Below are positions 1 through 64,000 of a stretch of DNA of 64,000 nt, piece after piece (the first letter of the stretch is position 1; the number at the start of each line of letters is the position of its first letter). A program made the position numbers and the translations under genes. The notes below the pieces were generated by a model. The model had not been told where the DNA came from. It did no database searches and saw only the letters and a program-made list of their open reading frames with translations. Source of the DNA: Narcine bancroftii (taxonomy: Eukaryota); contig NC_091478.1 of NCBI RefSeq assembly GCF_036971445.1, forward strand, positions 14,322,001 to 14,386,000, in the 5' to 3' direction.

Positions 1-1886
1 AGCAGGGCGGAATCTTGGACTGAGCGGTTGGTACTGAAAAGAGATTGGAAGTGTTCTGACCATCGGTTGAGGATGGAGATCTTGTCGCTGAGGAGGACTT
101 TGCCGTCTGAGCTGCGCAGCGGGCTTTGGACTTGGGGTGAGGGGCCGTACACAGCCTTTAGAGCCTCGTAGAAACCCCTGAAGTCGCCAATGTCCGCGCT
201 GAGCTGTGTTCGTTTGGCGAGGCTAGTCCACCACTCATTTTGGATCTCCCGGAGTTTGCGCTGAAGATGGCTGCATGCGCGACGGAAGGCTTGTTTTTTC
301 TCTGGACAGGACGGCTTTGTAAGGTGAGCCTGGTGGGCAGCTCGCTTCTTTGCCAGCAGCTCCTGGATTTCCTGGCTGTTTTCGTCAAACCAGTCCTTGT
401 TTTTCCTGGAGGAGAAGCCCAGTACCTCTTCAGTGGATTGCAGTATGGTAGTCTTCAACTGATCCCAGAGGGTTTCAGGGGACGGGTCCGTGAGGCGGGT
501 TGCATCGTCGAGCTTTGCTTTGAGGTTTGCCTGGAAGTTTCCTCTCGCTTCGTCTGACTGCAGTTTTCCAACATTGAACCTCTTTCTGGGGGCTTTATTG
601 TTCCTGGGCTTTGGCTTGAAGTGAAGGTTGAGCTTGCAGCGAACCAGCCGGTGGTCAGTGTGGCATTCCGCGCTAGGCATGACCCTGGTGTGGAGCACGT
701 CTTGTTTGTCACTTTCTCGCACCAGGATGTAGTCCAGGAGGTGCCAGTGTTTGGATCGGGGATGCATCCAGGTGGTCTTAAGGCTGTCCCTCTGCTGAAA
801 AAGGGTGTTTGTAATGACAAGCCGCTGTTCTGCGCAGAGCTCCAACAGGAGGCGCCCATTGTCGTGGCACTTGCCGACGCCATGCTTGCCCAGGATTCCT
901 GGCCAGGTTTCTGAGTCTTTGCCGACACGAGCGTTGAAGTCGCCCAGGATGACAACCTTGTCGGCTGTAGGGGTACGTTGGATGAGGTTGCGCAGGTCGG
1001 TGTAGAACTTGTTCTTTTCTGCTGGTTCCGCCTGGAGGGTTGGAGCATAGACACTGATGAGGGTGATGTGACGCTTGTTTTGAAGTGGGAGTCGCATGGA
1101 CATGATTCGGTCCGAGAGGCCTGTCGGAAGGTTTTCGAGTTTGGAGGCAATGAAGCTCTTGACCATGAAGCCTACACCAGATAGGCGTCGTTCATCCGAA
1201 GGCTTGCCAGACCAGTAGAGTGTGTAGCCCGCGCCGCGTTCTTGGAGGCTGCCTACATCTGCCAGGCGGACTTCACTGAGAGCGGCTATGTCGATGTCAA
1301 GTCTGAGGAGTTCATGTGCAATGAGGGCAGACCGACGTTCAGGTCGGTGGCTGTCAGTCTTGTCTAGCATGGTTCTGATGTTCCAGCATGCTAGCTTGAG
1401 TTTGTGAGCATCTTTTGAGGGGGAGGACGTGGAGGGGGAGGACGTGGAGGGGGAGGACGTGGAGGGGGAGGACGTGGAGGGGGAGGACGTGGAGGGGGAG
1501 GACGTGGAGGGGGAGGACGTGGAGGGGGAGGACGTGGAGGGGGAGGACGTGGAGGGGGAGGACGTGGAGGGGGAGGACGTGGAGGGGGAGGACGTGGAGG
1601 GGGAGGACGTGGAGGGGGAGGACGTGGAGGGGGAGGACGTGGAGGGGGAGGACGTGGAGGGGGAGGACGTGGAGGGGGAGGACGTGGAGGGGGAGGACGT
1701 GGAGGGGGAGGACGTGGAGGGGGAGGACGTGGAGGGGGAGGACGTGGAGGGGGAGGACGTGGAGGGGGAGGACGTGGAGGGGGAGGACGTGGAGGGGGAG
1801 GACGTGGACCTGTCCTCGGGCCTGCGCAAAGGAGCTTTTAGGTGGAGTGCAGTGCGCGCAGTACTGGCCCCACCCTTTACACCCAT
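1..1886 (-). CDS. RTE LINE polyprotein N-terminus (APE endonuclease and linker); open through the window edge
   Basis: ATG at 1886 (MGVKGGASTARTALHLKAPLRRPEDR), then (STSSP)26, then SKDAHKLKLACWNIRTM... Manual translation shows no stop down to position 1. It is absent from the ORF track, presumably because its stop is outside the window. Confidence 0.85.
   Translation of the reverse strand, partial: MGVKGGASTARTALHLKAPLRRPEDRSTSSPSTSSPSTSSPSTSSPSTSSPSTSSPSTSSPSTSSPSTSSPSTSSPSTSSPSTSSPSTSSPSTSSPSTSSPSTSSPSTSSPSTSSPSTSSPSTSSPSTSSPSTSSPSTSSPSTSSPSTSSPSTSSPSKDAHKLKLACWNIRTMLDKTDSHRPERRSALIAHELLRLDIDIAALSEVRLADVGSLQERGAGYTLYWSGKPSDERRLSGVGFMVKSFIASKLENLPTGLSDRIMSMRLPLQNKRHITLISVYAPTLQAEPAEKNKFYTDLRNLIQRTPTADKVVILGDFNARVGKDSETWPGILGKHGVGKCHDNGRLLLELCAEQRLVITNTLFQQRDSLKTTWMHPRSKHWHLLDYILVRESDKQDVLHTRVMPSAECHTDHRLVRCKLNLHFKPKPRNNKAPRKRFNVGKLQSDEARGNFQANLKAKLDDATRLTDPSPETLWDQLKTTILQSTEEVLGFSSRKNKDWFDENSQEIQELLAKKRAAHQAHLTKPSCPEKKQAFRRACSHLQRKLREIQNEWWTSLAKRTQLSADIGDFRGFYEALKAVYGPSPQVQSPLRSSDGKVLLSDKISILNRWSEHFQSLFSTNRSVQDSAL
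1419..1808. repeat. Perfect 15-bp tandem repeat (GGGGGAGGACGTGGA)x26 inside the RTE ORF
   Basis: Directly visible; 390 nt = 26 identical units. Confidence 0.97.
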
Positions 1887-2429
1887 GGTTCGTGTGCCGT
1901 GGCCAAGCAAGCTGGGACGTGGCAGCGAGGTCCTTGAGTCGTAGGTTTTATATCGGAGTGGCCTTCTCCTATGCAGGTTTCTTACCCTTCTTAAAGGTCC
2001 TTTAAACACTCTTGGCTCATGGCTTGGCATCCTGAAAAACAGGTTGTGTGTCCCAACTGAAGTTAGCCACAATTAAATCTAGTAAATAGTGTGTAACAAA
2101 TGTTTAGATCCACATTGGCAGAGATAAATGGCATCTTTCAGACACATGGCTGGACATAACAATTGGCTCATTTGCAGCCGAATTGAGTGTGCCAATGTCA
2201 CATGCCAGAAACAGACATAGTGGTATCAAATTGGAGGGATAACTTCTTAAAATTGACTATGTCATACAAAGAAAATCAGTGAATTTCACCAAACCCAACT
2301 GACTTTAGGTAACAAATGTTGGCTATGATAATAATCCAGATCCAACTTACAAATATCAATGTGCTATTAAAGTTATAAATTGTGTTTTCACCAATAATAT
2401 AAACCAATCAATGTGCTTTACAATAAATA

Positions 2430-3270
2430 ATTGTTATTTGTTGTCTATATCAATGATAATATGATAAATTGGATCAAGTTTGATGATGACACTAAGATTG
2501 GAGGCGTTGTGGACAGCGAGGAAGGCTTTCAAAGCTTGAAGAGGGATCTGGACCAAATGAAAATGTGCTTGAAAAATGGCAGATGGAATTTAATGCAGAC
2601 CAGTGTGAGGTGTTGCATTTTGGAAGGACAAACCAAGGTAGGACATACATCGTAAATGGTAGGGCCCTGAGGAGTACAAAGGAACAAAGTGATCTGGGAA
2701 TACACATACATAATTACCTGAGAGTGGCATCACGGGCTGTAGAAGACATTGATGAGGCCAAATTTGGAGTATTGTATGCAGTTCTGATCACCTAACTACA
2801 GGAAGGATATCAGTAAGATCGAAAGAGTGCAGAGAAGATTTACTAGGATGTTGTCACGTTTCAGGAGTTGAGTTACAGGGAAGGATTAAACAGGTTAAAC
2901 TTTATTCCTTGGAGTGTAGATTTGGGGAGATTAGATCGAGGTTTCCAAATTTGTGAGGGGTATAGACAGAGTAAATGTGAGTAGGTTATTTCCACTTAGA
3001 TTTGGAGAGATAAATAGGAGAGGACATGGCCTTAGGGTGAAAATGGAAAGGTTTAGGGGAACATTACGAGGAACTTCTTCACTCAGAAAGTGGTGGGAGT
3101 GTTGCAGGCTCACTCAAGTTTTAAAAATAAATTGGATAGATGCATGGATGGGAAAGGTCTGAAGGATTACAGGCTGGGTGCAGGTCAATGGGACTTGCAG
3201 AATAATATTTTGGTATAGACTAGAAGGACCGAAAGGCCTTTTTTCTGTGATATAGTGTTCTATGGCTCTA
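2430..3270 (+). mobile_element. CR1-clade LINE 3' fragment (degenerate RT C-terminus and 3' tail)
   Basis: LFVVYIND, KFDDDTKIGGVVDSEEG, WQMEFNADQCEVLHFGRTN, RGHGLRVK; tail ttttctgtgatatagtgttctatggctcta. Confidence 0.88.
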
Positions 3271-4808
3271 AATAGATATTACAAATATTAATTAAAAATC
3301 CAAACAAACTATTTATGCAGCCTTTACGCGTTGCACATGTTACACAAGCAGAAAGATCTTACAGGTTTTATTAAATTTGCATTGATTTCAATTTGAGAGA
3401 AATGTATGGCATTTAATCTTAGAAACTTGACAATTTTTCATGTGCCTCAATATTATATTACTCTCTGATTGATCATTCAGAAGGGGGCACCCATTTAAAA
3501 TTTAATTAGGCTCAAAGAGCACTTTGGAAACAAGTGCTCAAAATAGTATGCTTCAGTACATGGAGAGAAAAAAATTGGTATCAACATTCTCCACCACTGT
3601 GGGAATGCTGAACTGTAGGGGTGCATTCCTTCCATTAAAACCTTAGGCTTGTTTCTTTGTGAAGAAAAACAAGTGGGCCATGGCCCTTGTCCAGCTCAAT
3701 ATCCATCTCTCAATCAACATCATTAAAAAGTTTTCTCATTATTACTGCTGTAGGTACAAGTGGAAGAGGGAGACTAATATACCTCATGTTGATCAGATTG
3801 CCTGCCATAATTTTTTAAGTGCAGATCTTTCACTTAGATTCTTTTTGCTGAGAAATGCAGCATTGTTTAAATGATAGGAGTGTGACTGATTTTTTTTTTC
3901 CAGTGCAACACTAAAGCTGAATTTTACTCTAGCCCAAGAAAGCATAAATTAGGGGAAAAAAATGTTTTTTTTAAATTAATATAATAGTTCATTTCATTAG
4001 TTGCAGAAATTGAAAGAACTTTCAATGCTGGCAGGGTATTATTTCAGAAGGCAAAATTCTGAATACAAGCCTAATTATTGACCTGAGTGGAAAGATCAAA
4101 AAGTAATTTAAAATGAGTCAGAAAAAAAAGTTCCACGCTAAGCCAATATCGGACTTCAAAGTTTGTGTACCTTTCCTATTGCTTCAATTTGAATGGTTAG
4201 AATCCTCCAGATTCATTGAAGCAAAAAGGAACATAATTTTACCACTGTAATGTGTGGTCTCAAGTTACGAGGCATCACGCCACAGCATTCAGTAACTTAA
4301 AAGGCTAATTAAATAACATACACATCAATATGTCAAATAAGCTCTTATTTAAAAACAAATATTTTATGCATAAAGAGAATATTCTTGAAATTCAATTCTA
4401 ATAAATTAGTTCAGCACTTCACTTTATGACTCTAATGTGGCCCTAATTTTAAATCCACAACAGCTTTACAAAAAAATTCTTAGTACTAAGTTACGATCTG
4501 AGAATTCTCAGATTAAAATTATAACTGAATGTTTTGTTATGGTCATCTGGCAAATCCAAGACTGATATCAGAAAATGAAGTTTGGAATTGCTTCTAAAAA
4601 TTCCTCGATTTACAGTGCTTGTTTTCTAACTTTCCCAAGCTCTTGTAGCTGGACTGATTTACAACAGCTTACAAACAAATAAAGAATACACTCACTCGTT
4701 TCTTACAGCACACCATGAAGTTGACTTTCTTTATTAAACCCTGGACACAATAATGCATTAGGACTATTGTGGATAGGACTATGAGAAATACAGTTGAACC
4801 TTATCATT

Positions 4809-5444
4809 GGACATGTGAGAAAGTAGAAAAATTTTGGGAAGATCTAAACCAGATATTAAATAAAATTACAGAAAACAATATACCAAAAAACCCAGAGATC
4901 TTCCTCCTAAGTAAGATAAAAAACAAAGAATTTGGACTTGATTTGGATGGTGCACAAAAAAGATTTGTTAAGATAGCTCTAGCCGTAGCAAAAAAATGTA
5001 TTATGTCAATCTGGAAATTAGAAGATAATTTGAGAATACAACAATGGTATATAGAAATGAATAAATGTATTCCATTAGAAAAAATAACATATAATTTAAG
5101 AAATAATATTGAAATATTTGAACAAATATGGGAGCCTTACATGAAACACAATAGAGAAAACCTACCGGGGACATTCACCACCTAAATTAACGAAAGGAGA
5201 AGGAAATGAAAAGAATTGACTCAGTGGAATTTCTTGTTTGTTTTTATTGAGTGACAACATTGTTTGACTGGTTTAATGTATCTTAGATTTTGTACTTTAA
5301 ATGGATGGGGAGAGGTAGGGAGGGTGGGATGGGAAGGGGGGGGGGGGGGGAGAAAACAACACTGTATATATTTGAGAAGGAAAATGTATGTATCTTGGTC
5401 AATGTGGTTTATGGTATGAAAAATAATTTTTTTTTTTTAAAAAA
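4809..5444 (+). mobile_element. L1/Tx1-like LINE, heavily 5'-truncated (ORF2 C-terminus, 3' UTR, A-rich tail)
   Basis: WTCEKVEKFWEDLNQIL...QQWYIEMNKCIPLEKITY. Candidate 13-bp TSD gaacct(t/c)atcatt at 4796-4808 and 5445-5457. Confidence 0.88.
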
Positions 5445-5494
5445 GAACCTCATCATTAACAGTGAATCCATATTTATTAAACAAAGAGGACACT

Positions 5495-5950
5495 TTGTGT
5501 GTCTTGGAGCTGAAGGCCTTTTCCTGGGAGCAGATGTGGCAGAGGAATTGAGAGAAAGGGATGGTGCCCTGACAAGAGAGAGAGAGTGGGAAGAGGTATT
5601 ATCCTGGTAGCTGTGAACCAGTAGGTTTGTAATAGATGTTTGTGGATGAAATGGAGACAGACTGGTCAAAGGAGTGAGAGGTGTCAGAAGCCATTCAAGT
5701 AAATTTAAGGGCAGGGTGGAAGTTGGCCAAATTAATTAAATTGTCAAGTTCTGCCCAGGTACGGAAGCTAGCACCAATGCAGCTGTTGATGAGGCAAAGG
5801 AAGAGTTGAGGAGTGGTACCCAAGTAAGATTGGAACTGGGACTGTTCCACAGACCTGACGAACAGGCGGGTGTACCCATGTGTGTGTCCAGGGCTAAATC
5901 ATGCATTGGGAGAAGACAGAGGAGAAGGTGTTAAGGGTGAGGACAAGTCT
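5495..5950 (-). mobile_element. Penelope-like element RT fragment, degenerate
   Basis: Purine-rich plus strand similar to the Penelope-like copies at 25.2-26.4 kb and 38.7-39.8 kb (shared ttgggagcagatgtggc(a/g)gag-like segment). Confidence 0.55.
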
Positions 5951-7636
5951 GATAAGGGAAAAATAAGGGGTTGTATTAAAAGAGACACAAGGAAAATGAT
6001 TGCAATGAACCTGAAAATAGCTGTGATTAAGAATGCAGCAAGCAATGGCCACTTAGAAAATAACATAGGTAAACAATATTTATGTGTTTATATATATGGT
6101 ACATAAACTAAATTTGTTAAGTGTAACTTCCGCACAAAAATAAAGATAATAAAGAACAAAATCAATAAACTGTAAAAGATTGATAATTAAAATTAATATA
6201 AATCTGAAAGCTTCAATTACTCTAGTCTCAAACCATTTTTTCCATTCAGCTTGACTCCATTATAAGCAGAAAGCTACTAGAATGCATGGTTTAAAAAATA
6301 TCCTTTCACGTTCTGCAAACTGTTTTAATTGCAGGAATTAAAATTCTTTCAAAAGGACAATATGCAGCTGAATAGGGTGCCTTGGAGTACTTGGGGATAA
6401 GGTTTCTACTTTCCCCTCCATCTTGGGCCACAAACAGACCCTTCCAGATGAGGTAGAACTTTACATGCACATTGTCCAATTTAACACAGTCAGCGTTGGA
6501 CCTGTATGAGGTCCGCCCGGCGGAAACTGGTGCGCGAGGTCAGCCTGACAATTACACAAGTAATTGATAAGGATGATTATACCATGTCAGCCTCACAGTC
6601 AGGAGGGTATAAGGTCAGCTTGACAATATCAACTATAAAAGGTTCATGACGCTGTTCAAATTAATAACTTGTTCTTGATCAAAGAATTTCTGCTGGAATC
6701 CTTTTGTGCATTCAATTCAATCCCATATTCCTGCTCATTTCTTGGAACCCTGAAATGTCGTCCTTCCTGTACCTGCCAAGTTCCTGATTGACCCCACCAC
6801 ACCGAGAGGAAGCGAGTTACAAACATAACCCCTATAGAGAATCGTCCGCCAAGTGGAAAAACCTCTTATTCCTTACATCACCCCATCATCATCTTGAATT
6901 GTTCAGTCCAACTTTCTTCCCGAGAACTCGTTGAGTAAACATTTTCTACATTCACCAGGATCGTCGTAGCCTCTCCTGCACTGACTTCAGTTGTTTATTC
7001 TTTGCTTGTGTTTATGAAGCCATTTGCTTTATTTCTGCTCCCTCGCTATGCACGAGTTGTTCTATTCCTGCACATCTTCAGACGAAGCCATTTGGTTCAT
7101 ATTATCTCCTCCTGATTCCCTTTAACAAAATGTACCACCTCACATTTCTAGGTATCAAATTTTATTAACAATTTATCTATCCATTCTGACAACCTGTGTC
7201 TGCTTGCAATCTAATTACTATTCTCACTGATTACCACAGCTCCAAGTTGTGTTACGTTTTGGGTAACTGGCTCAAATACAAGTCCTGTTACAGCACAGTT
7301 CACTCTGGTACTCGGATAAAATTATGGTCACCTATTCATTAATTAAACAACCAAACTATTATAATATTGCAAGACTCAATGGTGATCAATGTTTCTACGA
7401 GGTGCAGATATTTGTACATATTGTCCTGCCTCACTCACTGTGGCATGATATGGTGAAGGAATGATCCACCTTATCTTTCAGCAGTACATGGCCTCTAAAC
7501 TGAAAATAAATCATGATGTAACCCACAGGTCTGAGCCTCATGGCTTAATTAAGAAACAGATCCCTGGGAACAACAAGGCATTATGCAAACTACTTAACAT
7601 TGACTATACAAACTAAATAAAACTCCCATTACTTAC

Positions 7637-7741
7637 ATCACTGACCACATTTTGTTTCTGAGGAACTTGTACAACCTCTGGATTTGCAACATAAGTAGAA
7701 TACCAACCGTCATCTCCTCCATAAGCAGTCCGATAAGTATT
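7637..7741 (-). CDS. NRAP: NRAP coding exon 5 (105 nt, nebulin-module-sized)
   Basis: ag|NTYRTAYGGDDGWYSTYVANPEVVQVPQKQNVVSD|gtaagt. Resembles the human NRAP RAYWTGYGEGNAW...DPEIVRM segment; phase 0/0. Confidence 0.88.
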
Positions 7742-8641
7742 CTTCAATGTTAGAAAAATGAAAAAAAACTATTTTTTTTTAAACAAGGGACAAATTTTAA
7801 AATATACAACATAAAATGTCATTAACATACTAAGGTAAATGGTTCTGTTCTAACCTCATTGATGAGTTCCAGATTTTTCTGTGCTTGACAAATGCCTGGT
7901 GGTGGTAGGTGATACAATTCATTTGTTGCCTCGCATTCTTTTCTATTTTGCACCTACAAACCAGAGTATTTAAGAATTTGTTTGCATGTGAGGAAAAAAA
8001 ATTCCCTTAGAGACGAGAAGGAAAACACTGATTATTGAAAAATTGCAGGGGCCACAATAATTTTCAACCTTTGAATATAGACCCAGAAAAATCTTCACTA
8101 AATGTTACTAAATGTTGTCACCAAAAGGCAGGTTTCTTTTCTAATTCGAAAGCAATTATTACAGATGTAATGTAGTCATTTTGATTTTGTATATTAGTGT
8201 AAAATGGATGATCATTAGAAGCCCACCACATCTCTTCAGGAATTTATTACCATTGACCACACAGGATCTGAAAATCTATTGTGTGATGTCTGCCCATATC
8301 TCTACTGCTAACTCCATTAAAGTTTATACAGTCATTGCAAGAGCCCTCAATTCCTAAGTCTTCATCCCACCCCAAGTCTGGTCCTTGATTCCATTTGAGA
8401 TAATTGCACCATCTGTATTGAGCATCCCAAATAAAAAGGCTTATGTCATGGAAATTCAAAGTGAATAGCTATGAAGGGATACTCTGCAAACCCATCTAGG
8501 AACTCACTTCTGGTTAGTGGATTGCATTCTGACCAGAGTTACAGTCAGTTTTCGTCAAAATGCCCATAGATTTTCAGGGCCACTGTGTTATTCACAACTA
8601 ATTATGATGTCCATACGGGTCAATAAAATTAAGTTGCTTAC

Positions 8642-8746
8642 CTTACTGGCAAGTCGCCCAACAGTGCAAGCATGCTCTATTTGTTTCGACTTTACATCCC
8701 ATTGAAAAACTGATTTGAATTTTTCGGCTTCCTCACGGTACTTAAT
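8642..8746 (-). CDS. NRAP: NRAP coding exon 4 (105 nt)
   Basis: ag|IKYREEAEKFKSVFQWDVKSKQIEHACTVGRLASK|gtaagc. Resembles human KSVFHWDMKSK. Confidence 0.92.
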
Positions 8747-9414
8747 CTATGTACAAAAATTAGGTAGACAGTTTATGATGATGAATTTTAAAATAACTTT
8801 TTTTTTTGGGGGGGGGGAACCTATGCAGTTGTAATTTCTCTTCAATTCATCACGAAAAAAAATCCCAATCATTTATCTTTAACAATTAATGCCATGACAT
8901 CATCTAGTTTCCACATCATCAATATCCTGTGGGCCACCATTTACTTGCATCTTAACTAGAATAGCTAGAGATGGTCAGAGTCTATTGATCCAAATTTCTA
9001 GAAATGTTTTACATAGTAAAAGGAGGCCATCTGTCCCTTCGAGTCGCTGCTTTCTCTCAGAGCAATTTCATCAGTCCCATTCACCTTAGTTATTTCCCCA
9101 AAATCAATTCTCTCCCATTCCCATCAACTCTCATTAAGTCTCCTATGGGTGAACTATATTCAGAATAAGTTACAACAATAAGTACCGGGAAGAAGCTCAA
9201 ACTATCATATAATGAAAATGCAAACTCCACACGGACAGCATCAGAGGTCAGGATTGAACGATGTTCATCTGTGAAGCCCTGACTCACCTATGCCTTGCCA
9301 TCATCTTCAAGGTTTTAAAAAAAAGGTAGAATGTAGATTCTAAATCACTCAAGCTCAATACTATCCAGTATATTGACAGTCCATCAACTATCTGAAAAAC
9401 TCATCACCTTTACC

Positions 9415-9640
9415 ATGGATAGCACAGTTAGCGCAATGCTGTTACAGCTCCAGCAGTTGGGACAGGGGTTCAAATCCTGCGCTGTCTGTACTGTCTCCCC
9501 ATCTCGGCGTGGATTTCCTCCAGGTATTCAGCTTTCCTCCCACCGTCCAAAATGTACCAGGAGTTGTAGGCCAAATAGGCAGCATGAGCTCATGAGCCAA
9601 AAGGGCCTGTTACCATGCTGTATGTCTTAATTTAATTTAA
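9415..9640 (+). mobile_element. tRNA-derived SINE (V-SINE/HE1-like)
   Basis: A/B-box-like head (gttagcgcaatgctgttacagc...ggggttcaaatcc), central tttcctcc...ttcctcccac segment, and tail gggcctgttaccatgctgtatgtct(taatt)n. A related antisense copy lies at about 9015-9295. Confidence 0.7.
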
Positions 9641-11136
9641 AGGCATTGTGTCTGCAGTCATAAATATCTGCAAAATATATTGCCACAACTTACCTAGGTG
9701 TTTTCAACAGCACCTCCCAAACCGGCCACCCAAGAAAAATCAAGGAATAACCTCTGCTGACTACCTGAAATATCTCTCCATCCATACTTTGTTATGGAGT
9801 CAAAATTCTGATAACACCCATACTCAGCCACACATTGGTAACTCCTCCTGCAAGGACTGCAGCAGTTCAAGCAGGCAACTCTGTTGGGCATTTGAAAATG
9901 GAGAATAAATGTTGGGGATGCTCACATTCGGAAAGCAAATAAACATATCCCAATTTTTAAAAAAAAAACAGTTATAATGAGCTCTGATGCATCTGTTATT
10001 TCCTTGTGGGGCTGTTCAAAGTCACCTATTTTCAACCTGAGAGCTTCAGGAAAATTGTATAGATTGAGTTAAACTCTTCTCTTCAAATAACTCCGGTATA
10101 AAGAATAAAGAATTCAATTTATAGCATAAAAACAGCAAATAAATGTAACAGATTAAACAATGTAGCTAATGAATTATAAATATTTTCATTATTTCATTTA
10201 TGTGTTTGTCCAGTAAAAAAAAAAGCAGAATTTTAACTCCAATAAATGGTTCAGTGCTGATAAAATTCAATTTTACAAACACATGCACATTTTATGGTAG
10301 CATTTAAGAAGATTTCTATTTCAGAAACTACAGTAATGAGCTGTAAAATGATACATTTCCTGGTTTCCTCCATGAATGCATTTTAAATCCACACACACAA
10401 AATCAAAATTCATATTACCATTATGTTCAGTTACTGGTATCAGTGAAAAAGGACAGTGAATTATGCTTTTATTTCCTTTTACCAAAGTTTACACAAATAA
10501 GATGTGTTCCTTTTAAAACAGAAGGAAATTGAATATTCTCAAGTAAAAAAATTAAAATTTGCATTCCAGTTACTGCAGAATAAGTTCAACCAAATATAAA
10601 GTTCAACTTTAGTTGGGGTTAAATAATATACCATTAAAAATTCATTTAAAAAAAAACAAAGGACATGCGAATAAGATTTGTAAAACATTTCGTTACATTT
10701 TAGGCAGAACATATTGTTATTTGTCCAAAGCAACCGCAATTAGGACCCTTATACTCGAATCACTAAAAATCACAGAAATTGTGATTTCTGGCTGAAAGTT
10801 CACAGGACACGACAAAGAGGGAGAAATAAGGAGGAGCAAAGTTGAGTCATCTTTTACATGAATTCTTGCTGCGGTTGCTCTGCCACAGACTCATTCCAAA
10901 TTGTGGATGTCACCGAGAACAGGTTTATTGAAACCTGTCCAGCCTGACGTGCTCGCGGACATCTGGTCATTAGTTACTTACGATGTTGCAACTCCTATCC
11001 TGTTTAAATTGATACACTGCTCATTCAGAGAGGGGGAACTGTTGCGACCCATGAGACGTTGTTTCACTGGCAGGTGGCTGGAGTGATCTTTGAGAACAAA
11101 ATGCTTTCACGTCCGATTAGAATACCATGTACCCAC

Positions 11137-11221
11137 CTCACTGGACTTGCTTTGTTTCTTCACGTTCAAGTTTAAAGGGGTGTCAAGTATACTGGTGAAC
11201 TTGTTGAGTTTGGGATTGTGC
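11137..11221 (-). CDS. NRAP: NRAP coding exon 3
   Basis: ag|(A)HNPKLNKFTSILDTPLNLNVKKQSKSSE|gtgggt; completes the LIM domain; phase 2/0. Confidence 0.93.
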
Positions 11222-11540
11222 CTACCGATGTAAAAAAAAAGCATTGCATATAAATTACAAAAGTGAAATCAATCGAATTCCCTTGCAATTTCACTTTAAA
11301 AGTTGCCCAGTCAATCATTCAATCTATTCTATTAATAGATTGGAGCATTCTCATGGTAGAAAGATCTAAAAATAAAATCGCAGAGAAACCACGACAAAAA
11401 CTAAAATAGATTACAATTACTTTATGCGTTTAATTTGATGATTTCGATGTACAGCAGTGGCACCTTTTAAAGGTGTATGAATAAAATGAAAACTTTCTTA
11501 AGTGGCAATACTCCACATATTAATATCCAAAATCACTTAC

Positions 11541-11635
11541 GCCTGGCAATAGGGTTTCTTCTGGTGGCTAATAAAATTGTTAACCGTTAGGATCATTTTG
11601 CAGACCTCGCAATGAAAACAAGACTTGTGCCATGT
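11541..11635 (-). CDS. NRAP: NRAP coding exon 2 (LIM domain)
   Basis: cag|[31 protein letters not shown](A)|gtaagt; 95 nt. Confidence 0.95.
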
Positions 11636-11713
11636 CTGTAGACACAAAATGCACGTTATTCAATGTCCACAATCTTTCTTAACTTCAACGAACGTCCGGC
11701 AATATTCACTGAC

Positions 11714-11782
11714 CTGATCCAAGCAAACTAATTTCTCCGCGGGATAAACCCCGGATCCACAGCGGGCGCACGGTGCATTCAT
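11714..11782 (-). CDS. NRAP: NRAP coding exon 1 (LIM domain start)
   Basis: ATG at 11782: MNAPCARCGSGVYPAEKLVCLDQ|gtcagt; 78-nt intron 1. Divergent from CASP7, as in human 10q25. Confidence 0.95.
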
Positions 11783-11899
11783 TTTAATTATGAGTTGATA
11801 AAACCACGAAAGAGCCCTTCCCTTCCCTTCCCTTCCCCCGAGTTGCCTCCCCCCCCCCCACCAATTCACTTGGTCGAAGTTAGAACCTGTTGCAAGCAG

Positions 11900-12120
11900 T
11901 CAACGGGCTTTATTCATGGCCAAACTGGACGTCCCCGTTCCTCGCCCATTGGTTGAAACGTCCCGTTACAGGCAGAACCCAGCTTGAGTAAGGTTACCAG
12001 AGCTGTCCATCATTGTATCAGATTTAAGTCGGGAGAATGACTCGGTCTCATGAAGATCTTATCCCAAAATAGGAGGAAGTAATATGTTGCTAAATACGAT
12101 TTGACGTCAACCACATCCAG
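11900..12120 (-). promoter_or_regulatory. Putative NRAP proximal promoter
   Basis: CCAAT (minus strand) near 11948-11952; perfect CArG box CCAAAATAGG at 12064-12073 with adjacent AGGAAGT ETS core at 12074-12080; palindromic CRE TGACGTCA at 12102-12109. Confidence 0.5.
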
Positions 12121-12324
12121 AAGGGAACTGACAACATTCTATGAACACATTAAAAAGCTATTTCCTGGGCATTTTCTGTCAGGAATGGTCACACCACACG
12201 CTGCTAAATTTTCCATGTTTCTAAAGAAAACTTAGCTTGTTATCTTCTGTACAGGATGTAGTTAATATATTCCTTTTTATAATGATCATTCTGGCTATCA
12301 GTGAAGATTGGTAGGAACTCCATC

Positions 12325-13215
12325 AGTACCTGTGCACCACAGGGCTGTGTTCTTAGCCCCCTGTTCGACTGTGTGGCTTGGTACTACAAGATCTACAAAT
12401 TTGCCGACCATACCACTGTACTGGGTTGGATAAAGGAAGGGGATTCGTCAGAGTAGAGGAAGGAGATTGAAAACTTGGTGCATTTAATGTCACCAAAACT
12501 AAGAAGCTGATTGTTGACTTCAGGAAAGGAAAGCCAGAGGTAGACAATCTAGTGATTGAGAGGGTGAGCCAGTTTAAGTTCTTGGATCTTTTCTGGACCC
12601 AACAAGCCAATGTCAGTGCCTCTACTTCCTCAGGAGTTGCAAAGGTTTGGTATGACACCAGAAACACTGGCAAATTTCTACAGAGGTGTGGTGAAAAGTG
12701 TGGCTGCATCATGGTCTGGTCTGGGAACACCAATACTCCTGAATGTAAAGCCCTCTGAACGTTAGTGGGCACAGCCCAGGTAAACCCTTCCCACTATTGA
12801 GTACATCTACAGGGAACACTGCCATTGGAGAGCAGCAGCAATCATCAAAGACCCTCACCACCCAGCACACACTCTGTTCTCACTGCTGCCATCAGGAAAG
12901 AGGTTTAGGTGCCACAAAACTCACACCCCCAGTTTCAGGAACAGGTGCTACCCCTCTATCATCAGACTCCTCAATGACAAATTCAATCAGGGACTCAGTT
13001 AAGGACTCTAACTTGTGTACATTATTGATTTTTTTTTGGTTCTCTCTGTATTGCACGGTTTGTTTACATTGGTTTTCTATTTATTGTTCTTTGTTTATGT
13101 GTAAAGTTTATTTTTTGCCATGATAATTCTGCCATGACCATAGAAAAAAGGAATCTCAGGGTTGTATGTGATGTCATGTATGTATGCTGACAATAAATGT
13201 GAAATCTGAATCTGA
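12325..13215 (+). mobile_element. Rex1/Babar-like LINE 3' fragment, degenerate
   Basis: Remnant of GAPQGCVLSP, LNVTKTKKLIVDFRK, IERVSQFKFL; 3' tail gacaataaatgtgaaatctgaatctga. Same family as 41745-43620. Confidence 0.75.
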
Positions 13216-13696
13216 AGTGAATAGTATTCATAGATTAATGTTGTTAATCAGTCAATGTAAATAGAATCATTGCATGACAGAACTCATCATAGCCATGTCA
13301 TGACGCCAAGGTAATGGAATGTTAAAGCAATAAATAAAATCTATCAGCTTAATAGCAGGCTTACATTTCAACTTTTAAAATATATGATTTCCCTGTGTTT
13401 TATTTTACCTCCAAGAAGATCATTTTATTTCTCTACAGTGAATTGGTTTCTATACAACTTGCCTGCTTCAAACCTTCCACTCTTTTGGTGGGATTTGTTC
13501 TTCTGTAGAAATAGGATGAATTAATAAATTCATTAAATTGACATCCATGATTCACTTAGGATTAACATTCATGTTTTATGACATAATCCTAACTCCATAG
13601 AATTAGTTGTCTCAGTAAACTGCCTGTAATAATAGCACGTTGTGTATGTTTCAGCGAATAATTGTTTCAAATACCAAATTTTAAAGGCCAAATACT

Positions 13697-14176
13697 ATCA
13701 AATTTCCCATAGATTACTGCTGGAATTCTGCTCTCTGTCCAATTTATGACCAAAAGTCCGGAACTGAATAGTGCTGTTAAAACTTAACGGAACATTTTTT
13801 AGTAGGTTATTGATGAAGAAGTATCTAAAACACATGCAGTTCACTGGCATTAGCTGAATTAGATCATTAGCCTTTAATCTTTCATAACATTATTGCTTTC
13901 TTTTTAAGCAAGACATTAAAACAATCATTGAACTAAAATGATAAAAATTATAAGTGAATGAAACTTCTAGAATGTGTAATGTGTGATTATAGAAATTTAA
14001 GGCTAATGATCTAATTCAGCTAATGCCAGTGAACTGCATGTGTTTTAGATACTTCTTCATCAATAACCTACTAAAAAATGTTCCGTTAAGTTTTAACAGC
14101 ACTATTCAGTTCCGGACTTTTGGTCATAAATTGGACAGAGAGCAGAATTCCAGCAGTAATCTATGGGAAATTTGAT
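13697..14176. repeat. Perfect 178-bp inverted repeat (arms 13697-13874 and 13999-14176; 124-bp spacer)
   Basis: Base-by-base reverse-complement comparison shows no mismatches. Confidence 0.95.
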
Positions 14177-14271
14177 TGTGTAGCATCAAGGCGTCCTGAT
14201 AAAACTGAACAAAAACCCACAAAATACTGGAAATACTCAGCAAGTCAGGCCACATCTCTGGAGAAAGGAAG

Positions 14272-14309
14272 AGAGTTAATGTTTCAGCTTGAAATCTTTC
14301 ATCAGAACT
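14272..14309 (-). ncRNA. Penelope-type minimal hammerhead-ribozyme-like motif in a short non-autonomous repeat
   Basis: Minus strand reads AGUU-CUGAUGA-AAGAUUUCAAGCU-GAAACAUU-AACU: stem I AGUU/AACU, intact core, vestigial stem III. Confidence 0.5.
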
Positions 14310-14389
14310 GGAAAAAAAATTTTAAACAGTTATTGACAAGTTGAAGAAAATGGACAGAAAAAATAATGCTTGTAATAGAATGGAGATAA

Positions 14390-14464
14390 ACCTGATCCAA
14401 GCAAACTAATTTCTCCGCGGGATAAACCCCGGATCCACAGCGGGCGCACGGTGCATTCATTTTA
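14390..14464 (-). other. Exact 75-nt duplicate of NRAP coding exon 1 (4 nt upstream of ATG through the GT donor)
   Basis: Identical to 11712-11786 in the same orientation; the flanks are unrelated. Confidence 0.95.
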
Positions 14465-14639
14465 TCCATGCAATACAATTGCTTCTAGTGCTTTTTTGTT
14501 ACTCAAGGCTGATGTGACTGGAAGAGTGCAAATGAAGGGAGGTGATTGAAGACAGTCCTAAAATTGGGACTGCTCATGGATTGGATCAGTCCAGATTTTC
14601 CAGATTCTCAAGCCATACTTTTAAAATTCAAATTTAAGG

Positions 14640-14735
14640 CATAATAAAGAGAATGAACAGCTAAATTTTGACAGTTTATTCATTAGCCATAATAAAGAGA
14701 ATGAACAGCTAAATTTTGACAGTTTATTCATTAGC
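14640..14735. repeat. Perfect 48-bp tandem duplication
   Basis: cataataaagagaatgaacagctaaattttgacagtttattcattagc twice (14640-14687, 14688-14735). Confidence 0.95.
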
Positions 14736-15297
14736 AAATACAGCATATATACTTCGTTAATCAAAACGAGCAGTTGTAAAGATACTTAAAAAATGTAAAC
14801 ATACTTTTTCCCCCACTAAAAAAACATGTAATACTTGACATTGTTTTAAAATGTACATTGTAAAAGAAAAAGACAGTTCACAAATGAATTTCTTTGTGAT
14901 AAGATTACCTGCATTAAGCATGGTCACTTGTTGCCACTGTGCATCTGTGGTGCAAGGAAACAAAAGTTAAATTTTGTTACATTTTTGAAGTTAGAGATTT
15001 TCAAAAAAAAAGTACAGATTCTCAGGTGGTCAGCATTACTGGACTTCTACTGTAAACAACCTGTTTGAACTGGAAATCTGGAATGAAGAAGATAAAGAAT
15101 GTTGCAAATACTCAGCAAATCAATTACCATCAGTGGAGAGGGAAAACTGAATTAACATTACAGATACATGATTTTCCAACAAAATTGACCAGTTCTGATA
15201 CAAACAAGAAAGTCTGATATTTGAAATTGTTGCATCCCAAAGGCAACAATGTGTTTAGTTTGGGAATGAGGCACAGTTCATCAAGCTTATGATGAGT

Positions 15298-18200
15298 CAA
15301 TCAAAAATTTATGCAAGATATCTTTTTGAAGATTGTAGATACGCAGGGGAATATACTGATAGGAGGGGACTTTAACCTTAATTTGGACTCAAAGATGGAC
15401 AAAACTGGACAAAAAAACTAGCAGAAAGAACAAAGTAACCAAATTTATGGTTAAATCGATGCAGGAAATGCAACTTTTGGATATATGGAGGAGACAACAC
15501 CCAAAGGAGAAGGAATACTCATATTATTCGGGTAGACACAAAACATAGTCAAGGATAGACCTGTTCCTGTTGTCAACCCACATCCATGACAGAGTTAGAA
15601 AAACGGAATATAAAGCTAGATTGTTATCAGATCACTCACCCCTGTTATTAGCAATAGAGCTGGAGGACTTCCCACCAAGAACGTATAGATGAAGATTAAA
15701 CTCCATGCTACTTAAAAGACAGGATTTTAGAGAATTCATTGAGCGACAAATTAAAATGTACTTTGAAATAAATTCGGATGCAATGAACGTTCATCAGAGG
15801 GCAGATAATAAGTTATGTAACTAAGATGAAGAAGGACTACAATCGGGAAATAGAACAGCTGGAAAGGGAAATAGCAAGTACAGAAAAAGAATTAGCAACA
15901 AGGGAAGATACAAAAAAAAGAGATTGGCGAACAAAAAAATAAAATATGAAACACTACAAACGTATAAGATGGAGAAGAACATAATGAAAATAAAGCAGAA
16001 GTATTATGAGCTAGGAGAAAAAAATGCACAAAATACTAGCTTGGCAACTTAAGACAGAACAAACTAAAAGAAGGGTATTGGCATCAAGGAAAAAGGACAA
16101 ACAAATTACATATAACCCAACGGAGATCAATGAAAACTTCAAGCAATTCTATGAGCAATTATATCGAACTGAGAACAAAGGGAAAGAAGACAAAATAGAT
16201 GAGTTTCTAGCTAAAATTGAACTACCTTAATTGCAAGAAGAGGAGCAAAATAAATTAATAAAACCATTTGAAATAGAGGAAATACAGGATATATTAAAAA
16301 AAACTACAACAATAAAACACCAGGAGAGGACGGACTCCCAATAGAATTCTATAAAACATTTAAAGACTTATTAATTCCTCCTCTCCTGGAAGTAATGAAC
16401 CAGATTGAAGAAACAAAACATGCCAGATTCATGTAAAACAGCAATAATTACAGTAATACCAAAGACGGGGAAAGATCCACTAACACCAGCATCGTATAGA
16501 CCAATATCTCTACTTAACACAGATTATAAGATAATAGCTAAACTATTAGCAAACAGATTGGCCGACTGTGTACCAAAAATAGTAAAACTAGATCAAACTG
16601 GATTTATTAAGATGAACAACAGACAATATCTGTAAATTCATTAACTTAATCCATGCAGTACAAGGAAACAAGACACCAACAATGGCATTTGCCTTAGATG
16701 CAGAGAAAGCCTTTGACAGAGTAAAATGGAATTATTTATTCAAAGTACTACAAATGTTCAACCTACCAGAGAAATATATTAATTGAATTAAAGCATTATT
16801 TAAGGGACTATTGGCAAAGGTGACAGTAAATGGGTATATATCAAACCAATTTAAATTAAGCAGGTCAACTAGGCAGGGATGTCCACTATCTCCCTCACTG
16901 TTTGTATTAGCTATAGAACCACTGGAAGAACTGATAAGAACAGAAAGTAAAATAAAAGGGATAAAAATAAAAGAGAAGGAATATAAAATCAGTCTATTGG
17001 CAGATGATGTCATAGTATACTTAACAGAACCAGAAATATCAATAAAAGAATTACATAAGAAATTGAAGGAATATGAAGAGTATCGGGGTACAAGATCAAC
17101 GCAAATAAAAGTGAAGCGATACCAATGAATAATGCGGATTTCACAAAGTTTAAGAAAGAATCACCATTTAGATGGCAAACACAAGTAATCCGATACCTAG
17201 GTATACAACTAGATAATAATCTAGGCCATCTATACAAACTAAATTATCAGCCATTAATGAAGAAAATACAAGACGACTTAGAACATTGGAAAGATTTACC
17301 ACTAACACTGATAGGAAGGTTACATTGCATTAAAATGAATATCTTCCCAAGGATACAATACCTATTCCAATTGTTACCAATTCACCTAACAGAAAAATTC
17401 TTCAAGGAGCTACATAAAATAATAAGGAAATTCTTATTGAAAGGGGGGAAACCGAGGATAGCACTAGATAAATTATCAGAATGGTACAAACAAGGGGGCT
17501 TACAGCTACCAAACTTTAAGAATTATTATAGAGCAGCACAATTAAGATACCTATCAGATTTTTAATCAAACAAGGGAAAAAGCCAGATTGGACCAGATTA
17601 GAGCTAGATAAAATAGGGGAGAAGGTACCTGAACATATACTATATAAGTGGGATGAAAAGCTGGTGCAACATAGGAATTCACCAGTACTGCACCATCTGC
17701 TCAACATTTGGAAGAAGATTCACGTAGAAAGGAATAAAACAAATTATCAACTACCAAAATTAATATTGACGCAAAATCAACCAATCCCATTCACAATAGA
17801 TAACCTTTCCTTTAGAGAATGGGAAAGAAAAGGGATCAAAAGAATAGAAATATGTTTTTCGGGAAATAAATTATTATCTTTTGAACAAATGAAGTGCAAA
17901 TATGGTATAACTCACGGTACAATGTTTGCATACCACCAACTGAAAACCTCCTTGAAGGACAAATTGGGAAGCAGGCTGAGGTTACCAGAAGGAAGCAATC
18001 TTGAATATGTGATTACAGACACAATGATAATTAAAAGATTTATAACAAACATGTACATCAAACTGCAAGAGAAAGAGAACAAGGAAACAAGCTGTAAACC
18101 CAAACAAAAATGGGAACAAGATCTAAACATAAAGAATGAAACATGGGAAAAGCTATGCTCCGGAACTATGAGAAATACAATAAACACGAGGTTACACATG

Positions 18201-18970
18201 ATACAATATAATTGGTTACACAGGCTATACACCACGCCCCAAAAGTTAAATAAATGGGACCCAACAGTATCAGACAGATGTTTTCGTTGTAAGAAGGAAA
18301 TGGGAACAACAGTACATGCAATTTGGGCATGTGAGAAAGTGGAAAAGTTTTGGGAAGATCTAAATCAGGTATTAAATAAAATCACAAAAAGCAACACACC
18401 AAAAAATCCAGAGATCTTTCTTCTAAGTAATACAAGAAGAACTTGGACTCAATTTGGATGGAGCACAAAAAAGATTTATTATGATAGCCTTAGCTGTAGC
18501 AAAAAAATGTATTATGTCAACCTGAAAATTAGAAGATAGCCTGAGAATACAGCAATGGTACATAGAAATGAATAAATGTATTCCATTGGAAAAAATAACA
18601 TACAATTTAAGAAATAACATCACAGTATTTGAACAAATTTGGGAACCGTACATGGAACACAACAGAGAAGTCCTATTGCTGACCTCCACCACCTAAAATG
18701 ACAGAAGCAGAAGAAGACGAAATGAACGGACCCAGCGTGTAAAAGTAGAAGACACAAATTTCTTGTTTATTTTCATTGTGTGATGACATTGTTTAATGGG
18801 TTTAATGTATCATATATGTTGAACATTGAGTGGGTGGGGAGGGGGGTGAAGGAGGGAAGGAAGGGGGAAAAGGGGAGAAAATTACACTGTCTATATTCAA
18901 GAGGGAAATGTTTATGTGTATTTTGGTCAATATGGTTCATAGTGTGAAAAATATTTTTTTTTTTTAAAAA
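15298..18970 (+). mobile_element. L1/Tx1-like LINE, 5'-truncated within the endonuclease; ORF2 disrupted by stops and frameshifts
   Basis: IGGDFN, LSDHSP, YRPISLLNTDYKIIAK, LDAEKAFDRV, TRQGCPLSPSLF, LADDVIVY, YLGI, CFRC...HAIWAC zinc knuckle. 15-bp TSD aagcttatgatgagt at 15283-15297 and 18971-18985. Confidence 0.95.
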
Positions 18971-19012
18971 AAGCTTATGATGAGTGTCAAACTCAGTAGA
19001 AGACCAAACATA

Positions 19013-19418
19013 AGCCCTTTTCACACTTGCATCCCACGAAATCAATCATTCAGTGTCCCGGCATAGGAATGGGGGTTTGGCCTTTCACACTAGACCACAC
19101 CTGAGTGGGACACTAAACGCTTTCAGACTTGCAAGGGTCTTTCCCTGGTGTTTGGTCTGTTCTACTTCTATTCGGAAGTGCCTGCATGACACGGCACACT
19201 AAAGAGAGAAGTGATTGCCTGTTTCACACTTGCCTGATCTCAACGCCAGCATCTGCAGATGCCGGGGATTGTACTAAGGTTGGAGGCCATCAATCCCCGG
19301 TGTGAGATGATGTCATCTGTGGTGTATCTGCGTTAAGCAGATTTTGCTTTCACACTTGCCACTTTAAAGGTCGATTGGCGTTTGACTCCTGGGATCACTT
19401 GCAAGTGTGAAAGGGGCT
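19013..19418. mobile_element. Non-autonomous DNA transposon (MITE), PIF/Harbinger-like
   Basis: TIRs agcccttttcacacttgca / tgcaagtgtgaaaggggct (1 mismatch); 3-bp TSD ATA; internal tttcacact repeats. Confidence 0.75.
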
Positions 19419-19499
19419 ATAGAGAGTTCTGAGTGGGAGTCAAAATTTGAGTGAATAAAATAACAACTCAGAATCAACCCTAAGTACTAAGTGTTCAGC

Positions 19500-19800
19500 T
19501 AACTGGTTCTCAACCTTTTTCTTTCCACTTACATAATCCCTGTGCCATCGGTGCTCGGTGTTTAGTAAGGAATTGCTTAAGGTGCTATGTGGGTGGAAAG
19601 AAAAAGGTTGAAAGCCACTTTTAATCATACCTAATTAATTCGTTATGTGCACAGTTTCACAACTCCAAAGGAAATGACAATTTTTACAAAGCAAAATATT
19701 TCAGTAACAATTGGGTCTACAGCAGTGATTCTCAACCTTTTTCTTTCCACCCACATACCACCTTAAGCAAAATCCCTTACTAATCACAGAGCACTGATGT
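19500..19800. mobile_element. hAT-like MITE (CAGTGGTTCTCAACC-type ends), composite
   Basis: ggttctcaaccttttcttt...aaaaaggttgaaagccact, spacer, cagtgattctcaacctttt. A second copy is at 41130-41480. Confidence 0.6.
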
Positions 19801-21099
19801 GAGCTAAATAGTAACCCAATCTGCATTTGTTTTCTCAGATTTCAAGGAAGTCACATTGTGAACTAGTAGAGACTTTCAATATTGTACAAGTCATATTTCA
19901 CAGAGGAAATAATGGCTGTAGTTGTTGGTCAATCACGCCAGTCCCAGGATGCTGCTACAGGAATTCATCAGTGGAGATCTATAACCAGCTGTCTGCTCCT
20001 GGCTGAAGATCAGACAAGAGGGACACATGTTGATGATTGCATAATGTTCTTTACCAAAATAAATGTATCTAAAAAAAATTCATTCTTGCATGCAGTAAGA
20101 TTTGTACAATATTTAGACATGGGCTGATAAGAAGGAAGTAAAGTCACACTAGTTCCAGTCAATGACATCTACAACAAGAAAAATGTCATCCCCTTTTTGA
20201 AACTTTGAAAATGTATGGGGGCTGCAGGTTAATTGGGTGTATCTGGGCAGCATGGGGTTATGATCTAGAAAGCCCTCTTACTATCCTGTACATCTAAATT
20301 ACATTAAAAATTATATCTAGCAATATCGTTGTAAAATCTGCCATATTAAATATGCTGGAGATTACCATAGTCCAGACACTTATCTGGATCAGTCCCATTA
20401 AGGCAGATCAGAAACTGGGTACCTGTCATTGTATGGTCTGCTACCCATCTTTAGCAAGCAATTCTATTGCATGCTCGGAACGTTCTCCACTTACCTGCAT
20501 GCAATTTCCAAAATGTTCTATCACAAAAGTACCATGGCTACACTATTGACCTGATGCCTTGACAACTGATTAAGGCTCTTTCAGTAGGGGCATCGCAACT
20601 TTGTGACTCACATTCAGAGAGAAAAAAAAGCAGCGAACTTTCCTGCCTTCCAAGATAAACAAGATTAACCACACAGGTTACTTTAAAAGTATTTCCCAAA
20701 CTTGGAAGCACGGAAGAATTTTCATTATTTTTTTGAAGCTCAAGAAATTGGTCACCCCAGAGGAGTAATGGATAGTTTGGAAACATGCCTTGGGGTTTTT
20801 ATTTCCCAGAGACACGAGGGTTTGAGAAGCCCCTCCTGCTGAGTGAAAAATGCTAGAGAAGCTCAGCAAGTTACGCCCTTCCTCATAGAGTCTAACCGGA
20901 ACGCTCAGCAAAGTACAGGTCTGATCTATCTGTGCATTGGATCAGAGCAAACAATTAATAACTTTTATTTTTTTTAAAAGAGTGTTTTTCTGCACACGAA
21001 CCTTGACAATCAATAATCAACGAGTTATTCCGCAATAATGCATTGCCTGTCAATTGTTTAATAAGAAAAACTGAGTCGTTAGTAGCTAATTCAGCCCAG

Positions 21100-21900
21100 A
21101 TCTATCGATCTGCCTTTATCCAATCATATTGATCGGAGCTGACTGTGTTCAGAGCGGATGTGGGGAGTTTGTCTTGAGTTCAGCTTTAAACTTGTGTGAT
21201 CCCCTGCAACCATCCCCTCGCAGAAAAGAGTTGCGGTGTGAGTGAGCAATTCCTCTGCAATGATGCTGTGTCTTACCCCCACTGGTGAGTGTTTGTTTGA
21301 ATGCAGTCCACACTGAGGTTCGAGCTTCCGCGTTGGGTCATGCGCCCTTTCAAGGGGTGGCAGGTGTACGATGCCCCCAGGACCTGTCCGCTCCAACGGG
21401 GACCGGCCCACGCAGAGTGTGCAAGGAATCTTCCGGCCGCGTTCAATCTTCCACGTCGGAAACTCTCCGCTGGCTCAAAAGTTGGCCCTCGCGAGGACTT
21501 TACACGGACGTTCACGAAGGGGGTGGCAGATTGTGTTCGACACAATCCTGACCTGACAACGTGAGCCCGATCCGGCTCGACTCCGTTTAGAGTTGGGTGG
21601 GCTCTTTATTTGTGCAGGACGTGTCCCTACAGTATTACCTGCTAAATATGATTGCTACAATAATATTTGGGGTGCATCGTTAAATGGTAGTTATAATAGC
21701 CCGCTCTGATCAAGGGGCACGATTTTCCAGGCTCACTGGCCCGCGGAAGTGTCAGAACGACCAGAAATGTCACGGTGTTCGATCCAAACGTGGTGGAGCT
21801 CGGAGAAATGCTGAGGAGGTGTATGTCTGGCAATCTCAGTAGTGAGAGGAGCGGCAATGCTGCCCCACCTACGGTTCTTCAATATTTTCTGGTCCACGCT
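21100..21900 (+). promoter_or_regulatory. CpG-rich promoter / first-exon region of the TGOLN2/KCT2-like gene
   Basis: CpG density is clearly above the AT-rich background; ETS/GABP-type CGGAAGTG near 21744; contains the first coding exon. Confidence 0.55.
21260..21284 (+). CDS. TGOLN2/KCT2-family membrane protein, putative coding exon 1 (signal peptide start)
   Basis: ATG ATG CTG TGT CTT ACC CCC ACT G|gtgagt: strong phase-1 donor matching the phase-1 acceptor at 22108, giving MMLCLTPTVAFCMNILAILNRQTSCS. Confidence 0.6.
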
Positions 21901-22107
21901 TGCCCCTTATTCTGCGCTGCTCAGGTTGTTTTTTTTTAAAATCTGTTTTCATTGCTGCCCTTCTAAGCCATGAAGTGTTTTGACTTTTCCTGGCGTCACT
22001 CGCAAATTTAGATTTTGTGGGACTTCTGACCAGCTACAAATTTGTATTGTTGAGATTAACCTTTAAACAGTAAATTGTTAATGAATAACCAATGTTTCTA
22101 TCTGCAG

Positions 22108-22628
22108 TTGCTTTCTGCATGAACATCCTTGCGATTTTAAATCGACAAACATCCTGTTCTGAACAAAATAACACAACCAACTTATCTTCCACTGTAACTT
22201 CCTCTCCACGTGGGTCTGCTTCCCTTTTCGGTCAAAAAGAGTGGCTAGTTTTAACCATTCCCTTGCAAAATGGATATAAAGAGTCTACAATCACAGAGAC
22301 GTCATTTAAAGTTACCCAGTCAAATGTGTCCAATTCACAATCTACACTTGAAGAAAAGAAAGGCACAACCAAGCCAACCATGGTCAAAGAGGAAGCGAAT
22401 GTTACCCAGACAAATGGAGAACTAGCCTCTCCATCCACTGTAAGCAAAGGGGGTGGAGAGTCAACAACTGTTGTCCAACCAAGTGCACTTGGCAGTAGCA
22501 CAACGGCTCAAGCATTCTTGCAATCTGGCATCAAGATAGCTGCTGAAGATGGTCATTTTATAATTTATGTAATAGTTGGATCATTGCTTTTATCACTGAT
22601 GTATATTGTGTACCACAACAAAAATAAG
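22108..22628 (+). CDS. TGOLN2/KCT2-family membrane protein, exon 2 (Ser/Thr-rich lumenal domain and TM helix)
   Basis: tctgcag acceptor; mucin-like S/T-rich region with N-glycosylation sequons (NNT, NTT, NLS, NVS, NVT); EDGHFIIYVIVGSLLLSLMYIVYHNKNK|gtaact, like the (E/D)SHFF...YIxxHNKRK of TGOLN2 and C5orf15. Confidence 0.88.
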
Positions 22629-24079
22629 GTAACTAATTTATTTAACAACTTTCTTGGTTTAATGTGCAAGAAGTTCTAAAGTGAGCAGGTACCGAAAGGT
22701 CTCACACTTGTTTTCCATGTAATATTTAAATGTGGTGGAGCATATTTCCAGTCTCAATTAGAGGAGTATCTGGAATGAAACATAGAAATTGAGAGTGGGC
22801 TGCCTTCCGTCAGAGAATTTCACATCTTTGTGTGAAGAACAAACCAGAAAACCATAGGAATCGGCCCTTTAGCCCATGATGCCCTATATGAAGATCTGCT
22901 TTCACGTGTTATACATCCTTCTATTGTCAATTGGTATCTATCCAGAAGCTTCTTAAGCCTACCATTATCTACTTCCATTACTACCTAGCCTCCTCTAGAT
23001 TCTGATTCACCATCCTATTTATCGTTGCTCACATTGTATACATCTGTAGTGTCTTCCCTCAGCCTCCAATGCTCCAGAGCTACCTAATCTGGAATTTTAA
23101 AAAATCACATGGTTGTTGCTTCTGAAGGGGCCCCAGTGCAACAGATCAATTCTTAATTTTTTTTTTACATCGTACTTGGCTAGAGAGCAGGCCTTTCTAA
23201 ACTTCACACTGATTGGGGAAACAATCAGAATTATTGCTACAATAATTTGGTTAACTAATTTGTGTTTAAGATCACCTATGATTATAGTTTGCCTATTTCA
23301 TGCCATCTCAACATGTTTTGGGGTCTACTATAATAATATGTCCCATTATATATGGGTGAAGTCTAAATTCTGCAAACTGAGCTAAGATTCTTCACTTTTG
23401 TCAAACTTTGCTTTAACCACCAATGACATATGACTGGATTTATTTTTCTCCTTGTTCTTTACATGGATGTTAAGTTGGCTTGCTTGCTTCCTCAGTTCAC
23501 ATGTCTCTATCATCCCAATGTTTTCATCAATTTTCCTGATTAATTCAGCTATTATTAAAGCTCTGGGCATTTGGGTACCACCTATGTGGCATTTACTGGC
23601 ACTGCTAATGTAACTGTTTCTTTCCCTTTCTGTCTCCCTGCTTGTATTCCCATCCCTCCACTATCATTTAAACACTTCTCAAAATTTCTCGAAACATCCA
23701 TGGGACATTTGTTTCAGCCTGAGTTTTTTTTTTGGCTGTCCAAGTTCTGAACTTGTCAGTCCTTCCACCACTCTGTAAATTAAAAACGTAACATTTTGAG
23801 TCTGTTTCCTTTACCAAAGATGTGTCTGACTTGAAATAGTTCAGTAATTTTATTGGCTATCATTTTTCAGCTGACTTTAGGAGGATATAATTTTAATGTA
23901 GCTTTGCATCATTTGGTAATTAAGCATCTTGCTGATATAGTTTATAAATCAGTATTTGTTGAGTTCTTACCTTGGAATGTTCAGAACCAGTTTTGTTCGA
24001 CAGGTCTGTTTTACACAATGAAATTTAAATTTTCCAAAACCTTTTTAATTTGCTTCACTTCAAATTATTTCTTTGTCAG

Positions 24080-24196
24080 AAATTTGGAAGTAGAAGAACC
24101 AGTTGGCCGAATACTTGTGAATATCAACGGCTTGATCAGAACTTGAGTGAAGTCATCACCAGTCTAAAAAAGAAAACCAACATTAAACTACTCTGA
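24080..24196 (+). CDS. TGOLN2/KCT2-family membrane protein, exon 3 (cytoplasmic tail with YQRL motif)
   Basis: tcag|KFGSRRTSWPNTCEYQRLDQNLSEVITSLKKKTNIKLL*; AATAAA signals near 24749 and 24969 in a ~1-kb unique 3' UTR. Confidence 0.85.
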   Translation, partial: KFGSRRTSWPNTCEYQRLDQNLSEVITSLKKKTNIKLL

Positions 24197-25214
24197 AATG
24201 TGTGGATGTATGCATTTTGAAATCTCCAGACAATGCCTAATTGGCAATATCAGATCTCAATGACAACATTTTTAGTTGGGTTGTTACTTGCAGATTCTTG
24301 CATTGTGGTTTATTTGTTTTTCTTCTTCTAACGAAGCTGCTTACTGCTTGAAATAATTTTTTAAATGTTCAAATATGGAAATGAAGCCAATTGCACTGGA
24401 ATGTAGTGTGTCATGGAATACAGGTTTGGTTATACCTGTCTTTGCCTCTATTAAATGCAATGGCATTTGTGCAGACCAAGATTTGATTATTGAATCTCAC
24501 TGGCTTTGATTGGGAATAGAAATTTATTTGCAAGAAAAAAGCTTTGGTAATCTAAAAGGTTCTTAACCAGAATAACCAGCCACTTGTAAATGACTGTTTT
24601 CTCTTGTATGCCTCCTAATCACACCTGCTTTTAAGAAATAAGAATAATGTAAATACTTGAAGGGAGACTTCAGAGTGTAAAGGCTAGGATTTGCTCAACC
24701 AGCCAAGAAGGGACTTGATTTAAATGGTGTGCACTTAACAAATTGGAGAAATAAAATGGAACTGAGCAGTATTAATGTTTACCATTCTCTGAAATGAACA
24801 AATAGTTTTCTAAAAACTCTTTAAGAATGCAGGTTTGGTTTGAGACTTTTATTCCAACCTGGCATCCTTGAGTTGAAACCACTTAGTTTTGACTTCTATG
24901 AACTAGATGAGATGAAAAGAAATGCTATGCCTTTTTAGTGATGGAGGTGGCTTAGTGTGGATAAACATAATAAATGCCCTGTGGAGCTTGCACAAAAGGC
25001 TTATGTAAGCATTGAAATTAAAACTTTTGGCAACTACTGTTTTGCTGTCAAATTTGTAACAACCTTTTCAAAATGTATGATGACTCAAAATTTATTGGTC
25101 TTTTGACAGGACGCTGCTTAAACAACTTGTCTATATTTGAATTTAGGAAATGTTCAAATTTAAATATACTTGATTAGACAAGAAAACCAATATCTTGGCA
25201 ATCTGAAAGGAAGA

Positions 25215-26420
25215 CAAAAAAGTGCTGGAAAAATTGGGTTGGAAGCATCAATGATTGGAGAATGGTGGAGGGTGTGTGAGGTGCCCCAGATGTAGGTGGG
25301 TAGGGACTGGACCAGAGGGGAACAAAACAGTCAAGGTAAGTGGAAACCAGTTTGGTGGGGTATGAACAGCAGACACAATGGGTCTGCCAGGACAATTGGG
25401 TTTGTGGATCTTGGGTAGGAGGTAGAAATGGATAGTGCGGGGTTGGGAAACAACAAGGTCGGAGGCCGTGCCAGGGAGGTGACTGGAAGTGATAAGCTCA
25501 GATGAAGAGTGATACAGTGGTTTGATGAATTTTGGTGGGGTCCTGTTGGAGGGGTAAGTCAGAGCAGGTGTCTGAAGAGTTCTCATCTGGCTTCAGCCAG
25601 ATAGAGGTTAGGACATTAGACCACAAAAGCACGACCCTGGTTTGATAGTGAGGTTTCGATTGGTGTGGAGAGGGCCAGGTGATCTGAGGAGGTGAGAATG
25701 GAATGAGTGAGGGGAGTAATGAAGTAGATACTGTTGATGTCAGGTGACAGAAGGCTGGAACAAGATGTTCAGGAGAAGGAAGAATGTTTAATACAGGAGA
25801 GGGGCTCTGTAGAAGAGGTGGAGAATCATGGTTGTGGATATATGCATGGAAATGGAGCCAATGGAAGAAGATTTCAGCATCATGGCATGCATGAAACTTG
25901 AGGTGTGGGTGAAGGGGATGAAGGTTAGCCCTCCACTGAGGACAGTAATTACAGAGGCTGTCCTGAGAGGGAAAAGTCTGAGGGGATGGTGAAGACCAGG
26001 CAGGGGTTGGGGGGGGGGGGGGTTCAATGAGGTGGAAAGTGTTGGAGAGGAAGAGGATGGAATGGATCAGGAGGTAGTGGGTAGGATGAGTCCAAGGTAT
26101 GGAGGGGAGAGTTGGGAAAGTCAGGGTGGAGAGGGGGATGCCCATGTACTCTTGGAGCCAGGGTGGGAGTTTGCGATGGAGGCTCAGTCCTGTAGGTCGC
26201 TGGGGCTGAGACAGACCTGCATCTGAAGCCCAGTCCTGTGAGCCAGCAGGTTCAGAGTGAAAGTATGTCGTCAAGCCCAAGGTAAAGACCCACGTCAGGA
26301 GCTCTGTCCTGTAGGTCACCGGGGCCAGAGTGGAGAGAGGTATGATAGGTAACAGTCTCCAAAGACATGAGCTTCTGATCCTTGATGGATGCCAAGGTGT
26401 GCATAGCAGCGATGACTGCA
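25215..26420 (-). mobile_element. Penelope-like element, 5'/RT N-terminal part, degenerate
   Basis: FYLLPKIHKPNCPGRPIVSA motif and VLSGGLTFIP segment, typical of the PLE RT N-terminus. Confidence 0.8.
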
Positions 26421-26879
26421 ATTTTGATGGGGATCTTGGTATCCTCACAAGCAACAGGTAAGGTTCCAGAGGACTGCACAGTCACCAATATTGTATGATT
26501 GTTCAAGACAAAAATAGGGATAATCCAAGAAATTATAGGTAAGTAAGCCTCACATCAGTAATAAAACTATTAAAGAGTCAGCAGTGGAAATTCCTATGCA
26601 TCATCTTCTCTCAAGATCTATCCTGGAGGGGGTCCCTATGTCAATGCAATCACAAAGGTGGCTTGTCAGTAGCTATACTTCATGAAGAGATTGGGATTTG
26701 GTATGTCAAAGGCTCCTGCAAATGTCTACAGGTGTAGAGTGGAGAGCATTCTGATTGGTTGGATTAGTCTGGTATGGAGGCACAGTACAGGAAGAGGCTC
26801 CAGAGAGTTGTGAACTCAGCCAGCACCATTATGGGCATTTATCTTCACCCCAAAATTATGGGAGGCATTGATGCCTTTT

Positions 26880-27170
26880 ATTTAGGTGCTGCCTGTAAGG
26901 AGTTTGTACGTTCTCCCTGTGTCTGCATAGGCTTCCTCTGGGTGCTCTGGTTTCCTCCCACTTTTCAAAAAAAACAGGGGTGTACGTCAATTGGTTTTAA
27001 GTGGGTAGCATAGGCTCATAGGTCAGAAGGGCCTGTTACTATGCCATATGCTCATAGGTCAGAGGGCCTGTTACTGTGCCATATGCCATATGCTCATAGG
27101 TCAGAGGGCCTGTTACTGTGCCATATGCTCATAGGTCAGAAGGGCCTGTTACTGTGCCATATGCCTCCAT
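26880..27170 (+). mobile_element. V-SINE-like element with tandemly amplified 3' tail
   Basis: gagtttgtacgttctccctgtgtctgc...ttcctcccac central domain, then about 4 copies of gctcataggtcaga(a)gggcctgttact(a/g)tgccatat. Confidence 0.7.
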
Positions 27171-28149
27171 TTTTATCTTTAAGTGAAAATGTGAAGAAAA
27201 GGATTCGAGTATAAGCAGCAAAATTTGCTTAAATTTGGCACAAGCAAAGGGCCTCCTCCTGTCCTGTGTATTATCTATGACTGTACTGTCCATTTCTATC
27301 CCAATCATCAATCACAAGCAGGAATACCCTGATACTCATTGGCTAAGCCTGTTCCTGCTCCACTTAAACTCCTCTTCTAACTGTGATTCTGTCTCCTGTG
27401 ATCTCATTCCCTTCCCACCTACACCGAGTACTTCAATAGTTTCCAAATGCCTGGACCACACCACCAAGGAAATGTTCTCCAGTGGTGACTTTCCTTATTC
27501 TGGATAGAACTGGTCTGATCATGGATTCAGGAAGGGCAGATCCTGTTTATTACAGGTGGAGGAAATAGCCAGGAAGGAGGTCAGACTGCAAGACCCTGCA
27601 GGGGATAGAGAAGTCAGCGAAAAAGATCATTGGGGGCTCTCTTCCTGCCACGAAGGACATCTATAACACTCGATGCAGGCGAAAGGCAATACATGTTGTG
27701 GAGGACTCCACACACCCACTATGTCGACTGATCTCCCTTCTGCCATCTGGTAGGAGGTACCATAGCTCTCGGGGGGCCCTTGTGAGCAGATTGGGTGACA
27801 GTTTCACACCCCCCCCCCCAAACCGTCTCCTGAACTCCCAGAACATTTGAGGATTGGGTGCAGTGGGCTTTTTTACGATGTTTAATTTCTATCCGAACTG
27901 ATATTTATGCCAATGTGGACCTGGAGAAACGCCATCTCATCTTTCCCATGTGAGCATTGGTAATAAACGATGAATAAAGGTAACTTGGTTGCCCACTTGG
28001 ATTTCCAGAAGGCATTCGATAAGGTGCCACACGAAAGACTGACCCGCAAGGAGGCTCCGCGTGGACCCAAGGCTGGTTTAACCCCAGCAGGCCAACAGGA
28101 AGGATATATGGTCGTTTCTCTGGTGAGCGATAGGGCGTTGGGGCTGGGC

Positions 28150-28720
28150 CCATGGACATTGACGGATCGGGTCAGGTGGGCCGCGATGGGCCCAACGGCC
28201 TACTTCTGTTCCGATCTCCTTCATCCTGGTGGTTCATGAAAGACGGAATGCGCCTCTACTGCTCTCCGCTGGGGACCGACCGAGGAGAGGAGGGAGAGGT
28301 TTGCATTCCCCCCCTCCCGGGACATTCTCCCCGCAGCGACGAGGAAGGAGGGCGACTTCCGTCTTTGGCCAAGAGTCCGACAAATCAGCTCCGAGCTCCA
28401 TTCGGGCTCTTCAGCGCGTCCTTGCCCGGGGTTGAGTGGGGGCTGCAGGGGCGGGACGGGGCCAGCCATTTCCTCCCCTCCACGGCCCGTCCAGTTCACC
28501 GGCGGCAGCGCTTCGCTCCGCGGGACGGCGGAGACTTCGGAAGCGACCTCGCTTGGTTTACATCGCGCCGCGCTGAAAGTGGCCGGGACACCCTGAGAAA
28601 GGCGCCGCTTCTCCGCCCTTCTCATCGGGAGGGATCGGCGTTCAGCCTCGCCGCGCTCTTTTCAGGTGCGGGAGATTTTTGTTCAACACTTTGTATGAGA
28701 GCAAGTCCCCTCGCCCGCCA
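28150..28720 (+). promoter_or_regulatory. CASP7: CpG island; probable CASP7 promoter and non-coding exon 1
   Basis: High GC and CpG content, GC box ggggcggg near 28448, candidate donor CAG|GTGCGG after 28665; upstream of the first CASP7 coding exon. Confidence 0.55.
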
Positions 28721-28758
28721 CCCCCAGGAGGGATTTCTTTCTTTGGAACCTTGGTTCC

Positions 28759-29443
28759 CTTTGCCCCCCCCTCCCCTCCTTTGCCCCCCCCTCCCCTCCT
28801 TTGGCCCCCCCTCCCCTCCTTTGGCCCCCCCCTCCCCTCCTTTGGCCCCCCCCTCCCCTCCTTTGGCCCCCCCCTCCCCTCCTTTGGCCCCCCCCTCCCC
28901 TCCTTTGGCCCCCCCCTCCCCTCCTTTGGCCCCCCCCTCCCCTCCTTTGGCCCCCCCTCCCCTCCTTTGCCCCCCCCTCCCCTCCTTTGCCCCCCCCTCC
29001 CCTCCTTTGGCCCCCCCCTCCCCTCCTTTGGCCCCCCCTCCCCTCCTTTGGCCCCCCCTCCCCTCCTTTGCCCCCCCCTCCCCTCCTTTGGCCCCCCCTC
29101 CCCTCCTTTGGCCCCCCCTCCCCTCCTTTGGCCCCCCCCTCCCCTCCTTTGGCCCCCCCCCTCCCCTCCTTTGGCCCCCCCCTCCCCTCCTTTGGCCCCC
29201 CCCTCCCCTCCTTTGGCCCCCCCCTCCCCTCCTTTGGCCCCCCCTCCCCTCCTTTGGCCCCCCCCTCCCCTCCTTTGGCCCCCCCTCCCCTCCTTTGCCC
29301 CCCCCTCCCCTCCTTTGGCCCCCCCCCTCCCCTCCTTTGGCCCCCCCCTCCCCTCCTTTGGCCCCCCCCTCCCCTCCTTTGGCCCCCCCCTCCCCTCCTT
29401 TGGCCCCCCCTCCCCTCCTTTGGCCCCCCCCTCCCCTCCTTTG
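28759..29443. repeat. C-rich minisatellite, ~20-22-bp unit (TTTG(G)C6-9TCCCCTCC), about 33 copies
   Basis: Directly visible; units differ mainly in C-run length. Confidence 0.95.
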
Positions 29444-32400
29444 TGGACAATGCCCAAATGTAGGGTTCCCCCCCCATAACTTTCTGCGTCCGGAATATGG
29501 CGCCATCTCATCTAGAACGGTTAAGTGAGTGAATGCTAAACTTAAAGCAGACACAATTCCGGTTTTGTGGTTACCTAAATGATTACATGATGTCCGGACA
29601 GATGGGAACGCGACCCCGGCGGGGCCAGCGATCTCTTGAGCCACGCTTCATTAGGTTAAGGGGCAAGGGTAGAAATGATTGGTCCACACTCCTGTCAATC
29701 ACACATGTGGGTCAGGAGAGTAGATGATCTTTTTATTTCCTCTACTGTCCAGACGAAGAAATCCCAGGGTTGTAAAATGACACAGGCAGATTCAAAGGGA
29801 TGGTTGTGGTTAACTTTAGGAACAGATTTAAGGACGCGGAAATATTTTAGGAAAGCTATTGCAAGTGGTGCCCCTGTGATCTCTACTTGGCAAATTGGAA
29901 AGGCTTAAAGATTTAAAATGTGCTTGAAGTGTAACAATTATTAATTCATAGCTTTTTATAACAAACAGCTGTGGGAAACATGAAAATGTTCAACATGACA
30001 AGGAGAAGGATCTCATATTGTTACGTTCCATTGATTTCACTTGCTTGGGATTCTCCAAAAATGTGCTAAATTGTGTAGATTGAAATTAATGGAAATACTT
30101 TCTACTTTGGTTTCAAATGTGACAGGTGTTCCCCTTAAAATCCACACGGTTGGGAAATACTCCTTGGAAGCCGTAAATAAACCTGGATTTACCCTAACGG
30201 TATGTAGAAGTACAGTTGGGAACAGCTACAAATATACAGAACAACAAAAGATATCTGTCTTGAATTCTTGAAGCAGTAGTTACTTTTTTGGCACAGTACA
30301 CATTTGGTACATAAATTATGTCATTGAATTATAAAATGAATATTTTAATGACATGTAGATGCTTTTTTTTCAATCGTTTTCTGACAGTGATTTATGTATA
30401 AAATGAAAATAACCTTTTACTATATATATCATTTTAATTTATCTGGGATGGAGCTGGTATTTTGACACACAAGTGATTAAGTTGCTTAAAGAGAAAATGT
30501 GTTTTGCGCTGCCTCAGTGTCAGTGATATAGATATTGGAGAGCAAACTTGACATATTGTTTGTGACACATTTCAGAATGTTTTGGCTATTACTTCCATAT
30601 ATCAATGATAAAATTGGCATTTTGTGATTTTTTTTTCCCTCCAACATAAGATTAATTGTTTCTAAACCATGCATGTATGTGTTACACTTCAATAATTGGC
30701 TACACCATGAATTTGAGAACTTTATTGTTAATTTTGCATTTTCATCACTTGGGCATCATCGGATCTATCAAGGTCTGCAAGTAGACATTGCATCAACATT
30801 TCCAGAAATGGAGATAAATGTACATTGAAGTTGTGAAAGTTGGACCTTGATTTGGTTGGTGCCGAAGAATGTGGTTGGTGCGTGGCATATTTTATGAATG
30901 TACTTTGTTTGTACATGTCCACTGTTGATAGCCATAAAGTTGTTATCAAATTGTACATCAGCAAGATTTTAATAAAACCCATTTATGAATATGAAGGTAT
31001 CTTCGGTATATTGAGAACTGTTTAAAAGAGTGAAATGAATCTTCAATCTATAAGCAGGCTTCAAAAATTAGCATCTTTTGCTACTAGCTTAATGAAACAC
31101 TGACCAACACAAATGGCATAGTAATATCCCAGATTCATAAGATAAATGCAGAAACAATTAGGTTTATCCAAAATTAAGTTAATTCACTGGGGAAAATGCC
31201 TGCAATGTCCTTGCTGTGACATCAATTCTTTAATAATTCAGGGTTTTTTTTTATTCCAGCCTACCTTGCAATCCATTCCATTAATAAGCAGAAAATTCTA
31301 TTGGACAATAAAATGCTCTTTTTTGGTTTGCTCCCCATTTCCTTAGCATATTCTCATAATTTTGTCTGCGAGACATTTTCAAATCACAATTTCCACACTG
31401 TTTACCTTCATATATACTGTATGTTTATTAGGTCATGATGTGTTTACTTTTTCAAATATCCAGTTCTTTCTCAGTGTCTTCCTTGGATAACGTTAGAAAT
31501 TGGTCTAGTTGTGTCTTTAGGAATTGGATTTAGAATTTGAATGCCTCAGCCAGAAATAGTCAAAGGTTCCTTTTATTGTCATGTAATAATAGATTAAAAT
31601 GTAATGTACATGAAATACTTCAATTTTTCTCTGTCATAAAGCACCCTGAAACAACAGGAAAAAGAGAAGCAAAAGAGAGAGTCCCTTCAGAGTCACGGAG
31701 TGTCCGTGGATTTTCCTCCACCACTCCCGCACCCTCTGCAGCTGCACTGACTCCAGTTCAAACCATCAGCGACCCGAGCTCCAGATCCAAACCTCCAATG
31801 TGTTCAGAAAGCCTTTAAGGCCCGAGGCTCTTTTCGGAGCATTTCTTGCCCTCAGGACCCTCTTGAATAGACCCACAGAAAACTACAGCACATAGAACAG
31901 GCCATTCAGCCTTTCTAATCTGTAACAAAACATCATTCTGCTAGTCCCTTTGCCAAGCACTTAGTCCATAACAGAGTCCAATTGTCCAAAAACATGAAAC
32001 TGTCCGTCCTGCTCCTTCTCTTTAGCGGCGTGTCTCTTTAGCGGCATATTTAGCTGCATTCACTTCCTATTTCTAACCTCATTAGCACATGGCAGTGGTA
32101 GCACTCCTGACATTGCAACCATGGAGGTCCTGTCCTTCAACTTTGCACTAAACTCTCTTTGCAGGACCTGCTCATCCTTCCTACCCAGGTCATTGGCCCC
32201 CACATGGACCATGACATCTGGCTGCTCATGTTCCCTCCTGAGAATACCAAGAACTCGATCTGAGATCCCAGTTCCAATATCTAGTTCCCATGATACAGTG
32301 TCCAGCAGCCCGCAATCTGTTTGGGTCCTTTAACCACAAGTCACCCACAACCTTTGTGAGATCTTTGATCGCAGGTTGCCAACAGCTTGCAACCTATGTG

Positions 32401-32671
32401 GGTCCTTCAGCTACTGAGCCTCTCGCTGGTCTGCTGCTGTGGTCACCATCCTGTAGATTCATCTCCTGTACTTCTCATTCTCATCAGGTGCCTTGTGCAG
32501 GTTCACTGCTTCTCTGGAGTCTTCTACCCTTCATAGTACGCTGCACAGTACAAGTGCCTCCATTTTGGGCACAGACTCTGTGGTTGCAGGATTTTTTTAA
32601 AATCACTGTCGGGTTCTTTAATAGACCATTTATAGCCTGTGCAGAGCAGTTAGCATCAAGACTGGGCAGTA

Positions 32672-35252
32672 CGAGGAGTCACGTGATGGAGTAGTGACTG
32701 GTAGGGGAATTCCAGCCCTCTCCAGAAAAGTTTCAAAAAAAGGTAGAGAAAAAACAAAGTCACTAACACAGAAACCACAACAAATTGAAAGTGAAAGTGT
32801 GGAGAAAATGGCAGCAAAGAAAGAAAAACCAAAAGCAACGGGAAGAAAAGAAGAAGGAAGGACGTCGGAAGAGGAAGGTGAAAGCCTTACCGGTACGAGG
32901 AAGCCCGCCGTGGAGAGAGAAGTGGAAACCCCGAACTCAGGACTACAAAGATGGCTCACGGAGCCAAACAAAAGTGTGCAACTGCGCATGCACGATGCAC
33001 AAGACAAAAACAACACTGACAGGAGGTGGGGATCAGCTGAGGAGTAAATCTCCACAGCCAAAACTGACAAGTATAACATGACAGCAACTCTCCAAACAAG
33101 AAAACATAGAAAATAATGGGAACAAGAAGGAAGAGAATAAAAATAGGAAATCAAAGAAACAACAGATGACCAACTCAGAGGAAGAAGACCAACACCAAGA
33201 CACTTTTAATAAAAATAAGAAGAACAAAAATACCCAACAAAATAAAATAAACAACCCAACAAGAAAACCAGAAGAGACAGAGGTAAAAGACACAGATCCT
33301 GGAGTGGACCCAGAAGAAGAGGAGGGAGAACACAGAGAAATGGAAGATGAAGGGAAGGGCAAGTACATGGATATATTTTTTTTTAAAGAATATACGGAAA
33401 CAGTAAAAGAATGGCAGACGCAAGAATTCATTGAAATAAAAAGAAGAATAAAAAGTACAGAAGAAAAAGTGAATAGATTAGAGATGATCATGACAGATAT
33501 AGGAAAAAGAGTGGACAAGGTGGAAGAACGAGAAACAGCCATAGAAATGGAAGTAGAGGACTTAAAAAAGAAATTAGAGGAATCTGATAAAAAAGTTAGA
33601 GTCACAGGAGCTGTTAGCTGGTTAGATATGTCTGATAGATATAATGGAAAATTATAATAAAAGAAATAATATAAAGATAGTGGGCCTTAAGGAAGATGAA
33701 GAAGGCAAAAATATGAAAGAATTTATAAAAGAATGGATCCCCAGGGTCCTAGGAAGACCAGAATTACAGGAAGAAATGGAAATAGAAAGGGCACACAGAA
33801 CATTAGCCTCAACCACAATCACAACAAAAACCAAGATCCATTCTAGTAAAATTCCTAAGATATACAACAAGAGAAAATATATTGGAGAAGGCAATTAAAA
33901 AAATAAAAGGAGACGAAAAATCACTGGAATACAAGGGTCAAAAAAATTTTTTCTATCCAGATATAAGTTTTGAACTCCTGAAGAGGAAGGAGTTTAATGC
34001 AGCAAAAACGACCCTATGGAAAAAAGGTTATAAATTTATGTTAGAATACCCAGTGGTACCAATCAAAACAGAACCTTTCCTTCAGAGAATGGGAGAGAAA
34101 AGGGATCAAAAGAATAGAAAATTGTTTTTCGGGAAATAAATTATTATCCTTTGAACAAATGAAGGATAAATGTAATATAACTCACGATACAATGTTTGCA
34201 TACCACAACTGAAAACCTACTTGAAGGACAAATTGGGAAACAGTCTGAGGTTACCAGAAGGAAGCAATTTTGAATATGTGATTACAGACACAATGATAAA
34301 TAAAAGATTTATAACAAACATGTACATCAAACTGCAAGAAAAGGAGAATGAGGAAACAAACGGTAAACCTAATCAAAAATGGGAACAAGATCTAAACATA
34401 AAGATAAAGAATGAAACATGGGAAAAGCTATGCTCCGGAACTATGAGAATTACAATAAACACGAGGTTACGCATGATACGATATAACTGGATACACAGGC
34501 TATGCATCACACCTCAAAAGTTAAATAAATGGGACCCAACAGTATTAGACATGTTTTCGCTGTAAAAAGGAAACGGGAACAACAATTCATGCAATTTGGA
34601 CATGTGAGAAAGTGAAAAAATTTTGGGAAGATCTAAACCAGATATTAAATAAAATCACAAAAAGCAATATACCAAAAAACCCAGAGATCTTCCTCCTAAG
34701 TAATATAAGAAATAAAGAATTTGGACTCGATTTGGATGGAGCACAAAAAAGATTTGTTGTGATAGCCCTAGCTGTAGCAAAAAAAATGTATTATGTCAAC
34801 CTGGAAATTAGAAGACAATTTGAGAATACAACAATGGTACATAGAAATAAATAATGTATTCCATTAGAAAAAATAACATATAATTTAAGAAATAACATCA
34901 CAATATTCAAACAAATATGGGAGCCATACATGAAATACAATAGAGAAATCCTACCATGGACTTCCACCACCTAAAATGACAGAAGGAGAAGACAACGAAA
35001 TGAACTGACTCTTTATATAAAAGTAAAGGACAAAAATTTCTTGCTTATTTTTATTAAGTGACGACATTGTTTAACGGGTTTAATGTATCTTATAGATTGA
35101 ACTTCAAATAAATGGGAAAGGGGGTGAGGGAGGGAGGGAAGGGAGGGGGAAAAAGGGGGAGAAAATGACACTATATATTCAAGAGAAAAAATGTATGTAT
35201 GTATCTTGGTCAATATGGTTTATAGTGTGAAAAATAAAAAAAAAATTTAAAA
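32672..35252 (+). mobile_element. L1/Tx1-like LINE with 5' UTR and ORF1, internally deleted (ORF1 joined to the ORF2 C-terminus)
   Basis: ORF1 coiled coil and RNNIKIVGLKEDEEGKNMKEFI...MEIERAHR, FFYPDISFELL; jump near 34050-34072 into the ORF2 3' part; 14-bp TSD aagactgggcagta at 32658-32671 and 35253-35266. Confidence 0.9.
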
Positions 35253-35619
35253 AAGACTGGGCAGTAGGACCCAGTGGATACAGTACATTGGACACTCTGA
35301 TGTGCAGACTAAACAAAACACCACATGTAATAAATTAGTAGTAAGTACAGTATGGATTTATGAAAAATTATGTTTCATATTATTCTTCTAGTTTGAATGT
35401 GCTCATTTTAACATTGTTAAAGAATGTTCATTGCCAGACAAGCATCAGGTCTGTTGGGCCACCAAGGTTTCATTCAACTCCATTCATAACATTACTTTTG
35501 TGGCCTTTTTTCCCTAAGGGTGTTGTTGTGAAATTCACTTTCTGTACAGCAGGGTCCAGTGTACCTTTGTCGACTCTGTGAATGGGCTTTACAGTTTGTC
35601 CTATTTACCTGTTCATTTC

Positions 35620-36340
35620 CTATTGGCCTATTATCTCTCACCCCCTTCCTTGATTTTTCTGTCTCCATCACAGGAGACAAACTATCCATGGGCATCTATG
35701 AAAATCCCTCAGATTCCCTCAGGTACCTGGATTATGCCTGTTCATGTTCTGTCTCTTACAAGGATGCAATCCCTTTCTTTCAATTCTTCCATTTCTACTG
35801 CTCTGTTCTTCCACTCAAGGACATTGGAAACTCCCTCTTAACATGAATTCGCCGCTACTGTCACTGATAAAGCCTGTGCCCATATCTCCTCCATTCCTGA
35901 TACAGTAAAATCCATGTAATCCCGAATTCAAGCATGTAATTCAAGCATTCAATCCATGTAATCCCGAATTCAGCATCAAGCAACTGGCAAAAAAAATCAC
36001 CACAAATAAATAGGTAAAAAAATACTAAAGTTTGAAATTGGCACTCCCCTGGTGGTTAGTTGGCCAATCACACAATGCGCAATCTCAAACAACCGGCAGA
36101 TTCACTTTTCCAGCATCTACCAATCCTCATTAGTGCCTGATATTTGGGTACTGTACTTTCACACTCACCCCACCACCAGCACATTATCTGCCAACTTCAG
36201 CGCAGTCCCATCATCTGCTACATTTACCCCTCCTCTACCTCTCTCCCCTCTTTTGCAGGGATCAGTCTCTCCAAGACTCTCTGGTCCACTCTTTCCTCCC
36301 CACCCACCCCCTTTGGCACTTCCCGCTGCAATCGCACTTG
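35620..36340 (+). mobile_element. Penelope-like RT fragment interrupted by a Tc1/mariner-type MITE (35903-36153)
   Basis: PFLDFSVSITGDKLS...YLDY...KDAIPF motif; the inserted MITE has CAGTA...TACTG ends flanked by TA. Confidence 0.65.
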
Positions 36341-36743
36341 TCAATCAACGTCTTTGAAACTCTATACAAGTAAGAAAGATGGAGAAATTGTCCCAGCTCT
36401 TCCTGTAAACATGCTCATGGATATTTGTTCATAATTAATCAGAAGGGGATCAGACAAAGTAAAATTTTTAGCATTATATGGAGGAATAAGCTATTGGGAG
36501 AGAAAATCTGGTCCAAATCTTCATTGTTCATAGCTTCTTGCTATAGCTGAATAAGCATTGCAGATCTAAATCAGTATTTTAATTGATAATGAATAAAACT
36601 GATATTTTCTGTTTGAATGTATATTTGAATCATTTGACATTTAGAAAATCAGTTAAATATTTTCACAATAATGCAGAAAAATAATAATTTTAAAGAAACT
36701 TAAAATTCAGATATGCTAAAACAAACTTTGTCATGAACCAGAT

Positions 36744-36844
36744 ATGGAGGAAAAGGAGATCGTCCACACTGCACAAATTACAGAACAGGATCAGGATGTT
36801 GTTGATGCCAAGCCCGATAGATCATCAAGATTTCTACGTTTCAG
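36744..36844 (+). CDS. CASP7: Caspase-7, first coding exon (propeptide)
   Basis: ccag|AT ATG: MEEKEIVHTAQITEQDQDVVDAKPDRSSRFLRF(S). DVVD|AKPDRSS matches human DSVD|AKPDRSS. Ends at a GC donor, AG|gcaagt. Confidence 0.88.
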
Positions 36845-38694
36845 GCAAGTTTTCAACATAAACTGCTGGAAACACTCAGAAGACCAGGAGCATTTGCAGT
36901 GAGGGAAACAGTATTAATGTTTCAGCTCTATGATCTTTTATCAGACATATTCACTCAGTTTCTTTCACCGCTGATGTTTATTGACCTGCAGAGTATTTTC
37001 AACATTTATGTATTTTTTTAATTTCAAATCTGCAGTTTTGTTTTGCTTATTCATTTAAGTAAAAGTTGGTCATTAGTTTTACTGCCTTCTCTGGCAAGGT
37101 GATTTGCTCTGTGGCTTTTGAATTTGAGCTGGTCAATTCTTAGTATGGTAAAATCCCTGATATCCGAATTCAAACAACCAATTTTTAAAAATTGAGGAAA
37201 ATAAATTAAAAATATATAAAATAAATAAGAATAAAATAATAGGTAAAAATACGTAAATTTAAAATGGTAAAAGTAAATTTTCTCTGAAGTAACACATAAA
37301 TCTTAGGTGAAGATGGGAACAAATATTCAGCCAGTCAAGTGCCTTGGTTGTGCTTTGCGCCTGGCAGCTGTTTAAATAAAGTTGTATTTGAATAAAATGG
37401 CGTCAACCCAGGTTGAAGAGCTGGTTGATGCCGCTCAGCATTGATGTGACTCTCTTAGAGTGTCTCCTTATTTCTGCTTAGTAAGAGTTGCACCGGTCAG
37501 AGGTTTTACCTGTAAACTTGGGGGAAGGAGGAAAATATCTATAATGTTATTGTTCGTCTTTTGGGTGGCTCCATGGAGGGGGAGGAACCTAAAGATGCAG
37601 CAATGAATAAACGTTTTCAAAGACTGAAAATAAAGTAAAATGCTTTAAGGTTTATATATTCATGCGAGTGAAGTTTGTTCAGTGAAAATACAATATAGTA
37701 CTTTTGTCTTTTAAACTGTTTATTCTTAGTTAGGCATTCTAAGAGTAAGTCTCAAGCAACTGGAAAATACACTTATCCAGTATCCATCAATCCCTGTAGG
37801 TTATGGAAACAAATATAATTTTTGTGTATTTATGGACTGGCCAAGATGAAGAAACAAAATGCAATGAAAGAGGGACAGGGTCCAAGAGATATGAAATGAA
37901 TTATTTTTTTTAAAGAAAACAGGTAGAACAAGAAAGGAAATTTGGCACTATATATAGTGCTTTAACATTGTAAATTATCCCTAATTGATTCAGCAGATTG
38001 TTTTCATTTGTTAAATCAGTTGGAGAACTAGGGATTCGGTTAGATATGGTAACAATAAAATGGTGGCATTACTATTCATTTTGAACAGGGTAAGAGGGAC
38101 ATCCAATCAGATGATTATCTTAGCATTTAAATCAGAAGACCATGAATTGGGGGAAAAAAGGGACCTGCTACTGAGAGTGGGTGAATAATGCTCAGAAAAA
38201 TATCCAGGAGACGGATAGCTGATATCAAAACACTCATAGATAAATAGCCAGGCGTTTTGCAACCATCCTTTATTTACAGCCATTTGCTCAGCTGATTTAC
38301 CGTGAGTAAAAGCGGAATATGTCCGCATTCATAAAGAATTTTTAAAAAGCCCCCTAGTACAGTATTCAACACTCTGTACCTTCTTCATGCTTCAGAGATG
38401 TATCCAGTTTTTCTCTTAAAATATGTGATGACCTTAACATGTTTTACTTTTTAAGTAAAGCTTTTTATGCTGTGTACAAAACATTGTGACTTTGTATTGT
38501 GTCAAAGGTTCAAAACTAGAATTAAACAGCAGTATGATTGTGATCAGTTTTTACTGACAGCCAGGAATCATTTTATGGAACAGCTGATTTGACCAATTCT
38601 CAATTCTACAATCTTGAAATGTTTCCTTTGATGGCAAATGTAAAGTATGAATATTACTTCCTTGAACTGCAAATATTTGTACATTCAATAAGTA

Positions 38695-39840
38695 AATACA
38701 AAGTGCTGGAGAAGCTCAACAGGCCAAACAGTGCCCTTTATGTAGCAAAGGTAAAGATACAGAACCGACGTTAAAGGCTTGAGCCCTTCAACAAGTTATG
38801 AGAAAATGCCCGCAGGCGTCCGGACAAAAGAGTGGGGAGGGGGAGGGGGCAGCAAAGGATAATAGGTGGAGGAAGGAGGGAGGGGACAGCAGCAATGAGG
38901 GGGAGGAGGGATGGATGGGTGAGGCAGAAAAGGGGAAAGGGCGAGCAGGTTTAGTGGGAGGCAGTAAAGTCAATGTTCATGCCATCTGGCTGGAAGGTGT
39001 CCAGACAAAAAATACGGCGTTGTTCCTCCAATTTGCAGGTGGCTTGGGTGGGATAGTACATGAGGCCATGGATACACATGTGAGTGTGGGAACGTAACTC
39101 AGAATTGAAATGGTTGGCCACTGGGAGGTCGCTGTTGTTGCAAATGGAGAGGAGGTGCTGAGTGAAGTGATCTCCCAATCCGGGATCGGTCTCTCCAATG
39201 TAGGGAATGCCACAAAGGGTGCAACGGATGCAGTAAATAGGTCCTCTGGATGTTCAAGTGAAGCATTCCTTCACTTGAAAGGCCTGTTTGGGGCCCCAGA
39301 CTGTGGTGAGGAAGGAGGTGTGGGTGCAAGTGTTGCATCTCCTGCAGGCACAGGGGAAGGTGACAGGTGTGCGATGGGTGGGGAGGGATGAGTGGTCCCT
39401 GCGGAAGGCCGAGAGGGGAGGAGAAGGAAAAATGTGTCTGGTGGCGGGATCCTGAAGTAAGTGCCGGAAATTCCGGCGGATAATGCGTTAGATGTGGAGG
39501 TTGGTGGGGTGGTAGGTGAGGACGAGGGAGATTCTGTGTTTGTTGCATCTGCGGGCAGAGGGGGCCATGGCAGATGAGTGGGAAATGGAGGAGGTGGGTG
39601 AGGGCTGAGTGGTGAATGGGGAGCCACATTTGTGGAAGAAGGCAGACATTTCAGAAGGTCGGGACTGGAAGGCCTCATCTTGGGAGCAGATGTGGCGGAG
39701 ATGGAGAAATTGAGAGAAGAGGATGGAATCCTTGCGTAGGGACAGGGTGTGAGGATGTGTAGTCCAGGTAATTGTGGGAGTTGGAGGGTTTGAAGTATAT
39801 GTAGTTTGTAGTTTACTTCAACCACGGTGTCTACAGATTT
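38695..39840 (-). mobile_element. Penelope-like element 3' part (GIY-YIG endonuclease and terminal repeat)
   Basis: LGDHFTQHLLSICNNSDLPVANHFNS...CKLEEQRRIFCLDTFQPDGMNIDF; terminal cassette with a decayed hammerhead-like motif at 38760-38795. Confidence 0.85.
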
Positions 39841-41129
39841 TCGTGATTTACTTTTGTACATTCAATAATGTCAGGAACTGTGTATCGTTCCTAGCTAACA
39901 AAATTCATGTAATTTTACATCTAAGGCTTTCTTCACCCAGTTTATTATTGAGAAGTTAGTCTTAAATCAGCGTTGCAATCGTTGCAGCAAAGATGTAAGA
40001 ACTCTGGGTGAGCTCAGCAGGTTACTAAGTCACAGGGAGCCCTCTGAATAGCCCTATGGAAAAGTCCAGTGTGACCTGCTGCTGACTCGGGGGATTTATA
40101 CATGTTGAGTAGCCGCACTTGCATCAGTATTCAGTGTCACACCCGTGTAATGGTGGAGCATGTTTTCTGGTCTGTTGCCATTTCAAATAGTTGGAAAAAG
40201 ATTTGCAGATGCAGAGTGGAGTACCAATTAATGAGGAATCCAGGTATGTGATCTTAGACTTCTTCATGTGCTCTGACTGATGTTAAACAATTGCTGAAAT
40301 GATATTGTGCAATCAAATTTACAACATTAGAAACTATAGCACACATCACTTCCTCGAAACAAAAGTGAATTGGACTGAAGCCAGCCAATGGTGAGGCCTG
40401 TCTCAGGAGGCTCTGCCTCGATCGGTATTCCTCATTTTTGTTTCTAAATGACCAGAGGCAAAATTGCTGAATTAAAATGTCTCTGGGTTGGCTCTCCTAA
40501 ACTACTACTAATCAAGTTCAAGTTTATTATCATCTGACGATGTAACCAGACACAGTACAAACACATGCACACAATTCACAGCACGTAACAATCACAATGT
40601 GTAAGGATCTCATTTAAAATAAATAAATCGATAGATAGATACATCGATATGATTTACTTAGTTGCAAGGTAGTGTTCATCAATCTCAAAGCTTGTAAGAA
40701 GAAGTTATTTCTCAGCAGTCTTAGTTTTGATGCTCCTGTACCTCCTTGATGCAGTAGGTCAGAGATACTCTGTGCCGGGTGGAAAGTGTCCTCAATAATT
40801 TGTCTGCTCAAACTGACAATATGCTCTGCTTTTATGTTCTCGTCACAAGGTGCAAAATGGTTTATTCAAGTGTCATTATAATTGTAATGCTCTTTAATGA
40901 GGTGCTGTTACCATTCCAGAGATGGACTATTTCTTTCCTGTTCAAATCTATACACTTTTACCATAAGGTGCCATTAAAATTATTTGAATTTCTTTGCTTT
41001 AAAAATGTGACTGGTTTCCTAATATTTATAGACTGTATACCAGTTGAAAAACGTGGTATCATCTCCAATTTAAAGAATACGTCAAATCTTTCATATTCAA
41101 GTTCATCTCATTGGCTTTCAAACTACCCA

Positions 41130-41480
41130 CAGAACTCACATTCCAACTTAAACAATCCCTGTGCCTTAAGTGATCTGTGATTAGTAAGGGATTGCTTTAG
41201 GTGGGATGTGAGTAGAAAGAAATATGTTTGAAAACCACTGTTTTAATCGTCCTTAATTGACTCGTTATGTGCACGGTTTCATAACTCCAAAGGGAATGGG
41301 CCAATGACAATTTTTCTTAAGCTAAATATTTCAGTAACAATTGGGTCCAGAGCAGTGGTTCTCAACCTTCCCTTCTCACTCGCATACCACCTTAAGCAAT
41401 CACTTGCCAATCACAGAGCACTGATGGCATAGGGATTACTTAAGGTGGAGTGAGTTTAGTGGGGCAGTTTGAAAACCACC
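41130..41480. mobile_element. hAT-like composite MITE, same family as 19500-19800
   Basis: Shared spacer ttttaatc...cgttatgtgcac...tatttcagtaacaattgggtc and cagtggttctcaacc / tttgaaaaccac ends. Confidence 0.6.
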
Positions 41481-41565
41481 CTCAATCCAAGAATCTTTGC
41501 AAGTGAAATACCCTAATGCTGCAGTAGTGGGCAGTGCTGTGCAATACAATGGGATAACCAACAGC

Positions 41566-41568
<3 letters not shown>

Positions 41569-41601
<33 letters not shown>

Positions 41602-41606
41602 AGAGA
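41569..41606. repeat. (CT)15 microsatellite abutting (GA)4
   Basis: Directly visible. Confidence 0.9.
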
Positions 41607-41744
41607 TGAAAGAAGCCTCAACCTGCTGGAATTTCCCAGCAAAATTTTAACAGTATTTAAATTTTTCTGAAAATTAAAACAGAAAGCTTCTCAGCTTTGA
41701 TGAGGGAAAAAAACGCTGCTCCCAACTCTGACCTTGGTTAAAGT

Positions 41745-43620
41745 TCAAAGTTTAGACTTATTGTCAGAATACATACATGATATCAGATACAATCCTGATA
41801 CTGTTTCTCCTGTGGGCGAGGCAGAATGACCTCTTACTGGTCGTGCAAAAACTGTACTCATGAAGATATGTACACATGTAAACAAATAAATAAATCTAAA
41901 CAAACTGACTGTGCAATACAGAGAGAAAAAAATCAATAAATTGCAGGTGTAAGAGTCCTTAAATTGAGTTTGTTGTTGAGTCTGATGGTGGAGGGCTAGC
42001 AGCTGTTCCTGAACCTGGTGGTGTGAGTCTTGAGGCACCTGTACCCGTTCCTGATGGTAGTAGCGAGAACAGAGCGTGTGCTGAGTCATGTGGATCCTTG
42101 ATGATTGTTGCTTTTCTCCAATGGCAGTGTTCCCTGTAGATGTTCTCAATGGTGCGCAAGGTTTTGCATGTGATGTCCTGGGATCTGTGCACGATCATTT
42201 GGTGTCACCATACCAGACCATGATGCATCTGGTCAGCACACTTTCCACCACACATTTGTAGAAATTTGCCAGGGTTTCTGATGTCGTACCAAACCTACAC
42301 AATCTCCTGAGGACGTAGAGGAAGATGACGTGCTTTCTTCATGATGCCATTTGTGTGTTCGGTCCAGGAAAGATCTTCTGAGATAGTGACACTCAAGACC
42401 TTAAATTTGCTCACCTTCTCCACCTCTCATCCCCCTATGATCAGTAGATTGTACACCTCTGGTTTTCCCTTCCTGAAGTCAACCCATCAGCTCCTTAGTT
42501 TTGGTGGCATTGACTGCAAGGTTGTTGTTGGTGCATCATTCAGCCAAGTTTTCAATCTCCCCTCCTGCATGCTGACTCACTGCCTTTTTTATACAATCCA
42601 CTACCATGGTATCGTCAGCAAATTTATAGATGGTTTTATTATCGTACTGAGCCATACAGTTGTAGATGTAAAGTGAGCAGAGCAGGGGGCTAAGATCGCA
42701 GCCCTGTGGTGCTCCAGTACTGATGGAGATTGTGAAAGAGATGTTCTTACCAATCCTCACTGATTGTGGTCTGGAGGTGAGAAAATTCAGGTGTTGAGTC
42801 CCAGGTCTTGGAGTTTTCTGATCAATTTTGAGGAGATGATGGTGTTAAATGCCAAACTGTAGTCAACAAAGAGCATCTTGATGAATGCATCTTTACCATC
42901 CAGATGTTCCATGGATTTCTGTAAAGCCAGAGAGATTTCATCCACCATAGACCTGTTACTCCGATGTGAATTGGAACAGATCCATGTCACCGCTCAGATA
43001 GGACCTGATATGCTTCAACACCAGTCTTTCAAAGCACTTCATCACTGTTCGTGTAAGTGCTACTGGTCGATAGTCATTGATGCAGGTTTCTTCGCTCTTC
43101 TTGGGCACAGGTATGATTGTTGTCTGTTTGAAACAAATGGATACCACACCCTGCCAGAGTGAAATGTTGAAGATATCTGTGAATACATTGCTACGTTGGT
43201 CATCACAGAATTTTAATACTCTGCTGGGTACTCCATCCGGACCACTTGCTTTCCTCAGATTCACTCTCCTGAAGGCAGCCCACACGCCATCCTCAGATAT
43301 GGACAGGATGGGATCATCAGGGGACGTGGAGGTGCAGAAGGGTGGTTCTCCCTGTTACAGTGGGCAAATTGAGCCTAAAAAGCATTGAGTTCCTCTTGGA
43401 GTGAAGCTGTGCCTTCTGCTACTTTACCGGATTTGGTTTTGTAGCAGGTTATGACATTTAGGCCCTGCTATAGCTGTCGGAGGTCCTTCCTTGTTCCAAT
43501 TTTCATCTGGAATCTCCACTTTGCCCAGGAGATAGCTTTTTGTAGGTCATACCTGCTCCTTCTGTATTGATCTGGATTTCTGGAGTACCTGTGAACTGGC
43601 TCTCAGCAGGTTCTAGATAT
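41745..43620 (-). mobile_element. Rex1/Babar-like LINE RT region, degenerate
   Basis: [65 protein letters not shown]. Confidence 0.88.
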
Positions 43621-43683
43621 CCGGATCCAGTCTGTGCTGACCTATTATTCTGCTTGATTCCCGTGACTGCATCAACCATACCC

Positions 43684-44770
43684 CTCTGGATTTTTTGGTA
43701 TGTTGCTTTTTGTGATTTTATTTAATATCTGGTTTAGATCTTCCCAAAACTTTTCCACTTTCTCACATGCCCAATTGCATGTACTGTTGTTCCCGTTTCC
43801 TTCTTACAGCGAAAACATCTATCTGATACTGTTAGGTCCCATCTATTTAACTTTTGGGGCATGATGTATAGCTTGTGTAACCAATTATATTGTATCATGC
43901 GTAACCTCGTGTTTATTGTATTTTTCATAGTTCCGGAGCATAGCTTTTCCCATGTTTCATTCTTTATCTTTATGTTTAGATCTTGTTCCCATTTTTGTTT
44001 GGGTTTACAGCTTGTTTCCTCGTTCTCTTTCTCTTGCAGTTTGATGTACATGTTTGTTATAAATCTTTTAATTATCATTGTGTCTGTAATCACATATTCA
44101 AAACTGCTTCCTTCTGGTAGCCTCAGCCTGCTTCCCAATTTGTCCTTCAAGTAGGTTTTCAGTTGGTGGTATGCAAATATTGTACCATGAGTTATACCAT
44201 ATTTATCCTTCATTTGTTCAGAAGATAATAATTTATTTCCCAAAGTAATATAAGAAGTAAAGAACTTGGACTCGATTTGGATGGAGCACAAAAAAGATTT
44301 ATCATGATAGCCTTAGCTGTAGCAAAAAAATATATTATGTCAACCTGGAAATTAGAAGATAGCCTGAGAATACAACAATGGTACATAGAAATGAATAAAT
44401 GTATTCCATTGGAAAAAATAACATATAATTTAAGAAATAACATCACAGTATTCGAACAAATTTGGGAACCGTATATGGAACACAACAGAGAAGTCCTACC
44501 GCAGACCTCCACCCCCTAAAATGACAGAATGAGAAGAAGATGAAATGAACTGACCCAGTGTGTAAAAGTAGAAGACACAAATTTCTTGTTTATTTTCATT
44601 GTGTGATGACATTGTTTAATAGGTTTAATGTATCATATAGGTTGGGGGGGGGGTGAAGGAGGGAGGGAAGGGAGGGGGGGAAAAGGGGAGAAAATGACAC
44701 TGTATATTCAAGAGGGAAATGTTTGTGTGTATTTTGGTTAGTATGGTTCATAGTGTGAAAAATTTTTAAA
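43684..44770. mobile_element. L1/Tx1-like insertion with 5' inversion (43684-44241 minus, 44242-44770 plus)
   Basis: Both parts match the ORF2 3' region of the copy at 17.8-18.9 kb; short aaccat flanking duplication at 43674 and 44771. Confidence 0.88.
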
Positions 44771-45803
44771 AACCATGGCCCTTCATGCCCCTCCTATCCT
44801 GTCCATGTACCTAGCTCATTAATCCATCCCCAGAATATAAAATATTTGGTTTTATTTTCAAATCTCTCATTAACCTTATCTCTCTCTCCACGGCCTTCTC
44901 TGATTCTACAATCCTGCAAGAAATCTATACAACCTTTAGAATATTCTCCTCCTGCTTCACCTACTTTATCTTTCTTTTAAAATGCTCTTTGAGCCAGATT
45001 TCTCTTGCCAAGTTCTTGGCTCCACTCCTATCATCTCCTGACATGCTTTATGTCAGGTTTTGCTTGACAATGCTTCTGTGAGTCAACTTTGAAATTTTGC
45101 GACATTAAAGGGCCTGTGTAAGTTGTTGAAACTCTCTCACAGTGGCATTGTAACATTGGCTTCTCATTTCTTAACGGAAGGGTGACCAAACTATTTTAAC
45201 AGTAACATTTCATTAGTACAATAGAGAGAAACTATCAACAATATCCAGGACTTATTAAGCTTTGTAGACTGATATGAGAAAGAGGGGCCTATCTGAGTTA
45301 TCATTACAAGACCATAAATTGGTTGTTAATCTAGGTAGGGTTTAATAATATTCCATTTTAATTCATGTACTATCCATGTAGAGGCTTTTAATGGTTGGAA
45401 ACTACTCAGACCTCTGCTTCAAAATTTCCTGTGCTGTTTACCGATTATACTAAGAAATGTGATGTTTCTGCCAGTGATGTTTTTTTGTTGGTGGTTCTCT
45501 CTTTGTGCTCCAGAAAATAAATCTTACCTTTCTGTTAGAGTTGTAGAAATGATAGGTGTTGAAAAGTAAGGAAATCTACCAACCTGCTGCAGTTATGGAG
45601 AACAATCTGAAGCAGCAGAGATGATCAGTGAGTGGAATTCAAAAGCTACAAATCAAAACCATTTTGTAAAAATTGAGGCACTTGGAGGAGAGAGGAAAAA
45701 AAAATCAAAATTAATTGAAACAATGATCAGCTATAAAGCTTTAAGCTTACTTCTGCAATAAATCTGTTGCAATATTTATTCAATAAAGATTTAATTATCT
45801 ACG

Positions 45804-45966
45804 GCAGGGGTGGCCAACTTTTTAATTGAGACATATAGCACGGTAACAGGCCATTTCAGCCAGCAAGTCTGTGCTGCCCAACTAACCTACACCCCGGTAC
45901 ATACTTGTGGGCCAAAATGGCCTGTTAACTGTGCTGTATGACTAAGTTAAAAGGTTGGCTGCCCCT
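45804..45966. mobile_element. Small palindromic hAT-like MITE
   Basis: caggggtggccaacttttt ... aaaaggttggctgcccct ends; about 60-bp imperfect arms. Confidence 0.55.
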
Positions 45967-47836
45967 CATCGATGGAATAAGCTTGAAGAAAATACAATAA
46001 AAATTTAGAATAATATTTATTTGTTAATGGGAGTAGTGCCCCTCAGCATACGAGCTATTCTCCTATTTCAATTATAATTTTATTCTAACGATAGTTTATC
46101 CCTTAAATGTAGGGCATAGGGCCTTAGCAACTGAAGGTGCGACTACCAGTGGGGCAAAGGCCAGAAGGTGGTAGAGATTATAGAGATAGGGACTGTACCA
46201 TGAAGAGATTTGATAAAAATGCTTGAGAATTTTAATTTTTAAAATGTTCTTTGTTCCCAACACCTCCCCCCAAATACTGTAATTAACTTGGCACAAGATA
46301 TTGAAACATCTGGAAATAAATTTGACTATTCAATCTACTTGCAATCATTATATACCTGATGTATTATCTGACAAGCTGTTAGGGAATAAAGGAAAACTTG
46401 CTTCCAATAGTATGATGCACATTGGGAGTAGACTGGTAAAGAACATACTTTTGGTCAACTTTCAGCATAACGCCCCTCCTGTTGTAGGCTTTTGTGAACA
46501 TTTGATGCCCTACCCCAAGTTACCAGTGAGTCATTCACTGAAGGGATGCAGTCTTCAGAGGATATAATATCAGTGGCTGAGACTGCAGTTTGTCAATTAA
46601 TGTCAGTCTCATCCATTATGCTCAAGAATTATGCCTTTGGGGGGAAAATATTCATTTTCTCCTTTGAAAATACAGAGCTAAATGTTTGAATTAATTCACT
46701 TGAGGTTAATGAATCACCTTATCCTGAATGAGATCTGGCTAACAGAATCCAAAGCTGAATATTTTATGAGAGTAAATATCCAATGCAAATCAATCACATC
46801 TATCATGGATGTTTTGGGCTTTGATTAGTTCATCAGGGTCTATTGTAGACTAACCCTTTTCCAGGGAAGGAATGTATCCTTTCTGCCTTATTACTACCTT
46901 TCTGCTCCTTTCAGGAAACTGCATGGTTTGCCACAAGGCTCCAAAAACATTTACGTTTGACAGAAAATGCATGATCCTCTGTGATTTTTAACATAGATGA
47001 GGATTGTTATGAGCTGCTTTGCCAATGAGGCATAAAGACTTAATTTTAGTGAGGAATTCTGAATGGGGGTGGGAAGCATCATGGCAAAACAACCTGGCTT
47101 GATGATCATTCTGACTATACACAGAAGCAGAAGCTAATATGGTTGCTCTCATTGTGATGGAAATGCTCCAAAGTAGTGTATAAAATGATGAACAGGGACC
47201 ATTTTCTATTCACTTTATTTATATACAGGACACAAGCATCCCTTGTCCTCATTACCCATCAATAATGGGCCCACTTGAACCACCGCAATTCCAAACATTG
47301 TCTCATCTGAGAATACAAGCAGAAGGCCATATGGATCCGTAAACCTAGTCTAAATCAATTATATCATGGCCCCACTTTGATTTTCCAGCCTGGTTTGCAT
47401 AACCTGCAATACAGCATACAGTACATCAGCCTTGAACATACTCAGGAACTCGGCAATCTCAGTGGTCTGAAGTACAGAGTTCTAAAGATTTTCAATCTCC
47501 TCATCATAATCCTAAATGGCCAGCCCATACACTGAATCTGTGCCACCCAGTTCTATGCTCTCCTGCATTTTGGTATTCAGATTCTTGGATGTCTTACAAG
47601 ATCGCCTACTAGTCTTCGAAAAATAGTGAAGATTGGCCCATTTTTCATGATCTTTGTTTGTGGTATGAAGTTTGAAAAGGCTAGATAGGATCATTCCTGC
47701 GGAAACCAAAAAATTATAGAACTGCAACTGCATAGGAGGCTATTCTGCCTATCCACTCTGCGCCAATTTGTATACAGCAATCCATCTGGCCTTATTTCCC
47801 AACTGTTGTATATTAGTCTTGTATATTAGTCTTTCT

Positions 47837-47970
47837 AATATCGCTGCAATCGTGTCTGCCTGTCCCGCATCGGACTTGTCAGCCACAAACGAGCCTGCAG
47901 CTGACGTGGACTTTTTACCCCCTCCATAAATCTTCGTCCGCGAAGCCAAGCCAAAGAAAGAAAAAAAAAA
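47837..47970 (+). mobile_element. RTE LINE extreme 3' fragment
   Basis: CNRVCLSRIGLVSHKRACS* zinc-finger end and tail gaagccaagccaaagaaaga(A)n; 12-bp TSD attagtctttct (47825-47836, 47971-47982). Confidence 0.85.
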
Positions 47971-48054
47971 ATTAGTCTTTCTTGTGCCTCTCCAGATCAA
48001 TTTCTGAAATACTAATGCTGTTTCCACCATCTTCAAAGGCAATAAATTTCAGTT

Positions 48055-48734
48055 TGTAGCCACTGAAAACACAGTGGCTGTTGAACGCAAAATAACAACA
48101 TGCACAGTTGCAGGTAAATCAGAGCTCGTTTACTCAAGTGACATGCGTATTCTTTTAAAACGCTGAACCACACATCCCACGTCATGACGTTATGACATCC
48201 CATGCCGGTTCGCAAGACTTCTGGGAGTCCTCCATGTGTAACCATCTGGCGCCCCTCTGTCTGCGGGACATGCTGTAAATTTGCGGCAGAAGCGCTTTTA
48301 GAGTGTCATACGTGCGCTCTCCAGGCTTTGGTGGGTCGCGCAGGACGTCACCAACTCGCTTGGCTTGGTCCAAGGCACTAATAATAGCAAGTCGCGTCCA
48401 CCTCAGTCTTCCTGAGGTGTAATTGTGCCTCAGCCTGTTGAAACCACAGCTCTGGTTCTGCCGTCCAGAAGGGCCATAGCTTAATGGCAACAGCTGCAGT
48501 ATCTGTATGGTCCTAAAGCTCGTTTTGGGACCCGTCAGGGTCACCGATCATAACCACTGAAAATGCAGAGAAATAACAACACACATTGTTGCAGGTAAAT
48601 CAGAACTCGTTTATTCGAGTCACACACATATTCTTTTGAAACACAGAACCACGCGCGCCATGCCATGACGTTATGACGTACGTGCCGGTTTGCTAGACTT
48701 TTGGGAGTTGTAGTCTATATATAGTGCCACTACA
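48055..48734 (-). mobile_element. Miniature LTR retrotransposon remnant (Gypsy-like) with a gag stub
   Basis: Direct repeats 48055-48228 and 48552-48734; TGTAG...CTACA termini; PBS-like cggtgaccctgac (minus strand) at about 48534-48546; gag-like LAIISALDQ...DPP...YDTLKALL; flanks agtt/aggt. Confidence 0.75.
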
Positions 48735-49179
48735 AGGTCATCATTATTCTGTTTTTGTGTTATACAATTTTTCTCACAACCCACATATGTAGGACTAACC
48801 ACTGAGTTCCTCCAGTTTTTTGCTTCAGATTCATGCAGGTATTGCTTTCATCTGGGCCAAGGATGTGTGTGTGTGATAGGCCAACATTGGGTTTGTTTCT
48901 TTGGTTTTCCCACAAGTTACACACCATTTCAGACGTGACAATGAATCAGCATTCCTTCATCATCACAGGGTATATATTGTGGTAGTGTCTTCACCAGAAG
49001 GACTTCATGGTTCAAGAAGGTGACTCACTACCATTTTCTCAAGGACAATTAAGGACAGGAAGTAAATACCAACTTTTCCATCAATGTGCAGATCCTGAAA
49101 TAAGAAATTGTATTTTTTTTTTTAAAAAAGCATTCTGTTAATCTCAGACCTGTTAACATTGTTCTACACAATGTCAATG

Positions 49180-49680
49180 TCATGGGTAAAACTCTCCCCA
49201 TCATCGAGAACATCTACAGGGAGCACTGCCCTCAGAGACCAGCACCAATCATCAAGGATCCACATCACCCAGCACACACACTCTCTTCTTGCTGCTACCA
49301 TCAGGAAAGAAGTACAGGTGCCATAAAACTCACACCACCAGGTTCAGGAACAGCTACTTCTCCTCCACCATCAGACTCCTCAATAACAAATTGAACCAAG
49401 GATTTATTTAAGGACTCTTACATTATTCTTTTTCTCTCTCTGTATTACATATTCAGTTTGTTCATGTTTATTTATTTGTCCACATGTCAAGTTTATTGTC
49501 ATCTGTGCAAGTACAACCTGATGAAACAGTGTTCTCCGGTCCTTGGTACATGTGTACATTGAGTCAGGTTTTTTTGCACTGCTAATAAGTGATCATTCTG
49601 CTTTGCCCACAGGAAAAAAAGAATCTCAGGGTTATATATGATTTCATGTATGTACTCTGAGAATAAATCTGAAATCTGAT
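49180..49680 (+). mobile_element. Rex1/Babar-like LINE 3' end
   Basis: LPIIENIYREHC...IIKDPHHPAH; tail gaataaatctgaaatctga. Confidence 0.75.
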
Positions 49681-52185
49681 ACTCCTACTTCCCTGTAAAA
49701 ATATGGGAAGTACTTTAAGGAACGCATACCTTGAAATTCATAATCCTTATGCTCTATTCCAAAGTGTGATGTGATAATGACTGTTTCTGGGTTGTTCTAT
49801 ATCACTCTGGGAATTGAACCAAGTATATATGTGTGTGCTTTACCCTTGGAGAAACAAGATATGGTGGAAGTTGGAATCTGTAGCAAGGAGCTAACTGCTG
49901 GAGGAACTCAGTCAGTCAGGCAGATTCTGTGTGAAAGCAAAATATAAGGATTAAAATGCAAATTGCAAGGAAAGTCTGCATCTAGCCAGTAGATGTTGAT
50001 GTAAATCATGCAATCTCCTAGTAACATCTTGCTTCAAGTTTAGCTACCTCTCTCTGTGCTTTTGAGATGAGATGGTCAGTTTTGAATTTTCTTTGTTCTG
50101 CGAAGATGGAGGATCTTGGGATAGACCAAAAACTTTTATTGACCATTTTAAGTCTCTTATAAGCATCATTTAATTGTATAAGAAAGTAGTAATAATGTAG
50201 TAACTGATAAGGTTTAATAAACCTTGAAAAACTCAACTGCAACTTTAGTACACACTTTTTTTGAATGAGTCATAAACAAGGACTCTCCAAATGACTATAA
50301 AGGAAGATAGTCGTGACACGAAGGGATGGTCAATGTTTTGCGTTGAGACCCTGCACCAGGACTGCTTTATCCTTGTGCTACTGATGTCATTCCCCATGCT
50401 TCACTTATTTGTAGCATTGCAGGACAACTTGCATCTCTGTCCCAGGACGATGTATTGTTAAGCAATCCCAGTGTGATATGGTCTTCCCAGATCAGAGTGG
50501 ATCTCTTGCCATGGAAGTCCATTACTTCTTACTTCATCCCCACTGTTAACAATGCAGTGCCCCATGACTTCACCCATCATTACCATCCAAACATTGTGGA
50601 TCTCACCAACACTTATCGCCCAAGTATTATGAGACTCTAACTCCATCCTTTCCTGCACCCTGCCAATGGTATTAACCCATCTAAAACAATAGTCATTGGG
50701 CATTTTGAAACCTTTGACTGTGGGCATATCTAGTTTGCAGGATAGGTGTATAAACCTGAACGAGCTTTGCCCTTGCCCCATTTCCACCCAACTCCCCTGA
50801 CCCTAGCCCCTGCTGCTATGCCATCTAACACAGCTAGATGACAACAGAAGAAGAAAAAAATGGGGGTGCTGCAAAAGCTGCTGCAACAGTAGTACTTCTG
50901 CTGGTATGGACCCAGGAAGGGGTGGGGGGTGGAGGGACCGGAGACACAGAAGTGCTCAGTCGGGTCCTACTGCTCAGTCCCAAGGCCAACAGCTCCACAT
51001 GTGTATTAAAAGGCCGGTTAAATGAACCGACTGTGATTTTTCAAATCCTGCAAACATAGGGTCTGTGTCCAAGATGGCCATGCCTGTGGTGGGCCATGCC
51101 TGTGCTGGGTTGCAGACTCTAGGAAGCAGCGGACCAGCGCAGGGCCCCTGAAACAGGGAAGATGCTCCCCCCCCACCACCACCACATTGAGAAGGAGGAG
51201 CATAGGTCACAGCCCTATAGATTGGTGGCCTCTGCAGCAGACCAGCGAGCGGCTCAGCAGTGAAGGGTCCAGAGCGGCCACGGGCTGCTGGCAACGCGGT
51301 CGGAGGACTCACACAGGCTGGAGACTGCCTTATGGGAACCAGGTACCGGAACCAGGATTCAAGAGGACAAGAAGGACTCCCAAAAGGACTCGGATGCTGA
51401 AGGCTTCCTGATCGTATGGGAGGTTTGAATTTGGAGCTTTGGTTGCTGATGGTTTGAACAGGAACCTGTATAGCTGCAGGAGTGTTGAAGGCAATTCCAC
51501 AGTTACTCAGTGTCTCTGATTCTCTTTCTCCTATTGTTAGAGGCAACTGGCAATGCTCATGGTGACTTTTTTGTTTGCCTATGGCAGACAAAAGATGAAC
51601 TACTTTGAAAATACAATTACAACAAATAAAAAGTTCAAGTTTAACACAGTAATTTCACACATAAAAAACAATTTTGTTCAACTGAAGTTATACTAGTTAT
51701 TTCCCTTTGGTTTCCACGTAACTTGAAGGAACCGACAATTATCCACCAATCAAGCAAACATTTGTTAGTTATCTTTAATTAGCTGCAAAATGTGGCCAGG
51801 CCAAATCCAGCAGGGCAGCTAGGCATCTCAGTCACACAAGGACAAATAGGAAAAATAACATACACACACAATGCTGGAGAAGCTCAGCAGGTTAAACAGT
51901 GTCCTTTATAGAGCGGAGCTAAAGATTCATAATCAACGTTTCAGGCTTGAGCCCTTCATCAAGGTGCCTGCATGGGTTTTCCCAGGTGCTCCAATTTATT
52001 CCCACCTGTTATGTATCTATCTCTGCTCCATAAAGGACACTATTTGACCTCCAGCGTTGTGTTTTCAGTTCAACCACGGTGACTGCTGACTTAATATTTA
52101 GAGGAATTGGAAAAACATATTTTTGAACATAATAAGGGCATATTTGTGTATTGTAAAACATCTTTTCTCTCTATTTTCCATATAG

Positions 52186-52337
52186 CAAGAAAAAAACAAA
52201 AGATGAAGAAAGAAAGGATCCTGAAATAGCTGATCATCACACACGGATTGTTGCACCCACATTTCTCTATAATATGAACTTCAAAATTCTAGGAAAATGC
52301 ATTATTATTAATAATAAGAATTTTGATGATGTAACAG
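52186..52337 (+). CDS. CASP7: Caspase-7 coding exon 2
   Basis: atag|(S)[50 protein letters not shown]|gtattg; phase 2/1. Confidence 0.95.
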
Positions 52338-53743
52338 GTATTGTATTACTTGTGTAACAATCCACAGTATAAGATTGCTAAACTGGCTCTGTTTGTGCAA
52401 AGTAACTTTCTCCTCACATTGGATTGTTGTTTGGCCATTAGAATCTTGGAGAACATGTAACGTCCGTTATAAAAAATAAGCAGTGCATCTTAATTCCTCA
52501 TTACCCAAAGAAAAAGTTGCAAGTTGTGTCCTGAACTGATTTTTTTTCTTCTCTGATTTGCCTTTCTCCCGTTGTATAAATTATTATTCCGGTTGAGGAA
52601 GCGATACATCAGAATACAACTGCAAGGTAAAGAGGAGCAGAAAATTACCAAAGGGTTTAAAAAAAAAATGCAAGTGGGAAGATTTTCATATCAGCAATGG
52701 AGTCCAATGGAGCCAGGGAAATGAGAACTATAGACGCTGGAGATCTGAAATACAAATAGAAAAAAAACTGTAAATACTCAGCAGGTCAAGTGGTACCCGT
52801 GGAAAGAGAGACGATGTTACAGTTTTAGGATGAAGACTCTTCATCAGAGCAAGAAAGTAAAGCATATAGGTTAGCATTCAAGTTGCAGGATGTGTACGGG
52901 AGGAGTGAACAGGACAAGCAGGGGTTAGACCAGATAAAGTGAGCCCACGATGCTCCACAGATGCTGAAAATGGTTCATGGACTAATTGAGAAGTATTATT
53001 ATAAAAGTAGTTCAGAAAATACCTATTTGCCCATACTATTTAAATGTAGCATTTGCTGACCCAAAATACCATTGATGTACTTGGGGGGAGGGGGGAAATA
53101 AAAGGATGTTACGCTTTTGTTCAAGAATGCGAGAATGGACAGAAAATTCAGACTTGAAAATATTGGCTTGAGATGCAAGATAGGATGATTCAGGATCATT
53201 TTGAAACTGAACCTTGTTCTGTAGATCAATAGGCAATTGTGGTAACGTGAATCACAATGTCCATACTTGTGTGAGTGCCCTACCATCGTGGCATTATTCT
53301 GTGTGGTTGAGCCTTCAAATAACTACAAAATACCCAACATAAAATCTCAACCTAATTTAAAACTCCCAAAACTAGGAAATGAAACATGGCCCAAAGGATT
53401 GCTGCTCCTCTCCACCCCCCACCCCCACCTCAAACCCAGAATTAAATAGAAGGCGGATTGCAAAGCTTGAAGACCCCCTTTTCTCTGAATACCCTACTGG
53501 TCAAGGTGAGATGAGAACAAGGTAGGGTTAAGCATGTGCTTGGTACTTACACTGGCTCTTGGAGGTCATGCTAAAATCTTTCCTCGTAGACAAAACAAGC
53601 TTGGCATAGCTTCTGTTCACTGTTGATTCCTGCTGCTGACATGTGGAAATGAAACAAAATCTCTTTTGTTAATGATGGGAAATCTGGTGGTACCAGGAGA
53701 GAGTCAAGTCATGGTTGGTCTATTTTATGGCTATGTAAATAAC

Positions 53744-53919
53744 AAAGCAGGAAAAACCCAACAACCAACCCCAACCAACCAATTTTCCCCTGCAACCGAT
53801 GCAACCGTGTCTGCCTGTCCCGCATCGGACTTGTCAGCCACAAATGAGCCTGCAGCTGACGTGGACATTTACCCCCTCCATAAATCTTCGTCCGCGAAGC
53901 CAAGCCAAAGAAGAAAAAG
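53744..53919 (+). mobile_element. RTE LINE 3' fragment
   Basis: Same terminal sequence as 47837-47970; aaataac duplication at 53737-53743 and 53920-53926. Confidence 0.85.
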
Positions 53920-54683
53920 AAATAACTGATGCAATGTTGGTATGCCTGCACTATTTGTTCAAGCATGCTTTTAAACCAGGGCAATTGTTTCTATCGTAAT
54001 CTGTAAGTCACAGGATTTATAAACAAATCTACAGTGTTGAAAGTTGATTTGAGCCTCTGCTTTTACCTTTGCAGACTGTTTATGGAACCCCTTGTCAATA
54101 CTCACACGTTCCAGGGTCCCACAGTAAAGGGGACGAATTGAAGGAGTGGGAAAATCCAAGTAATGCATAAATTAGAAACCAATAAATAGATTGATCAACC
54201 GCAACAAAATGTAATAGTTGCACACAAAACACAATAATGAAATAAATCCCAGGAAACCATGACGAAAGGAATAACTGCAACTCCCTAATCTGTAATACTT
54301 TCAGTAAACAAAAATCGTTTCAAGAATTTAACTGAGCCTTCACAAGCATCATGCAGTCAAACTGTCCAGTAGCTTCATAAACTAGACAAGAGTACACTTC
54401 TGTGAATACAACTAACTTTTTTTTAACCGATCATATTTATTCACTCCAACTTGACTACATTGAGACAAAGCTTCTGTCTCCAAAATTATAAGGCTGATTC
54501 CTTATATTTGTTCTCTTAAGCTTTACCCAAATTCCTAGACTTCACTTCCTTTAAAGATCAAAGGTTAGTAAAAACTATACATATATTCACTATAATTTTT
54601 AGAATAATTGTAAGATATTTGACATGTTTGAATTTACTTTAACATCTTCAGCTGTTCTGGTCCATGTGCACTGTGTTTTCCAG

Positions 54684-54812
54684 AAATGAATGTGCGTAAT
54701 GGTACAGATATTGATGCTGGAAATCTGTACAGGTGTTTTAGCTATTTGGGTTTCCATGCTGCGGTGTTAAATGACCAGACTTGTTCTCAGATGAAGAGGA
54801 TTCTACAAGGTG
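54684..54812 (+). CDS. CASP7: Caspase-7 coding exon 3
   Basis: ccag|(E)MNVRNGTDIDAGNLYRCFSYLGFHAAVLNDQTCSQMKRILQG|gtgagt; 129 nt; phase 1/1. Confidence 0.95.
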
Positions 54813-55099
54813 GTGAGTAAATGTTTAAGTCTTTAGATTTCCTTAATTAAGCAATAAGATCGAATCACAACTTGATCTGAATATATTAATCGTTACTGAT
54901 CAAGCATGAATTCTTCTAAATGTTGCACTGATATTCCAAGCTATTTTAGAATTGATTACATTCCACTTTTGTTAGAAAGCACTAGTCACTCTTGGTTAAA
55001 AGAAATAAGGTGAACTTAGATTTGTCTAGTCTGATAGATTAACAATAAACTAAGGGGTAGGAAATTAAAAAAATTGAAATGAGAAATTCTGGAAATTTT

Positions 55100-55720
55100 A
55101 AACAAAAACAGAAAATGCTGGAAAAACTCAGCATGTCAGATAGCATCTGTGGGAAGCCAAGGTTTGGGACATCACTGAGCACCTTCGCTCTGTCTGCATC
55201 AGTGACAGGGATCTCCCAGTGGCGAACCATTTCAATTCTGCACCCCACTCCCATGCTGACATCTCTGTCCACGCCCTCAGGTACCGTCAAACCAAAACCA
55301 CCCGTAAATTGGAGAACCAACACCGAATTTTACATTTGGGCACTCTCCAACCAGATGGCATTAATATCGACTTCTCTGATTTCTGCTAGCCTACTCCCCT
55401 TTCTCCCTCTCTTCCCCATCCCTTTGTGTTCTTTCCTTGAGCTCTCCACACCCTTCCCCCTTCCTCTTCTTTGCTGATGTGCCCTCCCTCCCTTAACAAT
55501 CTATTACCTCATGCCTATGAAACTGTCCTCCGCCCTCTGCCTCTCCCCCTCCCCACCATTTTGTTCGGGCACCTGCCTACATTTTCCTCATACCTTGATG
55601 AAGGGCTCAAGCCTGAAACGTTGGTTATGTATCTTTATAAAGTAGACGTTGGACCTGCTGAGTTTCTCCAGCATCGTGTTTCTACTTCAGTCACGTGTCT
55701 GCAAACTTTCATGTTTTACT
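55100..55720 (+). mobile_element. Penelope-like element 3' end (GIY-YIG C-terminus and terminal cassette)
   Basis: ...DLPVANHFNS...KLENQHRILHLGTLQPDGINIDF-like sequence followed by the hammerhead-like cassette; an inverted copy of the cassette end lies at 55100-55155. Confidence 0.8.
55592..55625 (+). ncRNA. Minimal hammerhead-ribozyme-like motif (Penelope-associated, U3 variant)
   Basis: ACC-UUGAUGA-AGGGCUCAAGCCU-GAAACGUU-GGU: stem I ACC/GGU, stem II hairpin, palindromic ACGU in place of stem III. Confidence 0.55.
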
Positions 55721-56943
55721 CCTCTCGGTTCTTCATCCGAACTGGAATGGACCTGAAATGTTGACTGGTTCTTTCCAGCTGCCCATCCCTGCTGAATTTT
55801 TTCTTCCAGCATTTTCTGCTTTCGTCACTTGGAAAAATAAATTAGATAGAAACATGAAATCTAGGAAAATAGCAAATGCGTTTTTTAAACTTACTGTGAC
55901 AATGTCTAATTTGCACTTGTTATTTGCTGTCTGTAATTGATTTTTTTTCCCCCTAAAAAAGTTCTTGATATCTTTGGCAGCTGTTCTGACAATTGTGAGT
56001 AAATTACTTCTGAAAAGTAAAGGAATATTGGCAGAGAAAAAAAAAATCAGGACCATTTTCAGCAGTATTGCCCGGCTCTTGATGCACATTATCTAATCAG
56101 TAAGGTAAAAGTGATTTGACTGAGGTGCTCATAAAATAGTACCTGAGCCTGATGAACGAGGAAAGGAGGAAAATCAGAAAGGTGTAAACTTTAGGTGGGA
56201 CGTTGGTGTGAAAATAAACTGTTTAATAACAGTGAAGTTGACCTTAACGGTTGTAATATTACAGTTGCTTTTGGGTTAGGGTTAAGATCCTGTGTGTGAG
56301 CTAGTGGAAATCAGAAAAGGGGAAAGAGTGCTTCAACAAAGTCATTAATGTAACACCAATAAATTCCACTTTAATGAAAAGAGCAGAGACAAGGTAACAA
56401 CTAAAAAGCTTCAAAGTGCTGAAAAAACTCAGCAGGTCACACAACGTTCCTGAGGTAGCAAACGTTTTGTCAAGGGCTCGGGCCCAAAACATTGATTATA
56501 TATCTTTGCTACATAACTGGCATGACCTGCTGAGTTTCTCCAGCACTTTTGTCCATTAAATTACAATCACAGCTTCTGCAGACTTTCTTGTTCAAGTAAA
56601 CAACAATTGAATCTTGGTCAAAACTCCTTCAGGTTTAAAAAGCAACATTTTGGGTAAATGGGTAATGATCACAATTACAAAAACAGAACCACTGTCTGCA
56701 AGTGTCTGACGTGATGGTCTTTAACAGGGGAGTGGGCATCCTTAATTTTGATTTGTTGAGAAGGATAAACAGGTAATGTCGCAATTGTGGCACAAGACTG
56801 CTGGCATGTTCAACATGGTAGGAAGGGCCAACTATGTGATTGGTTTTAATTTTGTAATTCCGTAGTTACAATTTAATTTTATGCTTATTAATATGACAGC
56901 ACCTGGTTATCCTCTTGTGTACCTAAATATTTTGCATCTTTAG

Positions 56944-57119
56944 TTTCTCAGGAAAACCACAGCAACAGTGCATGTTTTGCCTGTATCCTCTTAAGCCATG
57001 GCGATGAAGGCAAGATCTATGGTACTGATGGACCAATGCCCATAAAGGCGCTTACTTCACTTTTCCGTGGTGATGTGTGCAAGACCCTTGTAGGGAAACC
57101 AAAACTCTTTTTCATTCAG
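56944..57119 (+). CDS. CASP7: Caspase-7 coding exon 4 (catalytic His)
   Basis: ttag|(V)[58 protein letters not shown]|gtaacg; 176 nt. Confidence 0.96.
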
Positions 57120-58249
57120 GTAACGTTATCACATAAAGCCTCCTCACAAACCAGCCTTCCAATAAAACTTCTCTTCATTGAGTTAAAGAAGGATTTGACT
57201 TTTCTAACAGCTGTCTCTACCTTCAACCTCCCCACTACCCACCCACCCCCATCCCACCACTCTTTGTCTGCTTTCACTCCACCCTACACTGCTCCATCTG
57301 TCATCATCCTTCCCTGGTCCACCTGTCACCCACTGACTCCATTCCCTCTCTTTAATACTACATCTTCCATCTCCTTTCTCAGTCTCGAAGCAGGATTTTG
57401 ACCCGAAACTTTGTCCTTTGCTCTCCCGTGTGCTGCTTGACCTGCAGAGATCCTTCACCAATTTGTTTGTGGATCTGGATTCCAGCAATCTCTTGAGTCT
57501 TCAATACGGGAGTAATACAGTATGCTAAATTATAACTGAAATTTTCCTTACCTGCATGCAAGGAATTCCCCTGCGTTAATCAGAGGAGATATTAATTACA
57601 GCATTCACAAGCCCAAATTCTATGGGAACTTCCGAGATCAAATTTTGCAGGAAATGTTCCTGTGGGTAAAGTAAAATGCTGTGAGTTTGAAAAGGAACAG
57701 AAGAAAAAAATCTATTGAGGGTGTTTCCCTTTACTTCACACAGTAATTTAAAGCTGATTAAGTTAAACCAGAAAAAGTCTGCATATGCTGTGATTGTTCT
57801 TTAATGCTCAGAGGTGCTGGAGAAACTCAATGGGTATGGGAAAGATACATGACCAACCCTGAGCCCACAAAAAGCAGGTCATAATAAAAGCCTGAATAAA
57901 ATGGTGGGGAGGGGTGGAGGGGCAGGGGGAGGAGAATTTACATATCAAATGAAAATTAGAAGCACAACCATTCTGGATATCAAATTCTATAATTATAATA
58001 ATTAAACAATTAAATCATAACTCATTATGTCCAAAATCAATATTGAACACAAAAATTATACAAATAATATTCTCCTACATAAAATATTTTACACTTCTCT
58101 CTTCAACAGTTTATATGGCCATGTCTAAGACAGTATAGTAGAAACCTACTTTGAATTTCTGCTTTGGATCTTGTGGTTCCTCTTCCTGGGCCTCGTACTC
58201 AAACTACTGTGTCTTTCTCCTGTCTCTCACTTGTTCTGTCGCAAAGTTT

Positions 58250-59221
58250 TAGAAGTATCTCTAGTTCCTTTGAATCTCAGTAGCACCATAGGGTAAAAGT
58301 GTGTGAGTCAATCATGGTGCCCCAACTCTACCATTGCAGATACTTATTGCTCTGTGGATCTGGAATACCTGATTATTTAGTCTAGACCTTTTTATCAACG
58401 ACAAAAGTTTGCCGTTGCAGTTTATGTACCACTGGGCTCTAATGCTAAGTAGCTATGAAAGACCTCAAGGCTGCTATCAGCAAGTAGCAGACGTTGCATC
58501 CAGATGGAGCCTTTCTTGTGCCTTGGGGACTTGAATCATTGCATCTGCATACTGTGCTTCCAAGATTTTACCAAAATTTAGCATGTACCACGAGGGGAAA
58601 TAAAACTTTAGATCAGGTTTATACAAATGAGATTGATGCTTGCAAAGCCACTACCCTCCCTCACCTGAGACAGTCTGATCATCTTTCACTGTTTCCTAAG
58701 CATAGCCCAATTAAATGTGTTAAACCTACAAAGAAGATGATTAAGATCTGGCTTGATTTCTTCTTCAGCAACATTTTCCACATACAGATTGGAATGTGTT
58801 TGTTGCTCATGCTACCACAGACTCTCAGATTGATATCAATTTATATACCAACTCTGTCCTGGAGTATATGAACACATGTGTGGATGGAATGACATCACAA
58901 AAACAAATTAAAAAAATTTTTCTAATCAAAAACTATGGATGAACAGCAAGGTTCGCCTCTGCTCAAAGACCGGTTTAGCATTCACTTCTAGAGACTGGGA
59001 AACTTGTGGCTCAGCCAGGGCCAATCTAAGGAGGGAAATCTCTCAGGTTAAACATACGTACATAGAAAAGATCGAAGAGCATTTCAACTCCTCGGACACC
59101 CAGCACATGTGGCACGGCATACAGATCATTACAGAGTATAAATCACCTCGTACTGTCCCCCCTTCTCGCTCTTCCTCCCTCTCTGAGGAGCTTAATTATT
59201 TCTTCGCTCACTTTGATCGAT
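58250..59221 (+). mobile_element. Rex1/Babar-like LINE endonuclease/linker fragment, degenerate
   Basis: TRGNKTLDQVYTN, PHLRQSDHLSLF, MWHGIQIITEYK, LSEELNYFFAHFD. Confidence 0.75.
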
Positions 59222-60940
59222 AGAACTTCAGGCTCACACATTTCCTTATCTGATGGTTTGATTATGTCAACAAAATGCACAATCATTGTCATTTGCTCAA
59301 TAGGACTAATATCAGGTGTGCAGTCCAGAATTTCTTTTCTTTGGCTTGGCTTCACGGACGAAGATTTATGGAGGGGGTAAATGTCCACGTCAGCTGCAGG
59401 CTCGTTTGTGGCTGACAAGTCTGATGCGGGACAGGCAGACACGGTTGCAGTGGTTGGAGGGGAAAATTGGTGGGTTGGGGTTGGGTGTTGGGTTTTTCCT
59501 CCTTTGCCTTTTGTCAGTGAGGTGGGCTCTGCGGTCTTCTTCAAAGGAGGTTGCTGCCCGCCAAACTGTGAGGCGCCAAGATGCACGGTTTGAGGCGATA
59601 TTAGTCCAGAATAATTGAATAATATTTGGCTGAGTTTGTATGTGTTAAAATCTGCTGCTTTATGGCACCTGCTAGAAGATGTATTCGCTCCTTTTGGATA
59701 TCTTTTCTGAGGTAGTGAACCAGTGCTTTTTGATCTTTAACTCTGCGCAAATGTTCATTCATGATGGGATCAAAAAGAGCCTGATATTCTACAAACTTTA
59801 AAAAACAATTCCATTGCTTGCTTTGTACAACTTTTCATTTGTACCACAGAATGATAAGTTTTGCATGCCAAGAACTCTAACCCAAGCAATCCAGTTTTGC
59901 AAGACTTGTCGCCAATATTGTTCTTCTTGCCGAATTTTCTGCTGGTTAATAGCATTGATTTTTTTCTTTTCCAAGGTCACACCAGGTCTGATAGTTTTCT
60001 AAATGATCAGTATTCCTCTCATGTGAAGAAAGAATTGCTCCAATGTTCTTCCAGTCTCTTGACCCTGTTTCTTGTAAGGAAGATGCACTTTTTTTGCTGA
60101 ACAACTAAACAAAAACAAGACACACCATTCAAGGGTGAATACATCAACCCTTGACGGCACACTTCTTCACCATTTGCTAGTCTCTTCTTGTAGTGTATCG
60201 GAGAAAATCATGTGATCCAACCTGCTGGGGTCCATGTTGTATTATAAGCTGTTGCAAATGATCACTGCAACAGTATGGCCAGTTGGCACGGTCATTGTCA
60301 TTCAAGTCAGGCACAATACCATCTTATTTTGCAGACCTCTCACTTTTCTTGACATCCTTTTTTCCCTCTGTGTGTTTTCTAGAAAGATCTCCAATTTGTG
60401 AAACTTCTGTCTTAGAGTTTTCATCATTTGTAGTAGGAGCACAACATTCAGCTCCCCCAGTGCAGAACAGTCATAATCTGTTCTTCATTTACTTCCTGTG
60501 GATGAAGGTATTTCAGCAAATAGCCCTCTTGCTTTGCTTGTTCCATAGCTTTTTCTGCATTTTGTTTGTGGAACTAAGCTCCAGAAGGTCCTTTTTTTTC
60601 ATCAGTTATTTATTTCCCACAATCTGAATCCCTAGAACCATAGAACGCTACAGCACAGAAAACAGGCCATACAATACATGAATTAGTACAGTATAAATGA
60701 AGAAATGAATATTCACTCACCGTCCTTCAAAGCCTGCCACACTACTCCACTCGACGTCAACGGGCTAATCGAAGCGCTGCCGATCGCGCCAGAAATACTT
60801 GCCTGCGCTGAACATTTCCCAGTCTGCACACGCGCCAACTGGCCCCAGTAACTAACCCACTGTGCATGCGCCAGCCAGCCCCGGTACTCCAATAAATCGC
60901 GCACGCAGAAAGCGTGCATGGCCTACAGGACATGTCAGGG
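59222..60940 (-). mobile_element. hAT-superfamily transposase remnant (ZMYM1/DUF4371-like)
   Basis: ILDCTPDISPIEQMTMIVHFVD, EEQYWRQVL, QNLSFCGTNEKLY fragments across frames; the upper boundary is approximate. Confidence 0.7.
59330..59602 (-). mobile_element. RTE LINE 3' fragment nested in the hAT remnant
   Basis: Reverse complement of the RTE 3' end; agtccaga TSD at 59322-59329 and 59603-59610. Confidence 0.85.
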
Positions 60941-62076
60941 CCAGTCAGTTTCCACAGGTTCACCACCATCAAGTCATTCTGTGCCACTTTATAATGGAAG
61001 TTTTGAACATTGACAATCATGGTTGTCTTTTGTATTTCAACAATTCAATTTAAAAAATGCTTCTTTTAGATGAGGTAAGGTGAGATAAGTACATGCACCA
61101 ACTGGATAGAAAATAGCGTCCTTACCAGTAACAGCAAGATTGAGTGAAGGGGTGTGGATTAACTGTCCACTTCAGCTGAAATATATTTCTCAGCACATTG
61201 TTTTCACTGTGTTCTAGGCAATGTTATAAATATTCCTTAGCAATGTAGGTAAAGGAAGGAAATACTACTTGTTTTAAACTGGGTTAAGAATCCTTCAAAG
61301 CATTAATTTTCAAGTCTGTACATCATAATTACAGGGTAATTCCATGTGACTGGTAAAGAATAGAAAACTTGAAGTACAATCAGAGAGTCTGGTACATGCT
61401 GCACTGCCTTTGTTTCTCTTTCTTACCCTGAACGTCTGCTTAAATTCATTTTGTTAATGCATAATAAGTAAATTTACTTGAAGTGGGAGCCAGTGGGTGA
61501 CATTTTAGAATTGTTTCAAATATAGAAATTAATTGAGTGGTAACTTAATAATTCTTAATTAATACACTTGAAAGTTGGTTTATCACAAAAATAGGAATTT
61601 TAAGTCATAGTGTGTCAATAATTCAATATAAAATGACTGCAACTGCAAGGAGTAATTTCATTAGTAAATTTAAACAAGATGCCCAAAAGATCCATAATTT
61701 TTTGGAACTTGCTTTATGTTCCTCAAACAAGGAACATGAGCAAAATCCCTCAGTGGTTCTGAATTTATCCTGCGGGCTCTGTTTACTTTTGCAAGTATCT
61801 CCTTTAGAAAAGGGCACAGAATTCTAAATGTACTTGGTATCTGTTACGCTGATGTTACACTGAGATTTGAGCAGAAACACTAGGGGTTAGAAGTTCTTTT
61901 TCAAATGTGCTAAATATACATTGCACTTTGCTTCTACATTTAGTTCCACTGACTTCCATATATTTCAGCATACACGAGTGGGTGAATTTATACTCCCAGT
62001 TGTGTATCAATCTTTGCACAATTTGAAGCAATTGGATTACACTTTTTATATAAAATTATTATAAACACTTTTTCCT

Positions 62077-62675
62077 CTTCGAAACTTTATTTATTAATTT
62101 TAACATATGAAGAAAGTAAGTAATTCACGTACAGAAAAAATACAAAATAAAGTAATACAAGTACAAAATAACAAAGTTAATACAATACCAATCTCGGCAT
62201 CTCCCCCTAACAACTAAAAACTAAGACTAAAAAAAACTATTTTTAACCCCTAAACCCCCCCCTCCCCACCCCCATGATAAAGAGTGAAGAATTAATACTA
62301 TTAGTATAATAAAAAATATATATATATAATCTTAAAAAAAGATCAATATATATAAAAAAATATTAATTAAGTATTAATTATTAATCCAAAAAATTTTTAT
62401 TATGTAAGAATATATATGAAAAAACAAAAAGAACTTAAATGAAAAAAAAACAACTAATAATTTAAAAAAACTTAAAAAAAGAAAACATATATAGAAAAAA
62501 TATAAAATTTTTAAAAAGTTTTTTTTAAAGAAAAAAAAAGATTAATTCAAACTTATTTAAATTGTATATAATCAATAAATGGGGTCCACTTAACTCATAA
62601 AAAGACATCTTATCTTGTATAGAAAAAGATATTCTTTCCATAACCAAACAAAACTTCATCTCTGAATACCACCTA
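62077..62675 (-). mobile_element. L1-like LINE 3' fragment (second subfamily) inserted antisense in the CASP7 3' splice-site region
   Basis: IRWYSEMKFCLVMERISF resembles the QQWYIEMNKCIPLEKIT ORF2 end; 16-bp TSD ataaacactttttcct at 62061-62076 and 62676-62691. Confidence 0.85.
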
Positions 62676-62703
62676 ATAAACACTTTTTCCTGGCTTTTTT
62701 CAG

Positions 62704-62839
62704 GCTTGTAGAGGTTCGGAATTTGATCAAGGAGTACAGACCGACTCAGGTTCTGCTGGTGAACTAGAAACTGATGCAAATCCTCGATACAAGATCCCAG
62801 TGGAAGCTGACTTCTTGTATGCCTATTCCACTGTACCAG
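62704..62839 (+). CDS. CASP7: Caspase-7 coding exon 5 (catalytic Cys and intersubunit linker); the final exon is outside the window
   Basis: tttcag|[45 protein letters not shown](G)|gtaata; [14 protein letters not shown] is characteristic of caspase-7. Confidence 0.96.
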
Positions 62840-63064
62840 GTAATACAGAAATTGGAGTCAATGATGCATTGCAGTCAGCCTTGCTAGTAGTTGAGCATCT
62901 CATTTATGAATTGCAGTGATCATGCGCATAATCTGGCAGAAAGTTTGTACAGGCTTGGTTTGTGAGAGGGGATCGTTATTTAAAATCCAGCAGGTAAAGT
63001 CGTGTTGCACAAAAACAGTCCTTTCAGCCCACTACATTCACGCTGCCCATCAAGTTTCTGTATA

Positions 63065-63655
63065 CAGGTACTCCCCATCTTGCAACCTGTGTGACTTACG
63101 TCCATCCACACATACGACCAATTTTTTTTTAATATATAAGAAAAAACATAAAATTTATGTGGTTTATGTTGTATTTGACAAACTATAACAGGGATACGGG
63201 GTACGTAAGAGCCAAAATGTCCGTAATTACCTTATTAGTCGACGTCCCAGGGTCCTCAGTTTGAGTGCGGCCATGTTGACTCCTGTGTGCGTGCACGAGT
63301 CTTTGGTTGGCACACGGATGAGAGTTAAGGGTGCAAATTCAATATCGTCAGGGTGCTTAACTCACGCATGTGCACAGGAATCAAGATGGCTGCACCAAGC
63401 CAACTGACCCCAGGACGCCAACTAACAATATACGTTTGGATCAGAATCTGAAAAGATTCGCCAAAGTTGATCGACAAATTCAGGAAGCTTTAAGAGGTTA
63501 TCATCAAATCTACGATGAATAAAAAGATTTGATTAAAAAGTTTGCATTAAGACTTCGGTACTCTACATGTGCAGGCAAAATTCTGACTTGTGTCAATGTG
63601 AGATACGACCAATCCTTCAGCCCCATTCACAGTCGTAAATTGGGGAGAGTACCTG
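63065..63655. mobile_element. Tc1/mariner (Tigger-like) non-autonomous transposon
   Basis: TA|caggtactcccc ... ggggagagtacctg|TA termini. Confidence 0.75.
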
Positions 63656-64000
63656 TATACTGAACCCGTTTACCAGCAGTTTGTCCACAGCCTTCTATTC
63701 CTTGGTGATTCAAGCGCATGTCCAAATGCTTAAAGATTTAGAGAGTACCATCCTTTACCGATTCCAGCCACCCTCTGGTTAAAAAGGTTCTTCCTCAGAT
63801 CACCCTCTAAAACCTTGTACCCCTTACCCTCTGGTTTTCGATATATCTGCTATAGGAAAAATTTCCTACTATCTTATGTACTTGCCCCTCATACTTTTTT
63901 ATATCTCTTTCACAACTTCCCACAGTCTCCTCTATTCGAAGGAAATCAAACATATTCTGTTCAGTTTCTCCTGAAATGCTGGTATCCCAGACAAACCCTG

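Follow-up and report, generated by a model that had tools for sequence, protein, structure and literature searches.

An exact copy of the first coding exon of NRAP in the electric ray Narcine bancroftii, probably a young templated insertion

The NRAP gene of the electric ray Narcine bancroftii is accompanied by a second, exact copy of its first coding exon, which raises the questions of how an exon-sized copy came to lie upstream of the gene and whether the gene makes any use of it. We analyzed a 64,000-nt stretch of contig NC_091478.1 (RefSeq assembly GCF_036971445.1; positions 14,322,001 to 14,386,000), referred to here as the window, in whose coordinates all positions are given. An earlier note had described the copy and offered two accounts of it, namely a nascent alternative first exon served by a distal promoter, or a templated insertion made during break repair. 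Our analysis indicates that the copy is real, young and probably a passenger.

Judged by its sequence, the gene at the template locus is NRAP. Its exons were mapped on the minus strand at 11782-11714, 11635-11541, 11221-11137, 8746-8642 and 7953-7855, their translations match RefSeq proteins labelled Narcine bancroftii, and 32 of 33 homologs bear the name NRAP. The translation of exon 2 (11541-11635, minus strand; 95 nt), which encodes the second half of the LIM domain and the internal methionine of the MILTV isoform, matches the LIM family PF00412 in Pfam (E = 1.6e-7). Exon 1 alone (23 aa) has no LIM match in Pfam, and a PDB search returned general LIM proteins only. The fifth of these exons is far more diverged than exons 2-4, with ~49-64% identity to other rays and sharks, which could reflect relaxed constraint in the electric-ray lineage. 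A KCT2/TGN46-like membrane-protein gene (21200-24200, plus strand) with a CpG-rich start faces NRAP head to head, the frame itself lying at 22.1-22.6 kb; a caspase exon is found at 62.7 kb on the other strand. In the human gene order, NRAP stands beside CASP7. The window also contains two GC-rich tandem arrays (1417-1808 and 28756-29443), the former at the 5' end of a LINE frame that looks intact and lies inside an NRAP intron. A decayed LINE-1-like element (15200-18960, plus strand) lies directly upstream of the distal exon A described below and has relatives at 4.8-5.4, 34.1-35.2 and 43.7-44.8 kb.

Extent, reality and age of the copy

The copy (14390-14464, minus strand) comprises TAAA, the 69-nt coding part of exon 1 and GT, and is identical at 75 of 75 nt to 11712-11786, in the same orientation and at a spacing of 2678 nt (self-BLAST E = 3e-32), just as the earlier note had stated. 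The template on the minus strand consists of the ancestral exon 1 coding part (11782-11714), the 4 nt before it and the GT after it, and the exact match extends beyond neither end. The copy had also been said to be embedded in unrelated sequence, and the 150-nt flanks bear this out in that residual homology is absent from both: the upstream flanks gave a local alignment score of 12, equalled by 99.9% of 2000 random windows, and the downstream flanks a score of 20, equalled by 9.8% of 2000. The description of the copy as exon-precise applies to one end. Identity stops at the splice donor on the 3' side, and the 5' break lies 4 nt ahead of the ATG and matches no known exon start, so that exon precision in the strict sense is confined to the 3' end. 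The donor of the copy is indeed the weaker of the two, as claimed (CAG/GTTTAT compared with CAG/GTCAGT at exon 1), yet it matches the donor consensus at 6 of 9 positions, as do 4 of 10 other donors scored, which by this crude count is not disqualifying. The GC content of the copy is 52%. Folding of the copy and its flanks as DNA gave nothing unusual (z = -0.10), and an Rfam search of 11000-15300 returned 0 matches.

Mis-assembly had been named as the circumstance that would undo the observation. Nine sequencing runs match part of 9000-16000, and the contigs of four of them (X2, X5, X6 and X9) were aligned to 11000-15200 with an alignment threshold of 83%, which also admitted repeat contigs. 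A contig of the DNA run X2 (14228-14419; 192 nt, including 162 flank letters) crosses one junction of the copy, and a contig of run X6 (14436-14586; 151 nt, depth 2) crosses the other and reaches 29 nt inside, both with 0 differences. X6 comes from a separate study under another organism label, but its contigs of 151 and 168 nt match with 0 differences; two studies, with one sample each, contain junctions of the copy. The X2 contigs on the copy side (14228-14419) and on the gene side (11000-11741) both extend into the repeat by exactly 30 nt, which we interpret as the k-1 overlap at a branch of a 31-letter assembly graph, and a break of the template exon 1 contig at this point requires a second copy in the reads. 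The same stop pattern is seen at three junctions of a neighboring exact inverted duplication (13697-14176), in which two 178-nt arms (13697-13874 and 13999-14176) are separated by a 124-nt spacer; these arms collapse into one contig of doubled depth (13.1 compared with ~6 for the flanks). An assembly artefact would account for the 100% identity, and it is favored by the possibility that X2 is the sample from which the assembly derives and by junction overlaps of 30 and 29 repeat-side letters, 1-2 short of a 31-letter bridging rule. It is opposed by the junction-crossing contigs from separate studies and by the break in the template contig. Given these contigs and the doubled depth at a neighboring repeat with the same stop pattern, it is therefore extremely unlikely that the assembly made the copy.

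Copy and template differ at 0 of 75 positions (95% upper bound 3.9%), and the copy retains 6 of 6 CpG dinucleotides between flanks with observed/expected CpG ratios of 0.26 and 0.10. Both copies encode Ser10, a position at which the other chondrichthyan NRAP proteins compared have Phe or Cys. In a related species (organism C), a single unbroken contig aligns to 11032-11808, through exon 1, with 63 substitutions in 777 nt (8.1%). The proximal exon 1 is therefore ancestral, and an exact second copy in organism C would be expected to break its exon 1 contig. The copy appears to be young or, alternatively, to have been converted, in which case conversion would have proceeded without any flank homology.

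Distal NRAP transcripts and possible use of the copy

The proposal of a first exon that supplies the same N-terminus from a distal promoter was right in one respect, in that a distal transcript exists. Run X5 was taken as RNA, a guess at its type that is supported by canonical splice joints, no run being annotated as RNA; the RNA evidence consists of the contigs of this one run among 3 of RNA type, and contigs drop rare forms. An X5 contig of depth 398.7 contains the joints 14909-13502 (GT-AG) and 13463-11635 (GC-AG), and thereby connects two distal exons on the minus strand to exon 2. Exon A (14909-14944; 36 nt, AG acceptor, GT donor) lies in a repeat-derived stretch, its 5' edge being placed from the side length (37) and the acceptor. 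Exon B (13463-13502; 40 nt, AG acceptor, GC donor CAG/GCAAGT) is spliced to exon 2 and has a bin depth of 113.1, which equals 398.7 x 40/141. Since this contig joins A, B and exon 2, the copy lies in an intron of the distal transcript and is skipped there together with exon 1. The downstream contig of exons 2-3 has a depth of 53.9 compared with 398.7 for the distal contig, contig depth being unable to rank isoforms. The promoter of the KCT2/TGN46-like gene is a candidate source of the distal transcript. A segment at 13409-13423 (minus strand), which encodes the MIFLE start of RefSeq isoform X3 and is followed by a GT donor, is likely a longer form of exon B. A further X5 contig (12363-11887, minus strand; depth 6.5, 27 loose letters) represents an upstream RNA piece that ends at a weak donor (CAG/GTTCTA). 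The depth of exon 2 fits only if the 27 loose letters are exon 2 (106.26 computed, 106.3 observed), and this piece also appears to be spliced to exon 2, bypassing exon 1.

Among 11 RefSeq isoform sequences, whose models may themselves derive from the RNA data of X5, seven start with MNAP, one with MIFLE, one (three accessions) at the internal methionine of exon 2, and two further in. From the protein alone, the seven MNAP-starting isoforms are assignable to neither copy of exon 1. Transcripts that bypass exon 1 would lack the first LIM zinc finger of NRAP, whose LIM domain binds alpha-actinin and talin according to the available part of a review (PMC12732394); that part describes isoforms C and S only. 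The A-B-exon 2 form contains two short upstream frames and one that overlaps the next in-frame methionine, and may therefore be poorly translated. The same internal-methionine protein start is listed for Hypanus sabinus (P0037) and for a skate-cluster protein (P0070), so that bypass of exon 1 may be common to batoids. A search of titles and abstracts, which left most subscription papers outside its reach, found no NRAP form that bypasses the LIM-coding first exon and nothing linking Narcine with NRAP. Such transcripts, in an electric ray and probably in batoids more widely, may be of greater consequence than the copy itself.

The other parts of the proposal, use of the copy and an unchanged N-terminus, were not supported. 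An in-frame ATG at 14469, 9 nt upstream of the copied ATG, encodes an M-D-K-M start, and so a transcript reaching past 14469 would not yield the same N-terminus; RefSeq isoforms starting with MDK number 0 of 11. With respect to splicing from the copy to exon 2, the listed joints of this one run show the copy skipped by the X5 contig that spans it. The depth table has no X5 contig on the copy, X5 depth is 0 in the bin over the proximal exon 1, and X9 has depth 0 at 14384-14524 and upstream of 11846; these gaps in coverage were not used as evidence. In a crude motif scan, the CpG-rich proximal exon 1 has a CArG-like box at -291 and GC-like boxes, unlike the copy, which has no CArG-, MEF2- or GC-box-like motif in the 600 nt upstream of it. 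As an alternative first exon, the copy is unsupported.

Use of the copy as an exon in some tissue, whether as an internal cassette or as a new first exon, is unlikely in our estimation, although the locus offers several elements for it. The intron of the distal NRAP transcript in which the copy sits is transcribed, and a cryptic acceptor at 14517 (85% pyrimidine), 57 nt upstream of the copy's ATG, would delimit with the copy's donor a hypothetical cassette of 126 nt (14392-14517, minus strand), which is predicted rather than observed. This cassette has an in-frame ATG and an open frame into exon 2, and crude scoring finds usable splice sites and frame present. Its donor scores 6/9, while the donor at 11887, which appears to be used, scores 5/9. 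A weak pointer in the same direction comes from an X5 contig of depth 3.6 (14174-14387), whose start just past the copy's donor, by 4 nt, resembles that of an excised intron. New splice sites can activate cryptic promoters, as described for EMATS (10.1101/565184). Against exon use stand the RNA contig that crosses the intron and skips the copy, the frameshift (54-57 aa) that would follow if the cassette were joined to exon B, the missing MDK starts, and the lack of the proximal exon's promoter-like motifs. It is more doubtful still that splicing of the predicted cassette (14517-14392) returns the full LIM domain, with an MDK extension, to distal transcripts. Were the cassette spliced, it would be a coding exon caught at birth, made ready by one DNA-repair insertion before divergence, and such a rescue would switch the muscle scaffold NRAP between LIM-plus and LIM-minus forms. 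This reading supposes that a large share of NRAP transcription in this ray begins at the distal promoter.

Origin of the copy

We consider it probable that the copy is a templated insertion produced by microhomology-mediated template switching, and that it is a passenger. A recent germline DNA-repair or replication event would have written the exon 1 copy into the upstream intron. Near 14464, a 3' end left by breakage or stalling may have paired by a few bases (TAAA is a candidate) with exon 1, which is open, GC-rich and 2.7 kb away and could have served as the template for ~70 nt of synthesis, after which a second short match (GT or GGT) would have brought the nascent end back to where it started. 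The route could have been MMBIR/FoSTeS-like, or long-range synthesis by polymerase theta. From the features of the locus we infer a DNA template, the use of microhomology, the age of the copy and its lack of function. This branch of the earlier note's alternatives is the one that the evidence favors, since the copy has no target-site duplication, poly(A) or flank homology, is young, and is clustered with local duplications. No empty allele, lacking the copy, occurs among the listed contig joints and indels of the runs examined.

Two further exact duplications lie close to the copy. The inverted duplication described above occupies part of the intron that separates the copy from exon B, and its transcript would fold into a long stem with perfect pairing; one contig of the RNA run stops 3 nt into an arm and carries a single letter that does not match the genomic A, for which RNA editing is a guess. 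The merely doubled depth of the arms indicates two copies and not a high-copy element. Membership of a MITE family was considered for this repeat and rejected, as the depth only doubles and no target-site duplication was seen by eye. The other is a 48-nt tandem duplication (14640-14735) inside a repeat relic; contigs of other members of the repeat family skip 49 nt here (joint 14650-14700), and the tandem is specific to this member. Of the local exact duplications of at least 30 nt in the 64 kb, 3 of 4, the copy included, fall within 1038 nt (P ~ 0.003, post hoc), a count that sets aside transposon copies and two VNTRs sorted by hand. The template also contains words found at the junctions of the copy (left, 7 nt, inverted; right, 8 nt, direct), with a joint P of 0.006-0.013 and a summed-length P of 0.06-0.12 (post hoc and suggestive only). 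The two flanks of the copy are weakly inverted with respect to each other (P 0.025-0.04; also post hoc and suggestive).

A retrotransposed origin of the ordinary kind finds no trace at the copy, where the longest target-site duplication is 1 nt and there is no poly(A); LINE-mediated insertion as defined in PMC5110952 is therefore excluded. A class 1 TSIP or LINE-mediated retrocopy, which needs a target-site duplication of at least 5 bp and a poly(A) tail, was rejected on the same two features. The passenger might instead derive from RNA, through reverse transcription of a nascent pre-mRNA or a cleaved exon 1 splicing intermediate into a nearby break. An intermediate of this sort would explain why the 3' end coincides with the splice donor, the lack of a target-site duplication and poly(A) also fits the endonuclease-independent class 2 pattern described in PMC5110952, and LINE copies are abundant in the window. 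The retained GT had been taken to argue against a spliced-mRNA template. This carries little weight: both TAAA and GT are short enough to be microhomologies and could have been present at the target beforehand, so that the GT does not exclude an RNA template. We nevertheless hold an RNA origin to be improbable. The copy does not include an exon-exon junction, the two neighboring duplications are non-exonic and require a DNA mechanism anyway, the experimental inserts described in PMC5110952 came from distant loci, and germline transcription of exon 1 would be required. An older and larger duplication, with flanks that decayed and an exon kept identical by gene conversion and selection, would agree with the restriction of identity to the coding part and its start and donor context, as selection would keep it. 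It is very unlikely, in view of the abrupt end of identity on both sides, the unbroken exon 1 contig of organism C and the flanks, whose want of any homology indicates that the copy is not the relic of a larger duplication.

Exon-precise copies are expected by chance at ~0.1-1 per genome, under assumed values of genome size, exon density and length range. As a passenger, the copy adds to the known germline templated insertions; its main use would be as a marker and as an example of exon-sized copies arising by chance.

Comparison with known insertion classes

Like EMATS cases (10.1101/565184), the copy places a new donor within a region transcribed from a distal promoter; unlike them, its splicing has not been seen, and the observed distal exons bypass it. 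Class 2 TSIP-type experimental inserts, for which a length of 73-414 bp and evidence of an RNA origin are reported (Onozawa and Aplan 2016, PMC5110952), are matched by the copy in its size, at the low end of that range, in its intact donor sequence, and in the absence of a target-site duplication, poly(A) or a polyadenylation tail. They differ in having a distant template and in being polymorphic by definition, whereas the template of the copy is local, at 2.7 kb. Polymerase-theta TINS are described as 3-30 bp long, AT-enriched and templated within ~30 bp (Carvajal-Garcia et al. 2020, PMC7165422). The copy resembles them as a direct-repeat insertion with short words shared between junctions and template and with an AT-rich target, but at 75 nt, 52% GC and a template 2678 nt distant, it falls outside the classical size and distance of that class.

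The copy satisfies the basic description of a templated insertion, being exact (75/75) with its donor sequence intact elsewhere, and its nearest relatives appear to be the MMBIR-type templated insertions (MMB-TI), estimated at ~100 germline events per person (Osia et al. 2021, PMC8421209). In the yeast experiments of that report, MMBIR insertions have a template within 100 bp. Templates more distal than these core ranges of TINS and MMBIR insertions reportedly make up a small fraction. The copy differs from MMB-TI in that its template is 2.7 kb off rather than ~100 bp and in that it includes a whole coding exon, and its junction microhomology is a candidate only. It is like MMB-TI (PMC8421209) in being a short exact copy of nearby DNA that bears no marks of retrotransposition and has candidate microhomologies of 2-4 nt, MMB-TI likewise being found as germline variants.

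Follow-up and report, generated by a model that had tools for sequence, protein, structure and literature searches.

Does the gene that lies between a LIM-domain gene and caspase-7 in Narcine bancroftii represent TGOLN2, C5orf15 or a third vertebrate member of their family? TGN38/46 (TGOLN2) serves as a standard marker of the Golgi and has lately been shown to act as a cargo receptor, and KCT2 (C5orf15) is, to our knowledge, nearly unstudied. We analysed a window of 64,000 nucleotides (NC_091478.1, positions 14,322,001 to 14,386,000, forward strand), and all positions below are counted from its first letter. At a probability of roughly 0.72, we read the gene as a spliced third KCT2/TGN38 paralogue of sharks, rays and chimaeras, which likely arose in the genome doublings and was likely lost in bony vertebrates. 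We predict that its product spans the membrane once, is glycosylated and, by means of a YQRL motif, cycles among the cell surface, endosomes and the trans-Golgi. Retention in sharks and rays with loss elsewhere is a well-known evolutionary pattern; the gene itself adds a third vertebrate member to the family. No earlier description of it was found in an open-access literature search at the level of titles and listings.

The gene has three coding exons on the forward strand, with GT..AG borders at both introns. Exon 1 (21260..21284, 25 nt, eight codons plus one base) opens the predicted signal peptide. Exon 2 (22108..22628, 521 nt) encodes the remainder of the signal peptide, a Ser/Thr-rich lumenal domain, the membrane segment and a YHNKNK stop-transfer motif, and exon 3 (24080..24196, 117 nt including the stop codon) encodes the cytoplasmic tail. 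Intron 1 (21285..22107, 823 nt, phase 1) is CpG-rich across approximately 21300–21900; intron 2 (22629..24079, 1451 nt) is in phase 0. The 220-aa product is identical to RefSeq XP_069756076.1 of N. bancroftii, named ‘keratinocyte-associated transmembrane protein 2-like’, so the gene is already predicted in public annotation. Splicing was assessed with contigs from four public runs of one study, whose RNA nature is a guess backed by the exact GT..AG joints. Intron 1 was skipped exactly in three of the four runs and intron 2 in all four; in the remaining run, exon 1 was not covered and one contig passed through intron 1 unspliced. The first-pass annotation had proposed three phase-compatible exons (25+521+117 nt, 220 aa), which the reading frames, the RefSeq identity and the skipped introns confirmed; a lack of spliced expression, which it had named as counter-evidence, was contradicted by the contigs. 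Contigs carrying the intron 1 joint (20820/20969-21283; X1, X2 and X4) joined a transcribed 5′ region on the forward strand (20969..21259, extending to 20820 in one run) to exon 1. This region contains short upstream open reading frames starting at 21038 and 21158, and an in-frame stop lies seven codons 5′ of the exon 1 start codon. In relatives, the part encoded by exon 1 is longer, by as many as roughly ten residues. Downstream, the likely 3′ UTR (24197..24990, forward strand) contains AATAAA at 24750 and 24969, with contig ends at 24943–25011 as a weak hint only.

The gene encodes a protein of the KCT2/TGN38 family. The product scored 45.7 bits (E 1e-11) against the Pfam KCT2 profile (PF17818, gathering cut-off 26.2), exons 2 and 3 each matched this profile separately and in order, and all seven scanned relatives passed the cut-off with 31.6–62.7 bits. 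Hydropathy and composition agree with a predicted signal peptide, a low-complexity lumen, one membrane segment and a short tail, fitting the signal peptide, mucin-like lumen and transmembrane segment suggested earlier, with a short N-terminus in Narcine. The N-terminal hydrophobic stretch (residues 9–19) has a mean hydropathy of 2.55, compared with 2.39–3.65 in relatives; the lumenal part consists of 31% Ser plus Thr and has three N-glycosylation sequons; and the predicted transmembrane helix (residues 159–177; 22557..22613, forward strand) aligns with the membrane segment of the family. The protein is mostly disordered. No solved structure matched it; in the ESM Atlas the first match (0.78) was a lead only, and the TGOLN2 cluster appeared at TM 0.40. 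An ER-retrieval dilysine signal was considered and rejected, the lysines not being at −3 and −4/−5.

Relatives were collected with a phmmer search of the single query sequence against 1.84 billion 50%-identity representatives, which yielded 77 matches, 20 of 76 being looked up by name. Eight of the 77 carry a DQNLS tail and scored 57–119 bits, all others scoring at most 43 bits. These eight were the query, proteins of six named cartilaginous fishes and one protein 99% like that of a skate (last 78 residues). The species that supplied close relatives were 11 named cartilaginous fishes (sharks, rays and chimaeras) and no others, and the proteins carried the automatic names KCT2-like, TGN38-like, FLO11-like, MAGE-like and SPT2 homolog; one orthology group was hidden behind these names, and the analysis corrects the naming. 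This single search, with one query against 50%-identity representatives and 20 of 76 matches looked up by name, yielded no bony-vertebrate member, and the distribution of the sequences suggests that the gene was likely lost in bony vertebrates. The loss had first been proposed for mammals; by this search it seems to reach wider.

Some of these relatives are named TGN38-like or KCT2-like, as would be expected if the gene were a diverged, relocated cartilaginous-fish orthologue of TGOLN2 or C5orf15. Furthermore, a TGOLN2-weighted profile search returned no shark TGOLN2 or KCT2 among the best 120 of its 524 matches, the named ones being from mammals and ray-finned fishes. We consider this explanation very improbable in view of the two paralogues in other cartilaginous fishes. 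Mouse 9530068E07Rik was presumed to be the C5orf15 orthologue; B230219D22Rik had been dropped as a candidate name, since it is C5orf24. Reciprocal best hits between catshark and mouse (PMC13200729 Table S2) match mouse Tgoln1 to LOC119957397 (65% across an ungapped 69-residue stretch that reaches the C-terminus of both proteins), which is numbered among Mat2a, Tet3, Dpysl2, Ebf2 and Kat6a. In the same table, the partner of 9530068E07Rik is LOC119965322 (77% across the 56 C-terminal residues), and that of Nrap is LOC119979706. Both catshark proteins are typical, and their likeness to mouse far exceeds that of any clade member to mammals: ten clade members share only 37–54% with a mammal TGOLN2 in the C-terminal block, where one gap or more is needed, and 35–49% with a marsupial KCT2 over the last 56 residues, true KCT2 sharing 70–89% among themselves. 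Skate has C5orf15 at its usual place beside VDAC1 plus a member of the third clade. A third-group member was not found in catshark, and the evidence for three genes is pooled over species, with TGOLN2 and C5orf15 from catshark and C5orf15 and a clade member from skate. As catshark has a separate typical TGOLN2 and C5orf15, and skate a C5orf15 beside VDAC1, the Narcine gene is read as a third paralogue; where the species allowed a check, it was not the sole orthologue of either gene, and the known paralogues lay in other chromosome blocks. The orthogroup data of a whale shark paper contain two PF17818 orthogroups, C5orf15 (36 proteins, 28 taxa) and TGOLN2 (29 proteins, 26 taxa).

In the main tree (48 rows, 75 columns; rooted with two long-branched insect rows and without shark TGOLN2 or KCT2), the third group (92/86), TGOLN2 (91/83) and KCT2 (100/97) were recovered, and the KCT2 clade excluded the third group. 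The Narcine gene was placed outside the TGOLN2 clade in this tree and in a second one with the tail removed, no shark TGOLN2 being included in either. Tail features also set the clade apart. All ten members have 20–26 residues past the tyrosine, compared with seven in most TGOLN2, and the YHNK-to-Tyr spacing is 26 (20 in Narcine), compared with 27 in TGOLN2. The Trp/Cys juxtamembrane segment of KCT2 (WRDxLCS type) and its AMPSLK-type tail are missing from the clade.

The position of the gene bears on its origin. Its upstream neighbour, oriented divergently on the reverse strand, is a LIM-domain gene with first exons at 11540..14465 (Pfam LIM), which we take to be NRAP from its sequence; the downstream exons on the forward strand (52200..62900) belong to caspase-7 (the exon compared scores 80–86 bits with caspase-7 and 74–77 with caspase-3). 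The human order is TCF7L2, HABP2, NRAP, CASP7, with nothing listed between the last two (PMC4880969), in agreement with the adjacency claimed at first pass. This locus differs from the TCF7L1/MAT2A block, where catshark TGOLN2 is numbered with Mat2a, and the place beside VDAC1 and TCF7 is occupied by C5orf15 in skate (Leri_11C). The four TCF/LEF genes are products of two genome doublings (PMC9303524). In the skate genome supplement (PMC10115646), the C5orf15 promoter lies on Leri_11C at 50.73 Mb, by Vdac1 (50.69) and a TCF gene (50.53), Tcf7l2 lies on Leri_15C and Tcf7l1 on Leri_35C. The same source places LER15, LER35 and LER11 in a single ancestral linkage group (I/Q), as its copies 1-alpha, 1-beta and 2-beta, respectively. 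The three paralogue loci therefore fall on sister segments of one linkage group, partly by gene-number neighbourhood rather than coordinates, and the link between the TGOLN2, C5orf15 and 10q regions that had been drawn from the 2R paralogon corresponds to LER35, LER11 and LER15. The skate annotation (PMC10115646) also contains a ‘Tgoln2-2’, which the accessible parts of that source leave without comment; it is numbered among Cyp26c1, Fgf8-2, Ina-1 and Rrp12, which hints at a conserved position of the orthologue across species.

Synteny predicts that the third gene is the sister of TGOLN2. The branching order was unsettled in the main tree and differed, not significantly, in the tail-less tree, which had the same limits (two long-branched insect outgroup rows, no shark TGOLN2 or KCT2). 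The best tail-less tree joined TGOLN2 and KCT2 (93/98), leaving the third group outside, and only 24% of the bootstrap replicates recovered the third group as one clade. Under the AU test, neither third plus TGOLN2 (p 0.349) nor third plus KCT2 (p 0.35) was rejected. This tree, together with the finding of members only in cartilaginous fishes, would fit a single-gene duplication, either before the doublings or in early cartilaginous fishes, with insertion of the copy between NRAP and CASP7. So would the three-exon layout, the spacing of 26 and the long tail in common with KCT2; C5orf15 presumably also has three exons. However, the tail-less result is not significant, and the third gene sits in the TCF7L2 block while C5orf15 and TGOLN2 occupy its sister blocks, which makes a random landing unlikely. 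Nor is the third gene easy to derive from either paralogue: the WRDxLCS-type segment that marks KCT2 is missing from it, as are the short tail and the additional residue found in TGOLN2. We thus regard a single-gene duplication as improbable and an origin in the early vertebrate genome doublings as likely. The basis for this is synteny. The gene had been called an ohnolog at the outset; the sister segments speak for that, and the trees neither show nor reject it.

The Narcine copy itself has changed. Alignment with relatives revealed, within what is now intron 2, a relic of an earlier exon 3 start (24062..24079, forward strand): it has AA where the AG acceptor is expected, followed by 16 bases, two short of six codons. 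The relic reads Ile-Ile-Ser from 24064 and Leu-Cys-Gln from 24071, and the CAG of the Gln codon is the present acceptor. Accordingly, six residues directly after the membrane segment that are present in all seven aligned relatives, including a conserved cysteine, are missing in Narcine. Probably the original acceptor disappeared and splicing moved to an in-frame site deeper in the exon, which removed the six juxtamembrane residues and kept the sorting motif. An assembly error was rejected as the cause: the contigs over 22599–24107, which include the relic, match the assembly without substitutions or gaps, and splicing goes to the present acceptor in each of the four runs. The gene had been described as intact; this holds for the open, spliced 220-codon frame but not for the missing residues. 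In addition, the short N-terminus lacks basic residues and the RRP stretch is altered. The shifted acceptor, the lost cysteine and the shortened signal peptide could mean that the gene works in other cartilaginous fishes and is decaying in Narcine, as could the short upstream open reading frames, the unspliced intron 1 in one run, the longest batoid branch in the main tree and a lumen of 128 residues, compared with 237–300 in the other batoids measured. Shark lumens are equally short (119–128), however, the replacement acceptor preserves the open frame, and 20 of 21 invariant columns fall in the membrane segment, the tail or the start codon and are kept. Decay therefore appears quite improbable.

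By analogy with TGN38/46, the signal peptide would insert the product as a type I membrane protein, its disordered Ser/Thr-rich lumen would be glycosylated and may carry cargo, and the YxxL of the tail would bind clathrin adaptors at their mu subunits, leading to retrieval of the protein from the surface. The motif (Y197–L200; 24122..24133, forward strand) had been recognized as the TGN38 sorting motif, and YQRL is indeed described as an endocytic and retrieval signal (PMC10928510). In an alignment of eight clade members, Y197 and L200 are invariant and the two middle residues vary. YxxL is also a general adaptor signal. SDYQRL on its own is reported to be insufficient for targeting a reporter to the TGN (PMC2133967), and TGN38 is reported to require a second signal in its membrane segment (PMC2120028), a segment that differs in the third gene. 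With the variable middle residues and the KCT2-like long tail, this would suit a surface, endosomal or lysosomal mucin-like protein of the same origin that uses YxxL for endocytosis only and does not gather in the trans-Golgi network. We see this as a possible, though unlikely, alternative: in most relatives the stretch S-[DE]-Y-Q-R-L-D-Q is almost that of TGN38, and TGOLN2 shares the invariant membrane-segment and YH residues of the clade. Cycling through the trans-Golgi remains the preferred prediction.

The tail had been taken to mix hallmarks of both human paralogues. Both marks are present, but a stick-insect (Timema) member annotated as TGOLN2 (UniRef A0A7R9PP59) also combines the RRP..Y stretch with the D.N..E extension, so the tail is better read as ancestral. 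We rejected a mosaic of two paralogues in favour of shared ancestral states, and sequence comparison indicates that the tail is probably the original condition. Human TGOLN2 and C5orf15 would then each have kept a different part of it. The extension kept by KCT2 looks helical. Tentatively, the third gene may show better than any other surviving gene what TGN38 looked like before the duplication. The extension, conserved to insects, may then be an unrecognised further module for sorting or binding, since lost from TGN46, the family-specific juxtamembrane cysteine may be a lipidation site, and the Narcine splice shift may be a natural deletion that tests this site; we hold this combination to be doubtful. 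The third gene allows a direct test of the extension's role.

Among known systems, TGOLN2 (bony vertebrates; catshark LOC119957397) shares with the third gene the Pfam KCT2 domain, the type I layout, the HF..YL..-YH[NS]K membrane segment, the basic RP stretch and the Y-x-x-L-D-Q motif, and differs in its gapped C-terminal block, shorter tail, spacing and chromosome block. Cargo sorting by TGN46 resides in its lumen (PMC10928510), to which the Narcine lumen has no recognisable likeness. C5orf15/KCT2 shares the Pfam domain, the spacing of 26 and a long tail with D-Q-N-x-x-E-x-x-x-S-L-K; in contrast to the third gene, it has the Trp/Cys segment and a DYIF-type end, and it lies beside VDAC1. The Timema member has the same two tail marks and passes the Pfam cut-off narrowly, but is a distant outgroup on a long branch, with 410–670 aa. 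Finally, Marletaz et al. 2023 (PMC10115646) counted 68 cases of differential ohnologue retention, of which 19 were kept in cartilaginous and lost in bony fishes, the same evolutionary pattern as that of the third gene, which may or may not be listed among them.

The KCT2-like gene is a real, spliced, third member of the family of TGOLN2 (TGN38/TGN46) and C5orf15 (KCT2). Its three plus-strand coding exons of 25, 521 and 117 nt (21260–21284, 22108–22628 and 24080–24196) were recovered with the same lengths as in the first-pass annotation, separated by two GT..AG introns in phases 1 and 0. When exon 2 served as the query, one of 102 candidates matched: the 220-aa RefSeq XP_069756076.1 (100% identity), annotated as 'keratinocyte-associated transmembrane protein 2-like' of the electric ray Narcine bancroftii. 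Predictions of the gene already exist in RefSeq, scattered over various automatic names; no earlier description of a third family member was found in the open-access literature. The product scored 45.7 bits against Pfam KCT2 (cut-off 26.2). Hydropathy placed an N-terminal hydrophobic stretch at residues 9–19 and the membrane segment at residues 159–177; the lumen comprised 128 residues, of which 31% were Ser or Thr, and contained three N-glycosylation sequons.

Expression was assessed with contigs of four public runs from one study. No run was recorded as RNA; the contigs were taken as spliced RNA because genomic DNA would not skip introns exactly. Intron 1 was skipped exactly at GT..AG in three of the four runs and intron 2 in all four, so the spliced expression on which the first-pass annotation had made its claim depend was observed. 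In the fourth run, exon 1 was uncovered and one contig crossed intron 1 unspliced, leaving the 5' end less certain than the remainder. Contig 3' ends (24943 to 25011) lay close to an AATAAA at 24969, a weak hint to the 3' end of the gene. Intron 1 (21285–22107) was CpG-rich (observed/expected up to 1.1), with an ETS-like CGGAAG near 21744, and unspliced contigs covered it in each of the four runs. It may hold an alternative start, of a kind that contigs cannot reveal. A joint at 22769–23971 with CT..AC ends (GT..AG on the minus strand), present in two of the four runs, is possibly a spliced antisense transcript spanning intron 2.

Searching 1.84 billion representatives with phmmer gave 77 matches, which by tail motif were of the third-group type (8, query included), TGOLN2-like (16), KCT2-like (50) or insect-like (3). 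Seven were close (57–119 bits; next best 43): Pristis, Mobula birostris, Heptranchias, Chiloscyllium, Stegostoma, Callorhinchus and one without species name, whose last 78 residues were 99% like Leucoraja and Amblyraja proteins. A search with the latter (9 matches among 64 candidates) added Rhinoraja and Mobula hypostoma. The third group thus includes 11 named species spanning rays, sharks and a chimaera, and the ancestor that they share therefore already had the gene. No bony-vertebrate member of this type was among the 77 matches, with species names checked for 20 of the 76 other matches; this is moderate rather than conclusive evidence that bony vertebrates lost the gene. Electrophorus electricus has a divergent, long-branched TGOLN2-like fragment (P0079), perhaps a teleost duplicate, besides a typical TGOLN2 (P0158).

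In a tree of 48 C-terminal blocks (stored proteins, near-copies excluded, 75 columns), the third group (92/86), TGOLN2 (91/83) and KCT2 (100/97) were separate, their order remaining open. The tree contained no shark TGOLN2 or KCT2, nor was one found among the best 120 of 524 profile-search matches, so a divergent shark orthologue would also be compatible with the tree. The catshark argues against this. We took the mouse gene paired with catshark LOC119965322 to be the C5orf15 orthologue. In a catshark–mouse reciprocal-best-hit table, this pair matches at 77% over the last 56 residues, and the partner of mouse Tgoln1 is LOC119957397, with a 65% match along 69 residues that contains no gap and reaches the last residue of both (PMC13200729, Table S2). 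Ten third-group members, with tails of 20–26 residues beyond the tyrosine, reached only 37–54% against a mammal TGOLN2, with at least one gap (four controls: 75–80%), and only 35–49% against a marsupial KCT2 (four controls: 70–89%). Since their match to mouse is well above the third-group values, the catshark genes are a typical TGOLN2 and a typical KCT2. As the third group occurs in chimaera, sharks and rays as well, three family genes were present in the cartilaginous-fish ancestor, a count drawn across species rather than within one. The KCT2-like gene accordingly stands as the third family member that had been proposed.

The downstream neighbour matched caspase-7 better than caspase-3, and upstream lies a minus-strand LIM-domain gene, presumably NRAP; the proposed position between NRAP and CASP7 thus holds for the caspase and, upstream, for a LIM-domain gene. 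Two 100% identical 75-nt copies of this LIM gene's first coding exon lie on the minus strand (11713–11787 and 14391–14465), each followed by GT. Their flanks showed no further match (blastn, 1.6 kb vs 1.7 kb); they are either alternative first exons that conversion has kept the same or the outcome of a recent copying event the size of an exon. Elsewhere in the window, long G/C-rich tandem arrays give repetitive open frames (1400–1840, with a 15-nt unit, and 28700–29480), pieces of a recurring LINE-like element carry reverse-transcriptase-like frames (15800–18900, 33000–34900 and 43700–44500), and further retroelement pieces lie at 150–1200 and 42900–43400.

We take human TGOLN2 to adjoin TCF7L1, and Cyp26c1, Fgf8-2, Ina-1 and Rrp12 to be genes of human 10q. 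The human order is TCF7L2, HABP2, NRAP, CASP7, PLEKHS1 (PMC4880969), and the four TCF/LEF genes are described as products of the two genome doublings (PMC9303524). In skate, Tcf7l2 is on Leri_15C, Tcf7l1 on Leri_35C (PMC10115646) and C5orf15 on Leri_11C at 50.73 Mb, adjoining Vdac1 and a TCF gene (PMC10115646, supplementary file 2); these chromosomes (LER15, LER35 and LER11) are tabulated under a single ancestral linkage group, as its copies 1-alpha, 1-beta and 2-beta. Skate Tgoln2-2, numbered among Cyp26c1, Fgf8-2, Ina-1 and Rrp12 (PMC10115646), is, we infer, the orthologue of the KCT2-like gene. In catshark, the gene numbering puts TGOLN2 with Mat2a, Tet3, Dpysl2, Ebf2 and Kat6a, away from Nrap and Plekhs1 (PMC13200729). 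Each family member occupies one TCF-bearing sister block, and synteny therefore predicts the KCT2-like gene as the sister of TGOLN2. With tails trimmed after the motif, an alignment of 25 rows and 60 columns gave a best tree that instead joined TGOLN2 and KCT2 (93/98, not starred), and the third group was a single clade in 24% of bootstrap trees. AU tests on this short block with its long outgroup rejected neither alternative (p 0.35). The suggested ohnologue origin is thus backed by synteny on sister blocks, its sister relation to TGOLN2 not being confirmed by the sequence tree. Ohnologue retention is a known pattern in cartilaginous fishes, with 19 cases reported in the skate study (PMC10115646), which may include the KCT2-like gene.

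The tail had been read as mixing TGOLN2 and KCT2 hallmarks. Both marks are present, and they are likelier ancestral: the stick-insect member carries both an RRP stretch ahead of the tyrosine and a D.N..E extension behind it. TGOLN2 would have acquired one extra residue and a shorter tail, the juxtamembrane part of KCT2 would have been rewritten, and the third gene would have kept both ancestral marks. The middle of the tyrosine motif varies in sharks and chimaera (YKLL, YQQL and YMKL in P0007, P0009 and P0010), while Y, L and the subsequent DQNLS are constant.

Narcine lacks six residues, the last three being Leu-Cys-x, that all seven aligned relatives carry behind the YH[NS]K stop-transfer motif. 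A decayed relic of the earlier exon 3 start, now intronic, lies at 24062–24079 (plus strand); Ile-Ile-Ser can still be read from 24064 and Leu-Cys-Gln from 24071, with two bases missing. AA replaces the expected AG ahead of these codons, and the former Gln codon supplies the present acceptor, used in all four runs without differing letters at the site. The old acceptor was likely lost, with in-frame rescue by the new one. The shift brings the motif six residues nearer the membrane and removes a cysteine common to all seven relatives, a possible palmitoylation site. The Narcine N-terminus is also shorter than those of its relatives. Relaxed constraint and drift may account for these changes; the reading frame and the YQRLDQNLSEV block are intact.

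In TGN46, YQRL directs internalisation and TGN retrieval, and the lumen sorts cargo (PMC10928510). The TGN38 membrane segment contains a second localisation signal (PMC2120028), and the motif by itself failed to bring a reporter to the TGN (PMC2133967). By analogy, adaptor-dependent endocytic cycling of the KCT2-like protein is predicted with good confidence. Steady TGN residence is a more guarded prediction, though somewhat favoured.
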